DNA from: Marsupella aquatica | Lineage: Eukaryota > Plantae > Marchantiophyta | NCBI GenBank assembly: GCA_973895155.1 | Contig: OZ316892.1 | Span: 26,497,233 to 26,561,232, forward strand | Direction of reading: 5' to 3' | Length of the DNA: 64,000 nt | In this document: piece by piece, positions 1 to 64,000 of the stretch | How positions within the stretch are numbered: the stretch's first letter is position 1 | How the letters are laid out: each line of letters opens with the position of its first letter | Position numbers and translations under genes: made by a program | Notes under the pieces: generated by a model | Databases searched by the model: none | The model's input: the letters and a program-made list of their open reading frames with translations, nothing else | What the model was told of the DNA's origin: nothing

Positions 1-3000
1 GTGCAGTCACAGGTCCAGCTAGATGTTTTGAGGAGAGAAATCTGGCTGGAGGGGAGCAACAGTAGGCTAGTTGTGACCACAACCAATTCTGGCCTTGACT
101 CCCAGTCAAACACTTACAAGGTCGATTTCTCCCAGTCAAACACTTACGAGGTCGATTTCTTGGGCTACCAAGAATCGCGAGAATTGTTTTGTCATTATGC
201 ATTTCAAAACAGGGCCAGACCGGAGTGTCTCGCAAATCGTCTTCAACAAGTAATACAGAGATGCGGAAATTTCCCGTTGTCTCTCAAAATCCTGGGTAGT
301 TATTTGAGTGCAAAGGACGTGGATGACCAAAACCTGTGGAGCGATCTTCTTGTGAAGCTGGAAAATGCGGAAGAAGTTGCTAGCGGTCCTGATTACGGAC
401 TATGGGCAAGGTTAGGGCCCTGCTACTATGCTCTTGCGCCTTCAGAGCAAGAAATGTTTTTGGATGTTTCAGTTGTGTTTAGTGGTTATCCGTTGAACTT
501 GGTAAAGTGCGTGTGGAGCGCATGTCGGCAGTGTCCAACCATAGGGTGGAGGAATTTGGAGCGAGGATTTTTGGTCAGTGAGCATGGAGGGAGAATTTGG
601 ATGCACGAATTGTTGAGAAATCTAGGTCGAAGTATTGCATGTCCTCAAACATCTCCAAATAGCTGTGTTGACAAGTGGAGACGAATTTCTAGCGGATGCT
701 TGGAGAGGGATTTTATTGCCAAGTATCAGGTAATTTTACCATTCAGATTATTCCTATTGCTCAAACTCGGCATTCTCCAATGTATAGAAAGTGGCTGCTC
801 AACAATATATTAGCATTCGAAGATTTTTTCAATCAACTCAGTGTAATTGAGAAGATCGACCATGACTTGCTGTTACTTGATGATGCAGGGGTTTATGGAG
901 TCACTTTCGTTGGAGCTTCAAGCGCACGACAACGAAAGGTTGAGCTTGACAAACACGACACTAGCACAATATGTGAAGCTTGAATACTTGATCCTGGATG
1001 GTGTCGAGATGACTGAAGCAAGAGTGGAACTCCCCGGGTCCTTGGTCTATTTGAAATGGAAGGGTGCATTATTTGAGACTTGCCCCGTGGATTTCAACGG
1101 CTTGGGAAATTTGGTCGTCCTTGATCTACAATTCTGCAAAGCCATGACAAGTCTTCCTCCGAGTGTGGTGATAGCAAAGAAGCTGAAGTGGTTGGAGTTG
1201 GAAGGTTGCCAATCCCTCACAAAGCTGCCCGAAGGTCTGTATGAATTTAGTGATCTCGAGTACTTGGGCCTGACGATGACAGGCGTGGGCAAGTTGTCAA
1301 GCAAGTTGAGAAAGTTGAAGAAGCTGAAGTGGTTTCGAGCTGACCAGACGGGTTTGGCACGAGTTCCTGACGCGATAGGTCGCCTTACGATGTTAGAGAC
1401 TCTCGATATCAGCAGCACGACTGTGACAGTCCTACCAGAGTCCATTGGGGCTCTCAAGCACTTGAAAACTCTAAATGCCCGCTACACCTTGTTGAGCTCG
1501 TTGCCAGAGTCAATTGCTGATCTCGAGCTCTTGGAAACTCTAGATGCGGGAAACACATTCTTGAGGGCTTTGCCGGAGAGGATAGGTTGTCTCCGAAACT
1601 TGCAAGCCTTGTCGCTGGATGCGACCCGTATGGAGAGTCTGCCGGAATCATTGGGGAATGTCGTTGGATTGGAGTACTTGAACTTGAGGTCCACTCCCTT
1701 AGAAACACTACCGGATTCAATTTGTTTGCTCCGCTCTCTCGAAACCCTATTTTTGGATGACACACGAATAAGCACAGTTCCGGATGCATTTGGAGAGCTT
1801 GAGAGCTTGAATTCGTTGGACCTAAGCGGGTCAAGGGTGAGGTCCTTTCCGGAGACATTCAACAAGCTCTCCGAGCTGGTGTCTCTTCGGTTTACAGTCT
1901 CGACAAGTTTGAATGATGGCACACATCCATCAGGCTCAGGGACACACTCCACAATTTCGCGCAGCCGCCAAGATTTCTGGTGTGCGGTGGGCTTTTTAGC
2001 AGGAGAGAATCTTGAAGTCGAAGAGGAAGGGGAGATACCAGCTATGAGCCGCGCTCTTTTCTCCTTTACATTTCCGTTGTATAGAGTCAGGAGGCTGTCG
2101 ATAGTTGTTAAAAATTTCAGCGAATCTTCAATTCCAACTCTTTTTAATGCATTGAAAGAAATGACCTCCCTTGGTCACTTGAGTCTGGACGGGTTCAATG
2201 AGGTAGAGGCATTCCCTTCTGAACTAGGAACGCTAACTGGTTTAGAGACACTCGCAATCACATCTTGTGAGAGACTACGGGAGTTGCCTGATTCGTTCAG
2301 CTTGCTCAAGGCGCTGACTGAGCTAGAGTTAACTAACCTGCCGAGGCTGCTCAGACTCCCGGAGGGTCTAAACTGCGGCACGTGCATGGAAATTTTGACT
2401 GTAGTTAATTGTGGAAGCGTGCAGAGCATGCCCAGGTGTTTTGGGCACAAGTCCCCTTTGGACAGAGATTCCTCCCCAGCAGGTTCCGACGAAAGTGGGA
2501 ACTCCGACTCCAACCCCACTGTGTCTCAGGGGTTTAAAGTAATAGACATTACTACCGACTCGTGGAGACTCCTGCGATGCTGCCTAGAATGTCGTACGGA
2601 TCAAAGCTATAGCTTTCACATTATGTTCGGCATTAAGTGTGAGGAGATGGAGATGGAGACGGCGATGAAGATGGCAGTGAAATTGAAAGGGGATTCGGAG
2701 GCGGAATTCAAGTTGCCCACGACAGAGTTGAGGAAGCTGTGTTTGGAATGCCAAGTGGGAGATGACGGCCTCCATGGAAGCTTCACACCCTCCACAATCT
2801 GGGCCCCTTTGAACCTCGTGTCAAAATCTAAGATATATTTAGAAGCTGCAAAGAGTCATGAATGGAGATGGATCCACGAATTGCGAGTGAGAGTGCTGGA
2901 CATGGACGAAGAAGACAGTGAAGGCAAAGATGACAGTAACATAGAGGATTCAGACGAAGACACAGAGGACAGTGAAGACGGTTCAGACAACATTGAGGAG

Positions 3001-3105
3001 GCCCAAGGCATAGAGGACCAGGATAGCAAGCAAAGTGACGATGAGGAGATCCAGGCAAAGCGCAGGAAATTGAATGATTGGTCAAATGCAGGAAATTCGA
3101 CATAG
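1..3105 (+). CDS. NB-ARC-LRR immune receptor, 3' part (5' end outside window); exons <1-729 and 889-3105; paralog of 56389-61529
   Basis: RNBS-B (SRLVVTTT), GLPL-like GNFPLSL, MHD-like WMHELL. GT-AG phase-0 intron 730-888 (KYQ|GFME) joins the two ORFs. Many LxxLxxLxL LRRs, acidic tail ending AKRRKL. Confidence 0.9.
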
Positions 3106-4490
3106 AGATGGTTGGTACAGCTCTGAGGCTTCTCCTTCCCTTAAGTCCATCCCTCGTGTGAGCAGACACTGCCTCCAGCACCACTCTTCTCCATTGCCAA
3201 TGACTAGTCTAGCAACATTGCTTGACTGAAATTCGGCTATGTAACTTGAGAAATATTCAACGGCAGGTCCATTATTCCCGACATGCTGTCGTTATGAGAT
3301 GATTCCTACTGTGCTATTCCACTGAATTCCACTGAATTAAATAAATAAAAGTGCTTGAAGGGGGTCATTCTTGCAACATTGAGAATGTACCTGAAGTGAG
3401 TTGTGCTATTGTTGTTCCTGTGTGAGGCACTTGCCATTCTCTCTCTGCTCTAATGGCAATACACTGTAGTCATGCCATGTTAAAGAGTACAGCTCCTGCT
3501 GCCAGGGTTGGATGGATTTCTGGAAGAAGATCTAATCTTTGTTGCCTTAGAAATTTGCAACTGAGACATTGGTAATGGGCGAAAGAAGAAAAGCACCACT
3601 ATTCTGCCAGAATGACTGGAAGTTCTCTGACAAATTCGCTTGACAACCCAGCACGGTCTCCATCCTAAGACCTCATCATTTTATGAAGCAAAGCACAAAA
3701 ACTTTCCCCCAAAAACGAAGCCAAATTTGCAACAGGGAGTTCATCCCATGCAAGACATTCCAAAATGTGACTCCCATGTAAAACTAACAAATCCTTGCGG
3801 GAGCCCTCGTCGACAACCACTTTTACTGCTGTGTACAACGGTTGCATCTGGACAAAGCAGAGTAAAGAGCCTTGTTGTCAAAAAACATTAAATGGAGACA
3901 TAATGTTGAACTAAAGTAACTGGAACCTTCAACTCAGCAGAGGCTTCCGCTGGATTGGTATGGCGTCTCGCATCCAAGACAGACCTTCAGAATTGTCTTC
4001 ATCGTCTTCTTCCCATTCGTTGTCGTCTTCTTCCACATTATCATCTTTATTGTCATAATGAAGGTCAGCATGTTGTCTCTTTCTGGAACTTCTGCTGAGG
4101 TATTACAGCTACATGCATTCAAGTCAGCAACAACAAACATAGCGTAAGTAAACATATTGTAATTACTGTAGTTGATACTGGGATGCTCAATCTTGAACTT
4201 TGAGGAGCTCTTCAGCGAGCTTAGGAGTCACTATCACTCAAGGTACAACAAAGAAAATGGAGAGCAAGAGTCATTTTCAGGAGCACGAGCCTAACAGCAC
4301 TCTATGGAAGACAGAAGTAGAGCAGGGGCTAGGAGCGTGAGTCGAACAGTCAGTGTAAGGAAAGAAAATGGACACAACAGTGAGGACAAGTCCGACCGTG
4401 AGTTTAACACAGTAGCACTTGGAGGCCACAATGACAATGATGCCTGTAACAAAACCATTGCGAAGCAGACCTCGACTTAAGCCCCAATCA
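3100..4490 (+). repeat. NLR 3' flank duplicated at ~61620-62990
   Basis: Colinear matches, e.g. ctcgtgtgagcagacactgcctccagcaccactcttctccattg, gagacattggtaatgggcgaaag, gagcttaggagtcact, gaggacaagtccgacc. Ends approximate. Confidence 0.8.
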
Positions 4491-4659
4491 ATCAAGCAAC
4501 CCAGCAATTGACTACGCAACCATCATTCAACCAAAACGTTTTCCTCTTCTCGGTGCGGCTCGTTGCAGGCACACTCAATATGTAACAACCTTGTCTTTCA
4601 ACATGGCAATCCAAGGCAGGCTACTACGGAGCCCTTCAAAGCCAAGGCACCAATGACAC

Positions 4660-5130
4660 ATAAGATGAAGACACAGGAGGACAGCGAAGACGCTTTGGAC
4701 AACAATAGAGAGGCCCATATAGGACCAGATAGCAATCTAAGTGACGATGAGGAGATGAATGCAAAGCGCAGGAATTGATTGACTGGTCAAACACAGGCAT
4801 TCCGAACTTACAGATGGTTGATTAAAGCTTCTCCTTCCCTTCAGTACCTTTCCTCCTGCCTGAATCACTGCGCTCCTCCATCATAGCGACACACTACTGC
4901 CGAACTCAAATCCGCCCATGTATCTTCAAAAATATGTAATTGCAAGTATGTTACCATAGGTATTCTACAGTTTTATTGCAGTCATCTTGCACATGGAATT
5001 GGCTGTTGCTACAGTCGCTGCGTGTGATTGCCTGAACGGTTATCTTTTTGAGGCGTTGCCATTTTACGCCATCTTAAGAGTACAGTACCTGCTGCTAGGG
5101 TAACTAAGAATGAATTTCTCGATGATGGTC
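4660..5130 (+). pseudogene. Remnant copy of NLR C-terminal tail and 3' UTR
   Basis: TQEDSEDALDNNREAHIGPDSNLSDDEEMNAKRRN resembles the tail at 2960-3105; the following sequence resembles 3110-3500. Confidence 0.7.
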
Positions 5131-7826
5131 TATTCATATTGTGCAATCTGAGTCACTGTGTGACCTTTTGGTGTGCCATTCTGCAGCTTAGTTGTTTCCA
5201 CTGCTCTGGTGAAAGCTGTGAAATGCGAGGCCAGCTCTATGCGGATGGTTGGCGAATGATTTTAACAAAAAGGGTTTAGCCAATTTTACTGTGTCCTTGC
5301 AGCGATTGCGAGTATTGACATGTTGATCTCTAATGCGTTTTGCACACATGGCTAGACGAATTCAAGAAGTTGGAACGTGCCATTGAGTCCATCGAACCTG
5401 AGAAATTGGATTATATGTCGTTCCCATTTCGATGGATTATAAAAGTGTTATCGAATGTAGAGGAACTTGTTTCAGAGAGTAACAGATAGAATCCTCCATT
5501 CTTTCTCCTAATTTGTAGTGAAATTGGAACGAAGAGGTTCAGATTCCGGAAATGACTTTTTTTGATTCCGTCACTCTTTGTACATTTTAGTGAATCATTA
5601 GACGTATAGCTTTCAATTTTTTGCCTCAAAAAACTCATTGAAATTCATCCAAAAAGCCAGCATACAACATTGGTGGCCCACAAAAGGGGGTCATCACCAG
5701 GGGGACCAAAGGTCGGGGAGTCAAGGGGACCGGAGAGGCCCGGTACCAGGAGAGAAGCCAGCCCAGCACCCAGGGAGCCAAACAAGACATTCAACTACTG
5801 CAGAAGGAGCGACATAACTCCAAAGACTGGCCAGTGGAGAGGTACCAGCAGGGCACCAAACAGTGGGTCCATGATATAGTCAAAAGCAATATTATGAGGC
5901 TTAAAATCTTCTATAGCTCCCCTCTCAGAATCAGATCTTGATGCGTACATCGCAGTCTGTGTCTGAGAACTCGGTTCGCATTATCAGAGGTTTACACTTC
6001 AACTTCCCTAAAATTGGCTTGAATCCTCTTGAATTTCCATGGTTCCTCACGGGGTTCCTCATAATTGTAGCGTCCTCTGCATTCCAGAATTTTATATTCA
6101 TATGGGAACATTTGGGGTTTGACATGAACAGCATCGATATCTGTTGCACTCGGCCTGATTCAATCAGTTTTCGAGGACTCCATTGTAGTGCCCCAAAGAT
6201 TTGAGTAGACAAATCTTAAACGGAGAAGAGATGATCGTGATTATCATGTTGAACAACCGAACATTTACCCAGCAACATGTGAATACAAAACTCACAGCGA
6301 CCTCCTGGTATAACTCTGTCTAAGTTAAGGTAAATGATCTTGTACAATATTGCTGAGTCCAGGATCTAGATACTCCAGTTCTTTCTCAGTGTATCTAATT
6401 TCTAGTGAGGGAGCGAATCTTGCATGTACTAGCGTGGAAGGAATCACGAAATCCAAAATTCGGTCAAGAAATCCAAAATTCGTCGGGAATATGTGAGTCA
6501 GCTGAGTTTCGCCCATAGAACCAGACGCGGCGGAATGGCACAACTCTAAAACTATATCAATGCGCCGCGAGCCCGCAATGTCAAAGACATGCCGCACTCA
6601 GGGTAACAATTGGACTGTCAGATCACGTTTCCATCGAAGAATCGAAAAAGAGAAGCAAACTGATTGTCATCTAGCAAGTACTATGTCCAAAACTGTAGCA
6701 ACGTTGACTCTCCAAATTTAGCTCTACATTTGGGTGCATGTTACCATCTGAGTGATCCCTTTACTGTTCAAGCGCGAAGCCTCTTCCAGGTAGATTTTGC
6801 TGCAGATTCGCATCAAGCAATTTGTGCTACCCGTGTCCAGAGAGTAAGTTGAGAGGGACTGATGATCATGATCGACTGCAAGTAATTCAGAAGTTGATGA
6901 TCTCGGAGTTCGATCGATACAGAACTTTCAAGCAAGTCCGACGATCAGAAACCTTCCTGGAAAGCTACCGCGACGTTTCAGACCACTTGCAAAGACACCT
7001 AAATGTGATCATTGCTATCAAGCCCGCTGTAATTGCAAGTCAAAAAGCAACAGCATATGGTGTACTGTGCTACTTGGCAAGTGTCCCCAGCTTAAAGGGA
7101 CTTTCCATAATTCATGATAAACCCAATTGAATGAATTGATCTTCAAGTGTCCACAAATTGAAGGGACTTTCCATATCATTTATCCCGTATCATTATTAAC
7201 CCAATTGATTTTCTACATCCCTGATTGTTATTCTTTCTACTTATCCTATATTGGCCATTTGTTTTGCAATTACCGCGACTCTATCAATACTAATGGCATG
7301 TCCTGGAAGTTTAGTGAAGGGAAAGCGCAAGGGAATAAAGAAAAGCAAAGATTTACTCATCGATCTGATAAAACATCAGAGTCAGCTTCGGATGACACGC
7401 AATCCCCGACTCTTAAGGGACAGGCAAGGCCAAGGATTGTTGGCCATGACCCGAATATCATGCATGTTGACATTATGACAGGTTAACCTGTGAAGAGCTC
7501 TCGGCAAGAAATTTATATCAGCGAAGCTAGGTCGCTAATTTGCAGTAAAGAAACCGAGGGGACAGACGACGATCCACGAAACGCTCAGACAGCTACAGCA
7601 ATCCACCAAGACTATTCACTTGATCCAAAAAAACCAGCGATGCCAGTCTTGCAATCCTGCTTTGAACGTGCTACGACAAAATGAGCACTTTAGCTTTAGC
7701 GTTTCTTGTACACTTGTGTTAAAGGTCTCGTGACGTGCATCTAATTGGAACCAGCAAATCAGTCTGGAATCTGGACAGAACGCACCGCTGGTCTGATGGC
7801 GTGTTCCCTGGCGCCAATGTTTATAC

Positions 7827-8127
7827 TGTTGGCAACATCTGAGTTACTCGTAAGCTAGGTAGAGATCTGAGTCACTCATGAGTTAGGAAGAGGCTGATCC
7901 GCTGACAGCATATCGGTATATAGGTGTAACTTAGGATTACCAACAGTTCAGCTCCGCACCTCTCTTGAATTGTCCCTCATGCTTACTTTACGGGAGAAGC
8001 ATTTGCTGTTGATCTTAGTTAGTAAAATATTCCATTGATCTCCCACTTATTCAGGCTCCCCCAGCCGCTATATATACTGCCGTTTGCGAGATCTTGTATA
8101 GCACACAATTTGGAGATTTCTCCGACA
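7827..8127. mobile_element. Probable solo LTR (301 bp)
   Basis: TGTTGG...CCGACA termini; absent from paralogous units B and C; imperfect 5-bp flanks tatac/catat. Confidence 0.5.
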
Positions 8128-8382
8128 CATATATAATCGATTGTGTGCCCTTCCCCGAAATCTGCTTCATAGACTCCAATTGCTTCAAAGTCCCGGCCCA
8201 TAGTTCTGCCGTTCACTCTCGAGTCCTGTACTACGATTTACACCTTTCCCAAGAAATGTGGAATCACTCTTCATTTGGCGCTTGTACTCTTCTCGTTAAG
8301 AGCTGTGCGGATCGAGAGGGTTCAATTTTGGATCGAGCTTTTCTGTAGCTGTTACTCGATCTACCTAGATCCGATACCAGCC

Positions 8383-9483
8383 ATGGCCGTAGTCGGTCTA
8401 ATTTCCCCGATGGTCACCACCATTTCACTTACACTAGCTGTAATCGTCCTATCCCTTGTCAGTTCAGGTGTAGTGCAAGGCAACTCTGATTCGGGCTCTG
8501 ATACCCTTCCTTTTCCGGTGCGCTCTGTCTATCAATTCCCCGTCAACACATTCGTCGAGAACCTAGCTGTTCGCTCCAATGGTCAGATACTGATCACGCT
8601 GATCACATCTCCCAATCTTTTTCTCTTGAACTCCAACCAGACCGGGCAACCGACACTCGTACACCGCTTCGATGGGTACGAAAGCATGTCGGGCATAGCC
8701 GAGTACAGGCCGGACATGTTCGCTGTCAGCACAGGAAACTTCACCCTCGCAGCTCGCAACATCGCCCCGAGCACATGGGCCGTGTGGAGAGTCGACATGC
8801 GCAACGTCCAGCAGCAGGCAGACGGAACTCTAAGCCCTGCTCCGTTAGTCTCCAAGATCACTGACGTCCCAAACGTTTTCCTGAACGGGATGTCTCTGCT
8901 GTCCGAAGACAAGGGCACCATCCTCCTCGGTGACTTCGTTGGTGGCCAAATTTTTCGGCTCAATGTTGAGACCGGAAATTTACAGCTAGTAATCGCCAAT
9001 ACCTTCACGGCTTCGGCTTCTTTAGCAAATCCAGGACTTCCACCCCTCGGTGTCGACGGCGTCCGTGTGCGAGGAGACTCTGTCTACTTTGCCAATGCAG
9101 GCAAGGGTATCTTCGTTAGGCAGCCGATCAATGAGGACGGAACGCCGAATGGGAAAGGAGTTATCCTGGCCAACGCTACATGGCAATTCGACGACTTCAA
9201 TTTCGACACTCATGGGAATGCGTATCTGGTCACAGGAAAGGGTAACTCGATACTGAGGGTCTCGCCCGATGGAAGTAATCAACAAATCATTGCCGGAGAC
9301 GTGTTCTCGACCCTGATTGCGGAACCAACTTCTGCCGCGTTTGGGAGGGGACCACGTGACCAAAATACTCTGTACGTGACTTCCGCTGGAGGATTGTTCG
9401 CGCCAATTAATGGATCCATCATCGTTGGTGGTCAGGTTCTCGCGATTACTACCAACGCGAAAGGAGTACCGACATTATTCTAA
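8383..9483 (+). CDS. Secreted six-bladed beta-propeller protein (SMP-30/gluconolactonase-like, fungal-type), 366 aa, intronless
   Basis: N-terminal hydrophobic signal; motifs VYQFP..FVENLAVRSNG, GIAE..PDMFAV, FLNGM, GVDGVRV, FDDF, PTSAAFGRG..LYVT. The ATG at 8383 is conserved in the paralogs. Confidence 0.85.
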   Translation: MAVVGLISPMVTTISLTLAVIVLSLVSSGVVQGNSDSGSDTLPFPVRSVYQFPVNTFVENLAVRSNGQILITLITSPNLFLLNSNQTGQPTLVHRFDGYESMSGIAEYRPDMFAVSTGNFTLAARNIAPSTWAVWRVDMRNVQQQADGTLSPAPLVSKITDVPNVFLNGMSLLSEDKGTILLGDFVGGQIFRLNVETGNLQLVIANTFTASASLANPGLPPLGVDGVRVRGDSVYFANAGKGIFVRQPINEDGTPNGKGVILANATWQFDDFNFDTHGNAYLVTGKGNSILRVSPDGSNQQIIAGDVFSTLIAEPTSAAFGRGPRDQNTLYVTSAGGLFAPINGSIIVGGQVLAITTNAKGVPTLF

Positions 9484-12400
9484 ACAAACCAGGAGATCGT
9501 TGTTTTCATCGATTTCCTTCTCCTCAAGTTCGAAAACTCTGAAATATTGTGTAGAAGAGATATATATGAACAGTGTTGATCGAGCACATCACACTCTTCT
9601 AGTTTGAGAAGACAAAATAGATTAGAATCATAGTTCTAGGTGTATGTAGGAGGTTGTTTGGTGACCATCACCTTGACCTTTGGAAATACACAGGGATGAA
9701 TCTTTTTTGGTTGGCCAATTTACGGCATTAATATTCGTACGCAGGATTTGGGTTTGTGAACGGCACAAAGGGAAACTAAAGTCCAAGTTTTCTGTACAAA
9801 AGTCGCCACGGTCCTTGGACTTTGTCAGTACGACTCCAGGCACTGCATCTAACTAAGGATACAAGTGAAATATAGGAAGATCTCCGGCCAGTAGTATCTA
9901 GAGATTGAATGTGTTTGTGACAGTGACCAGTAACACACCTCAGAAGTGTCACCTCTTGCTGTATATCTAGTCCCACACCAGACAAAAACACCCTAGGAGA
10001 AACAATTTTTAATTAATTGCAAGCTCGAGATTTTCGAATCAAATCTAACTCTTTTCAGGCGATTGGATGAGACTATCAACTTCATTCTGTTCAATTTCTG
10101 ATAAAGTCTTTGCCGAGTAATTTCATGCTATTGCCGGCAACCCTGTCCAATTTCCGCAGCATAGATATAGATAGACTAATTAACACCCAAATTTCAATTT
10201 CAAACGGAGCGTTCGCATACTAGTGCAATTTGTGGGAATGGCTACAGTACGATTAATCATTGACTGTCTGATTGCTACTTTAGCTTGTCCAACAAATTTT
10301 ATATTAGATCAATTCCAAGATCTCTTATGTCTTCTTCTTTGATTCTTTCTCTTCTCCAGTAATTGTCGCACTCGTGCTCAGAGTACTGTCGACCCGTTCA
10401 CTCTCCTTATATGGTCAGTTTACACCTTACGTCCAATTTTGTGGACCGTACGCTTGTTGAACAGCTTTCTGCGGCACTTTCGAAATGCCCGCAATCAATT
10501 ACGCAGAATGAGTTCTCCTTAACTAACGGCAATGCACACCTTTCTATGTCCAGGATTGTCCAAATTATGAAGTCAGAGCAGGAATCACACAACATCAATT
10601 ACGCACACAGTCGAGCAAGTTGATATCGAGGGAACTGAGGAGGTCCCAGGATTCGCTGGAGTTCATTCAAAAGGTTCGCACACTGCGAATGAGTGTTCAT
10701 GTAGTGGTAGCAGAGGCTACTAAATAACATACAAATCACTCAGGCATCAGGATTCTCAGAGATCGCTGCAGATTTACTGGAGAGCAATGAGAATAATATG
10801 AGTCAATAACCCGTGAAACTGTAGACGACCACCTCTAGGCTTTGTATAACTTTGCACTAATCAGCTTCCATGCTCACCATTAATACTGGTGGAGTAATTG
10901 AACACTGTTGTTGGAGGGAGAGAGTTTAAGCCATATCCCATTCAGTGCAATTTAACGAAATTTCAGCGAGGGAGAGGGTGTGACAGAAACGTCAGCTACG
11001 ATGGCCAAACGGTGACGTATGCAGATAACCTTTTTTCCAGAGTTTGGGGTCAGCCCAGCTCAGGCGGGCAGCCATCGTCATAATATAATGTAAAATATAA
11101 AATATCACAACAACTTTTCATGCAGGCCAGAAAGTAAATTGGTCCAAACAAATTAAATTTGCTTGAGAGCAAAAGAAAATTTACTACACAGGCCGAAAAA
11201 CAAAGAAACAAAAATGATCGCTGCAACTCTCCATGACAAGTCTCATTCTGGGCTCTTAGAATGAGGGGAAGCTTTTCACCAGCTACGGAATGGCTTCCAT
11301 GCAATGTCAATGGAACGAGGATAATGTAGCTGTGCTTAACGCTTGAAACAAATAAAATACACTTTGCAAGAGGCCAGAGCACTTTTTATTAACACTCAGT
11401 GAGGGAGCAGAAATCAGGAACGGGCAGCAAACGCTTCGAATGATACTCTAATTACCCAGACCCCTCAGAGACTCAAACACACTAATCTTGTACTCATCGA
11501 GATTTGCACAGATCTCCTTCGATTCTATGAGGACCGGTGAGTATTTCATCGAGATTTTCCTCCTGAACCATTCATCCACGCAAATTAATACACCAAGCAG
11601 GATGAGGCGTGGTATACCTCTACGGTATTCAGCCTCCATCTTCACGTGTGACATTAAACTGGAGTTCGCGGAAAGAGAGACATGACAGTGGCCACGGCGT
11701 CTTGGAGTCAAAGCACGATCAAGTGACAGTGGAGAGAAGTTTTGTTTTAGTTTGTTTTTCTTCATATTTAACTTAATTTGATTTCATTGAGGTAGGCACA
11801 AGCAGGGCAGCTCAGGCAGGTAGGTGAGACCGGAGCGATGTCCGGGTGGATCTGATAGATGATGCAGGAAAATCCATCTTTTGGTGAACTGCTAGGATTT
11901 GCTCTCGTGGTTTTTACTTTTTTTAAACACACCATCATTCACCACCATTTTTGGTAGGATTGTTTGTTATAGAGTTTGATAGATGATGCAAATTACATAT
12001 CATTTTAATTTGGACATATTTCACTTCACTAGGTTGTTTCCCCTTTGATTTGGAAATTGCCTTTGTCATACTTTGTTTCTCCGTGGCCATAAGCGTACAA
12101 ACGCACAAATTACGTTGTTGTCTAACTACAGTAGGCTACTCATATGAATCGAGAATCTCCACAACCCTCCAACTTCGGTGATTGAATACACATGAAACAA
12201 TGGGGAAATTGAAAAAAGAAGTCACCAGAGCTACCTACTATATTAGATGAAGCCCGCTGCCCGCCAACTGGGCAATGCTAATCTTGCTAATAAAGTGCTG
12301 TGCTAAGCTACTTTCAAGGGCTACTGTCTAGAGTAAAGCCTCTAGAAGGTAACTCTCAATAGGACAAAACTGAAAAGTGAAGGTGGACCCAAAAAAAAAA

Positions 12401-12904
12401 AGACAGAGAGCAAAGATTAACAAAACTGACATTGACTCTATAGTATGACAAAACTAGGAGTGACTTTCAATAAAGACAAAATAGAGATGAGGGTGAAAAA
12501 AAAGAGGCAGAGACAAACAAGAGCATCTTTGTTTACTAGATTTTTTTGTCTTATATTGTTTACGTTCAAAGATGGGTAATCAGGCTAGTAGATTATACTT
12601 GTCACATAGTGGGAGTTGGCTTGGTTGGTCACGCCCCCCAAGCAAGGCCCAGTTTGCCAGTTTTTGCATTAATTAGCAAGCTAGCCTTGGAAAAGCGCGC
12701 ACAGGGCTAAAACCTTTTCACTAGACCACAACTTTATAAGTACTTACCCACTTTTCAGTAAATGCACAAAATCATGATGCACCCTCTTATCAGTAAATGC
12801 ACAAAATTATGAAATTGAATGAATGCACAGATAAATGCATGCCCATTCTTAGTAGAGTTTAGAATGCACTTAAAGAGGGTGGGCACAGGATTAGGGCAGG
12901 CATT

Positions 12905-13256
12905 CAAAGTACAAGGGTGACTACTCACTAACAGAGCCCGTGCTCTAAATTCAAGAAAATAATATAAATCAAGTGCACTTATAGATAAATGCACTTTGGG
13001 GGGTAGCACTTATCAACTAATGCAACACCTGGTTTAGTGCATGCCTGAGCACATGCAAATAGAGAGAGTTAGTTATACAGGGATACAAAGTACAAGGGTG
13101 ACTACTCACTAACAAAGGGGCTCTAAATTGAACTACTCACTAACGGAGTGGCTCTAAATTTCACAAAAGAAATCTAAATCAAGAGCACTTATAAGTGCAC
13201 TTTGGGCGGGGTTAGCACTTATCAGGAATGCAACACCTGGTTTAGTGCATGCCTGA
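12905..13256. repeat. Imperfect tandem duplication (~180-200 bp unit)
   Basis: caaagtacaagggtgactactcactaac and atgcaacacctggtttagtgcatgcctgag each occur twice. Confidence 0.7.
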
Positions 13257-13950
13257 GAGAGTGCACTTAGAGAGAGTTAATTGTACAGAAGTATGTCGCC
13301 TGCACGTATCTATCAGGCAGCTCAGGGTCCCGCATATTCTGTAGTGGACACGAGAGATTGACTGTCTAAGTAATTAACTTTACAGTCGGTATACATTCGT
13401 GATTGCTTTATCACTGCATCTCATTTCAATGTCCAAGACTTCAACGAATTGGTAGCGCGAACCCAAGTCTTTTTTCCCGTCTTTTTCCTGCTTTTAGAGA
13501 CTTTTTAATTACACGTTTGATCAGAATAAGGATCCTTATTCTGATCAAACAGACCTCCTCGATATTGAATGTTTCCAACACCTTCACGTACTAGATTCCC
13601 ACAGATTGAAGTGAGCTCTCTGAAGTTGAAATACTTCCGAGTAAAAGAGCTGCAAAGTGAAGCCGAGAGTGAACTGATGGAAGCCAGGCCTGCCTCAGGA
13701 GGGGCTGCATGCATCTTGCATGTAAGCCGATATGTTGAGGATGCTTCAATGCAAGACGGCCCAAGCATATGTGGAGAGTTTTACGGGCACAACTCTAATA
13801 TTATATTAATTCTTCGCGAGCCCGCAATGTCAAAGAAGACGCTGCACTCATGCACTCAGGGTAACAAATTGACTGTCTGATAACGATTTCGTCGAAGCTT
13901 TGAAAAAGATAAGTCAGCTTGTTGTCATCCAGCAAGTTCTATATCCAGAA

Positions 13951-14230
13951 TATAAACTTTCTAGGAATGCTTATTGATGCTGAATGCATGAGACACGCAG
14001 CGGGGGAGCCCAGCTAAATAAAGGAGCGGAAAGGAAACGTAGGCCAGGAGCGGAAAGGAAACGTAAGCCAGCAAGAAGAAATCATCCGTAGAGCAAGGAG
14101 TGGAGCACGCATATGTCACAGAGGAATGTTAACGCTCCCGGAGATCCCGGAGAGTGGATCTAAAACTACGATAGAGTACAGTCACTAATGTAGCGAACTT
14201 GGTAGCGTCAAAATAGATGGATTTCCAACA
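13951..14230. mobile_element. Possible degenerate solo LTR (280 bp)
   Basis: Insertion relative to units A and C (empty site ccagaacgttg); ends CCAACA; flanks cagaa/cacaa; 5' end is TA rather than TG. Confidence 0.4.
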
Positions 14231-15959
14231 CACAACGTTGGCTCTTCGAGTTTAGCTCTAGCTATATTGGTGACTAGCTATATTGGTTGTCACCATCCGA
14301 TTGACCCCTTTGAATTGAGCGCGAAGCGTCTTCCAGGCAGATTTTTGCTGCAGATTCGCATCAAGCAATTTGTGCTACCCGCAATCCAGTGAGCCAGTGG
14401 AGAGAGACTGATGATCATGAGCGACTGCAAGTTGAGAAAAATGATGATCTCGAAGTGCGGTACAGAACTTTCAGGCAAGTCCGTCAGGAACCTTCCTGAA
14501 AAGCTACCGCGTCGACGCCATAGCAAACGCCCTTGCAAAGACACCTAAAATTGATAATCGCTACTAATTAATACGCCAAGCGGTTGCACGTCAAAACGTC
14601 AAAAAGCTACAGCATTGGTGGACCTGAACCGAATTGATGTTTTCTATCCCTGAATGGTATTCTTTCTACTTATCCTATTGTCGATTTTTTATTTGCAACT
14701 CTATCAATAATAGTGGCATGTCACTCGAGCCCGCTTTTAGTAAAGGGAAAGGGCGAGGAAATAAAGAAAAGCAACGCTTTGCTCATCGATCTGATCGAAC
14801 AACAGCGTCAGCTTCGAATGACAATGCAATTCCCGAATCTGAAGGGGAAGGCAAGGCCAAGGATTGATGGCGATTGACCCCAATGCCATACAGGCAAGGC
14901 CAAGGATTGATGGCGATTGCCCCCAATGTCATACACGACACTATGATAAGTCTATGGAGAGCTGTGATATGAGAATCGCCAACATATTTATGTCAGCAAG
15001 ATCCAAGCTAGGTCGTTAATTTGCAGTGCGGACCGAGGGGGCACGCGAAGATCCACTTGGTGCATGCTTCTAGCTACTATTTGTACGGATACATAGCTTG
15101 AATCTGGAGCCTGTACGGGAAAGTTCAGGCCTGTACGGGAGGCCTGAACTTTCCTCTGGCAACCAGTCAACGCGCCGAGGAAGACGGATAAGTGAATGGA
15201 AAAGGGATCAGATCAAGGGCAAGTCCTCGTCGTTTCGTTTCTTTTTTGCCTCGAAAAAACAGATTGCTTTTCATTCCAAAAGCCAGCGGACAACAGGGGT
15301 CTCGGAAGAAACTTCGAGTGTCGATTTTCCCCTAAATTTTCGAACCTGCCAGGCCTCCCTAAAAGAGCGCGACAATGCTGCCAAGTAGTCGATTGAAGCA
15401 GACGCTTTAGTATGTGCAGCTGCTAGAAAGCTGACAGAAACAGAGAAACACCGAAAGGCTACACAGCTACAGCAATCCACCAAGACTATTCACTTAATCC
15501 AAATAACCACCATCTTGGAATCGTCCTGGGAACGACGTGCTATGAGATGATGAGCACTTCAGCATTTCCTGCACAGAATTAATGATTCGTGAACGTGCAT
15601 CGAAATGGAAGTCAACGGGCAAATCAGTCCTTCGATCACCATCGTATTCTGGACAGAACGCACCGCTGGTCTGATGGTCAGACTCCCGGGCGCCAAGGTT
15701 ATATATCATCGATCGTGTGTGCTTACTCATGAAATATAGTTCATACACTCCAATTGCTTCAGAGTCCCGACCCCTTAATTAGTTCTGCTGGTTCACTCTG
15801 GAGTCCTCTTATATTGTTTGTACTTTTCCCAGCGAGTATTGTGGAATCACTCTTGATTTGCGCAGGCACTCTTCTCGTTAAGAGCAGTGAGGATAGAGAG
15901 GATTCAATTTTGAGCGTTTCTGCAGCGTTTCCTCGATCTACCTCGACCCGATCCCAGCC

Positions 15960-17050
15960 ATGGCCGCAGCCGGTCTAATTTCGCCGATGCTCACCACCAT
16001 TTCACTCACGCTAGCTGTCATCGTCCTATCCGTTGTCAGTTCAGGTGTAGCACAAGGCAACTCTGATGCCCTTCCCTTTCCGGTGCGCACTGTCTATCAA
16101 TTTCCGGTCGGTGCATACGTCGAGAACCTAGCTGTTCGCTCGAATGGTCAGATCCTGGTCACGATTATCACCTCTCGCAATCTTTTTCTCTTGAACTCCA
16201 AGCAGATCGGGAACCGACACTCGTACACAGCTTCGACGGGTACGAAAGCTTGTCGGGCATAGCCGAGTACAGGCCGGACATTTTCGCCATCGGCACAGGA
16301 AACTTCAGTGTCGCAGCTCTCAACGTCGTCCCAAGCACATGGGCCGTGTGGAGAGTCGACATGCGCAACGTCCATCAGCAGGCAGACGGAACACTAAGCC
16401 CCGCTCCGTTAGTCTCCAAGATCACCGACGTCCCAAACGTTTTCTTGAACGGGATGTCCCTGCTGTCCGAAGAGCAGGGCACCATCCTCCTCGGTGACTT
16501 TGCTGGTGGCCAAATTTTTCGGCTCAATGTGGATACTGGAAATCTACAGCTAGTGATCGCCAATACCTTCACGGCTTCGGCTTCTTCAGAAATTCCACGA
16601 CTTCCACCCGTCGGTGTCGACGGCATCCGTGTGCGAGGTGACTCTGTCTACTTTGCCAACGTCGGCAAGAAAATCTTCGTTAGGCAGCCGATCAATGAGG
16701 ACGGCACACCAAATGGAAACGGAGTCATCCTGGCCAACGCTACATGGCAATTCGACGACTTCAATTTCGACACTCATGGGAATGCGTATCTGGTCACTGC
16801 AGGAAAGGGCAACTCAATACTGAGGGTCTCGCCCGACGGAAGTCGTCAACAAATCGTTGCCGGAAATGAAAACTCGACCCTGATTGCCGAGCCAACTTCT
16901 GCTGCATTTGGGAGGGGGCCATGTGACCAGAACACTCTGTACGTGACTACTGCAGGAGGATTGCTCGCACCCATTAATGGATCCATCACCGTTGGCGGTC
17001 AGGTTCTGGCGATTAGTACCAACGCGAAAGGACCACCGACATTGTTCTAG
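15960..17050 (+). pseudogene. Beta-propeller paralog with 1-bp frameshift near 16212
   Basis: ORFs 15960-16262 and 16250-17050 together align to 8383-9483; gggaaccg here versus gggcaaccg in the intact copy. Confidence 0.8.
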
Positions 17051-17916
17051 ATATTCTAAGAGGTCGTTTGCCTCATCGACTTCCTTCTCGTAAAGTTCCA
17101 ACAGTCTGAAATTAAATAGAGTACAAGAGATGATCATATATATATAGACACTATTGATCGACCAAATCACACTCTATTAGTTGAGAAGTCGCAAGAGATT
17201 AGAAGCATAGTTCTAGCTAGATGTATGTAGGAGGTTTCGTTGACCATCAAATTTGACCTTTGGAAATTGACAGGGATGAGAATAGTTTCGTTTTAATTTG
17301 GTTGGCCCATTTGCGGCATTCTTACGTACTCAGGATTTGGGTTTTGGACTGGTACGAAGGGTCGAACAGAGTCTAAGGTTTCTAGAGGAAATTCACCACT
17401 GTCCTCGGACTTCGTTTAGTATGACTCCAGTCACTGGACCTAGGGAGTCATCTGAAATATTCGGAGATCTTCAGAAGTACAGACTAGAATGTGGTTGAGT
17501 TAATTACCAGATACACACAACTCAGTCAAAAGTAAGTCGCCACTTCTTGCTACATGGCCCCAAGTATTGCAGAAAATTTTGAAGCTCACCCGATGACAAA
17601 CAATTTTCAATTGCTGGATCGAGGATTTCCAATCAAAGCTAACTCTTTCAGGAGATTGGATGAGCTAGACTACAACTCCATTCTGTTATATTACCGATTG
17701 AATTCGAGAATAAAGGAAAAGAAACAGAAGAATTCGAAATGCACACTGAAAAGTATTTGCATGGCAACAATCTGTCAAAATCATGAGAGAGGTCCAGGAT
17801 GGCTTGTGTATACCAAATGATGTGAAGTTCAAATCTTTGGGCCGAGTTTCATGCTATTACCGTCATACCTGTCCAAGTTCTGCAGCATAGATATAGATAG
17901 ACTGCCAGTCAAATTT

Positions 17917-18392
17917 TGTGATCCTTCTCAATAGAGCGAACATAACAATTTTACACACATCAATTGACTGAGACTACACATTGAGAATAGATGGTGTACA
18001 GATTGTCCTCTTTATTTTCCCCATATTCTCCGTGAAGAGAATCGAACAGAAAGCTTAAGAAATGAACTCAGATCAATACCGCAGAGGGAGGGAGAGATGA
18101 ACCTTAATACCTCACATCCCCGCGGATAAACGAGACAATTCAAATACAGAGAATTGAACGTGAACTCCTTACAACGGAAAGCAGAGAACTCTTAAAACAC
18201 TGACACGTGGTGAGTTCAACGACTTACACCCGCGGCAGTTTACATGAGTAAAGTAAAACCGGAAACTCTTAAGAAATGACACGAGGAGTGCAGACAATCA
18301 CCTGCAACATTTTACATGAGAAATAAGTAACCGAAGAAACTCTAACGACAGATAGCAGTCGATCAGAAGAGAAGACAGATCATCCTGTCACA
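17917..18392 (-). repeat. Copia 3' LTR
   Basis: Direct repeat of 22779-23254 with about 7 substitutions counted by eye. Confidence 0.95.
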
Positions 18393-18426
18393 GACCCCCC
18401 CCCCCGATCGCTGCTAGCAAACATGA

Positions 18427-21400
18427 TCAATCTTTTTTAGGAAATACAATGAGTCCAAGAAGTTGAATGAAGTAACTAAATTTGACCCCAGCAAGTGGCT
18501 TAGTCAATCCATCAGCGGGCATATGATCAGTGGACAAGTATTTCAAAAGAACAGTGCCTTTCTTGACTTGCTCACGAACATAGTGCCAGTGGATTTCAAT
18601 GTGCTTAGTCTTCTGATGATGTTCGGGGTTGACAGTCAGCGCCAGAGCAGGCTTATTATCCCCATAGATGACCACAGTAGAAACATCTGAAGAATTCACT
18701 GAGAGCTGTTGAAGCAGCGCACAAAGCCAAACCGCCTCCTTCGTAGCAACCGAATACCTAATGTACTCAGCTTCCGTAGAGCTAGTGGCAATGTGAGGCT
18801 GCTTCCGGGACTTCCAACTAATAGCACCTCCTGCTAGTTTGAAAACGTAACCTGATGTTGATTGTCGATCAACCGAGTTGTCTGCAAATGAAGCATCACA
18901 GTATCCTTGAAAATTGAGCAAATGAATCTCAAGACCTGGCTGAGCATCATGATAATACTGAAGCCCAAGTGTGAGAGTCCCTTTAAGGTATGCCAATACA
19001 TGCCGAATACTACTTTGATGTTTAGATGCAGGGTTATGCGCAAATTGCCCAAGACGAGAACACCGCTCAGCCAAGTCCGGTCGTGTCCAGACTGCAAGAT
19101 ACATTAATGATCCCACCATGGATTGCTAGAGCTGACGCTGATCAGTCGTAGCCTCCATCATGCTAGGTAACAAAGTGTCACTCCCTGTAGATGGTGCAGA
19201 GGCAGCAAGCGCATCGGCCATATGGAATCGCAAGAGAACTTTCTGAGCATATTTGGGTTGCGCAACATAGAGATACCCCTTTTCACAATCTCGGTAGATA
19301 GAAAGGCCTAAATATTCCTGTAAATCTCCAAGTTCACGTATCTCATACTTGGAAATAAGGATTGTCCGCATGTTCTCAACACCAGTGAGAGTCGGGGATA
19401 TGGTGATGATATCATCAACCCATAAGACAATGAGATCCCCACACTGATGTCTAAAAACACACGGATCAGAAAGCAAAGGCAGAAAATTATTACGAGCAAG
19501 ATGGTCTGTGATTTCTTGATACCACAATCGAGGCGATTGACAAAGACCGTAGAGCGCTTTGAGAAGGAGCCAGACAAGTAATCTTCCAGTAGCATCATAT
19601 GTCTCATAGCCAGGTGGTGGGCGAATATAAATCGGAGTATGCCCAGCAAGTAAAGCATACAAAAAAGCTGTAATGACATCAAAACTTTAGCCTCATAATT
19701 GTTTTGAGCAATCATGGCCATAAGCAGAAGGTTTCTGGACATACAACAAACGCAAATGTATCCTCATAGTCTTCTCCAAGTCTCTGCTTATCACCGCAAG
19801 CCACAAACCTAGCTTTGAACAAACCATTGGGCTTACGTGTATAGAGCCATTTTGAGGGCAGCATTCGGGCACCAGGTGGTAAAGTAACAAGACGAGCCAC
19901 CTGATGTTTCTTCAATTGATCAAGCTCGCGTTGCTCTGCTTCTTTCCATTGATCAGCATCTGGTCCAGCCATTGCAGCCTTATGCATCATCGACGTTTCA
20001 TCAGATGACGAAGAATAAAGCCCCATGGAATAAGAATACAGAAGCGAAGATGGAACATGCGCCAGAAGACCTGTAGCTGAATAACGAAGAGGAGGAATAC
20101 CGCGAGTTGATCGATTAGATTTCCGAGTACCAATTGGGACTTCAACAGGAGAAGTAGAGCAGCAGCAATAGCCGCCGTAGCATCGTCTTGAAATTCATCA
20201 GATACAGCTCCAAGCGGTGGAAACATGACAGGATATTGCACGGCCTCCTCTGAGAGATCTGGGGAGACTATCGTTGATGACGCTGGAGTCATGGTGGGAG
20301 ACTCATATGGTACAAGTGTCGGCCTCTCATGTGGTACTGACACATAAACTGTAGTCGGATCACTGTCAAGCAGTAGGGTAGAATCATTTGTGACATCTTG
20401 AATTGGACATATAGAGCGTGAAGTTTCATCAACCGTGACATATGCAGAAATGGCAATTTGATCAGAGTCAGGGTACCAGATGCGGTAATTCAAACCATCT
20501 ACATAGCCTACAAGAAAACCACGTTGAGCACGAGGCTTGAATTTGTCACCGTGGAGGCACTTCTCAGGTGGCGTATGAACATAGGCAATAGCACCAAATG
20601 TTCGTAGATGAGAAATGTTTGATGTATAATCACGCTTCATTGCAGCATGCAGCCAAGCAATGGGTGACATGTCATCAGGATTGACGCTTGTAGGCGTTCG
20701 ATTTGTGATGTAGACTGCAGCAGTAACAGCTTCCGGCCATATTCGAGAAGGTAAGTGTGAATCAAGGAGCATTGCTAGCGCCTTCTGAGTAACAACACCG
20801 TTCGCCCGTTCAGCAATCCCATTTTGAGTGTGGTGATATGGAGCAGAATGTACAACACGCACACCCTCTCCTAACAGAAACTCCTTGAACGCATTACTGC
20901 CAAACTCGGTTCCATTGTCACTATGGAACTCCAAAATTGGAGCCGAATACTGATTGTGAACCGCAGCAAAGAATTGTTTCACAAGTGGAAACACTTGAAC
21001 CTTATTTTGCAGACAAAACACCCATTGATACCGTGAATAATCGTTGGTAATCAACAAGAAATACTTGTAATTACCCAGGCCGATTGTAGAAATAGGGCCG
21101 ACAACATCAAAATGTACTTTATGAAATGGTCGGGATGCACGGGTGTGTGATGCATGGCAGATAGTCCGAGAGGACTTGGCTAAAGCACAGGCATTGCAAG
21201 GCTGAAAAGGCGTAGAATCATCAAGATTGATATGCTCTTGACGGAGGAAACTTTTAAGGCCATCAACATGGAGATGTGCAAGTCTACGATGTAAAGTATT
21301 GAGGCTAATAGATTGAGTGACAAAACAACTAGCCAAAATGTCAGGAGGAGACGAAGTGTGCAAAACGTCGGGAGGAGACAAAGTGTGCACAGAGAAAACC

Positions 21401-22687
21401 TTCAGACCGTCAATTTTCTTCGCCGAAGCAAATTCTTGTCCTGTAGGACGTGCAACAAATCGTGACTCCCATCCGTGCCAGTAGACGCCCTTTTGCTCTA
21501 AAAGATGCTCGGAAATAGTATTGAGAACACTGGTCGGCATGTAACGAACAGCATGTAATTGGATTGGTCGATAAGATTGATCACTCAACTGTAGTCGTAA
21601 ATGAACTTGACCATATCCCGGTGAAATGGTGAGACCCCCTCCAGTATTGATGGAAAGTGGATCTGAAATATACTCTTGAAAAAGTAATTTGTCATTGCAG
21701 AAATGATGGTTTGCTCCCGAGTCAGCAATCCATGTCGAAGTATCGCTTATCGGACCTGCCTCACGATGCGATTGAAGAGAAAACTGAACAAAATCGAACA
21801 GATTTAAAAATGGAGGAGATGATGACTCCGCTACAGATTTAGAAATCTGAACATGATTGTTACCCTTCAACTTCTGCTGAATCCTCTGCTCAGTAATAGT
21901 ATTTGGCTGCCAACCAGGCCTGCAAAGATGAACATGCTTATAATAACACATTTCCTCCTTGTGACGTGGTAACCTACAATATTGACACAGTTCCTTTGAA
22001 CTCGTGGGGAGAACGGAATGAGGAGCAGTGGCAATTTTGAACAGTAGCAACTTGAAGAGTAGCACGGGTTTGACGTTCTTGGCGCGCCTTGAATTCATCT
22101 TTTGCTTCCAGGATCAACAAATCCAGCGTAGGGAGATCAAGAGGATTCCGCCTCATGTGCTCACGCATATTCGTAGCCCAATGATCGAAATGTGGATTAA
22201 GAATATGCAAAAATTGCATTACCTGAACAACTGGATCAATAGTCATACCAGCAGAGATGCATCAATCGATTGTATCCCGATATTGTTCGCCAAATACCTC
22301 CATCTCTTCACCATTGTATTGGTAATTGACAAATTGAACCCAAAGATCATGCGTCTGCAGAAGTCCCTGCGGTTCGTACTGCTTCTTCAATTTATCCCAA
22401 CAAGCCTTCGCTGTAGGAACCTTGGCAAGTGTAGTCTGAATGTGCGGCTTACATGTGGACAGAATAATCATCCGAGCATGAGCTGCCTTCTCGTGGTATG
22501 TTTCAAGCCGAGCCTGAAACAGATACGCCTTCTCATCAGCTTCCTGAACTGGTGGAACTGCTGTCCCATCCACGAATTTCCACCTGCCAGTTGATGCAAG
22601 ACTTGCAGAGACAAGAACTTGCCATGCATCGTAGTTAGCATTGCCATCCAACTTGGGAATAGCATGACTCGAATCACGTAGAGACAT
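18427..22687 (-). pseudogene. Copia gag-pol polyprotein, disrupted
   Basis: Gag (KLDGNANYDAW), zinc knuckle CQYCRLPRHKEEMC, protease WIADSGA, GAG-pre-integrase HRRLAH, integrase SDNGTEF/QNGIAER, RT LWVDD, RNase H YCDASFA/KTKHI. Several frameshifts and stops. Confidence 0.93.
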
Positions 22688-22767
22688 CCCTAGACAACTC
22701 TTTCAAACAAAAATGTGAACTAGAATGTAAAGATGTGTGAGCTTTAGAACAAGCAAACTTGTTTAAA

Positions 22768-22778
22768 GGCCCATAACC
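22768..22778 (-). promoter_or_regulatory. Primer binding site GGTTATGGGCC (half-tRNA-iMet type)
   Basis: Directly abuts the 5' LTR on the minus strand; same type as Drosophila copia/Ty5 PBS. Confidence 0.8.
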
Positions 22779-23254
22779 TGCGATCGTTCTCAATAGAGCG
22801 AACATAACAATTTTACACACATCAATTGACTGAGACTACACATCGAGAATAGATGGTGTACAGATTGTCCTCTTTATTTTCCCCGTATTCTCCGTGAAGA
22901 GAATCGAACAGAAAGCTTAAGAAATGAACTCAGATCAATACCGCAGAGGGAGGGAGAGATGAACCTTAATACCTCACATCCCCGCGGATAAACGAGACAA
23001 TTCAAATACAGAGAATTGAACATGAACTCCTTACAACGGAAAGCAGAGAACTCTTAAAACACTGACACGTGGTGAGTTCAACGACTTACACCCGCGGCAG
23101 TTTACATGAGTAAAGTAAAACCGGAAACTCTTAAGAAATGACACGAGGAGTGCAGACAATCACCTGCGGCATTTTACATGAGAAATAAGTAACCGAAGAA
23201 ACTCTAACGACAGATAGCAGTCGATCAGAAGAGAAGACAGATCATCCTGTCACA
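22779..23254 (-). repeat. Copia 5' LTR
   Basis: Direct repeat of 17917-18392, followed by TSD AATTT. Confidence 0.95.
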
Positions 23255-24845
23255 AATTTCAAGTTGAAACGGAGAGTTGGCACTGACAGAGTGCAATTGG
23301 TGAGGAATGGCTACAGTAACTATGTTTTAAATACTCAAGGTCTGATTGCTGCCTTGTTTCTGCAACAGTTTTCTAGTAGACCTTTTCAGTTCTGTTGTTT
23401 TATTCTTTCTTCGTTACAGCGATTGTTGCAGTCGTGCTCAGAGAACTGTAGAGAGTGTTGAAACTCCTTATGATCACTTTATACCTGGAGTCCATTGTTG
23501 TGTATTGTATACATTTTGAACGGGATTTTGAACAGCTCCCTGCATGCAGCACTTTCGGAGTGTCCGTAATCAATTAGTCAGACTGGGTTTCTACTTAATT
23601 AACGGCAATCCACACCGGTTCTATGTCCAGGATTGTCAAGATTATGAAGTCAGCGCAGGAATCACAAAAAATCAATTACACATACATTCGAAAAAGTTGA
23701 CTCCTAGAGAGAATTGCGGAGCTCCTAGAATTTCAATCTGAGAAAGCTCGATAGGCTTTCACATTGCAAATATGATCATGTGACGGTAGCAGAAGCCAAT
23801 AAATAAGTGACAAGTCACTCAGGCATCAGGATTTTCTGGAGAGTGATGAGTGATTTTAATCGATAGAAAACTTAACAGCGCGTGATACTGTAGATGACCC
23901 CTGTAGGTTTCATATATCATTGAACTAATCAGCTTCCATGCTCACCATATACTGGTGGACTGATTGAACTTACACTACTTGAGGGAGAGAGACCCCCATC
24001 CCATTTCAGTGCTATGAATTGCAGTTGTGAAACGAAATGTCAACGAAGGGAGGGTGCGAAATGCCCGGGGAAATGTCAGCTACCACGGTCTAATGGTGAA
24101 GTATGTCGATAACCTTTTTTCCAGAGTAAGTTCTGGGTCACCTTAGGGAGGCAGCGAAAAGATGACAAGAACTTTGGATTATTTCGATTAAAACAGAATG
24201 CGACACTTCAAACTAACTTGTTGGGCCGTCTGTATATTTGCCGTGTGCCTTGTCATGGTGTGCAGTGTTAAAGGACAAGGGCTTGTAGTTGATGTTCGAC
24301 AGTTCCAGTTGCACCAGAATATGTAGGAAAATGTGCAGAAATTGAAGCAAACTATTGGAATGCAACTCCATATATCTCCGGAAGCGCTTCCCCAGTCACC
24401 TCTTCTAGACCCTGCAGCTGAGCTTGTACTGCTCCAAAAACAAAAACGAAGGGACCACAACATCGAATGCATACATTCACAAATTGAATCAAAATAACTT
24501 AAGAAACAAAGTTATTGAAACTTGCATTGCAATTTAACAGATTGAATGTTGGTATACAAAACTCAGTTCCTATTCATTTGACTGAAACATTGATCTGCCT
24601 AGTACCTAGAAACAATCTGAAGACTACAACTTCTCAATGCAGATCTACTTGGCAACAGAGTTTTTCCGTCCATTCTTCATGTGCCACCTCTCTAATGACA
24701 AAGGTAGTTCCTCCAAATCTAAACGGAAGGGTTCCTCTTATACAAGCTTCCCAGTTCACATAGTAGCAGACAGCCAGTCCCAATGGACAGTGTAAATTTG
24801 CACCGATAACCTACTCGGGCAATTCTTGCAATTGCAGTGCGTTAC

Positions 24846-27064
24846 CTGCACATTATCCAGAATAATCAACACGTCTTTGCCCTTCAAGTAATGAGGCACA
24901 TTGAAATGGTCATAATGTGATCCTTCGCCTTGTCGTTTCAATGAAATTTCAATCTTTCTCAAAACCTCTTCGCTGCTGTTTGAATTTGCTTCAAAATTGT
25001 CCAGATTTATGAAGCATGTGATTGGAAAGGTGTGAGAGATGTCATGGAACACCTGTTGTGCTAACGTGGTCTTTCCGATGCCGCTGAGCCCAACAATGAA
25101 GATGGTGTGTGCATTGGGCTTGGCCAACATACTTATGACTTTTGTTGTGCGACCTTCAAAGTCAACAACATACCCTCGACGACTAACAGCATCGGCCGCA
25201 TCTCCTGATCGAAGGATATACTCTGCACGTATCTACAGTTGCATAATTGCTATGTCAGAAGCAAAGAGGGACTCTTCTGTAGTAAGCCAAGAGGAACGTT
25301 CTTACTAAAAAACCTTGCAATATCTAGACCAAAGCGACTAAACGTGACTCTCATGACTCGATTGGGATTTCCTCGCAAAAGAACTGGACAAAAAATCATA
25401 CGATATTAAATAAGGTTTGCTACGACAGTCTGTCGTCAGGTCTCACACACACATACATTTAACCGCCACAAAGTTTACGTCAATCTCTTGTCCTTTCAAC
25501 TATTTTCCCCTCTCCCATTGCTTACTTAAAAGCACGCTCCAGGAACATAATTTGCATAGTTTACAGGGACCATAGATATGATACCTGGCGGAGGAACTGC
25601 TGAAGAAATGAGAAAGCACTTGATTGTTTCCCCTTTGGCTTACATAAGTCAGAATGATTTGCATCAACAGAATAATAGATATCCATGTTCGCCCTACTCG
25701 ACGCTTCAGGAACTAAATGAAGATACTTTCCGAGGACATCCTACATCACAAAACACTGTCTGTATTAGACATCCTACATGACAAAAGATTGTCTCTAGTA
25801 GACATCACAGTTGGGAAATTTCCATGAAAGCCAACAGCAGCTTTAAGGTAAGAAAGTCCTCATTTACAGGCTACTAGGCCCCCACACAGTTGGAATATTC
25901 AACTAGCAAGGTGGGGGGCGTACTACTAGAAACAATGAATGAGAGAGAATCCATTGAGAATTTTCTGTGAAGGACTACCAAGCTAACTAATAAACATTGG
26001 GGATTCAATCAAGCTAAGGGATCACTGGCCAAGTAAAATAATACACTTTTGTAACAAAAAACATATCAGAGCCAGGAACGTTCGAGTACCAAATGTTTCT
26101 TGTGTTTCATCCATTCCATAGGTGAGCCATTTGCGACGGGACTTCAAGTCCGAAAAGCTTGCATTCTTCCTTGCACCGCTGGCATTGAGGATCTCAATTT
26201 CAGCCAAGAGTGCACCGCTGGCATTGAGGATCTCAATTTCAGCCAAGAGTGCACCATTGAAGCAATCAGGGAGCTTTTCACCCAGAAATGATCCAAGGTG
26301 TGGTGTGCCATAAAAGAACATGCCTCTAAGATTATTGAACCAGTTGTGAATGCGTTGCATTCCGGGAATTTCGTCCCTCTTTTGGCTCAGCGTCATATTG
26401 GCATGTAGGCATAGTTCCTTGAGTAGGAGCCCTCCGAGACAATGGCCCACCAACACTACTGGGCATTGAGCTTCACCAACCCGTGTGGTATCATTGGTAA
26501 GTGCCGACAGTAAATTCTCCCTTGTCAAGAACATATCTAGCCTCCCTTTCTCATTTGTCCTTTTGGCGACGGAATCATAACTGTTAGGATGCGAGCTTTG
26601 GGAAATGTTTCTACAAGCCATGATTGTGGCCAAAACTCAGAGTTGTCATGTGACATCCATGCTGTGATGTGGGCCTCGTTGCAAGCTTTCAGCTGAAGTC
26701 CGTGGAATAACACAATCTCGATTTCTGGCTTCTGCTCATGTGGGGGCCTGTAGACTTCATATACCATATCATGGAGCTGCAAGGTAATCGCATCTGTATT
26801 AGTCAAGTGTACAACACCAGATCGGACACAGATAAAAGATCTACCAAATAGGTGATTCGAACATACATCTACCATTGAACTCTATTGACTTAAGATGTAG
26901 GGTCTTCGGCCCACATTGGTCACAAACAATGAACGATATGGTTTCCCACATACCTGAACGAGCTCGGGTACAACCAGTTGAAAACTCGAACTTGCAGCAG
27001 AGGTAAATACTCCTTGCAACTTGTTCCAAACACCGAGCACCGAGTCCAACGGAGGTTCAGTCAT
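24846..27064 (-). pseudogene. Truncated hydrolase-NB-ARC pseudogene (inverted copy of the 5' half of the 56389 gene)
   Basis: Same exon layout (exon 1 27064-26954, exon 2 from 26776). 4-bp deletion near 26580, 39-bp tandem duplication near 26173-26250. P-loop GLSGIGKTT; homology ends right after Walker B (IILDNVQ). Confidence 0.88.
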
Positions 27065-29605
27065 TATACTGGTTGGTGTATAACCAATTACGAGTGGACT
27101 GTTTGGGACGTCACGAAAAATTGGTAACTCAACCTGTAGTCCAATCCGAAGTACAACGGTTTGGCTAACAAGGTGGAAAGAGAAAACGAAAGCAAATTGA
27201 GCCGTTAAGATGGACGCAGCCCGGGACGCAGCAGATGATGGATCCACGAGGCATGAAAATCATCGACATGGCTGAACAAAGCCACGAGCGTCACACAAAC
27301 GATTTGCTCTGGAAATTTGCTTTCGAAATGGTCGAGAGCTTACATCTACCAAGTCATTATATGCTCATCTACTTTCCATTATCACTGCCTCCTTGCTCCA
27401 ATCTAAAGCCGGATGCAGCCATCGATCCATGCAAAATCTGACAGACACACCAACAAGACCAATATCAATTACTTTGTAACTCCTATCCCATATGAATCTA
27501 TTATTTGTTGGCAGGGCAGAACACTGGACAATAAAATCTTTGGCTCTGTTTCCCTCAGTAAAGTAGCTGGAGCATGAAGTTCTCGCTTGCATCTACCTGC
27601 CAAAGCCTGGGAGTCAAATCACTAGAACATCCCACTTAATCTTCGGCAAAACAGCAGACCAAAATGGTACAACCAAAGGGAGCATCGAAGTTAAGTTATC
27701 ATGAAGAGCTATGACCTACTCAGCTTGTACGAACTGAAATTTAAAAGAAAGCCATTGAGATACACTTCGAATGCACACCTTTCAACTCAGGTTACACTTC
27801 GAATGCATACCTTTCAACTCAGGTGGACCTTTGATGAGTTGAGAAAATGATGACTAAGCATGCGGGCCACGGTGCCTGGTCAATTGATGAGAATCCGTGG
27901 AAGTCATCGTTACAGCTAAGCCAAGGCAAGCTAGACCAGGCCAGGCAAGTCCAATCAAATCCAATTATGTCCGGCAAGTGGCCAATCTTCTCCTAGTTGG
28001 CTGTGGTTTTTTCTGTACCTCCAAGGGGCCGTCGAAGACACAGGAAAAAGAGTTTGGCTAGCCTGGTACTACCTGTACGACATAATAATGCACAGGGGCA
28101 GGACAAAGCAAACTTCTTTTGCCCACGCAACATTGGGAAGCGGTGAATTCTTAAATCGATCTGGTTCCTACACTATGGTATTGCTCTTTGAAGCTCTGGG
28201 ACATATAGTATTCGCAATCACTCGGCAATCACTCGACTGCAATAAGCATTTGGTTTCCATCACCAATTGCTTTCTAAGTAGCTGGAACTTGCCACTGAGA
28301 AAAGTTAACGAAGGAATGGAAGAACCGCTCCATCGGCTCCTCCCATCTACCATCACTCCGACCCAGACATTGGCAGAAAAGAGAAGCTTTGTACCGACCA
28401 GATATAAGTTTTCAGCAGGGCCCAAACCTCAACATCCAAAAGAGCCGGCCAGACCGATTGTACTTCACATTTTTTAGTCGATGTGAAGCTGTCCATTGCC
28501 AGTGAGATTACAGGTCGGTTTGCCAGTGAGATTACAGGTCGGTTACTACTGGAGATGGAGAAGGTGTCAATGGAATCGACTGGATGACCAGACGACTTGA
28601 GCAGCTGATCTGATCATTGAAATTGACAATGAATCAATCATGTTGAGCATAGATGACATTCGCAACGGCAAGTCCATAAACCATCCAACTCACAATAATT
28701 GACATAGAGAGATACGTGATTCACCTCCACATGAGACTATATCCATGGGAACACACAAGAGCTTTATTGCATTCTAGGCCGACCGGCCATACCAAGCATC
28801 CACAGCACAAGCTCTCCCACTACAACACTATGCACCTCTTTTGCGAACCACCACCCTTCGCATCATACAAAGGAAACAAAATCAGAAATACCCAATTTGC
28901 GAACTTACTCGCATCGCAACGTCTTCGCTACTTCCCATCTCAAATTCTTCGCAAACGGCCCTTCGCAACTACTTCGCAACTTGCGATTCTAAATACGTCG
29001 CAACATCTCCGCAACGTTGCGACGGCACTGTCCTTGCAAATATTGAGAAACGACAAATTTCATTATTTTGCGAGAACAAATGAATCGCTCGCGTTGCGAT
29101 AACATTTACATCGCAATTTCCGATGTTAAATTTCTCTATAACTTGCGATGCAAACAAACTCGTAAGATTGCGAGAAGCGGATGACCGCTTTGTTGTGAAG
29201 GCATTTAACTCGCAAACATGTGGAGAGGAAGTCTTCGCTAGGGTTGTGATTTAGACAACATCGCAAGTGTTGCGATGCGTTTCTCCTCGGAATGGTTGCG
29301 ATATGTTCACCGTGGCTCTTTGAGATGGGGGTTGGTTCTCAAAAGCTTCGCAAAATGTATATTTCATGGGTTTTTGTGTATTTGGGTTAGGGTGAGGGTG
29401 AGGGAGACCATTCATGGGTTTTGAAGGAGGGAGGAAAGTGATGTTGACCCAGTCTGTCGCAATTAAAATGGCATTACTGAAAAAGTACAAAAGTTACAAA
29501 ATGGAAGGGTAAAAACCCTTAGGTAAAGTGCCACGGCCATGCATGCTGATCGCTATACATGTGAACTCGATGTAAGTGCTCTAGCTACAACTTGTCTACA
29601 TCGAG

Positions 29606-31703
29606 CTAGAAAGGAGTGTTCCTGCCCCTCCTTGCCTTCTTCCCCTTGGCCTTCTCCTTGCCCTTGTGTGCTCTTGGGGGGGGTGCAACCTGGACTTCCT
29701 CCTCCTCTTGGTCACCCTCGGGGTCACCCTCATCCTCATCCTCATCCTCATCCCCACCTCCACCGCCCTGGCTTGCCGCGCTACCACCCCCAGCACCACT
29801 GGAACGTGCTGATGCAAATGACTGGTCTCCAGTGCTAGTTGGTCTGGCTTGAGTAACAGGAGCTGTGCTCCCCTCCCCTGTCCCCTCCACATCCTCATCA
29901 CTACTATCGGTGCCACCCTCGGTATGGGAGTCACCATCCTCCCCTCCCTGCTTCCATTAGCAAACCAGGGTGTCTGTTAGTCTCATATTATTTACAAGTG
30001 TGAACAAAAGAGATATTCATTCAAAATTGCAATGAATGTAATAACCTAAAAATTCTCACCAATAATTCATCAACTTGCTGAAAGAGATGCTCCTTCCCAT
30101 GTTTCTGGCCCACCTCCATCTCAACCGCCGTAATCTTCCTCTTGTACCTCTTGTACTAAGCCAAAACAAAACCAGCACAATTGGGTTAACACCAACCCAT
30201 AACCCGATTCACATGGCTTCTAAAAATTAGGGGGTTTGTTGGGGCTGGTGGGGTGGTGCATCAAGGTTTTGGGGTTATGGAGGGTGGCATATATGGGGAA
30301 GACCCTCAAAGAACACTTAAACGATCGGAAAATTTAAAAATTCAAATTTTTGAAATTTTGCGAAGGCGCCAGCTTCGCAATCATAAGGACAATTACGTTT
30401 GCGAAGCTGGTTGCGATGCGAACGTCTTCGCAACGCCTTCACAAACGTAAGCAAAAAAAGGGCATAATAAGGTTTGCGAAGGATTTGCGAAGCTACCCGC
30501 ATCGCAAATGTATCGCAAACTCTGTCATGGCAAAAACCCGAGAGGGAAGCAACTGTACGTGACCTAATCTGACACAACAAGTCTAATTGTAACTACTTGG
30601 TGGAAATGCAAGAAAGAGTTGGCTCATTGCAGGTGTGTTGGAATAGGAATTGGAGTAGCAAGAAGTCAAGGGAGGAGAGGGAGGTGCACTCACGAATGCT
30701 GCTTTGAGGCCGGGGAGGCCACCTTGACCCAGCCTGTGGGTGATGTTGGGCTTGTCTCGGACTCGCTCAGCTACCTTCAGGAACTTGTTGGGTGGATCGC
30801 CTACTTCTGCTACAACCTGCTGGAGCTGGGCTACCTTCTGCTCCATCACCTTCAGGTCCCGGTCAGACTTCCCGGCCTCCTTTGCCCTTCGAGCCTTTGC
30901 CAGCTTCTCTGTGAAATCATTGAGGAGCCTGGCTGCTTTCAACTTCACCTCTGTCTGGTAGAAGGCCTGCCAGATATCTTCTGAGAATTGCAGCGGCCTC
31001 TGCAAATTCCTATACTCCTCCAAATCTCTAAGGTGAGACCTGATCTTCATTCTATCATGGTATCTAGCTTGTGACATGGAGTTTGAAATTTTGTCAGCAA
31101 GCCACTGTGAATCCATCTCTCCTCCATTTTGAAATGCATCTTTCACCTGATTGATGACTCGCTTCTGCTCTGCCTTTGAGCGAGTGCCCCACTCGACTCC
31201 TCTTGCAAAATTTGTGGATACAATGTGCCTGATTGTGCTCTTGGCCCCATTGTAAGCAAGCTCGGTGGGAATCCCCTCATCCTCTAAAGTAATCAGAGGC
31301 AGCTTCCTCCTTGCTGCCTCCTTCTTTCTTTGCTCCTCCCTCTGTTTCCTGATCAGGTCTCTCTCATCTTTCCTCCTCTTCTTTTCCAATGCTTGAGGCG
31401 AGAGCACTCCAGCCTGAGCTCTCTCGTCCCTCTTTTGCTTCCTCTCAGCAGCCGCCTGCTCTGCTGCCTTCCTTGCATCCTCCTCCACTGCTGCTTGCCC
31501 TGCAGTGAGACCTGCTTGCAAGGCTTGGCCCAGAAGGGCACTCAATGATGCCAGCCCTGCTGGACTGGTGAAATCAATTTGACTCAACTGTGCAACCGAA
31601 AAATGCTCATCCACAATCGCCTTCAATCGATCCCCCCCCCTCGGTTGCCTCCGCTGCTGCCAGAAGCTCCTCCATCACCACCAGTCCCCTCTTCGCTCGC
31701 CAT
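29606..31703 (-). CDS. TnpA-like second CACTA gene; exons 31703-30694, 30155-30060, 29947-29606; frameshift in G9 run at 31632-31640
   Basis: GT-AG phase-0 introns join the ORFs. Coiled-coil/basic region, HRLGQGG motif reminiscent of Ptta/En-Spm proteins, acidic tail. ATG at 31703 is in frame if the G run is 10 or 7 long. Confidence 0.6.
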
Positions 31704-32429
31704 CGCTCCGCCCTTGCCCTCGTTGCTCTCCTCAGGCCTGAATGAATTGAATCCGCCTTGTCCGCGCTCGGCAATCCATAAGGATTCAAAATATTGGGCT
31801 TTGCGATTCGTTTCGCATCACAGTTTGCGATGCATCGGCCTTCGCAAAAAGCTTCGCAAATTCTATCTTTGCGAAGCTTCAAGATTCGCAAAAGCCTTCG
31901 CTATTTGGTTTTGCCATAACCCCCGTCTCGCATGCGTATTTGATGTGTTGTTAGGGATACTAAGGGGGCTTATGAACATTAAATGGGGTAGATGTAGAGG
32001 ATTATGTTGCATTTTAGTGGGATGTGATGAGATAAGGATTGGGGGGGTTAGAAAATTGAAGGAGTTATATTGCAGGGTAAGAGGAGGGGGTTTGGCCTGG
32101 TTAGGGGAGGGTTTCTTTTGTGAAGGTTGGGCTTAGATTGGCTTAGATACGAGGGGTTTTATGTTTTGGGTTTGCAGGGGGGTTTTATTTATGAAGGTTG
32201 GGGTTATATGTATTGGAGGGTAAGAGCTAGGAGGGGTTTTATGTTTTGGGTTTTGGGGTTTAGGCCAACTTAGGAGGGTTTGAAAGAGAGTTTTCAGTTT
32301 TATAGTATCTTGGGTTACTTTTATGGTATCTTAGGAGGGTAACCAAGAGGGGTGGCATATAATTATGGTAGAGAGAAGCATAGGATGGTTGAAGGGAATT
32401 GACCATTTAGGTTTTTGCTAACTTCATTG

Positions 32430-33480
32430 GCTTACGCTTTTAGAGTTCCCAAGGGTCTATGGTGGGTTTTTATTGCATGACACTCACCTTTCACTTGAAG
32501 CGGGATGAGGTTTTGGTTTTTATGCTAACAATTGAGGGAAATCCCATGTAATCATGATCCAGTGCAGGACCATCACTGCTTCCTCAACTTTTGTCTAATG
32601 CATATGCATTGTGGGAACCCGGACATCTAAAAGGTATATTTAAACATGTATGTTAGCAGGGTTTGATAAAGAGATTGTTCATAAACCTTGCCCTTCTTTG
32701 TTGTGCAAGAATATCTATATGCACATGTTTGGGGGTCTACAACTTGAGAGAAGCTAATGGCTATCCAAACTTACTTTTTTGTTTCCAGTATTTTCCTCGT
32801 GCTTCTAGATTCAGCTCATGTTCAATGAGCCACACGACCTACAGGCACTATTGAGTTCGGATCTCATTCAGGTAATTATTGTCCAACTTCATTCTGGGCT
32901 TAGGCCTTTAGAGTTTTCCCAGGGGTCTAGGGTGGGTTTTTATTGCATGACACTCACCTTTCACTCGAGGGGGGATAAGGGTTTAGGGTTTAGGGTTTTA
33001 TGCTAACAATTGAGGGGAAAACCCATGTAATCATGATACAACGCAGGGCCAACACTACTACCTCAACTTTTGTCTAATGCATATGCATTGTGGGAACCCG
33101 GGCATCTAAAAGGTATAACATCATGTATACAGTCAATGTTGTTAGTACAGATTTTTATGCTTGCCCTTCTTTGTTGTGCCATGATATATGTGGGTAAATG
33201 TCTAAGATTCCACAACTTGACGGTTGCTAATTACCATCCAAACTTACATTTTGTTTCCAGTATTTTCCTCCTACTTCTAGATTTGGCAAATGTTCCAAAA
33301 GCCACGTGACCTATAGGCACTGTTGAGCCCGGGTCTCATTCAGGTAATAATCTAACCTCACTTAGGACATAGGGTATTATAATTTTCCCAAAGGTTATAA
33401 TGTGGTTTCTTCTTGCATGACACTCACCTTAATTTGGGTTTCATGCTAACAAATATAAAAGGGTAATAAAACCCCATGTA
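32430..33480. repeat. ~475-bp tandem repeat (2 copies plus a partial third) between the divergent CACTA genes
   Basis: ttgcatgacactcacctt at ~32472, ~32943 and ~33413; ctcaacttttgtctaatgcatatgcattgtgggaacccgg twice. Confidence 0.8.
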
Positions 33481-33553
33481 TAAACCAACCTAATTGTTTT
33501 TTGAGTTCATTTTTTTTAAAATCGCTTTATATATGGCCTAATTTTTCCTAATC

Positions 33554-34753
33554 ATGCCCTACATGCAATGTAATGTGGCAGTGGATATGTCCTCTTCCTC
33601 TGAACTATCCAGTAGTGAGTACTCCTCCGATGACGATATACCCCCTCCTCCTCAGCCCGAGGTTACTGGTCCTCGTGGTCCACCCCGAAGACTTTGTGAC
33701 TGCACCAGATGTGTGGGCCAAATTTCTCAAAAATCTTATGTGTGTGCTCAACATATTGAGAGATATGGACGTCATAGAGGTCTTACTCCCGGGGCTTCTT
33801 CATCCCATATGGTAAGTTTGTTTCAATTGATTGCCGTTCTTTACTGTTATTTTTAGAGGTGAATCAATGTTTACACATATGGTTTACACATTTGGTTGTT
33901 TGTGGGTGTTTGCATGGAATAGGGATCCAGTATGCGTAGATTGGTGACACCACCACCCTATGTCCCATCACAAGGAGTTTTAGATGCTATAGGCAATGCA
34001 CTTTCACAAGCCTTGGGTTTGGGAATTAGTACCAGTCATGGGACAGAAGGGGAACACCCTCATGTGCCCACTGAGACACGAAGACCCCGGTCCAGGCCCC
34101 AATCCAACAGGAGGCCACGAGCACCCAATGACCCATCCAGAACACTAGTTCAGGGTAGGTGGGGTGTTTGTTCATTCACTGGCAAGTGTGCCTCTATCAT
34201 CAAGGATTGGGAACCTATCACTCTTGGCTTGCCTTATTTTACAGATTTTGATGAGGAGATTGTGGTTTGGGGTAGACGTTGGATTGTGAAAACTTCCACA
34301 CTTGGAGAGAGACATGGATATGGAGTATTTGCTTGTGAGGATATCATCATGGATGAGGAGGGTGGGTCAAGTGTTCGTGGTAGAGAGGGTCCTACTTTGT
34401 TCCCATACGGTGGACCCATCTACAAGAGAAGACATTGGAACATGATCCTTGCACAACATCCTGAGTGGAAAACATATGCTCTAGAGATGGATACTTTTGA
34501 TGGTAGCACTAGAAGGCATAGTGAGAAGCGGGTGATAGATGGTGATCCCATACGTAATGGGAATATTGTTGGTTTCATAAATAGTACTGTGGGGACTCGG
34601 CCCAAGCGTAGGGCCAATTGTGAGTGGGTTTTTACTGATGGTCCAATGCCGGCACCATATGGCACGACATATCATAAGGACCATTGCTTAGTTCTTGCTA
34701 CTAGGACCATTAGAGGAGGAGATGAGTTATTCACACACTATGAGTGGGATTAG
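33554..34753 (+). CDS. CACTA-encoded SET-domain protein; exons 33554-33811 and 33923-34753 (~362 aa)
   Basis: SET motifs: HGYGVFACEDI, PYGG, YAL, IDG...GNIVGFINS, ANCEW, LATRTIRGGDELFTHY. ORF uninterrupted; phase-0 donor ATG|gtaagt and acceptor aatag|GGA. Confidence 0.8.
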
Positions 34754-37700
34754 GAAATCATGTCCTTTATCCTCTTGCACCTATTTTGGACTTCCCATTT
34801 ACTATTATATATATGGCCTTTGGGCTCATTTTGGAGTAATAAGGTTTTAGCCCATGCATTTACTTTAATTCTTAATGTCTTGAATGAATGGTGTTAAGTC
34901 TATTTTAATTTGTTGTACTTGGTCAAATATACATGAGGAGGTTTTTTGGTTGTAATGTGCATAGAATGTGCAACCATCTCAACAAATGTTACCACGAAGG
35001 TTGAGAGCAACATATCGGGAGATGGGTATGTCAGAAGAGGGAGAACCATCAGAGGGTGATTCCTCATCAAGTAATGATGTAGGTGGTGCTGATGAGGAAG
35101 CCGCACCTCGGACTGATGACCAGGTCATGCATGATCAAGATAGAGCCATGGATGACTTCATGGTTGATTGGTTTGGTGCCGATGTTGAGGATGATGTGCC
35201 TCACATTGGTCATGAGGTTGGCCCTTCAAATGACCCACGGCCACAACATACTCCAGAGGGACAACAACAATGGAAAGAGGCAGAGGAACATGCTCGAACA
35301 CCTATTTTTGAGGGTGCTCGGTTGAGCCGTCTTTCTGCCATATTGGGGCTCTTGAACATTCAAGCCAAACACAAGACAAGCAATTCTATGTTATCAGACA
35401 TATTTGAATATTGTCATGACTTGATGTTACCCTCGGAGAATGTGTTGCCAGGGACCTGGAAGGATGCAAAGAAGGTTCTCTCATCCATTGGTATGGATTA
35501 CCATATTATTCATGCCTGTGTGAATGATTGCATGTTATTTCACGGGGATACAGCCCATATCACAGAATGCACAGTGTGTCATGAGCCACGGTATGAGCCA
35601 AACATGCTAACCCAGAAGGTACCAAGGAAAGCAGTTCGTTGGTTCCCCATAATTCCTCGCTTGTTGCACATGTATAGATGTTCTGACTTGGCCGAGTTGA
35701 TGGTATGGCACAAGAAACATCGTTCGGAGCCCGGTGTCATGCGATTACCAGTTGACTCTCCTGCTCATAAACATGTGGAATCAACATGGCCAGATTTTGA
35801 GCGTGACCCTCGGCATGTGCGACTGGGGTTGGCATCAGATGGAGTTAGCCCTCATTCACTTGGAGGGAAGGGGAGACCTACATCGGTCTGGCCTATGGTT
35901 CTCATGAATTACAACCTTCCACCATGGTTGTCCATGAAAAAGGGTTTTTTGTTGCTATCTTTGATTATCCCAGGGCCAAAGAAGGTGAAGAACATGGACA
36001 CCTATTTGACATTACTGGTTCAGGAACTCCAGAAATTATGGGAAGGAGTATGGGCATATGATGGTCGAAAGACTACAGGGGGTACCCCACGGGTTTTCAA
36101 ACTCAAAGGGGTTTGTATGTGGACCATGCATGACTACCCAGGTAAGAACTTTGTTGTTTAAATGCATCATATTCTAATGCATGGTATCCCCTCATTTCCA
36201 TGTGCTAATCCTAGCATAATGTGTGTTTATATGACCAGGATTTGGCTTTGTGAGTGGGTTGCAAACCCAAGGCTACAAGGCTTGCTCCACTTGTGGCCCA
36301 AGCCTTGGTGATGTAGCCAAGTATTCATCACATCTTCGCAAGATTGTTTATCTTGGGCATACAAAGTTTCTTCCAATGGAACATCAGATGAGGCGTGACC
36401 CACTACTATTTTCCTCTATTGATATGCCCTTTGGTGACGAGCGTGATGTACCTGAGCCAACAACTTTTACACACTGGAAAGACATGGCTGCAAGAGTGGC
36501 AGACCCAGAGGATCCCATGCAATTTGACGGTAGTGGCTTGACAAGGTGGAGTATATTAACCACTTTGCCCTATTGGGGTGAGTTGAAGATCCGCCATCTA
36601 TTAGACCCCATGCACATTGAGGGAAATGTGGGAAAGGCTTTGATAAAGGCTTTCTATGGAGAGAAAGACACTAACTTCAGGGAGGCTTGTGAGGATCTTG
36701 AGATGCATCCAGACGTGTGGGTCATAAGTGATCCTATCACAGGGATCGAGCATCGACCTTCAGCTCCATGGGTGCTTCCTATTGGCCAGAGAAGGGAGTT
36801 TCAGAATCGCATAGGAGACATGCGGTTTCCTACTGGTTATGGTGCCAATCTCCGAAAGGCCTTTGGGATGGAGGACAATCATAAGTGGCCAAGGTATCTC
36901 AAGACACATGACTACCATAGGTTATTGCAGCACATATTGCCTGTGGCCATAATAGGTTTGGCAAGTGAAGAAGTGCAAGATGCCCTTTGGTCATTGAGAA
37001 AATTATTGAGATGGGTATGCTCTAAGGAGATATATACTGATGAGATCCCTGGGATGGAGGTTTTGGCAGCAGAGGTGGTATGCAAGTTGGAGAAGGCCCT
37101 TCCTCCTTCCTTTTTTGACTGTCAAGTGCATTTACTTGTTCATCTTGTTCATGAGGTGGCCATTGCAGGTCCTGTGCATTGTCGGTGGATGTATTGGCTA
37201 GAATGATACATGGCAGTGTTAAAAGGTTATGTACGTAACCGTGCACAGGTTGAGGGAAGCATGGCTACAGGATACTTAGCAGCTGAGAGTATGTTCTATT
37301 GTAGTAACATATTGGCCACAATTGATTGTACCTCTCCCCGTACTTGGGTAGAGGAGAGGGAAGATGAAGAGGATCGTTTAACAGGTGCTAGGAAAACTCG
37401 CATGTTGACACCAGTGGAGGTGAAACAACTGACCACATTCGTGTTGAGTAACAGCACTATCATGGAAGAATGGAGGGATTTCTATGAGGATGCCAAAAGT
37501 AACAGCACAAGACCAAGGATTTTTCCAAAGTACCTTGACTATATGAAGGAGAAGTTAGTTGAGGTGGATGACATGGTGGTCAGGGGAGAGAGTGTATTAC
37601 ATTTTCCGGCTATCACAGATGATGTTCGTACCATTGTTCATGGTCCCTTGAGAGTGGTTACAACAAGGACAGCAATGTGGACACAAGGAAGACATTTCAG

Positions 37701-38358
37701 GTGATCTCCATCTACCTTAGTAACCTTTGATTTGAATCACTTGGTTTAATTTAATTCATTTGTAATACAAGCACGTATATTGAAGAGGCAGATTCTTGGT
37801 GTGTTCAATTAATTGGAATATGTTTGTGTCTATTTTTGTGTAACATATCCTTATGGTTTGATGGATTTTAGGATTTCTTCCCTTGATGAGAAGAGGGGTC
37901 GTACCTTTGATTGTGGAGTTCAAGGACAATTCTCTCAAGATTCCCGCAGTAGTCGCCATGACACAAATATTATTCGAGATGTTGTGCCACATTATGGAAA
38001 GGTAGAAGAGATTCTAGTGATATCTTATGATGCACAATCAAAGTTTGAAGAGTATGTCTTCAAGTGCAAGTGGTTCAAAGTGAACCTTGCAGGTAACAAT
38101 CCTACTGTGGTTCAAGATGAGTGTGGATTTACACAACTGAAGACGTCTGCCACTAGTTTCCAGCCATCTCATTGGCAAACATCAGAGCCGTTCACTTTTC
38201 CAAGTCATGTGGAACAATGTTTCTATATTCCATACCCCCCAAACCCAGAGGAATGGTCACTTGTCATCACATATGTGCCACGGTCTCGTTCAATCGTTGG
38301 GGAAAAGCCTGATATTCTGGTTGTGTCCCAACCTGAAGATGATGAGGACCAAGTTTGA
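33554..38358 (+). pseudogene. CACTA TnpD transposase; exons 33554-33811, 34965-36141, 36239-37700, 37872-38358; one premature TGA at 37204-37206
   Basis: IHACVNDC, RHVRLGLASDG, WPMVLMNYNLPP, TMHDYPG, LDPMHIEGNV, LKTHDYH, PPSFFD..VHLLVHL, GPVHCRWMY, FKCKWF. All splice phases are consistent. Confidence 0.9.
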
Positions 38359-40176
38359 GGGGTCTGTGTTTGTGGATATATAGCTACACGGATATATAGT
38401 TAGATTTGATGATATGAAGATTTCTCTTCTCGGTAGAATGGAGAAATATGTGCTTCTCAATTATCAATAAACTTATGTTTTGTAAGTATATCATTTTCAA
38501 ATGTTGTTTTCTATATCTCCCATCCCTACCCCACACTCACCACACCTTTTGGTAGACTTTATGCAAAGAAAACTCATGTTGCTTGTAGTCCTCTATCCTC
38601 CATGCTTTCCTAATCCCCCCTAGCTGTTCTCCTTATTACTTGTACCCACCTCCCTCCTCCTTTCTTTCATTGTCTGTCCGTCTTATCAAACCCTCCTTCC
38701 TCCTTCCTCTCCTTGTCCCAACCCCTGGCTTTCTATTTCAACCCTATACTTTCCTTACTTTCCACCCCTGTCCCCCACTCTTACCTATACAACCTAGCTT
38801 CTCTCCTCCCTCCTAAACCTATACCCTTAAACCTCCCTCATTTCCTTGTCCCTCTCTAAACCAATACCCTCCCTCCTTTCCTTGTCCCTCTCTAAACCCT
38901 AAACTCCCTCCTTTTTATTTTCACTCCCTAAATCCAAACCCTCCCTAAAACTATATCTACATACCCTTCCTCCTCCCTCATTTCCTTGTGCCCCCTAAAC
39001 CTGTATCCTCCCTCTTGGATCCCTCCGTTCCTTGTCCCTCCTAGCCCCATTCCCTTCCTCCTCCTTTTCATTGTCCCTCCCTAAAAATTACATGTATCCA
39101 CCCTCCTTTACCCTCCCTCCCCAATCCCATTCCTTTTCCACCTCTTTGAAGCGCTCATAATATTTTGCGAAACATCTTGCGAAACCCCTACACCCGCAAA
39201 CTCATCGCTACATTTGCGATACTTAACTGCTCCCTAATTGCCATCATCCCCTCATCGCAAACTTCCGAAGATACCACCATCTCAAAGTTGCGAAACCAAA
39301 ACATTCACAAAATGAGACCCTAGACAGGCACAGGATTTGCGAGCCTATTACTATCGCAAGTTAGCCATATATTCCACAAACATCGCTCATTTGCGAGACA
39401 ATAAGACTCGCAAAATATTTTGAGATGCTTAAATATTCGCAACCATTTAGTTTTCCGGCGCATCTCAATGAATTTGCGAAGCGGTAAAGATCGCTAACTT
39501 GTTCAATGGTAATTGCTTCGGAAATGTTTTGCGATACCTGAAGTGTCGTAAAATGTTGCGATGGTCTAAGTTTCGCAATTATGTGTTGCGATGTGTGTAG
39601 ATTCGCTAAGTGCGATGCGTATCGTATCGCAAGTTTAGCGATGAGATTAATCTTGCAAAGCTTTCTTCCTCTTGTAAAACGCCTTCGCAAAATTGGCAAA
39701 TATGTAGTATTGTCCCTATCTCTCAACTAGCTTCGTAACAATGAGCCTAAGTTTCACCAGGGTCTAGCATCAGTCCTAGCTATATGTACAACAACACTAT
39801 CGCTAACATTAGCTAAATTTTAACCCGAGTTAGATTAATTGTGGTTAGCTCATGAGTCACAAAACTAGAGCAATATCTAACAAATCACAGACGAAATAAG
39901 AAGGAGACAAAGTTTCAGGATTTTTCGAGTGAGTGGACTTTTTGGCAACGCCATCTCTGATCTGAAGAAAACCGACGGAAATTGACGCAAGAAAGTTTGC
40001 AATGGAGACTCTTTGACAACCCGAAGTCTGTATGTCAGGAGCAGCTGGTCATGCTTGTTGACTTAGGAGCAACTGGTCATGGTTCTTGACTTTGGAGTGT
40101 ACGCCACGCCTAGCTTTCTATTCACTTACCCTAACTCTATAATTACGGTAGTACTAGCACGGAAGTGGAATGTGGC

Positions 40177-40462
40177 AGTGTATTTTTTAAGGTTTTTTAC
40201 TTTTAGCCAGTGTGGCGAATGTTTGCTTCTATGAGGGAGGAGTTGCTAAGAATATTCTTTGACAAATTTTATTAAATTAAATTGTGACCGTCAGATATCC
40301 CTAGATTTAAGGAGAGCCGTTAGATTCTGGCTAATGGGGTCAATGATTTGGTGAAAGAGTGGCTAATGGTGTCAGAAAAATGTAACGAATCTTAGCCAAA
40401 AGTGGCGAAAGTTTTTTGGGAGGTGGAATTTGGCTAAAATTCGCACTTAAAAAATACGCTGG
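40177..40462. mobile_element. MITE-like repeat family (related pieces at ~45203-45450 and ~54850-55065)
   Basis: cagtgtattttttaag...cttaaaaaatacgctg inverted ends; shared ttttttaaggtttttt..tagccagtgt, gctaagaa and cagatatccctagattta motifs. Confidence 0.55.
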
Positions 40463-41725
40463 AATGTGGGTCTCTCCTTTGTCATCTCTCTAGGAGTTGA
40501 CTGAGTCGACTGTATGTGTAACTGATTTTGTGTGAGTGCTGGTCTGACTCCGTACTTTGGACAATCCTGGACATAGAAGCGGTACGTGTGGATTGGCGTT
40601 AATTAAGGAGAAACTCAGTCGGACTAATTGATTGCGGACACTCCAAAAGTAATAAGTAGAGTAGACATTCTCTACAGTGCTCTGAGCACAAGTGCAACAA
40701 TGAGTGTAGTTACGAAAGAATAAGTACCAATAGAACGTGTTATAAAAGGTCTATGAAAACTCTTGCAGAAAGTAAGGCAGCATTCAGGCATAGAATACTT
40801 GAAACATACTATAGCCATTCCTCTCCTATTGCAGTTTTGTGCCAACCGTCCGTTTCAAGCTGAAATTTGAATTTCAGTCTCGCTATATATGCCACAGAAA
40901 TTCGACAGGGTTGATGGCAATCGCATATAACTCGGCGCAAAGAGCTTGAACTTCACAGCATTTTAATAAACTCAAACCCTCCTGGACCTCTCTCATGATT
41001 TTGACAGATTCTTGCCTTGAGAATTCTTTTCAGTGTGCATTTCGAGTCCTTCTTCTTCTATTACTTTATTCTTGAATTGGCTTTCAATCGGTGATCTAAC
41101 AGAATGGAGTTCTAGCTAGTCTCATCCAATCGCCTGAAAAGAGCTAGATTTGATAGGAATCCTCGATCCTGCAATTAAAACTTGTTTCTCATCGGGTGTA
41201 ACTCCAGATTGTCTGGTGTACGTGGGGCCATGTTGCAAGAAGTGGCGAATTACTTTTGACTCAAGAGGTCCTTTACTGGTTAATTGTTTCAACCACATTC
41301 AATGTGTACATCTGGGTATCTTCGTATATTTCACGTGTATCCTTGGTCCAGTGACTGGACTCGTTACTAAAGAGAGTCCGAGGACAGTACGTGGTGAATT
41401 TTCTCTACAAACCTCTAACTCTGTTTTTCCCCTTGTACGGTCAGTCCTAAACCCAAACCTGCGTACGAATGCCGCAAATTGGCCAACGGGAAAACAACTG
41501 TTCTCATCCCTGTGAATCTCCGAAGGCCAAATTTGATGGTCAACAAAACCTCCTACAATACACCTAGAGCGATGATTCTAGTCTTGGTGTCTTCTCAAAT
41601 TGAAAGAGTGTGACCTGGTCGATCAACACTGTTCATATATGATCATCTCTTCTAACACTATTTCAGACTGTTGGAACTTTAGGAGAAGGAATTCGATGAG
41701 AAAAACGACCTCAATCTTAGATTGT

Positions 41726-42825
41726 CTATAACAATGTCGGTGCTCCTTTCGCGTCGGTACTAATCGCCAATACCTGACCACCAACGATGATGGATCCATT
41801 AATCGGTGCGAGCAATCCTCCTGCGGTAGTCACGTAAAGAGTGTTCTGGTCCCATTTCCCCCTCCCAAACGCGGCAGAAGTTGGCTCCGCAATCAGGGTC
41901 GAGATCACGTCTCCGGCAATGATTTGCTGAAGGCTTCCGTCGGGCGAGACCCTCAGTATCGAGTTGCCGCTTCCTGTGACCAGATACGCATTCCCAACAT
42001 TGTCGAAATTGAAGTCGTCGAATTGCCATGTAGCGTTGGCCAGGATGACTCCGTTTCCATTTGGTTTGCCGTCCTTTTTTATCGGCTGCCTAACGAAGAT
42101 TTTCTTGCCTACATTGGCAAAGTAGACGGAGTCACCTCGGACACGGACGCCGTCGACACCGAAGGGTGGAACTCGTGGAATTCCTAAAGGAGCCGAAGCT
42201 GTGAGGGCATTGGCGATCACTAGCTGTACCTTTCCGGTATCGACATTGAGCCGAAAAATTTGGCCACCAACAAAGTCACTGAGGAGGATGGTGCCCTCGT
42301 CTCGGGACAGCAGCGACATCCCGTTCAACGTGACGTTTTGCACGTCGGTGATCTTGGAGACTAATGGAGCAGGGCTTAGAGTTCCGTCTGCCTGCTGCTG
42401 GACGTTGCGCATGTCGACTTTCCACACGGCCCATGTGCTCGGGGCGAAATTGAGAGCTGCGAGGGTGAAGTTTCCGTCATGACGGCGAAAATGTCCGGCT
42501 TGTACTCGGCTATGCCCGTCAAGCTTTCGTACCCGTCGAAGCTGTGTACGAGTGTCGGCTGCCCAGTCTGGTTGGAGTTCAATAGAAGAAGAGTGGGAGA
42601 GGTGACAAGCGTGACCAGGATCTGACCATTCGAGCGAACAGCTAGGTTCTCGACGAATGTGCCGACGGGGAATTGATAGACAGTGCGCACCGGAAAAGGA
42701 AGGGAATCGGAGCCCGAATCATAGTTGCCTTGCGCTACACCTGAACTGACAAGGGATAGAACGATTGCAGCTAGTGTGAGTGAAATGGTGTTGAGCCTCG
42801 GCGAAATTAGACCGGCTACGGCCAT
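41726..42825 (-). pseudogene. Beta-propeller paralog with 1-bp frameshift near 42475
   Basis: ORFs 42825-42376 and 42427-41726 together align to 8383-9483. Confidence 0.8.
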
Positions 42826-42972
42826 GACTAGTATCGGGTCGAGGTAGATGGAGGAAAAGTTACAGAAACGTCAATCGAAATTGATTCCTCTCGATCCTCA
42901 CAGCTCGAAACGAGAAGGGAAAAGTACAAAAAGCAGTAGAGGAGTCGAGAGTGAACCGGCAGAACTAATATA

Positions 42973-43714
42973 TGTGAATGGAGGAACCAAAAAACGAACA
43001 AGTTTGAGAGACTGAAGAGTGGTGAAAGACATTCAGCGTGTATTGTGGCTCTGAGCTCTCTTGATTATAGAGGTGAGTGAATTGAGTCCAAGAGTCAATC
43101 CAAAACCTGGTTGAGTGATCTTGGTCTTAGCTGGACTTTTCTAGTCAAGCCGTTAAGCTCCGACGAAATTCGACGGATGAGAAGGGGGTCCGACCTCGGT
43201 TAGTCGGATTGGAATTGAGAGGAACACAGGGTATACTGGGAGCGTTTCTCTAATAGCATTTTCTTATTGAGAGGAACACAGGGTATACCGGGAGCGTTTG
43301 TCTAATAGCATTTTCTTATTCCAGTAATTATATTTTGGTTGGTCGTTTATATATTTCCCTCCGATAAAGTGCGTTGCCCGGGCGTGGACCATATTAAGAC
43401 CGTATGCACTCTCAGATTTTAGAGTCTGTTGTTTGACTTAGCTTCATGCACTCTCAAATCAAGACTTCTTTTGTTGCCTCAATTTAGCCCAAGAGTCAAT
43501 CTAGACCGGAAAGAGTGGTCTGGGTCTGACTTTGAGTCTTAGCTCAGTCCAGCGGCCCTCTATTTAGACCATGAGCCGTCATACTCTAGTTTCAAACTCC
43601 ATTGTTGACTTGGCTTTCTATGTAGACCCAGAGTGGTTTGGGTCTGAGTAAAATTGCTTCTATTTTGTGGGATCTACTTAGCACAGTTTTAGACAGTACT
43701 TACTTTGACTGACA
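42973..43714. mobile_element. Solo LTR (742 bp)
   Basis: TG...CA termini, perfect TSD ATATA (42968-42972, 43715-43719), absent in units A and B; internal ~52-bp tandem duplication. Confidence 0.8.
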
Positions 43715-45574
43715 ATATAAGGGCCGTGACTCTAAAGCAATTGGAGTCTATGAGGAAGCGCACACGATCGGCTATATATATCAACCTTGGCGCCGGGGAA
43801 TCAGACCATCAAAGCAGGGGTGCGTTCTGTCCAAAATACGATGGGGATCGAAGGACTGATTTGCCGGTTGCATTTCGATGCACGTTCAGGAGTCAGCATT
43901 TGTACAGGAAATGGTAATGTGTTCATTATGTTATAGCGCATTCCGATGAGGATCTCAAGACTGGCATCGCTGGTTATTTGGAAAAAGTAAATAGTCTTGG
44001 TGGATTGCTGGAGCTGTCTGAGCGTTTCGTTGTTTCGCTGTTTCTGTCAGCTTTCTACCATCCGCACATGCTTCGATCAATTTATTTGACTAATTGGCGG
44101 CGTTGTCGCGTTCCTTTTGGGAGGCCTGGCAGGTTCAAACATTCTGCATTGCATTTACTCGACACTCGAACTTTCTTCCGAGACCAAAATTAAACGAAGG
44201 AGAGGACATGCCACTGTGATTCCTTTTTCATTGATCCGTCTTCCTCGGCTGACTTGTTGCCAAAATTTCCCACTCACGACAGGCTTTAGATTTAAGCTAC
44301 CGGACAAATGGTATCGACAAGGATGCCCCAACTTGATCTTAGTGTGCCCCCTCGCCCCTAGCTCGGGCTCCCACTGGAAACTAGCGACCTAGCGTGGATC
44401 TTGCTGACATAAATATGTTCGCGAGTCTCATATCACAATATCACAGCTCTCCACAGACTTATCATAATGTCAACGTGTATTATATTAGGGTCAAACGCCA
44501 TCGAATCCTTGGCCTTGCCTTCGCCTTCATATTCGGGGATTTCATTGTCATTCGAAGCTGACTCTTTCGTTCGATCTTTTCTTGATTCCCTCGCGCTTTC
44601 CCTTAATTTACTAAAGGCTCGAATACCAAACTTCCAGGACATGCCACTATCATTAATAGGGTCGCGGTGACTGCACATAAAAAATCGAGAATAGGATAAG
44701 CAGAAAGAATACCATTCTGAATCAGGATTACAAATATCAATTCGGTTAAGTCCGTTCGACCACTGGGGCACTTGCCAAGTAGCGAAGTTCACGATAGCGG
44801 TGCTTTTTGACGTGCAGTTACTGCTTGGCTTATAAATAGCGATGACCACGTTTTGGTCTGTTTGCAAGAGCGTCTGCAACGTCGCCGTAGCTTTTCAGGA
44901 AGGTTCCTGACGGACTTGCCTGAAAGTTGTGCAAGTGCAGCAAAATCTGCCTAGACAAAGCTTCGCGCTTCAGCAAAGGGATCAATCGAGGGATCAATCG
45001 GATGATAACAACCAATAGTAGAGCTAAATTTGACGAGTCAACGTTCTGGACATAGTACTTGCTAGATGACAGCAAGTAGAGTTCTCTGCTTCGACAGAAA
45101 CGTGATCAGACAGACAATTTGTTACCCGAGTGCATGAGTGGAGCATTCTTTCATCTAATTTTAGAGTTGTGCCCGTCAAATTCTCCAGCTAGGCTTGAGC
45201 CCAGCTTATTTTTTAAGGTTTTTTTTGTTTCTAGCCAGTGTCCGCAACTCTAGGGCAGGAGACCACTCTAGGGAGTAGATGCTAAGAACATTATTTATTT
45301 TTTATAGACGAGATGCTTTATGAGAGTAACTCTAGGGAGTAAATGCTAAGAACATTCTTTATTTTTAATGGACGAGATGCTAAGAATCTTCTTTCAGATT
45401 TTTTAGGGTTAGATATCCTAGGTCTGTCAGATATCCCTAGATTTAGGGAAGTTCATCAAACCAGATTTAGGGAAGTTCCCCGGTTTGATGTGTCGGGCAA
45501 CTTGCCGAGTTGCCCGGCACGTAAACTCGTCATTGGCCGGCCTGAATTGTCCTCATTTGACGCATATTTGCTGT

Positions 45575-45935
45575 TATTCCCCGGCCTGGCCCGAACTTCT
45601 CCCTGGCCTGGCCCGAACTTCTCCCCGGCCCGGCCCAAACTCTTCCCGGCCTCTTCCCGGACTCGGCCCAGCCCCTCCCCTACCTCTCGTCACCCGGACC
45701 CGGCCCCAGCATTATGGCTCGGCCCCGGCTTTACATCCCGGCCCGGCTCGGGTGAGGAGGAGGCCCGGCCTGGGAGGAGGGAGGCCCGCGTGGAGGAGGG
45801 AGGGAGGCCCGGGTGGAGGGAGGAGGGAGGAGAAGGGCCCGGCCCGGGTGGAGGGAGGCCCGGGTGGAGGGAGGCCCGGCCCGGGGGCAGGGCGGCCTGG
45901 GAGGAGGGAGGAGGGAGGACCGGCCCGGGTTAAGG
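45575..45935. repeat. GC-rich GGCCCGG/GGAGG low-complexity block, C-rich half then G-rich half
   Basis: Many ggcccgg units; pyrimidine-rich half followed by a roughly complementary purine-rich half. Confidence 0.7.
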
Positions 45936-46613
45936 GAGGATAAGCCTGGGTTTTAAAGTTGTGGATAAACCCGATTGGGGTAAGCAATATCTGCTAATTT
46001 GGGGTGGTGTAGATTTCTCGCTTATCTAGTATGTCGACCCCACTAAATATAGAACGTGTCTCCATTCTAAATTGTATAAAACCATGAGTTTTTTTCATTA
46101 GACACACTTCACCAAAAGTAGAGCATTCTATGTAAGGAGGGATAGAGAAGACTTTTGTGCGCACGTGCTTGGAGGTTTTACTCGGCATGTGGTAATCCGC
46201 ATAATAATTTTCTTGCTATCCCTTAACAATTTAGTGGTACTTGTGGGTATTGTGAAATAAATTTTGACAATGTTGACATTTATGTACGCATGTTTGGAGC
46301 TAAAGCTTGACGTGTGATATTTTGCATGATTGTCACTAATTGTCTCATATGTTTTCACTATATTGGCAAATGCTCATTAAATTATAGATATCACATACGT
46401 CGGATAGGAATGTTAACAACCAAAAAACAAAAGAGAACCGCTGTGCGCATGTTTGGAGTTTCACTCGGCGTGTGATATTTCATAGTAGTTTTTTTTCTCG
46501 TTTTATTGTTGTTACTTCAAAAGAATAACAAATAATCATTCAAATTTTATTAAGAGACTATGTTTAGCGACGTATAAGAAGACACTGTGTGTGTAAAGTT
46601 CTTATTTTTGATC

Positions 46614-49299
46614 ATGTCATCCAAAGAAGATGAGTCGGGCAACTCATCAGCTCATTCTACTCTTGTTAGACACGATGGAAATCACAATCAAGATTGTAGT
46701 GCAAAATTCTCCCCAGTGTGGAATTATTTTGAACGATGTGATACACCATCAGCGTGTAATGATATTAATCGTATAAATCAAAGATGCAAATCTTGCAAGA
46801 AATATAAAATGCATCATGCAACACGAGCAAAAGCACATTTGATGGGAAACATACACAAAGGAGATGCGCCACCTTGCACAGGCTTGTATGAAGTTGTTGA
46901 CTTAGAAACATCAATAGAATGTACAATGTCATAAAGGTTGACCCATCCATAAAGTACAAACAAAGTGATGGAAGTCATATTATGTTATCCATGAGAGGTC
47001 GTAGGTCATATAACCCATCTTCCAATTTGCAAGCATCAACTCGAGACTCAAATTTTGTTGACCTCAATGAGGATGGAAATATGAGTCATCAAAGTAGAGC
47101 ATCAAACTATGCAAACCCAATCATGGATGCTTATCAAATTCCAAATAGAGCTCTTTTGGATAAGCTGTGGGCTAAAGTTTTTTATTCGAGTGGTATTCCG
47201 TTCAACGTGTCAGAGAATCCTTTCTTCCGTGAAGCAGTCACAAAAACCTCAAAAGGGATTGTAAATGGATATTCTCTTCCGGATATGCAAAATTTGCGAA
47301 TAAAATTATTGGAGGAGGCTAGAGTTGATCTTACAAAGGACATGACAAAAACAATGAAGGAGGCAAAACCCTTTGGATATTCTCTTTCATCCGATCGATG
47401 GAAAAATATCCGAAGGGAACCTTTGATGAATGTCATGTTGTTGAGTTCAAAAGGAGACTTCTTTTTGGATAGTTGAAACGCTGCACAAGCAGACAAGAAA
47501 GATGAAAAGTATCTTGGTGACATGCTCGGGGGTCTCACTATATGGGGACCTCCCCACCGCCTGCGACGGTTTTAGGGCTCGGACACCCTAAAATGTAAGA
47601 AAAAAAATTTATAATCCCCTATAAAGTTGGAATATTCTTGGAATATTCTAAAAATTGGATTTAAAAAGACCTAATGTTCTTATAAGTCTCAAAATTGAAT
47701 TTAAAAGACCCTATTGTTCTTCTACAAAAATTCTTAAGTCTTCCCTTAGAACCAATAAAATGACCCTATCCTTCGTCGCACGTGATATGCCATTTTTGTG
47801 GAAGTGAAACCCCCGAGGTGACATGTGGTTAAAATACATAGATGACATTGGCGCCGATCACATCATACAAATTGTTACCGATGGGGCGCCTGCAAATTGT
47901 GTAGCAGGTGAAGAGATAGTGATGAAAAAATATTTGCATGTGACGTGGAGTTGGTGTGCTGCCCACGTGTTTAATTTGTTACTAGAAGACATGTGTGGCC
48001 ACAAGAATGTAGAGCTAGATGAGTGGAAAAAAATCCATTCAAAGTGATTTTTAAGCACTTGAGATGGATAGTTAAAGCAGTTACATCATCACAAAAATTG
48101 TCTACAATATTTGTGAGGAAATCTAAAGTTGTTAAATCCAAATGCAACGAGATTTGCAACAATTTTTTTAATGGCGCAGAGAGCATTGGAGCTAAGAGGA
48201 GCTTTACAACAAATGGTCATTGATGATAAGTGGCAATCCTATCGTGATCGGCTGCTAGTTCGACCAAAGTTACAGGGGCATATGATGAGGGTAAAGGCAG
48301 ACGAACTTAAATCGTGGATACAGCAAGATACATTTTGGGCTCAAATAAAATCTACAGTCGCTTTTTTTTGCCGTTGGTGAAGATGTTGCAAGAATTTGAT
48401 GGAGTTTTACCACAGTCTCCTTGGCTATATTGGAGCTTGAAAAAAGGAATAGCTAAACTGGAGGCGAGTATGGAGAGGTGTACATTAGTAACGGATTACT
48501 TAAAACCAAAGATAATGAAAGTGTATATGGATCGACAAAAATCACTCACTACTAATTTTATGTTAGCAGCAGCATATCTGAAGCCTCAATTTTTCTTCGA
48601 TGAAGATGAAGATATGACAGGAGATGCAGAACTGTATAGAGGCTTCAATGATTACGTTCGTAGATATGAAGAACACAAGGTGAAGGCAGGAATCAACCAT
48701 GATCGAGATGTGACAATACTTATTTTTGACATCCAAATGCAGATATTTGAGGCTCAAAAAAAACTGTCAAATTCATCGGTTGCAATGAGAGGAGCACAAT
48801 CCAATATTGGGAAATTAAATCCTAGAGAGTGGTGGCATTTGTATGGAGCTGATTACGCGGAGCTAAGATTGATGGCCAGAAGAATCACGCATCAACAAAT
48901 GTGTGCATCTTCATGCGAACAAAATTGGAGTTCGTACGACTTTATCCATTCAAAAACCGTAACAGGTTGACCAATGATCGAGCAAAGGATTTGGTTTTTG
49001 TATTCACAAATTCGAGGGTGCAAAAAGGGCTCACGAAGGTGAGAAACCCTCATACATCTATGTACAGACAATATGATGAAAGAACAGCAACAAATGATGG
49101 GCCGAGACCTACTTCCATAGAAGGATGTCACACTAAAGAACATGGTGTTACGTGTGCGACTCTTGGAGAAGATGACGTGGAGGATTTTGATATAATTGAT
49201 GACGCAGATGAGATTTTGCAAGGATTATCATTACACAATGATAATGACATGTTGACTCGTATTCCACCAGATACTGAAATAAGTGATGCCGGAGAATAG
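46614..49299 (+). pseudogene. hAT-superfamily transposase (BED-like finger, DUF659-type core, dimerisation domain), disrupted
   Basis: VWNYFE..RCKSC..HL, GIPFNV..NPFF, SSDRWKN, QIVTDGA, WCAAHVFNLLLED, NATRFAT, WWHLYG, SSCEQNWS. Frameshifts, stops and a MITE insertion. Confidence 0.88.
47525..47817. mobile_element. 293-bp MITE inserted in the hAT transposase
   Basis: TIR CTCGGGGGT(C/T)TCACT, 14/15 match; 8-bp TSD GTGACATG; removing it restores YLGDMWLKY. Confidence 0.9.
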
Positions 49300-49869
49300 G
49301 AAGATGAAATGGATTTAATGATGTTCCCCACAATCGATGACAGAGTCTCAAATTCAGGATGACGAGGACTACTCATTCGATACAAACTTCGTCTACCCAA
49401 CATTCGTCCTTCACCTACCCAACATTGAATCTACAAAATGATGTCCAAGCAAGTACTTCATACTTATTTGAACGACAAGGTGCTGCGTCAAAGCTTTGTC
49501 CGGAGAGAACAACACCAACTTTGTTTGCGCAACCTGATGATGCACAATGGGGACAACATGCTTCTCCAACACTCAATATGTATGAAAGGCACAACATGAC
49601 AAATCCATACACATCAAGCATACATGCCCGTGTTGGCGCATTTCAAGAATATCATAGCGCAGATCTAGTCCAATGGATGACAAGATAATTTCAATTTGAT
49701 CGACAATTGCAAGAAAATGAAAACAATAACACAAGGCAGTTTTTGTCACAACCTTGACCTTGGTTTAGGTATTACATACTAGTACTATACGACAAACTAT
49801 GATATACTACGTCGGATTGTGCATGTCCTATGCAATAAAATATGCTATACTAAACATTGTGTTTGCAAT

Positions 49870-51795
49870 CTAGTCATTTTGGTTCTCATTGTCTTGCGCT
49901 TCTGCTTTCACCTCTGCCAGTTGCTGACGACGATGATGGCAATGAATCGATCGCTGCATGTTTTGCTCATCTATTGTTGGTCGATTGGCCATTGCATATT
50001 CCTTCCACTCTTGGAATCTACCGCTGAATAACAAATTATCAAATTCACCATCTGACAAGTTGTATTCATTGACTGTGAAGTTGTCAATGGGCCTTGAATC
50101 GATCTGTGCCATTGCAATACTCTCTTGAGTCATTTCTTCAGTGTCTTGCTATGTCTTCATTGGTGGCATTTGTTTTAACAAACCTCGTTGCTCATACTCT
50201 CGTTGATGAAATGGTTTTTGACACCAACATTTCTGGCTCTTCTTCATCCACCGAAACAAGCAAGCATGATGCCATAAGTGACCGCATGTTCCCAAAATGA
50301 AAACAAATTTGGGACCCCATGGATACAAGCACCAAGTACATCTTCCATCCTTTTCTCAAACAAATTGGGCCATACTTTCATCACTCTTTCACTTGTCAAA
50401 AAATTCCTCAACATCTTCTGGATCCTGCTCCACATCCAGAAAAAGATGAGATTCTCCCGTAGGATCAATCATTTGCAAGTTCATATAATTGTAGTTCATG
50501 CATCTTGATTTTTCCTTCTCTAACTGACCATCCACCTGAGCAATGTTCATTTGCTCAATCTTCTCTTGCAGATTGCTTATGATCACCTCTTGTGATGCAA
50601 CCTGATTCTTCAAATCCTGAATGACTCTATCTACCTCTTGAACTTGTTTCATTTGACTACCTTGACCATCCTTTTCGGCAAGTTGTTTGTTGAGCTTTGC
50701 GATCTCCTCCATCTTGTCGTACAGTTGCATCTTGTATTCCTTCACCTCTAAAGTAGTCGCACTTTGAATGGGCATTTTTTCCATTGCTTTCATCTTCAAA
50801 AGATTATCTTACAACTTTGACTTATAGTAGTCAATGCTGCCAGCTTCACAAAGGTCAAGACAAAACTTTTTGCAAAGATTATTCTCGATCAAATGACCAA
50901 TCTCTGTGCCCAAACTCTTGCACACAATCTTCATGCTCAATGATTTTTTCTTTGGATCCAAAACACCAGTGAACTTTCTTGGTAAATTGTTACTTGTAGA
51001 TGCTGCAATGTTTGATGTTTTGTCCACCTATTTTGATGCGCTAAAACTTTTGGATTTAGTGAAAAGTTGTTCCAGTGCAGTCGACTTATCTTTCTGATGT
51101 GCATGAATATCTTGCGTATCATGTATCTTTCTCTTTGATCATTTGTTGGTTGTTTGACTCGACATATCTTTTATAATATTTTTGTTGCTCTTCAAACCTG
51201 CAATGTGCAGGACAGACTGATGCACAGAGTGAGTCATCTTGCCCTTTTCTGTTTCCCAATGGTAATCCACCTTCCACTTCAGAATGAATTCAGCTATTAG
51301 GAGTCGGAGAATAGGAGGATAAACCGAGCTTGTTTTGCCTTGCGCCTTCTTTGGAGCATACTCTCAAAATCTTTGCTGCCAATGCTTGCCAATTTCCACA
51401 TGTGTTACCTTGAACATTGTGTACTTCTCTTGCATCCAAGACCTTGTGGCCCATAAATTTTCATCATCAAAAATGATTTTCATCCATTTTTGGAACTCCA
51501 CACATGGCATCAATATCTCCAATTCTTTGGCGTTGATGGGCCATTCATTGTGAGGAGGTTTCACATTTGGCATTGTGATATTCCATTCAACATCCTTGGT
51601 GTCCTCATCCATTTTGGTTATGCTTTGCCTTGCATGATTGCTACTCATTCCAATGTCCTCATCTATGGGTTGAGAATCTTCTTCAGCGTATTGATCCTGA
51701 GACCAAAGGTGTAAATCCTGAGCAGGTTGCAAATATAAATATGGAATCTTTCTAGGTTTTTCCTCCTCGTCGGATTCCAAATCCCATTTTCCCAT
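49870..51795 (-). pseudogene. Degenerate cargo gene of unknown function with coiled-coil region
   Basis: Chain of same-strand ORFs (MGKWDLESDEE..., YKMQLYDKMEEIAKLNKQL..., MTQESIAMAQ...) broken by stops and frameshifts. Confidence 0.5.
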
Positions 51796-51980
51796 CCTTG
51801 CAGATTCTACAATAACAAAAACATTTTTAGCATTCATTCGCCATACACTCTTCAAGATAAAAATGATAATAAAATACAATGAAGAAAAATAAGTAATACA
51901 TTTAATTCATATGACATTATTAAAATAGATAATAGTTCATGTCATCTATCATTGTCATTCATGATGAAACTATGTCATCC

Positions 51981-53601
51981 CTAATCTCTTAGATAAGGAC
52001 TATTGTGCTGAACTAATCTACAATCTTGGAATGTCCTCATCATTCTCAAACTCCAATGAACACAATCCATTCTTTTCTTCACATCAGTGGCCATCATGTC
52101 ACGTATCATAATCTCTAATTTAGGGCCATGCTCTCTAGCATTCCAACCCCTATTCAGATATAGTGTCATTGGGGTCATTCCATCCCAATTTTCTGTGAGT
52201 AATGTCTCAAAGATATTGCCCAAAGCATATATGTCAGTTGCTTGACTGTACTCTGCTGGATCGGAACGAACGAGCTCAGGCGCCAATTGTGGATATTGTT
52301 TTTGATACGCAACTACTTTCTCTGTAGGGGTGGGTCACATTCAATTTTGTGGTAATATGCATTGTAACTTGTGTTTGGACAACCCAAAATCACATATTCC
52401 TACATAAATTCTAATTGCCAAATCATCCTCGTGATCAAAATGAAGAAGGATGTTCCCAAAATGAAAATCACAATGGAAACGGTTGTGTGCATGCAAATAT
52501 TGCAAGGTCTCCAATAGAGCCATAGCAATTCCCAAATGATGTTCCAAAAAGAGTTTTTTTTTCAGATATGAATACCACATCAACCTCAGAAGTGGATTGT
52601 GTCTTCCCTTTGCTCTTACTCCATTTGTCACACTTATCTATGAAACTTCCCAAGTCACCTCCATTGTAATGGTCATAGATAAGTTTCAGGGGATCTTTGA
52701 TAGTCATTGCCAAGGCCCCAATAATTCCTTTGTGATTCAAACCTTCCATGAGCATTTCTTGTAAGGCATCTGTTTGTCTTTTGTGCCAGTCTCCATCCTT
52801 AAATCGTTTTGCAACCAGTGTTGCATTTTGAGGAATCAATGGGCAATCCAATATATGATATATGAACACATCCTTGGAATCAAGAAATGAATACTCCTGA
52901 CTATGGGAACAACTCGTGATGGACGGAATCCTTCTATCTGCAACCTCCACGCCAATCTCTCCAAACTGCACGACCTTGCTCGCATAGTTGACATTACTCT
53001 TCGATTTGGCCATTGCTAACTCTTTGCTCCATTTAGCTAGCAAATCTCTTCTATGTGTCACGTATAGCCCAGGAATTCCAAGCATGACGGCCCCAACCTC
53101 ATCCAAATTGGATTCCAACTTGTCCCAAAGATTTACCGCAAAGTTCAACGCCAAATGTTCAACAAATCCATCCGGCTTCTCAAAATCACTTATTAAGGCA
53201 GCAATTTTATCTCGGGTCATGTCCTCTTCTTTCTCCACAGTCTTACGCATGCAACGTCCCATGTCATTTAAAAGGTTTTTGTAACCCTCTGCTCCATGCA
53301 TAGCATACTTCCTCTCAAAGCCATCCTGCTCATACTGTGTTGGCAAAGTGTAGGGATATAGAATCTTTTTCCAAATTGCAACTAACACATGTTGTCTTCT
53401 CTCTTTCAATGCAATACCAATTGCTCCTCCTCTATGTTTCTATTTCCCTAAGGTTTTGCCATGTTTACAAATTTCTAAGGTTTTGTGAGCATTCCTTAGA
53501 CCATTGAGGGCATGAGGATTTGGTTGGTATCCCTTGTTTAGCATGGTCTTCATTGCCTCAAAAAGTTTCATATACTCTACACTCACATGTGCAGCAGCCA
53601 T
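51981..53601 (-). pseudogene. Intronless protein kinase (non-RD, HCD) with N-terminal helical extension, disrupted
   Basis: VAKRF, alphaC EMLME, YNGGDL, HCDFHFGNILL, DFGLSK, APEL, DIYALG. In-frame stops at 53440, 52341 and 52335; frameshift at the T run near 52555. Confidence 0.82.
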
Positions 53602-56388
53602 GTTCTCAAGTAACCACAACAACTTGTAGGACAAAGAATAGGCGCTTACGGAGTGTGTTGGCTGCTTGCCGAGAGTATGGATGATGCAAGTACAATAAAG
53701 CTGGATCAAGAATCCTGAAATGTCATTGCACACTTTGTGTTGGTACCAATAATACCCAAGCAATGAAATTTTAATTTTTGTTTAATTTTTTATTCGTTTG
53801 TTTAGTATTTTGAAAGTAACAACGATGAAGGGGAAAGACAACTATGTGAAATACCACATGCCAAGTCAAAACTCCAAGCATGCGCACAAAAGATGTCTTT
53901 TCCTTCAAGTTGTTACATTCCTATTTCAATCTATGTGAAACCTATAGTTTATATATCATTTGTAAATGTTGTGGAAATATTTACAAGGAATCCAGATATC
54001 CATGCAGAGTACCACATGCCGAGCAGAAACTCCAAGCATGCGTACATGAAAATCTCTATCCTAGAAAATACTCCACTCAATTCACAAATCACACTAAACT
54101 GTTAAGGCGATACTAGGTTCTCTCATACAAAATACCACATGCCGAGCATAAGCTCCAAGCATGCGCATACGTGAGAACACTAATATCCCTCCAAATTAAA
54201 ACTAAATGTTAAAGTCATACATGGCAAAGCATAGCCAAAAACAATTCAAAACAATTCAAAAACTAGTGAACTAAACTCAAAACTAAGCAAAACATAAGCA
54301 AAAGCAAGAAAAGCTTACCAAAGGCCTCTCCTACAAAACAAGCAAACTTAGTAATGAGAAGTTAGTAATGAGAAAAAGTGAGGAGACCTCCCCACTTTGT
54401 AGTCCCGGTCCCGCTCTGCCCCCCCCCCACCTTGCAAGCTGACCCCGGGTAGCCGAGCCCGATCCCCCCCTGGCGGCAGCCCTCCTCTCGCGCGACCTAA
54501 CCCTAAAGCCCCCATATATCTTTAAACTAATCAGCTTTCCATGCCCTCCATATACTGGTGGACTGATTGAACACTAGTTGAGGGAGAGAGACCCCCATGC
54601 CATTCAATGCAGTTGAACGAAATTTCAACTAAGGGAGGGTGTGACAGAAATTCTAGCCTCTTAGAATGAGGGGGAAGCTTTTCAGCAGCTACGGAATGCC
54701 TTCTCATGACAATCGATTCGAAAATACTTGTACCCTTGAAACAGATAAAATACACTTTGCGAGAGGCCAGGGCACTTTTTTGGTCAAACTCTGCGAACGA
54801 GCTTCATTCAGGCACGGGCAGCAAACTCCTCAAATAATTCTCTAATTCCACCCCATTAGAAAATACTAGCCACAATTGGATAAAATTAGCCAGGTTTTTT
54901 ACCCCAGAGCCAGTTTTCCACCTCGCCACACCCCATTAGCCAGAATACAATCTGACCATCATCCTTAAATCTAATGAGATCTATGGGAGGTAAAATTTCA
55001 TAAAGAATTTTCTTAGCATCTGCTACTTCGCACCAGGTGACATTGGGCACTGTGGCTAAAACGAAAAACCTTTAACCCTACACTGTCGCAGATCCAATTG
55101 ATGGTCGTCAGAGAGCCGCCATTGCAAACTTTCTTGCATCAATTTCCGTTGGTTTTCTTCGGATCAGAGGTGGCGTTGCCAACAGTCCACTCGCTCGGAG
55201 TGATGGCCGATGGAGCGGTTATTCCATTCCTTCATTAGCTTTTCTCAGTGGAAAGTTCCAACTAGTTAGAAAGCAGTGGTGATCGAAACCAAATTGTTCT
55301 TGCAGTCCAGTGATTGCAAAAACAATGTCCCAGAGCTTCAAGAGCAATACCATAGTGCAGGAACCAGATTGATTTAAGAATTCACCGCTTCCCAGTGTTG
55401 TGTGGGCAAAAGAAGTTTGCTTTTTCCTGCCCCTGTGCATTATTATATCGTACCTGGCTAGCCACACTCTTTTCCTCTGTCTTCGAGGGCCTCTTGGAGG
55501 TACAGAAGAAACCACAGCCCCCTCGGAGAAGATTGGCCAAGTGCTGGGTGCCGGACATAATTTGATTTGATTGGACTTGCCTGGCCTCGCCTCACAGCGT
55601 AGTAAAGCCCCGGGGAAGCGGAGATCGGAGGAGTTGGTTGAGCCATTCGGTGAGTCTTTCCTTTTCTCGGTCATCAAAGGTCCAGCTGAGTTGAAAGGTG
55701 TGCATTCGAAGTGTATCTCTATCGCTTTCTTTCGAATTTCAGTTCGGACAAGTTTAGTAGGTCAAAGCTCTTCATCATAACTTAACTTCATTTGACTGCT
55801 CCCTTTGGTTGTACCATTTTGGTCTGCTGTTTTGCCGAAGATTAAGTGGGATCTTCCAGTGATTTGACTCCCAGGCTTTGGCAGGTAGATGCAAGCGAGA
55901 ATTCAATGCTCCAGCTACTTTCCTGAGGGACACAGAGCCAAAGATTGATTGTCCAATGTTCTACCAACGAATGAAAGACTCATACGGGATAGGAGTCACG
56001 GAGTAATTGATACTGGTCTTTTTGGCGTTCAGTCAGATTTTGCATGGATCGATGGCTGCATCGAGCTTTAGATTGGAGCCAAGGAGGCAGTGACAATGGA
56101 AAGGAGATGATCATATAATGACTTGGTAGATGTAAGCTCTCGACCATTTCGAAAGCAAATTTCCAGAGCAATTGTTTGTGGGCAGCTCGTTGTTTGTTCA
56201 GCCATATCAATGATTTTCATGCCTGGTGGATCCATCATCTGCTGCGTCCATCTTACCAGCCCAATTTGCTCTCGTTTTCTCTTTCCACCTTGTTAGCTAA
56301 ACCGTTGTACTTCGGATTGGACTACTTACCAACTTTTCGTGACGTCCCAAACAGTCCACTCGTAATTGGTTATACACAAACAAGTATT

Positions 56389-59300
56389 ATGGCTGAACCT
56401 CCGTTGGACTCGGTGCTGGGTGTTTGGAACAAGTTGCAAGGAGTATTTACCTCTGCTGCAAGTTCGAGTTTTCAACTGGTTGTACCCGAGCTCGTTCAGG
56501 TATGTGGGAAACCATATCGTTCATTGTTTGTGACCAATGTGGGCCGAAGACCCTACATCTTAAGTCGATAGGGTTCAATGGTAGATGTATGTTCGAATCA
56601 CCTTTTTGGTAGTTCTTTTATCTGTGTCCTATCTGTTGTTGTACACTGGACTAATACACATGCGATATCTTGCAGCTCGATGATATGGTATATGAAGTGT
56701 ACAGGCCCCCACATGAGCAGAAGCCAGAAATCGAGATTGTGTTATTCCACGGACTTCAGCTGAAAGCTTGCAACGAGGCCCACATCACAACATGGATGTC
56801 ACATGACAACTCTGAGTTTTGGCCACAATCATGGCTTGTGGAAGCATTTCCCAAAGCTCGCATCCTAACAGTTTGTTATGATTCCTTCGCCAAACGGACA
56901 AGTGAGAGAGGGAGGCTAGATATGTTCTTGACAAGGGAGAATTTACTGTCGGCACTAACCAGTGGTACCACACAGGTTGGTGAAGCTCAATGCCCAGTAG
57001 TGTTGGTGGGGCATTGTCTTGGAGGCCTCCTACTCAAGGAACTATGCCTACATGCCAATATGACGCTGAGCGAAAAGAGGGATGAAATTCCCGGAATGCG
57101 ACGCATTCACAACTTCTTCAATAATCTGAGAGGCATGTTCTTTTATGGGACACCGCACCTTGGATCATTTCTGGGTGAAAAGCTCCCTGATTGCTTCAAT
57201 GGTTCACTCTTGGCTGAAATTGAGATCCTCAATGCTAGCAGTGCAAGGAAGAATGCAAGCTTTTCGGACTTGAAGTCCCGTTGCAAATGGCTCACCTATG
57301 GAATGGGTGAAACACAAGAAACATTTGTGGTACCCACGTTCTTGGCTTTTTCTTATGAGAAAAGTGTATTTACTTGGCCAGAAATCCCTTAGCTTGATTG
57401 AATCCCCAATGTTTATTAAACTAGCTTGGTAGCCCTTCACAGAAATTTTCTCCATGGATTCTCACTCATTCATTGTTTCCAGTTATACAGACCCCCACCT
57501 TACTCGTTGATAATTCCAACTACGTGGGGGCCTAGTAGCCTGTAAATGAGAACTTTTTTATCTTAACGCTGCTGTTGGCTTTCATGGAATTTTCCCAACT
57601 GTGATGTCTAATACAGAGAATGTTTTGTCATGTAGGATGTCCTCGGAAAGTATCTTCATTTGGTTCCTGAAGCGTCAAGCAGGGCAAACATGGATATCTA
57701 TTATTCTGTTGATGCAAATCATTCTGACTTATGCAAGCCAAAGGAGAAACAATCAAGTCCTTTCTCATTCCTTCAGCGGTTCCTCTGCGAGGTATCATAT
57801 CTTTGGTCCCTGTCAATCATGCAAATTATCTTCCTGGAGCGTGCTTTTAAGTATGCAATGGGAGATTGACGTAAACTTTGTGGCGGTTAAATGTATGTGT
57901 GTGTGAGACCTGACGACAGACTATAGTAGCAAACCTTATTTAATATCGTATGATTTCTTGTCCAGTTCTTTTGCAAGGAAATCCCAATCAAGTCATGAGA
58001 GTCACGTTTAGTCGCTTGGTCTAGATATTGCAAGGTTTTTTAGTAAGAACGTTCCTCTTGGCTTACTACAGAAGAGTCCTTCTTTGCTTGTGACATAGCA
58101 ATTATGCAACTGTAGATACGTGCAGAGTATATCCTTCGATCAGGAGATGCGGCCGATGCTGTTAGTCGGCGAGGGTATGTTGTTGACTTTAGAGGTCGCA
58201 CAAGAAAAGTCATAAGCATGTTAGCCGATCCCAATGCACACACCATCTTCATTGTTGGGCTCAGCGGCATCGGAAAGACCACGTTAGCACAACAGGTGTT
58301 CCATGACATCTCTCACACCTTTGCAATCACATGCTTCATAAATCTGGACAATTTTGAAGCAAGTTCAAGCAGCAGCGAAGAGGTTTTGAGAAAGATTGAA
58401 ATTGCGTTGAAACGACAAGGCGAAGGATCACATTATGACCATTTCAATGTGCCTCATTTCTTGAAGGGGAAAAACAATTTGATCGTTCTGGATAATGTGC
58501 AGTCAGAGGTCCAGCTAGATGCTTTGGGCAGAGAAATCTGGCTACACGGGAGCGACAGTAGGCTAGTTGTGACCACAACCAATTCTGGCCTTGGCTCCCA
58601 GTCAAACACTTACAATGTGGATTTCTTGGACGACGACGAATCGCGAGAATTGTTTTGTCATTATGCATTTCAAAACAGGGCCAGACCGGAGAGGCTCGCA
58701 AATCGTCTTCAGCAAGTAATACAGAGATGCGGAAATTTCCCGTTGTCTCTCAAAATCCTGGGTAGTTATTTGAGTACGGAGGACGTGGACGACCAAAATC
58801 TGTGGAGAGATCTTCTTGTCAAGCTGGAAAATGCGGAAGAAGTTTCTAGCGGTCCTGATTACGGACTATGGGCAAGGTTAGGGCCCTGCTACTATGCTCT
58901 TGCGCCTTCAGAGCAAGAAATGTTTTTGGATGTTTCAGTTGTGTTTAGTGGTTATCCGTTGAACTTGGTAAAGTACATGTGGAGTGCATGTCGGCAGTGT
59001 CCAACCATAGGATGGAGGAATTTGGAGCGAGGATTTTTGGTCAGTGAGGATGAAGGAACTATTTGGATGCACGAATTGCTGAGAAATCTAGGTCGAAGTA
59101 TTGCATGTCCTCAAACATCGCCAAATAGCTGTGTTGACAAGTGGAGACGAATTTCTAGCGGATGCTTGGAGAGGGATTTTATTGCCAAGTATCAGGTAAT
59201 TTTACCATTCAGATTATTCCTATTGCTCAAACTCGGCATTCTCCAATGTTTAGAAAGTGTCCGCTCAACAATATATTAGCCTGCGAAGATTTTCAATCAC

Positions 59301-61529
59301 TCAGTGTAATCGACCATGACTTGCTGTTACTTCATGATGCAGGGGTTTATGGAGTCACTTTCGTTGGAGCTTCAAGTGCACGACAACGAAAGGTTGACCT
59401 TGAGAAACACGACACTAGCACAATATGTGAAGCTTGAATACTTGATCCTGGATGGTGTCGAGATGACTGAAGGAAGAGTGGAACTCCCCGGGTCCTTGGT
59501 CTATTTGAAATGGAAGGGTGCATTATTTGAGACTTGCCCCGTGGATTTCAACGGCTTGGGAAATTTGGCTGTCCTTGATCTACAATTCTGCAAAGCCATG
59601 ACACGTCTTCCTCCGAGCGTGGTGATAGCAAAGAAGCTGAAGTGGTTGGAGTTGGAAGGGTGCCAATCCCTCACAAAGCTGCCCGAAGGTCTGTATGAGT
59701 TTAGTGATCTCGAGTACTTGGGCCTGAGGATGACTGGCGTGAAAAAGCTATCCAGCAAGATTGGGCAGTTGAAGAAGCTGAGGTGGTTTCGAGCTGACCA
59801 GACACGTTTGGCACGAGTTCCTGACTCGGTAGGTCGCCTTAAGATGTTACAGACTCTGGATATCAGCAGGACGACTGTGACAGTCCTACCAGAGTCAATT
59901 GGTGATCTCAAGCACTTGACAAGTCTGGATGCCAGCAACACATTGTTGAGCTCATTGCCAGAGTCAATTGGTGATCTCAAGCTCTTGAGAACTCTCGATG
60001 CCGGAAACACATTGTTGAGCTCGTTGCCGGAGACGATAGGTTGTCTCCGAAACTTGCACAAGTTATCCTTGGATCGTACGGGTATGACGAGCCTCCCGGA
60101 ATCATTGGGGAATGTCGTTGGATTACAGGCGTTAAGCTTGAGGTCGACTCCCTTAGACACCCTACCGAATTCTATTTGTTCGCTCCACTCTCTCAAATCT
60201 TTACTTTTGGATGACACACGATTAAGCACACTTCCGGATGCATTTGGAGAGCTTGAGAGCTTGAAAGAGTTGTACCTACAGGGCTCAAGGGTGAGGTCGT
60301 TGCCGGAGACATTCCACAAGCTCTCTAATTTGCGTCAATTACGATTGACACTCTCGACAATTTTGAATGATGGAACACATTCATCAGGCTCAGGGACACA
60401 CTCCACAATTTCACGCAGCCGCCAAGATTTGGGTTTTTCGGTCAAGTTCGGCATGCGCTACATTCGTAAAGACCGAATGGAAGAGATCCTTAGACTCGAA
60501 GAAGAAGAGCAGATACCAGCTATGGGCCCCGGTTTTCTCCCCCCTAGAATTCCGTTCCAGAGAGTTGTTTCCCTGGAAATTGTCGGCAACTATTGGAGCA
60601 AATCTCTGCTTCCAACTCTTTTTAATACATTGAGAACAATGAACAAACTAAGCGACTTGACTTTGGAGTTGTTCCATGAGGTAGAGGCACTCCCTTCTGA
60701 AATAGGAACGCTAACTCATTTGGGAATCCTTACAATTAGATCTTGTCAGAGACTGCGAGAGTTACCTGATTCCTTGTGCTTGCTCAAGCGGCTGAGTACG
60801 CTAAGGTTAATTAACCTGCCGAGGCTGCGCAGACTCCCGGACGGTCTAGACTATGCCAAGGTCGGTTTTGCTTTGACTGTAGTAAATTGTGGAAGCGTGC
60901 AGAGCATGCCCAGGTCTTTTGGGCACGAGTCCCCTTTGATAAGAGATTCCTCTGCAGTGTGTGCCGACGGATGTGGAAACTCCGACTCCAACCCCACTAT
61001 GTATATTGATAGGTCGGAGGCCATTAAAATTGAGACCGACTCGTGGATGCTCCTGCGATGCCTGCTAGAATGTACGGGTCAAGGCTGCAGCTACAGCATT
61101 ACTTTCCTCCTCAAGTGTGAGGAGATGGAGCTGGTGACGAAGATAGTGGACTGGGAAGAAGGGGAAGGGGAAAGGAGTGTGGACGGGATAGTGGACTGGG
61201 AAGACTGGTACGGGGAATGGAGTGTGGACGGAAAGGTGGCTACGACGGTGTTGAGGAAGCTGTGTTTCGAATGGCAAGCACGAGATGACGGGCTGCATGG
61301 AGGCTTCAGGCCCTCCACAATCTGGCCCCCTTTGAACCCCGGGTCAAAAACTAAAATATATTTACGGTGCTTAGAAGTGTATAGTCCACATGCAGTATGT
61401 AGGATCCACAATATTTTCCAAGTGAGAGTGCTGGACATGGACGAAGACGACCATGAAGGCAAAGAGGAAGACAGTGACATAGAAGATTCGGATGAAGACA
61501 CAGAAGATGAAGACACAGGAGGACAGTGA
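56389..61529 (+). CDS. Alpha/beta-hydrolase-NB-ARC-LRR receptor (HNL), ~1395 aa; exons 56389-56499, 56676-57329, 57636-57791, 58116-59195, 59343-61529
   Basis: All four introns GT-AG, phase 0, frames consistent. Hydrolase VLFHGL/GHCLGG/YGTPHLGS/ANHSDLCKP; P-loop GLSGIGKTT; Walker B LIVLDNV; MHE; LRRs. Confidence 0.92.
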
Positions 61530-64000
61530 AGACGATTCGGACATCATTGAGTTGGCCCAAGACGTAGAGGACCAGCATAGGAACCAAAGTGACGATGAGG
61601 AGATAATTGAATGATAGGCCAAATGCTTGGTACAGGTCTGAGGCTTCTCCTTCCCTCTCGTGTGAGCAGACACTGCCTCCAGCACCACTCTTCTCCATTG
61701 GCAATGACTGGTGTAGCCACATTGCTCAACTCAAATTCGGGTGTGTAACTTGAGAAATATTCAGTGTCAGGTACGTTATTCCCGACATGTTCAAAGCGGT
61801 TGGAGGGGTCATTCTTGTAACATTGAGATTGTAGTTGAAGTGATTTGTGCTATAGTTATTCCTTTATGAGGCACTTGGCATTCTCTCTCTGCTACAATGG
61901 CAATATCACACTGTAGTCATGCCCTGTTAAAGAGTGGCTCCAGCTCCTGCTCCTGGCTCCTGCAGCTAAAGTTGGATGCATTTCTGGATGACGATCTAAT
62001 CTTGTTGCTTTGGAATTTTGCAAAATGAGACATTGGTAATGGGCGAAAGCAGAAAAGCACCATTGTTCTAATAGAATGACAGAATGACCGCAAGTTCTAT
62101 GACAATTTCATTCGACAATCCAACACGGTCTCCCTCCAGAAGAGCTAAAAGACACTCTTAAGACCTCATCAGTTTATAAAGCACATAAACTTTTACCGAA
62201 AATGTAACCAAATTTGCAAGAGGGAGGAGTTCAGTCCAGGCAAGACATTCCAAAATGTGACTTCCATGGACAACTAACAAATCGTTGCGGGAGCCCTCGT
62301 CGACAATCACTTTGAGTACGACTGCTACAAACAAGGGTAGCATCTGGACAAAGAAGAGTATAGGTCCATGTTGTCCAAAAACAGTAAATGGATACATTGT
62401 TTGAGCTAAAGTAAGTGGAATCTTTAATTCAGCATCTACCGAATTGTTAGGGCCTCACATTCTGAGACACCTGGCCGATGTCTGTTCGGGAGCTTTGGAA
62501 TTGTCTCCATCGTCTTCCTCTTCGTTGTCATCATCCTCTTCATCTTGTTCCTCATCATCTCTTCATTGTCATCATCGAGGTCAGCATGCCGTCTCGTTCT
62601 GGAACTTCTACTCAGGTATTCCATCTAATTGCATTCAGTTCGGCAACAGCAAACATATCGTGAGTAAACATATTGTTAGTAATGTAGTTCATACCGGATG
62701 CTCAAAAAACTTTGAGGAGCTCTTCAACGAGCTTAGGAGTCACTCCAGGTCCAACAAAGAAAATGGAGAGCAGGAGTTATTTTTAGGAGCACAAGTCTAA
62801 CAGCACTCTAAGAAAGACAAAAGGAGAGCAGCGGCTAGGAGCACGAGTCGAACAGTCGGTGTAAGAAAACAAAGAATACATAACAGCGAGGACAAGTCCG
62901 ACCGCGAGATTAACACGGCAGCACAGGGAGGCCACAACGATGATGCCTGTAACAAAGCAATTGCAAAGCAGACCTCAACCTAAGCCCTATAGTGCACATA
63001 GAAGATTCAGGGGACATCGAAAGGTTGAGCAACACATACATTTTGATGAAGCAACTAGTGTAGAAACATATCTTCAAGAAAGTCGTCTGCTTCATTGTAG
63101 AAGAGGAGGTCCATGGGGAGTCGATCCATATGCATTAACTCTGACTGACACATTGCCATATCTATGATTTCCCTGACCACTACTGTCAGCAACGTTTGCA
63201 TTCAAAACAGGAATATATGCCATGTTAATTTATCAGTTTGAATTCAAAACCAACAAAACATCTCGTGTTGATTTATCTGAGTCAGACATCTACACTGAAG
63301 TGGTTTGGTTGGGCACATCCAACAAGTGGTTCTGTAAAGTGCCTCTAATATGCCATGTTAATTACCTGAGTCGACAGCTACACTGAAGTCGTTTGGTTGG
63401 GAATATCCAAGTCATTAAAATTCAGAGATGTTTTGTGTCTTGGCGTCGGGATATAACCTTCGGATAACTAATTCTCATCCCATAAGCTTTCACCCACTAT
63501 GCTGACCTCGCACTGCTTTTCCGCCTGGGAGGATGATTATGGTCATCGATCCTCGTCAGATTCAGTCACCCTAAACCTTGCCCTGAGGCAACACATCTTC
63601 AACTATAACATCCGGAGAACGTGCACGATGCACTTGAATTCAAGAGCATTATAAAGCATTGAAGATAGAGAGGATTTTCTTGCAAATCACATCCAGCGGA
63701 CAAACAGACGCAAAGGTGTGAAACTTCTTCGCATAACCAGATCATTTGTACAGCTTTGAAGGAACGAAAGGGACTGTTCTGTTTCTAAGTAATCTGCGGT
63801 ACACTGAACAGGGGGAATTACTATTACAATTTAGATGCGAGACACATGTGGTGACCCACGACGGCGGCACAGAATGCTGACGCTGTCCCTGCCTTTCTCT
63901 ACGACGCAGAAGTCCTGCACATTAGGTTCAGAAATTTTGACCATTAGAAACAGGAAACTGTGCCTGAAGACGACTAAAGAATGGATGAATGCAGGAGACT

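Follow-up and report, generated by a model that had tools for sequence, protein, structure and literature searches.

A probable ascomycete-derived gene for a secreted-type β-propeller protein and its tandem copies in an NLR- and transposon-rich region of the liverwort Marsupella aquatica

The window, i.e. the whole 64,000-nucleotide stretch of Marsupella aquatica contig OZ316892.1 that was analysed, contains an intact β-propeller gene (copy 1), two frameshifted copies of this gene, NLR sequences, and several transposable elements. The main features are as follows.

1..3105 (+), 3′ part of an NLR gene, comprising the LRR and the end of the NB-ARC domain, 5.3 kb upstream of copy 1
6537..11043 (+), duplicated block that contains copy 1 and non-coding flanks and matches the copy-2 and copy-3 blocks in patches (67–84% identity)
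8383..9483 (+), copy 1, intact intronless gene for a secreted-type six-bladed β-propeller of the EupfF/PycR1/2p4o-related SGL subfamily
8383..8481 (+), residues 1–33, signal peptide predicted from hydropathy and a low-pLDDT N-terminus outside the propeller
15960..17050 (+), copy 2, 90% DNA identity to copy 1, with an in-frame deletion of 12 bp and, near 16212, a 1-bp frameshift
17917..23254 (−), copia LTR retrotransposon, with 476-bp LTRs that are 98.5% identical, TG..CA ends, and a 5-bp target duplication
24846..26779 (−), truncated and frameshifted hydrolase-NLR gene (hydrolase plus start of NB-ARC)
41726..42825 (−), copy 3, 89% DNA identity to copy 1, with a 1-bp frameshift near 42475
56667..61529 (+), hydrolase–NB-ARC–LRR gene with three inferred introns, best matching Calypogeia fissa (46–52%)

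Copy 1 consists of a single ORF (8383–9483, + strand) that encodes 366 amino acids from ATG to TAA and contains neither an internal stop codon nor an intron in the coding region, which gives the intronless gene described in an earlier note its exact coordinates and an uninterrupted frame. All of the motifs quoted in that note were located in the protein, namely ENLAVRSNG, GIAEYRPDMFAV, FLNG, GVDG, DDF, and PTSAAFGRG..LYVT. The signal peptide proposed there corresponds to the only hydrophobic stretch of the protein, with a 19-residue Kyte–Doolittle mean of 2.21 from residue 13 (the best value after residue 40 is 1.55); it is predicted from hydropathy, and its cleavage site, after VQG, was placed by eye using the −3/−1 rule. 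The protein has four N-glycosylation sequons and no cysteines, and it is likely to be secreted and glycosylated through the ER. The GC3 value of copy 1 is 0.57, compared with 0.55–0.56 in the LRR exons of the NLR genes, and the composition of the gene is uninformative as to its origin.

The amplification that the earlier note suggested is represented in the window by copies 2 and 3 (15960–17050, + strand, and 42825–41726, − strand), which had been missed or just implied. Each of them carries a single 1-bp deletion, and neither has a stop codon in the frame of copy 1. The deletion in copy 3 was seen in contigs from two of four sequencing runs (X1 and X4) and was not shown in the other two (X3 and X5); this frameshift is real and possibly polymorphic. 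The 1-bp deletion in copy 2 was absent among the 12 listed of 19 indels in the read contigs and may thus be an assembly error. The three copies reside in duplicated blocks of ∼4.5 kb each, which have non-coding flanks in common, and the copy-2 block is split just downstream of the gene by the young copia element, the pol region of which is distributed over several ORFs (17917–23254, − strand). The dN/dS values between the copies range from 0.32 to 0.50, below neutrality (Fisher p 2e-8 to 7e-4). High-copy short repeats at 5628–5700 and 12305–12460, with a contig depth ∼20 times that of the flank, bracket the copy-1 block. In run X1, the summed contig depth approximately doubles over the 3′ third of copy 1 (9121–9438), and this rise, together with loose contig ends at 9121 and 9438, suggests that more partial copies are present elsewhere in the genome.

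The hydrolase–NB-ARC–LRR gene at 56.7–61.5 kb contains in-frame GT–AG introns at 57330–57635, from 57792 to 58115 or 58127, and at 59196–59342, which were inferred via tblastn with two Calypogeia NLRs and by reading of the sequence; introns had been ascribed to the NLR neighbours before. The best four matches of its NB-ARC domain are from Calypogeia fissa (46–52%), in line with the bryophyte host assumed in the earlier note, and the other 8 of the 12 are angiosperm NLRs at 28–30%. Bryophyte NLRs with hydrolase N-terminal domains are described in PMC11218826. The 5′ half of the hydrolase-NLR gene is also present as an inverted 3.5-kb duplicate with 86% identity (24846–28337, − strand, versus 55206–58502, + strand), which has a frameshift near 26580 and ends inside the NB-ARC domain. 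A CACTA-type element (Transposase_21 and DUF4218) at 33932–38358 (+) is preceded by an ORF that matches a SET domain (E 1.3e-4) and may be a SET gene carried by the transposon, and a tandem repeat lies at 32420–33430. Remnants of a hAT transposase (46919–49299, + strand) are found beside a protein-kinase fragment (52344–53301, − strand) and ORFs at 50389–51837 (−), all flanked by an inverted match (46158–46532 and 54167–53797) with arms that are 70% identical, and the whole may be one large kinase-carrying element. No co-transferred fungal genes were found among the scanned window ORFs, and only 1 of 76 extra ORFs matched Pfam, the match being a kinase fragment.

The AlphaFold model of the copy 1 protein, built from an 82-sequence alignment, is an all-β propeller with a mean pLDDT of 90.1 and has the six-bladed fold of the SMP-30/gluconolactonase/LRE lactonases. 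PycR1 (7x2n), EupfF (7x36), and Nostoc 2p4o ranked top in Foldseek (TMq 0.71–0.73, 24–25% identity), and the next matches were Drp35, the luciferin-regenerating enzyme, and Rpa3624. Among solved proteins, PycR1 and EupfF were also the best matches by sequence (E 1.7e-25 and 8.4e-23). The Pfam SGL profile (PF08450) matched copy 1 with an E value of 5.5e-5 and 23.3 bits, under the gathering cut-off of 26.3, and is present in many close homologues of copy 1. A plant strictosidine-synthase-like protein was also considered; no Str_synth or SSL_N Pfam match was obtained at E ≤ 0.01, and no such protein occurred among the sequence or structure matches. Kinship with the EupfF/PycR1/AsR5 propellers rather than with plant strictosidine-synthase-like proteins, as proposed earlier, agrees with these results.

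In total, 85 homologues with E ≤ 1e-3 (best E 2.6e-115) were obtained from 7827 candidates. These comprise 5 proteins of Calypogeia fissa (51–58% identity), 28 of named ascomycetes (28–52%), including Trichoderma, Cladobotryum, Scytalidium, Cytospora, and Parahypoxylon, 50 without an organism name, and 2 of bacterial type, one from a cyanobacterium (30%) and one a Dinobryon EukProt entry (27%). The best matches to copy 1 are tandem genes of Calypogeia fissa (57–58%), and its closest non-plant relatives are ascomycete genes (up to 52%), so the fungal affinity that the earlier note had recognized from motifs is upheld. The identity to one ascomycete subfamily is ∼50%, versus ≤30% to bacterial types. 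Calypogeia fissa is the sole plant species named by two word-indexed searches, and the plant distribution is thus thinly sampled. In the ESM Atlas, the best four clusters among the matches listed are 99–100% eukaryotic, with Ascomycota commonest. An index-free search gave 2326 representatives; among 20 matches that were looked up, every one with a name came from an ascomycete or Calypogeia or was of bacterial type, and a scan of GTDB genomes with patterns of the close clade gave one locus at 28% identity. Among the bacterial-type homologues, P0083, P0245, and P0247 are fused to DJ-1/PfpI or truncated-haemoglobin domains. The protein of the chrysophyte Dinobryon (P0085) groups with this type, representing either a separate transfer or a contaminant.

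The secreted ascomycete SGL proteins (Trichoderma, Cladobotryum, Scytalidium, Cytospora, and Parahypoxylon) and the tandem copies of Calypogeia fissa share 42–58% identity with copy 1 over the whole propeller and fall into the same clade. Judged by its sequence, copy 1 is a member of this uncharacterised, mostly non-clustered ascomycete subfamily. The earlier note had also taken the lack of introns as a sign of transfer. The ORF does lack introns, but a single ORF is also what most metagenome loci of the family show (67 of 80; contig ends truncate 7 of the remaining 13 loci, and another 6 are split), a proportion taken from loci that were not de-duplicated and from a pattern search that favours uninterrupted genes. 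The absence of introns is therefore weak evidence that needs no retroposition, and its use as proof of transfer or retroposition is ruled out.

Trees were calculated after the exclusion of 8 of 250 proteins that covered <75% of the profile, the careful trees being based on subsets of 72, 45, and 39 rows. In the IQ-TREE analysis of 72 rows, copy 1 grouped with Calypogeia and P0002 (a Logan protein) with support of 98/96, and this liverwort group lay inside a 43-row clade of the ascomycete subfamily with support of 97/92, in which the named fungi are Hypocreales, Diaporthales, Xylariales, and Scytalidium. The copy 1 branch is the longest in the liverwort clade. A mixture model applied to 45 rows supported the same two nodes at 99 and 97. 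With 39 rows, to which P0043 and P0253 were added, support dropped to 94 for copy 1 plus Calypogeia and was 91 for the subfamily; P0253, a candidate further plant copy, groups with Scytalidium instead. The transfer proposed in the earlier note accords with the nesting at 97/92, but in the AU tests neither a liverwort clade outside all fungi (p 0.367, with a long outgroup) nor one outside its 31-row subfamily (p 0.093) was rejected. The long outgroup means that the root of the tree is weakly fixed. Because un-nested trees are not rejected, the nesting rests on branch support, distribution, and MAD rooting, in which the liverwort stem ranked 349th of 454 branches (228 non-bacterial rows).

These un-nested trees and the existence of bacterial homologues (2p4o and P0083) could be cited for vertical descent from an ancient eukaryote followed by numerous losses, for a separate acquisition from bacteria, or for a transfer from liverworts to fungi. 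Such origins are nevertheless very unlikely, given the identity of ∼50% to one ascomycete subfamily against ≤30% to bacterial types, the position of the MAD root far from the liverwort stem, and the contrast between the named fungi, which span many lineages of Pezizomycotina and have deep paralogs, and the single plant species named. The transfer of the propeller gene from a fungus to liverworts is, in contrast, highly probable from the trees and from a distribution that is broad and paralog-rich in Pezizomycotina, and a single event common to the copy 1 lineage and Calypogeia is probable as well.

Fungal contamination or an assembly chimera would be another source of a fungal-type gene. Ascomycetes live in Calypogeia fissa and other Jungermanniales (PMC7062687), and copy 1 and an NLR exon never occur on one of the Logan contigs. 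The stretch is, however, represented in five sequencing runs from three studies, and contigs from the three studies bridge copy 1 and its flank: 7872–8716 and 9408–12378 in X1 (which may be the source data of the assembly itself) and 7781–8461 in X3, all with 0 differences, and 9163–10148 in X5 with 37 differences. There are three diverged copies within duplicated blocks, two of them frameshifted and one block split by a plant-type copia insertion, which makes contamination unlikely; in addition, fungal-type genes were not found among the scanned window ORFs. The sister clade resides on a chromosome-scale scaffold of another liverwort, as the tandem homologues of Calypogeia fissa have near-consecutive accessions on a 66.6-Mb contig, with others on an 8.3-Mb contig. 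Contamination or chimerism, a concern raised earlier, is thereby largely refuted and extremely improbable, although no contig reaches an NLR exon; copy 1 is physically part of the plant genome.

Several residues of copy 1 rank among the most conserved positions of the 82-row alignment and can be compared with the metal site of Rpa3624, a mapping made by motif and profile rather than by residue-level superposition.

8557..8559 (+), E59, predicted Ca2+ ligand that is the same in all 82 aligned rows, the equivalence with Rpa3624 E15 being inferred from blade position
8884..8886 (+), N168 (in FLNG), predicted Ca2+ ligand; 77 of 82 rows have N here, whereas EupfF and PycR1 have Q
9055..9057 (+), D225 (in GVDG), predicted ligand corresponding in position to Rpa3624 N172; of the 82 rows, 45 have N here and 37 have D
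9190..9195 (+), D270–D271 (in DDF), predicted ligand/catalytic pair approximately corresponding to Rpa3624 D229–S230, each D in 80 of 82 rows

Rpa3624 holds Ca2+ via E15, N123, N172, D229, and S230, and its D229 has been proposed to activate water (PMC9843451). The predicted calcium site of copy 1 (E59–N168–D225–D270) differs from the canonical E-N-N-D in having Asp as the third ligand, as mapped by motif and by a weak match of the family profile to Rpa3624 (E 0.31), which, read without gaps, sets the GV(N/D)G position against N172. The Ca2+ lactonases compared (Rpa3624, Drp35, SMP-30/LRE, and Nostoc 2p4o, a putative lactonase) resemble copy 1 in fold (TMq 0.59–0.71) and have the E/N/x/D metal site that is also predicted in copy 1, but they show only 13–24% identity to it; copy 1 has Asp at the positions of both N172 and S230 of Rpa3624, and unlike these lactonases it is predicted to be secreted and glycosylated.

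Because of the conserved E59, N168, D225, and D270–D271, the known Ca2+ site of Rpa3624, and the profile alignment, a secreted or apoplastic Ca2+-dependent lactonase or esterase is favoured as the product of copy 1, a best guess that we hold with slightly less than even confidence. The Ca2+ ion would sit at the top of the propeller channel and D270 would activate water, as has been proposed for D229 in Rpa3624, so that small lactones or esters would be hydrolysed outside the cell by the secreted product of the intact copy. Hydrolysis is also hinted at in the wider family by the homologue PvL7, for which a part in the removal of an anhydride ring during cornexistin synthesis has been predicted (10.1101/2021.10.26.465875). 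Two caveats apply to the hydrolase reading: copy 1 has Asp at the N172 position of Rpa3624, where the N172D mutation lowers efficiency to 0.5% (PMC9843451), and its closest relatives of characterised function catalyse dehydration and cycloaddition rather than hydrolysis.

Those relatives are the basis for a different chemistry with the same fungal origin. Terpenoid Diels–Alder adducts occur in liverworts, and an enzyme acting like EupfF, PycR1, and AsR5 could feed this terpenoid chemistry. In the mechanism described for such enzymes (PMC9503010 and PMC5958101), Ca2+ would serve as the Lewis acid by which an aromatic alcohol is dehydrated to give a quinone methide, with the enzyme steering the (hetero-)Diels–Alder addition to a terpene. 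Consistent with this, PycR1 (7x2n) and EupfF (7x36) are the top matches among solved proteins in both sequence and structure (TM ∼0.73); they and AsR5 share with copy 1 a signal peptide, the propeller fold, and the motifs EN..G(I/V)(N/D)G..DDF..PT.AFGR..LYVT, including EN and DDF. The same role was given to liverwort ‘EUPF’ by Dong et al. (PMC12513842). Copy 1 is, however, just ∼25% identical to EupfF and PycR1, against ∼50% to uncharacterised fungal proteins; it lacks the 13–15-residue insertion that both solved enzymes have after D184, and it has N168 in blade 3 where both have Q. Unlike the EupfF, PycR1, and AsR5 genes, it has no adjoining tropolone/humulene cluster, neither a PKS nor a humulene-synthase-like ORF being found among the 15 + 76 window ORFs scanned, and among 22 scanned fungal loci from the wider family (30–41% identity to copy 1), just one has a PKS within 8 kb. 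A pericyclase of this kind is therefore rather unlikely. The single PKS neighbour is a highly reducing PKS 4 kb from the family member at L002:7758–16899.

The protein may alternatively have kept its fungal origin but taken on a non-catalytic or unrelated extracellular role, as a binding, decoy, or wall-associated protein under relaxed selection, which we consider unlikely on balance. The long branch of copy 1 (0.55–0.72, versus ≤0.26 for the Calypogeia rows), the moderate dN/dS values (0.32–0.50), the frameshifts in two of the three copies, and the departure of the metal site from E-N-N-D are all compatible with such a loss of activity, but the five predicted ligand positions all still carry a carboxylate or amide and are highly conserved across the family.

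For the preferred reading, we propose that one transfer at the DNA level from a donor of Sordariomycete or Leotiomycete type would have taken place before the split from Calypogeia, and that the intact copy 1 and its two frameshifted neighbours would descend from this one ascomycete-derived gene in a liverwort ancestor. The ascomycete symbionts known from Calypogeia fissa and other Jungermanniales (PMC7062687) indicate a route for the transfer and not a donor. The product would pass through the ER, where it would acquire its glycosylation on the way to secretion, and copies would undergo tandem birth and death in a region of fast NLR and transposon turnover. Taken as a whole, this explanation, i.e. 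an ascomycete-derived gene for a secreted Ca2+-binding propeller that likely hydrolyses small lactones or esters extracellularly, appears evenly poised.

No functional pairing of the propeller gene with the NLRs was found. In Calypogeia, none of four NLR matches lies on the 66.6-Mb or 8.3-Mb contigs bearing propeller genes, which is weak evidence against a conserved propeller–NLR pairing, and it is simpler to assume that both types of gene happen to share a fast-turnover region. A role at the plant–microbe interface, with tandem birth and death in the NLR/transposon region rather than a partnership with NLRs, may well apply, the case for and against being about equal. A bolder scenario, in which leafy liverworts co-opted a secreted fungal propeller of the hetero-Diels–Alderase superfamily either as an intermolecular pericyclase for terpenoid defence or as an apoplastic disarmer of fungal lactone toxins and signals, with immune-gene-like turnover in NLR clusters, is distinctly unlikely.

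A liverwort ‘EUPF’ of fungal derivation is named in one main-text sentence by Dong et al. (2025), with a function taken from annotation (PMC12513842). It is very probable that this ‘EUPF’ and copy 1 belong to the same orthogroup, because a close fungal relative of copy 1 is annotated as ‘hetero-Diels-Alderase-like’; as proposed here for copy 1, the reported case is a transfer of an EupF-annotated gene from fungi to liverworts, and the transfer of copy 1 is thus probably already in print. No other treatment of the gene was found among the papers listed on HGT in liverworts or Calypogeia, and among the matches listed for EUPF and liverworts since 2025, EUPF occurred only in PMC12513842. Whereas the function in Dong et al. 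is based on annotation, copy 1 is placed here at ∼25% identity to EupfF, in an uncharacterised subfamily, and on such comparisons the eupenifeldin claim is not supported for this gene. Other fungus-to-bryophyte transfers (the fungal fruit-body lectin, microbial terpene synthases, and KP4) resemble copy 1 in their LTR-rich setting and suspected defence role (PMC12513842; PMC11906373) but are backed by functional data, whereas copy 1 is known from sequence and a model.

As an evolutionary event, the transfer is one among many, 1,809 HGT families having been catalogued in streptophytes (PMC12513842). What the locus adds is the placement in an uncharacterised subfamily, the tandem birth and death of copies in two liverworts, and grounds for questioning the eupenifeldin annotation, by which the published annotation-based claim of a liverwort ‘EUPF’ that makes eupenifeldin would be corrected for copy 1. 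A fungal gene present in at least two liverwort species and amplified in tandem in both offers a clean and testable case, in which one enzyme assay would give the ascomycete subfamily its first function and show why the plant kept the gene.

Follow-up and report, generated by a model that had tools for sequence, protein, structure and literature searches.

In maize En/Spm and in Arabidopsis ENSPM3, the proteins TnpD and TnpA are obtained from one gene by alternative splicing (PMC13547354, bioRxiv 2026.08.24.746577), and the TnpA of Spm3 is described as having anti-silencing activity (bioRxiv 2026.08.24.746577). Other precedents come from transposons that carry SET genes. The red-algal Plavaka, placed by its authors in the EnSpm/CACTA superfamily, bears PAG2, a separate gene of a three-gene cassette that lies beside a Plavaka-type transposase and encodes an N6-adenine methylase fused to a SET domain (bioRxiv 2025.02.11.637652). 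In Phytophthora, SET genes are found in HarbingerS and MuDR (PMC12730594), as well as in a proto-Helentron, whose SET protein is Clr4-like and has conserved cofactor sites (PMC4067079). For the SET genes of Plavaka, HarbingerS, MuDR and Helentron, the reports, as far as their accessible text goes, give the sequence and propose the function. Finally, the VANDAL elements of the MuDR superfamily encode VANC, a sequence-specific regulator devoid of a SET domain, whose activity has been shown and which provides a model of a transposon protein acting on the chromatin of its own family.

The locus described here lies in a window of 64,000 nucleotides from Marsupella aquatica (GCA_973895155.1 OZ316892.1:26497233-26561232). 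Within it, an initial annotation had placed a CACTA transposon with a candidate SET splice product at 33554..36141. The features reported there are indeed present, but the element reaches well past both sides of that span, with the following layout:

28815..28817, no strand, left TSD (TCC) flanking the element
28818..39712, no strand, whole EnSpm/CACTA element, a decayed copy of 10,895 bp, delimited by its ends and TSD
28840..29354, no strand, left subterminal repeats, TTGCGA/TCGCAA motif, 14 matches
30357..30519, no strand, internal subterminal-motif cluster, within intron 1 of ORF-L, 8 matches
31800..31892, no strand, internal subterminal-motif cluster, within the divergent promoter region, 6 matches
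39164..39691, no strand, right subterminal repeats, 13 matches
39713..39715, no strand, right TSD (TCC) flanking the element

As in other EnSpm/CACTA elements, the TIR starts with CACTA. The left end, CACTACAACA, is exact in this respect, and the right end, which read inward is CAATACTACA, has one mismatch to CACTA; in the related copy L023 the right end is CACTAC. The 3-bp TSD is TCC/TCC in the window and ACA/ACA in L033, a whole element with its own duplication. Subterminal repeats of the kind expected for EnSpm/CACTA are also present: the TTGCGA-type motif has 41 matches in the 10.9 kb of the element, grouped in four clusters, and 10 in the remaining 53 kb of the window. The related Sphagnum-like family has been mobile, as the same left end is found next to four differing flanks (L004/L042, L006, L033 and L039). 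The window copy itself is decayed in three places, namely a stop in TnpD, a frameshift in ORF-L and the mutated right TIR. This element, which belongs to a bryophyte EnSpm/CACTA lineage, contains two divergent genes:

29606..31703, minus strand, accessory gene ORF-L, divergent from TnpD, with exons 31703-30694, 30155-30060 and ~29947-29606 (the last inferred)
32789..32871, plus strand, predicted non-coding 5' mini-exon, copy 1, 83 nt, AG..GT bounded, in a 470-bp tandem unit
33261..33343, plus strand, predicted non-coding 5' mini-exon, copy 2
33582..33811, plus strand, shared first coding exon, TnpD N-terminal Cys/His domain, ATG at 33587, 75 codons
33923..34753, plus strand, SET exon, a linker of ~70 codons and the SET core (34139-34750), with its own stop and an in-frame ATG at 33932
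34965..36141, plus strand, TnpD exon 2, opened by an acceptor AG, Transposase_21 with the first two acidic catalytic motifs (from Pfam)
36239..37700, plus strand, TnpD exon 3, C(2)C, H(3)H and DUF4218 (from Pfam and motifs), with a premature TGA at 37204-37206
37872..38358, plus strand, TnpD exon 4, DUF4216 (from Pfam), with the stop

The spliced TnpD comprises 1,116 codons from ATG 33587, broken in the window copy by a single TGA at codon 790, a position that codes for Arg in 3 of 5 relatives. Transposase_21, DUF4218 and DUF4216 all score above their Pfam cut-offs, and the DDE, C(2)C and H(3-4)H motifs of the EnSpm/CACTA transposase (as defined in PMC12730594) are found. The protein is not of the Plavaka type: it matches Transposase_21 and sits among plant EnSpm proteins, in a tree that includes no named Plavaka protein. 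The first exon had been opened at 33554 in the initial annotation; the coding start is, from sequence comparison, probably ATG 33587 instead, because the relatives begin with MSSS and an acceptor AG lies 5 nt upstream of this ATG in the window, as it also does in 7 of 10 copies of the Sphagnum-like family. The AG/GT-bounded mini-exon segment also occurs in L008 and L039. Exon 1 carries a CDCTRC..C..H motif and, when aligned by hhalign with the N-termini of 39 TnpD proteins, yields a probability of 89% and a score of 29 (14.8 for the best of 100 column shuffles); judged by this alignment, it is homologous to the TnpD N-terminal Cys/His domain. In many plant TnpDs the matching Cys/His domain is joined to the core in a single ORF, and therefore the 33811>34965 splice would be needed to produce an ordinary transposase.

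ORF-L, frameshifted in the window copy at a run of G (31632-31640), is 72% identical to Sphagnum models and 68% identical to Calypogeia models, and its dN/dS of 0.17 places it under selection. This conserved protein, rich in Lys and Arg, resembles no TnpA family in the searches made, and Pfam, PDB profile and Atlas searches gave no convincing match for its family.

The position of the SET exon was followed in relatives. A first search with SET retrieved 44 close relatives (from Sphagnum, Calypogeia fissa, Riccia sorocarpa and further contigs), and a profile search yielded 130 clusters at 50% identity. The element layout was examined in 44 metagenome loci: TnpD exon 2 lies downstream of SET in 24 of the 28 loci with enough DNA and exon 1 lies upstream in 19 of 22, counts in which most loci are near-copies of one Sphagnum-like family, the independent units being the window, this family and L008, plus the gene models. 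All seven exceptions carry a truncated SET exon. The order of finger-SET and SET-TnpD is the same in the Riccia models (33-42% identity). The exon thus recurs at the same position, as the initial annotation had proposed to verify, in Sphagnum-like metagenome copies and in models from Sphagnum, Calypogeia and Riccia. In a quick tree with 69 searched relatives, the seven SET-linked TnpDs cluster (SH-aLRT 84), which suggests, on the basis of the sequences compared, a single origin.

The phase-0 donor (GTAAGT) after 33811 is present as first described, as are the two AG dinucleotides, at 33922 and 34964, that open in frame the SET exon at 33923 and the TnpD core at 34965. The donor GT is found in 19 of 19 loci, the AG of the SET acceptor in 26 of 29 and that of the TnpD acceptor in 23 of 25, plus L008. 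Although the intron sequence around them has diverged, the donor and both acceptors remain in phase 0 in all three families (window, Sphagnum-like and L008). Gene models of Sphagnum, Calypogeia fissa and Riccia sorocarpa, which are predictions, join exon 1 to SET. These conserved signals fit the splice-variant layout suggested at the outset, and two proteins with the same first exon are likely produced from the transposase gene. The stretch from the SET stop to the second acceptor showed no conserved AATAAA. A third isoform, a SET-TnpD fusion (models P0019, P0123, P0145, P0154 and P0184), was considered and rejected, since its junctions vary from model to model.

A model can be proposed in which, from one transcription unit, the skipping of the SET exon would give the 1,116-residue TnpD, and its use as the last exon would give a 351-residue finger-linker-SET protein that joins the N-terminal Cys/His finger of TnpD to a predicted SET fold. 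That both splice forms are made is quite probable. The SET isoform would then likely bind SAM and, once brought to the copies of its own element through the shared finger or ORF-L, methylate a chromatin lysine there, helping these copies to escape silencing. Action on the element's own chromatin is proposed because of the analogy with TnpA and VANC, and this part of the model, including the route of recruitment, is tentative, at somewhat less than an even chance. The complete reading, a decayed CACTA copy whose gene likely gives TnpD and a self-targeted, chromatin-methylating SET isoform, is the best explanation found, although its probability falls slightly short of even.

As to the SET exon itself, it consists of 831 nt (276 codons plus TAG) and is open in the window copy. 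The match to Pfam SET (PF00856), 22.7-24.0 bits for a cut-off of 22.4, is marginal, and 66 of 100 aligned relatives are matched; the Atlas feature score of the window SET to a SET cluster is 0.97. An AlphaFold2 model reached a pLDDT of 93 and a pTM of 0.88 with a 100-sequence alignment, which was needed, as a shallow one gave a pLDDT of 43. With this model, 40 of 40 among the Foldseek PDB matches listed were SET enzymes (best E 1.4e-07), and the VIA comparison gave a Z of 12.2, with an rmsd of 2.5 Å over 124 residues. PDB searches from the single SET sequence or from a close alignment returned no match. It can be stated with high confidence that the predicted fold is that of a SET domain, in line with the initial annotation, which had named Pfam PF00856 and structure prediction as checks.

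The motifs were examined in aligned relatives (n=100, down to 22% identity), where G132, G134, Y167, N220, N232, E268 and Y273 are conserved at 89-98%. In particular, the GxG motif (G132 92%, G134 98%) and the terminal ELxxxY (E268 98%, Y273 96%) are retained, figures that are partly circular, the relatives having been collected with a profile of the same motifs. The conserved Asn of SET domains is tied to SAM binding and catalysis, and NHS is the consensus motif of SET-domain lysine methyltransferases. At this place the window has FINS, as had been noted along with the ELxxxY (here ELFTHY), and the relatives keep the Asn (89%) with Ser replacing His (95%). The post-SET region is nearly missing: the window SET ends 3 residues past the Tyr, and of 99 relatives the motif was found in 64, whose tail after the Tyr has a median of 6 residues and is no longer than 5 in 31 of them. 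In other SET enzymes the post-SET contributes to the cofactor site (PMC3868588), and therefore the SET of this family may be partner-dependent or inactive.

The best solved match is the SET of Legionella LegAS4/RomA (PDB 5czy, 8swi; profile E 2e-08, Foldseek E 1e-07). LegAS4 is an H3K14 methyltransferase whose SET domain alone is inactive, and, unlike the protein studied here, it has a 19-residue post-SET segment and needs its own ankyrin repeats (PMC10653858). Both lack a pre-SET Cys cluster in the aligned part and the His of NHS. Because LegAS4 has INF, the loss of this His would not be disabling by itself. However, the two proteins are only 24-29% identical, and by VIA Z LegAS4 is tied with other SET enzymes, the model being about equally close to Set1, EZH2, SET8, SET7/9, NSD2, LegAS4 and PRDM (Z 12.2 to 10). 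The likeness to LegAS4 gives no inference on substrate.

The near absence of the post-SET tail counts against assuming that the SET is active, and with it the missing His and a Pfam score barely over the cut-off would fit a spliced isoform that is real but not a catalyst on its own, acting as a reader, decoy or scaffold whose ligand would be a histone lysine, SAM or a silencing complex of the host. There are known cases of chromatin regulation by inactive SET proteins (PMC12886896). Nevertheless, the GxG motif and terminal Tyr, which are tied to SAM binding and catalysis (PMC10653858), and the Asn are conserved at 89-98%, and LegAS4 is an active relative without the same His, so that a non-catalytic role is considered rather unlikely. 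It is, by a small degree, probable that the isoform is an active methyltransferase, in which a partner, or else the N-terminal extension or loops of the isoform itself, would stand in for the missing post-SET cap.

If active, the enzyme may have a non-histone target (TnpD, ORF-L or a silencing factor of the host, for example) and may tune transposition and set no chromatin marks. SET enzymes methylate both histone and non-histone targets (PMC10653858), the model is near many subfamilies, and the Lys/Arg-rich ORF-L would be a candidate substrate; against this, the published precedents of transposon accessory enzymes are, in the available text, read as anti-silencing, and by that analogy such a target appears decidedly unlikely. 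In the reading favoured here, in which the isoform marks the chromatin of the element, a narrower version can be formulated: the splice choice would join the finger either to the transposase core or to a methyltransferase without post-SET that, partnered by ORF-L or TnpD, would be active on the element only and would mark the element's own histones against silencing. This version is somewhat unlikely.

The involvement of exon 1 could also be questioned, as the SET might be a separate nested gene, read from its own ATG at 33932 through intron retention or an internal start, with exon 1 not shared. In each of the three families an in-frame ATG does occur within six codons of the SET acceptor, and a stand-alone SET of 263 residues is what many annotations give. 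The position of the ATG shifts, however, whereas the acceptor stays in phase 0 in all three families. Moreover, the Calypogeia model P0002 has no Met from the junction to the conserved core, P0088 (a Logan record, 38% identity, on a 2,141-nt contig) carries finger and SET in one unbroken ORF, and the intron between exon 1 and SET is only 111 nt. An independent nested gene is thus improbable.

With respect to selection, the dN/dS of the SET core is 0.24 (0.15-0.37) between the window and L017, 0.26 (0.16-0.41) between the window and L008 and 0.29-0.34 between L008 and the Sphagnum-like family; by these ratios the SET is under purifying selection between families. Considering the dN/dS of 0.24, the kept donor and acceptors and the homology of exon 1, the SET is therefore not a neutral captured fragment, the outcome for which the dN/dS check had been put forward. 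Within the Sphagnum-like family, shared changes, small in number, give a neutral-looking pN/pS of 0.84 for SET, 0.49 for TnpD exon 2 and 0.38 for ORF-L, and the SET exon is open in 5 of 18 related copies that span it and broken in 13. The chance capture of a host SET fragment, carried neutrally, is very improbable, because this variation and the 5 intact copies of 18 are both expected of dead copies, the between-family interval excludes 1 (which refutes it unless the constraint is on RNA, not protein), the position is the same in families 33-42% identical, and the SET search matches include no canonical plant SET family. The contrast first drawn between an intact SET and a broken TnpD is correct as an observation, with one TGA in TnpD and SET open, but it is uninformative: the probability that both coding breaks miss the SET exon is ~0.73 by chance alone in a copy with three decay sites, and the intactness of SET within a dead element was therefore set aside as evidence. 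dS is lower in SET (0.60) than in TnpD exon 2 (1.34).

Compared with the systems described above, the element shares with En/Spm and ENSPM3 the CACTA ends, the 3-bp TSD, the subterminal repeats, the TnpD domains and a likely second splice product of the transposase gene. It differs in that this product is a SET protein, not a TnpA DNA-binding protein, and shares a coding exon with TnpD, and in that the other accessory gene, ORF-L, which matches no TnpA family, is encoded on the other strand. With Plavaka it has in common a transposon of the EnSpm/CACTA superfamily that has kept a SET accessory gene over long evolution, the function of PAG2 being, in that report, only proposed. Here, the SET, located in the first intron of TnpD, lacks a methylase partner and accompanies a plant Transposase_21-type transposase, a comparison in which PAG2 is taken by its description only; N6-adenine methylase (PF01555) was absent from all 100 SET members scanned. 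HarbingerS, MuDR and proto-Helentron are likewise DNA transposons with a SET domain, but belong to other superfamilies and hosts and have it as a separate ORF. With VANDAL the likeness is in the model, the activity being shown for VANC and, for the SET isoform, proposed.

The remark of the initial annotation that it was aware of no described CACTA-SET system has to be narrowed, as SET genes of Plavaka (PAG2, EnSpm superfamily), HarbingerS, MuDR and Helentron are published, and it would hold for the land-plant EnSpm SET exon. Literature searches, with Repbase Reports, most subscription journals and the Bostrychia supplements outside their scope, brought up no description of a SET exon in an EnSpm of land plants, and the accessible text of PMC11982613 and PMC12973397 contains nothing on an EnSpm-SET system. 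What is probably new is a land-plant EnSpm with a SET exon that is likely to share the first exon of the transposase. If the narrower version of the model is true, it would represent an element-encoded histone writer in plants and a SET architecture working without post-SET. A shared first exon would moreover link the amount of writer to that of transposase by way of a single splicing choice. The lineage offers a small candidate of 351 residues, a confident structural model, many Sphagnum copies and hosts related to tractable model bryophytes, and therefore the question of whether transposon-borne SET domains are active, and on which substrates, is open to assay.

Regarding the source of the domain, no close relative of SET was found in a scan of viral contigs, and no origin is claimed, the fold matches to giant-virus SET proteins being no better than those to cellular ones. 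More distant SET relatives were seen in Calypogeia and Ginkgo. In Sphagnum and Riccia the family is annotated as a host 'SET domain-containing protein' (a 360-member cluster), which can inflate counts of host chromatin genes.

Synonymous divergence is uneven along the element. In one and the same pair of elements, the dS of the SET core (the SET-domain part of the exon, window 34136-34750) was 0.60 (0.42-0.83), about half of the value of 1.34 (0.96-2.13) obtained for exon 2 of the transposase gene, TnpD (window 35301-36140). The lower dS of the SET core could reflect either the exchange of modules between families or constraint at the RNA level.

The comparison across bryophyte hosts involves both the SET core and ORF-L, the second gene of the element, which is divergent from TnpD. 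Between the moss Sphagnum jensenii (protein P0001) and the leafy liverwort Calypogeia fissa (P0002 and P0326), identity reached 76% for the SET cores and 66% for ORF-L, whereas the families of the liverwort Riccia share 33-42% identity with the window. Such moss/leafy-liverwort closeness would fit horizontal transfer between peatland neighbours or old lineages surviving unevenly.

Upstream of the coding exons of TnpD lie the following features:

29606-31703, minus strand: ORF-L, conserved, selected and Lys/Arg-rich, matching no known family
32420-33430: tandem unit of ~470 bp, duplicating an 83-nt non-coding segment bounded by AG/GT

Clusters of the subterminal motif (TTGCGA/TCGCAA) are found upstream of ORF-L and inside its intron, and ORF-L is a candidate substitute for the Spm accessory protein TnpA in bryophyte CACTAs. 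The 83-nt AG/GT-bounded segment is also retained in the related metagenomic elements L008 and L039.

Remote members of the short-tailed SET family were observed in C. fissa (P0139 and P0146) and Ginkgo biloba (P0204). All three lack the exon-1 motif, and P0139 presents a weak DUF5763 match. Their context may reveal the origin of the SET exon.

The element is housed in a duplicated cluster containing alpha/beta-hydrolase, NB-ARC and LRR-like sequences, and the inverted paralog lacks ~11.5 kb, which include the element and ~670 bp of additional flank. The surroundings comprise:

24846-28337 and 55206-58502; 1-4400 and 58497-62900: duplicated cluster
41729-42718, minus strand: intronless SMP-30/gluconolactonase-like gene, one of three copies in the window (others near 8300-10100 and 15900-17900)
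46578-48200: hAT-type transposase fragments (DUF659)

Follow-up and report, generated by a model that had tools for sequence, protein, structure and literature searches.

hAT elements are textbook single-gene transposons. In MuDR, the genes read inward from both arms and an accessory gene faces the transposase from the opposite arm, a layout shared by the locus described here, and known accessory proteins of plant transposons have DNA, chromatin or the transposase as their targets. Among active plant hAT clusters, 115 of 337 carry DUF659 (PMC12973397, Table S6). In fish, AACRNL, a Crinkler-like ADP-ribosyltransferase, has spread with hAT and mariner elements, and effects on host silencing and immunity are reported for it (PMC12957317). 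The literature searched, with Repbase, Dfam and most subscription papers outside that search, contained no description of the family reported here.

The locus lies in a 64,000-nucleotide stretch of Marsupella aquatica DNA (the window) and resembles plant DUF659-type hAT elements in its DUF659 and Dimer_Tnp_hAT transposase, in the DDE-type and CxxH motifs of an intact homologue, and in having subterminal repeated motifs at both ends. It differs from them in its length of ~9 kb, its three genes and its ~375-bp internal inverted block, in that a TIR pair and TSD were not found, and in its start, CCC, compared with CAG in the two bryophyte hAT clusters of Table S2 in PMC12973397. A transposase accompanied by accessory ORFs is also the arrangement of MuDR and VANDAL Mutator elements (PMC12973397), but here the transposase is of the hAT and not the MULE type, and a kinase and a RING protein take the accessory places. 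AACRNL is the best functional analogy, since it modifies proteins and its spread goes with that of DNA transposons, although it is of another enzyme class, the CRN domain was not matched in the liverwort kinase, and AACRNL rides between non-autonomous or neighbouring elements whereas the kinase shares one unit with the transposase (PMC12957317). CRN/CR proteins with kinase-REase C-termini likewise place a kinase in a transposon-linked gene family; in contrast, no REase or Crinkler domain was matched here, and the liverwort kinase is C-terminal with a helical domain before it (PMC5289972).

The original observation is confirmed, and we judge the family to be a real one, of hAT type, with several genes and a kinase of its own. 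We read the locus, with a probability of roughly 0.65, as a dead copy of a ~9-kb multi-copy hAT (DUF659) transposon; the kinase and, within this subfamily, the RING-H2-like gene are likely accessory genes of its intact members.

Genes and inverted block of the unit

A hAT transposase gene on the plus strand faces two minus-strand genes, RING-like and kinase (Table 1), an arrangement proposed by the sequence-only reading and borne out by domain matches and reading frames; that reading had also called the three genes similarly decayed, and each carries about one lesion per 100 codons. On the plus strand of the window copy, pieces match DUF659 at E 6e-8 and Dimer_Tnp_hAT at E 2e-4. An intact homologue of 801 aa shares 59-70% identity with the translation of 46614-49287, and P0171, an intact homologue, matches the two families at E 8e-32 and 3e-9. 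SDGW, TDGA, CAAH and CERNWS in the intact transposase homologue (DDE-type and CxxH motifs) complete the set by which a hAT transposase is recognised, namely DUF659, a C-terminal dimerisation domain, the DDE triad and CxxH. Gene 2 forms a single frame of 655 codons interrupted by 7 stops, and over 507 aa it shares 45% identity with CAM6090301 of Calypogeia fissa. Its helical, charged middle agrees with the coiled-coil protein first described; the sequence-only reading had missed the C-terminal RING-H2-like finger, which matches zf-RING_2 at E 5e-4, short of the Pfam cut-off. The product is a predicted E3 ligase. The HCD, DFG and APE motifs ascribed to the kinase are present as FHCDFHFGN, CDFG and LAPE, and this copy has 3 stops, 3 frameshifts and a deleted glycine-rich loop.

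Table 1 Features of the unit and its surroundings (window positions)
Feature	Position	Strand	Description
Host flank, repair-type footprint	45439..45478	+	AGATTTAGGGAAGTTC twice, ATCAAACC between; from sequence
Left terminus	45479..45540	+	CCCGGTTTGATG...; loose contig ends at 45479
Left arm sub-repeats	45578..45954	.	C-rich then G-rich CCCGG/CCGGG, GC 73-77%; from sequence
Left block copy, three motifs	46158..46532	+	motifs 454, 329 and 170 bp before transposase ATG
DUF659-type hAT transposase pseudogene	46614..49299	+	1 stop, 5 frameshifts, MITE insertion
MITE, 293 bp	47525..47817	.	CTCGGGGG...CCCCCGAG, TSD GTGACATG (8 bp); inserted in window copy's transposase
Gene 2 pseudogene	49870..51837	-	N-terminal part unassigned; ~50820-50500 coiled-coil-like; 50340-50221 RING-H2-like finger
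Intronless non-RD kinase pseudogene	51981..53601	-	~200-aa all-helical N-terminal domain and kinase domain (HCDxHxGN)
Right block copy, three motifs	53797..54167	-	motifs 566, 443 and 285 bp before kinase ATG
Right outer arm	54168..54512	.	repeated cover fades ~54330-54410; host-paralogue sequence resumes at 54513

Three copies of a ~35-bp motif and three inverted copies had been said to frame the genes, and all six sites were located, at 46160, 46285 and 46444 on the plus strand and at 54167, 54044 and 53886 on the minus strand (23-29 of 29 matches), with only one further, weaker site (21/29) within the 64 kb. Such repeated subterminal motifs at both ends are a mark of the hAT superfamily. 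The motifs belong to one inverted block, 46158-46532 and 53797-54167, whose copies are 70% identical over 386 nt (score 270, where the best of 200 local shuffles reached 56) and sit directly upstream of both outer genes, transposase and kinase. The block is an internal and not a terminal repeat, and the motif arrays are not the TIRs; no TIR pair was found in the scan described below. The left block is likely a subterminal binding array and promoter, and we infer that both blocks may bind the transposase and also act as inward-facing promoters for transposase and kinase, in a MuDR-like layout. The motif was not found in the viral contigs searched.

At a second locus, L001, a kinase 49% identical to that of the window has the same motif block upstream and adjoins a DUF6729 gene instead of a RING gene. 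Aligned to the right block, the 544 bp upstream of the L001 kinase score 132, compared with a shuffle maximum of 50 and 36 for a control region. The sequence-only reading had tied kinase homologues both to the hAT gene and to the repeats: the first tie does not hold here, as no hAT or RING gene lies within 3.6 kb downstream of the kinase, and the second does, as the motif block is retained. The DUF6729 gene carries a D...DxxH motif (motif description: PMC3706591), and its ORF gave no match to P0171, PDB, NCBIfam or further Pfam families. No Rfam match was obtained in the unit, L001 or L002.

Copies and limits of the unit

Contigs from four public runs (X1-X4), representing two organisms and two studies, were compared with the window; X1 and X2 possibly come from the very source of the window. 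All 23 non-MITE bins inside the unit were deeper than all 5 flank bins in each of the four runs, at 99-484 versus 32-59 in X1 and 1271-23802 versus 48-210 in X4, where summed contig depth is not equivalent to copy number. Run X5 of organism C gave 4 matches, all less than 90% alike and one at depth 2, and was left out of this result. In X4 a diverged contig (depth 176) runs from the left block into the transposase, and in X3 another (1310 bp, depth 406) connects the 3′ ends of transposase and gene 2. Among the best-supported matches, other copies are without the MITE, as at the joint 47515>47817 in three of the four runs, and without several of the frameshifts and stops of the window copy. Between kinase and RING gene, the contigs listed included no bridge with at least 31 letters on each side, and the joint 51839>51924, seen in 3/4 runs, has a short side of only 22-25 letters. 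The raised depth over three genes in 4/4 runs, the sharp left end and the block-transposase and transposase-RING contigs of other copies together support the proposal that the genes moved as one unit. The equal density of lesions in the three genes likewise favours a multi-gene transposon.

The limits of that unit are wider than the 46148..54170 originally given; the three genes do lie between the motif arrays, but the repeated unit runs from 45479 to ~54330-54410. The left end is sharp, with loose contig ends at 45479 in 13, 12 and 12 contigs of X1, X3 and X4 (flank agreement 0.41-0.43), that is, 12-13 unrelated flanks per run, which need not all come from kinase-bearing copies, since the first ~55 bp of the left terminus are common to a far more abundant repeat family. 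Depth in X1 rises here from 28.6 left of 45479 to 2934 at 45483-45519. An organism-B contig tracks the left flank up to 45452 and then departs from it, and contigs of other copies link 45818 to 46152. Within the left flank, ATCAAACC is the reverse complement of element-end bases 3-10. In the right outer arm no copy of the left terminus was found, and the right end is possibly truncated in this copy, which is broken.

An exhaustive TIR/TSD scan around the window copy gave no TIR pair, right terminus or 8-bp TSD above chance. The left flank bears the repair footprint, and the right end of the unit is undefined. Outside the inverted block the arms are not significantly alike, 60/200 and 24/200 shuffles scoring as high. 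A TIR continuing for ~1 kb across the GC-rich arms was rejected as not above local shuffles, and an inverted match between 45274-45405 and 54991-55024 is host paralogue sequence also present at 40176-40313. The window as a whole is rich in nested elements and inversions.

The CCC start and long GC-rich arms resemble moss MULEs, of which 3 of 8 clusters listed in Table S2 start with CCC and 1 with CCT; their TIRs measure 55-780 bp and their TSDs 9 bp (PMC12973397). Together with genes reading inward from both arms, as in MuDR, and with the L001 kinase and block adjoining a gene with a D...DxxH motif, this would fit a shell that is Mutator-like or another long-TIR element, in which the hAT ORF is cargo or a replacement transposase and the kinase and block form a module moving between superfamilies. 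We consider such a shell improbable. The hAT ATG comes just 82 bp inward of the left block, too close for separate hAT ends to fit between them; no MULE transposase domain was found in the unit, whose sole transposase matches hAT families; the nested MITE, of very high copy (bin depth 53,000-386,000), has a similar start (CTCGG) and an 8-bp TSD; and the L001 DUF6729 gene is possibly an independent insertion.

A kinase family probably carried by the element

The kinase family is small. In Calypogeia fissa, 8 contigs carry 9 of its proteins, most of them fragments and just 1 full-length, which is a transposon-like pattern, and there are further copies in metagenomes. The glycine-rich loop, beta-3 Lys, alphaC Glu, HxD, D(F/W)G and (A/S)xE were present in 9/9 family members spanning the domain, the residue set of active eukaryotic kinases; a His stands where the catalytic-loop Lys is expected, and kinase activity would be a prediction. 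Kinase-domain pN was 0.17-0.29 versus pS of 0.70-0.83, with dS saturated and a ratio of ~0.1-0.15 where computable, and to judge from these values the family is under purifying selection.

Outside the family, the best matches were at E 1e-22 or weaker and covered the kinase domain only. The kinase matched no CRN, fungal or viral family in the searches done, the family was not found in the viral or prokaryote contigs searched, and among 29 family members no Crinkler header or REase domain was matched in Pfam, nor clearly in fold searches. The full-length model was poor (pLDDT 51); the N-terminal domain, modelled at pLDDT 79, had no fold match at E <= 0.001 in PDB or viral libraries, and, with an MLKL-like arrangement in mind (a HeLo/4HB bundle ahead of the kinase), its best match was to an unrelated protein (Z 4.9, rmsd 4.8 over 96 residues). 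In a quick tree from an unfinished search (95 proteins with a usable catalytic loop) the family forms its own clade (SH-aLRT 99); as the window copy was left out and branches are long, no donor is claimed.

These results bear on Pack-type capture, in which a hAT element would have acquired a kinase and a RING gene of the host as retrocopies and carried them without function. Both genes are indeed without introns, and kinase domains are sporadic in active plant TIR elements, at 1/337 hAT, 4/1846 MULE and 2/775 CACTA clusters in Table S6 (PMC12973397); six short DNA words, tried in connection with the kinase-bearing hAT cluster of that source, gave one unrelated match. However, profile matches revealed no close host-type parent among 1.84 billion representatives, and, unlike the fragmentary, neutrally evolving cargo expected of such capture, full-length, motif-complete ORFs are kept at ~50% protein identity with pN far below pS. 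With the separate clade also against it, capture of this kind is very unlikely. Chance nesting of a hAT element beside a separate kinase element in a transposon-rich NLR cluster, for which the many nested elements and inversions and the missing TSD might speak, is highly improbable given a single inverted block framing both outer genes, depth raised over all genes with continuous cover, and the diverged contig joining transposase and gene 2.

Possible roles of the accessory genes

Under the preferred reading, that of a multi-copy hAT transposon with accessory genes, the entire unit would move by cut and paste under the action of the transposase, and the kinase would be maintained by selection on the element itself. 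An immunity link of the kinase, as raised in the sequence-only reading, may be suggested from its non-RD type. It is possible, and we suggest it tentatively, that the kinase phosphorylates host chromatin, silencing or defence proteins and that the RING protein ubiquitinates such targets, keeping the element active. Direct control of the transposase by the kinase is a less likely alternative, and slightly less likely again is that the kinase helps the host or does nothing at all. Bolder still, and in our view a long shot, is a bryophyte transposon lineage that uses its own kinase and ubiquitin-ligase module, with promoters in the inverted arms, to disarm host silencing or defence proteins, the kinase and promoter block having been swapped between unrelated superfamilies (hAT, and DUF6729/Dada-like in L001).

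The existence of intact homologues (P0015, P0166, P0171, L001) makes the question testable in Marchantia. The family inflates apparent kinase counts in liverwort annotations, by 9 proteins in C. fissa. If the reading is true, a selected full-length kinase and a predicted E3 ligase on a hAT-type element would mean that a transposon influences its host by way of phosphorylation and ubiquitination.

Three decayed genes in a repeated sequence

The sequence-only reading placed a plus-strand hAT transposase opposite two minus-strand genes, a kinase and a coiled-coil gene (gene 2, to which the present analysis adds a RING-H2-like finger), and this arrangement is borne out by the coordinates and homologues collected in the table. 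The transposase aligns at 59–70% identity over the full length of P0171, an intact homologue containing DUF659 (E 8e-32) and Dimer_Tnp_hAT (E 3e-9), and carries one stop, five frameshifts and a 293-bp MITE insertion. The kinase has three stops, three frameshifts and a lost glycine-rich loop, while the middle part of gene 2 is helical and charged. Lesion density is ~1 per 100 codons in each gene, in keeping with the similar decay that had been claimed for all three. Named homologues of both cargo genes come from the liverwort Calypogeia fissa, to which gene 2 and the kinase's N-terminal piece show 45–55% identity, suggesting that the host is a liverwort or another bryophyte; gene 2 matches C. 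fissa CAM6090301, a model without the RING, at 45% identity across 507 aa.

Features of the element, its surroundings and the second kinase locus
Feature	Position	Strand	Details
hAT transposase pseudogene	46614-49287	+	end-to-end alignment with 801-aa P0171
MITE inside transposase	47525-47817		293 bp, CTCGGGGG ends, 8-bp TSD
Gene 2	51837-49870	minus	one frame, 655 codons, 7 stops
RING-H2-like finger of gene 2	50340-50221	minus	zf-RING_2 E 5e-4, below curated cut-off
Kinase pseudogene	53601-51981	minus	64% identity to intact 550-aa homologue P0015
SMP-30/gluconolactonase-like genes	8173-9483, ~15700-17050, 41726-42870		three, intronless
Copia-type retrotransposon	17917-23254		476-bp LTRs, 98.5% identical; adjoins SMP-30-like gene
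CACTA-type element	28818-~39700		CACTACAA at 28818; Transposase_21, DUF4218, DUF4216 at 34965-38358
SET-domain-like ORF in CACTA element	33923-34753	+	PF00856 E 1.4e-4, at cut-off
ORF in CACTA element	30583-31674	-	no assigned family
DUF6729 gene	L001 2527-5822		~340 bp after kinase; Cys clusters, D...DxxH motif

All three genes belong to repeated sequence, as tracked in contigs of four public sequencing runs (five of seven listed runs were compared with the element), of which X3 and X4 differ in organism and study from X1 and X2, which may come from the window's own source. Over 44500–55500, all 23 inner non-MITE bins exceeded all 5 flank bins in every run. Bin depth in X1 was 99–484 inside versus 32–59 in the flanks (exact single-copy flank contigs, 20–29), summed contig depths that give no copy number, cannot rank the genes and are read only as repetition of all three. 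The proposal that the genes moved as one unit is supported by this raised depth and by two joins, that of the left motif block to the transposase in a diverged contig (X4 record 23) and that of the transposase 3′ end to the gene 2 3′ end (X3 record 19, ~87% identical, depth 406). It holds less firmly between kinase and gene 2, whose connection in other copies comes from depth that stays raised throughout and from a weak joint (22–25 letters), with no bridging contig among those listed. Other copies do not have the MITE (joint 47515>47817 in three of four runs) or, in the best-supported rows, several lesions, such as those at 48026, 48361, 48951, 52553, 50358 and 51139. The MITE itself is very high-copy, with bin depth >100x the flanks in all four runs.

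Internal block and ends of the element

The six ~35-bp motifs previously noted are real, each with 23–29 of 29 matches, and the single other site in the 64 kb has 21/29. They lie in an inverted block of ~375 bp (46158-46532 and 53797-54167, 70% identity) with an alignment score of 270 against a shuffle maximum of 56. The transposase ATG is 82 bp past the end of the left block and the kinase ATG ~200 bp past the right block, indicating that both genes read inward from it. Since the resemblance between the arms outside it does not exceed that of local shuffles, the block is internal, not terminal. A 26-nt inverted match (88%) between gene 2 coding sequence (51612-51637) and the right outer arm (54215-54240) was also present, possibly by chance.

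The left end lies at 45479 (CCCGGTTTGATG), where contigs with unrelated flanks numbered 13 (X1), 12 (X3) and 12 (X4). A single-copy X4 contig tracks the host flank up to 45452 and then departs, as an empty site would. At the junction (45439-45478), a 16-bp direct duplication surrounds 8 bases matching the element end in reverse complement, a sequence pattern that looks like a templated-repair-type footprint. A far more abundant repeat family shares the element's initial ~55 bp (45479-45540) and diverges at 45534-45540. On the right, repeated cover fades at ~54330-54410 and host-paralogue sequence appears again from 54513. The suggested check for TIRs and an 8-bp TSD thus yielded the left end only, with no reverse-complement copy of it on the right side of the unit and no TSD around the unit.

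The kinase family and a second locus

A word search with the kinase gave nine clusters, and a profile search of 1.84 billion representatives gave 17 matches at E 1e-30 or better before dropping to generic kinases. The family forms one clade in a quick tree (SH-aLRT 99), and C. fissa has nine members on eight contigs, one of them full length. The G-loop, beta-3 Lys, alphaC Glu, HxD, D(F/W)G and APE-like motif are kept in all nine domain-spanning members, and the catalytic loop, H(C/A/V)D(L/F/M)HxxN, is non-RD with His replacing the usual Lys. The closest solved structures are weak, TKL-type matches (Roco4, RIPK1 and B-Raf; E 5e-7 or weaker). The ~200-aa N-terminal domain is predicted to be helical (pLDDT 79), with no clear fold match in structure searches. 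Loosely associated with the family are HxDLH-type kinases that are more remote and differ at the N-terminus (P0043, P0049, P0050, P0044 and P0170, one of them from Riccia fluitans).

The kinase was also found at two metagenome loci, of which L002 is too short to show its neighborhood. In L001, the kinase is intact (49% identity to the query) and the block aligns upstream over 360 bp (score 132 versus a shuffle maximum of 50), with motifs lying 440 and 276 bp ahead of the kinase start codon and an incomplete copy where the contig begins. Its presence upstream of both kinases at this identity indicates that the block stayed with the kinase across a long divergence. Downstream is a near-intact, probably intron-containing DUF6729 gene (E 2e-11), with neither gene 2 nor hAT there and no small-RNA target found. 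Its D...DxxH motif agrees, by description only, with Dada transposases as characterized in PMC3706591. This gene could have inserted into a hAT-kinase element, or it could represent a second element that hosts the kinase. A kinase with no hAT in the 3.6 kb downstream, as in L001, would partly speak against a joint unit by the criterion first set, but this one keeps the motif block.

Genomic setting, known relatives and proposed role

Across the window, repeat units in both direct and inverted orientation hold NB-ARC-LRR genes in alternation with SMP-30-like genes, accompanied by a Copia and a CACTA element. The NLR N-terminus, which we take to have an alpha/beta-hydrolase-like look, gave no Pfam match. 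Judged by its ORFs, the CACTA element may likewise be a DNA transposon carrying several genes, with a chromatin modifier among its cargo.

The literature searched contained no description of this family, and a word search of a giant-transposon review (PMC6431247) found no mention of "kinase". A survey covering 1007 plant genomes (PMC12973397) gives Pkinase accessory domains in 1/337 active hAT, 4/1846 MULE and 2/775 CACTA clusters and RING domains in one active hAT cluster, although kinases go unmentioned in its main text. Kinase cargo, though rare, therefore has precedent. In fish, the modifying enzyme AACRNL has spread together with hAT and mariner elements, with a reported action on EZH2 and TRAF6 (PMC12957317).

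The unit belongs to a hAT-type family that has several genes, among them a kinase of its own, the hAT class resting on the transposase and not on ends or TSD; the original observation is confirmed, its interpretation only partly supported. The whole unit would have been cut and pasted by the hAT transposase, the blocks serving as putative transposase-binding arrays and promoters, and the kinase and RING protein are candidate accessory factors of the element. Our first guess, a tentative one at somewhat under even odds, is that these would target host silencing or defence proteins; control of the transposase, the second guess, is rather unlikely. In the kinase domain, pN is 0.17–0.29 versus a saturated pS of 0.70–0.83, and such long purifying selection in dispersed, mostly broken copies is most easily explained by a benefit of the kinase to the element.
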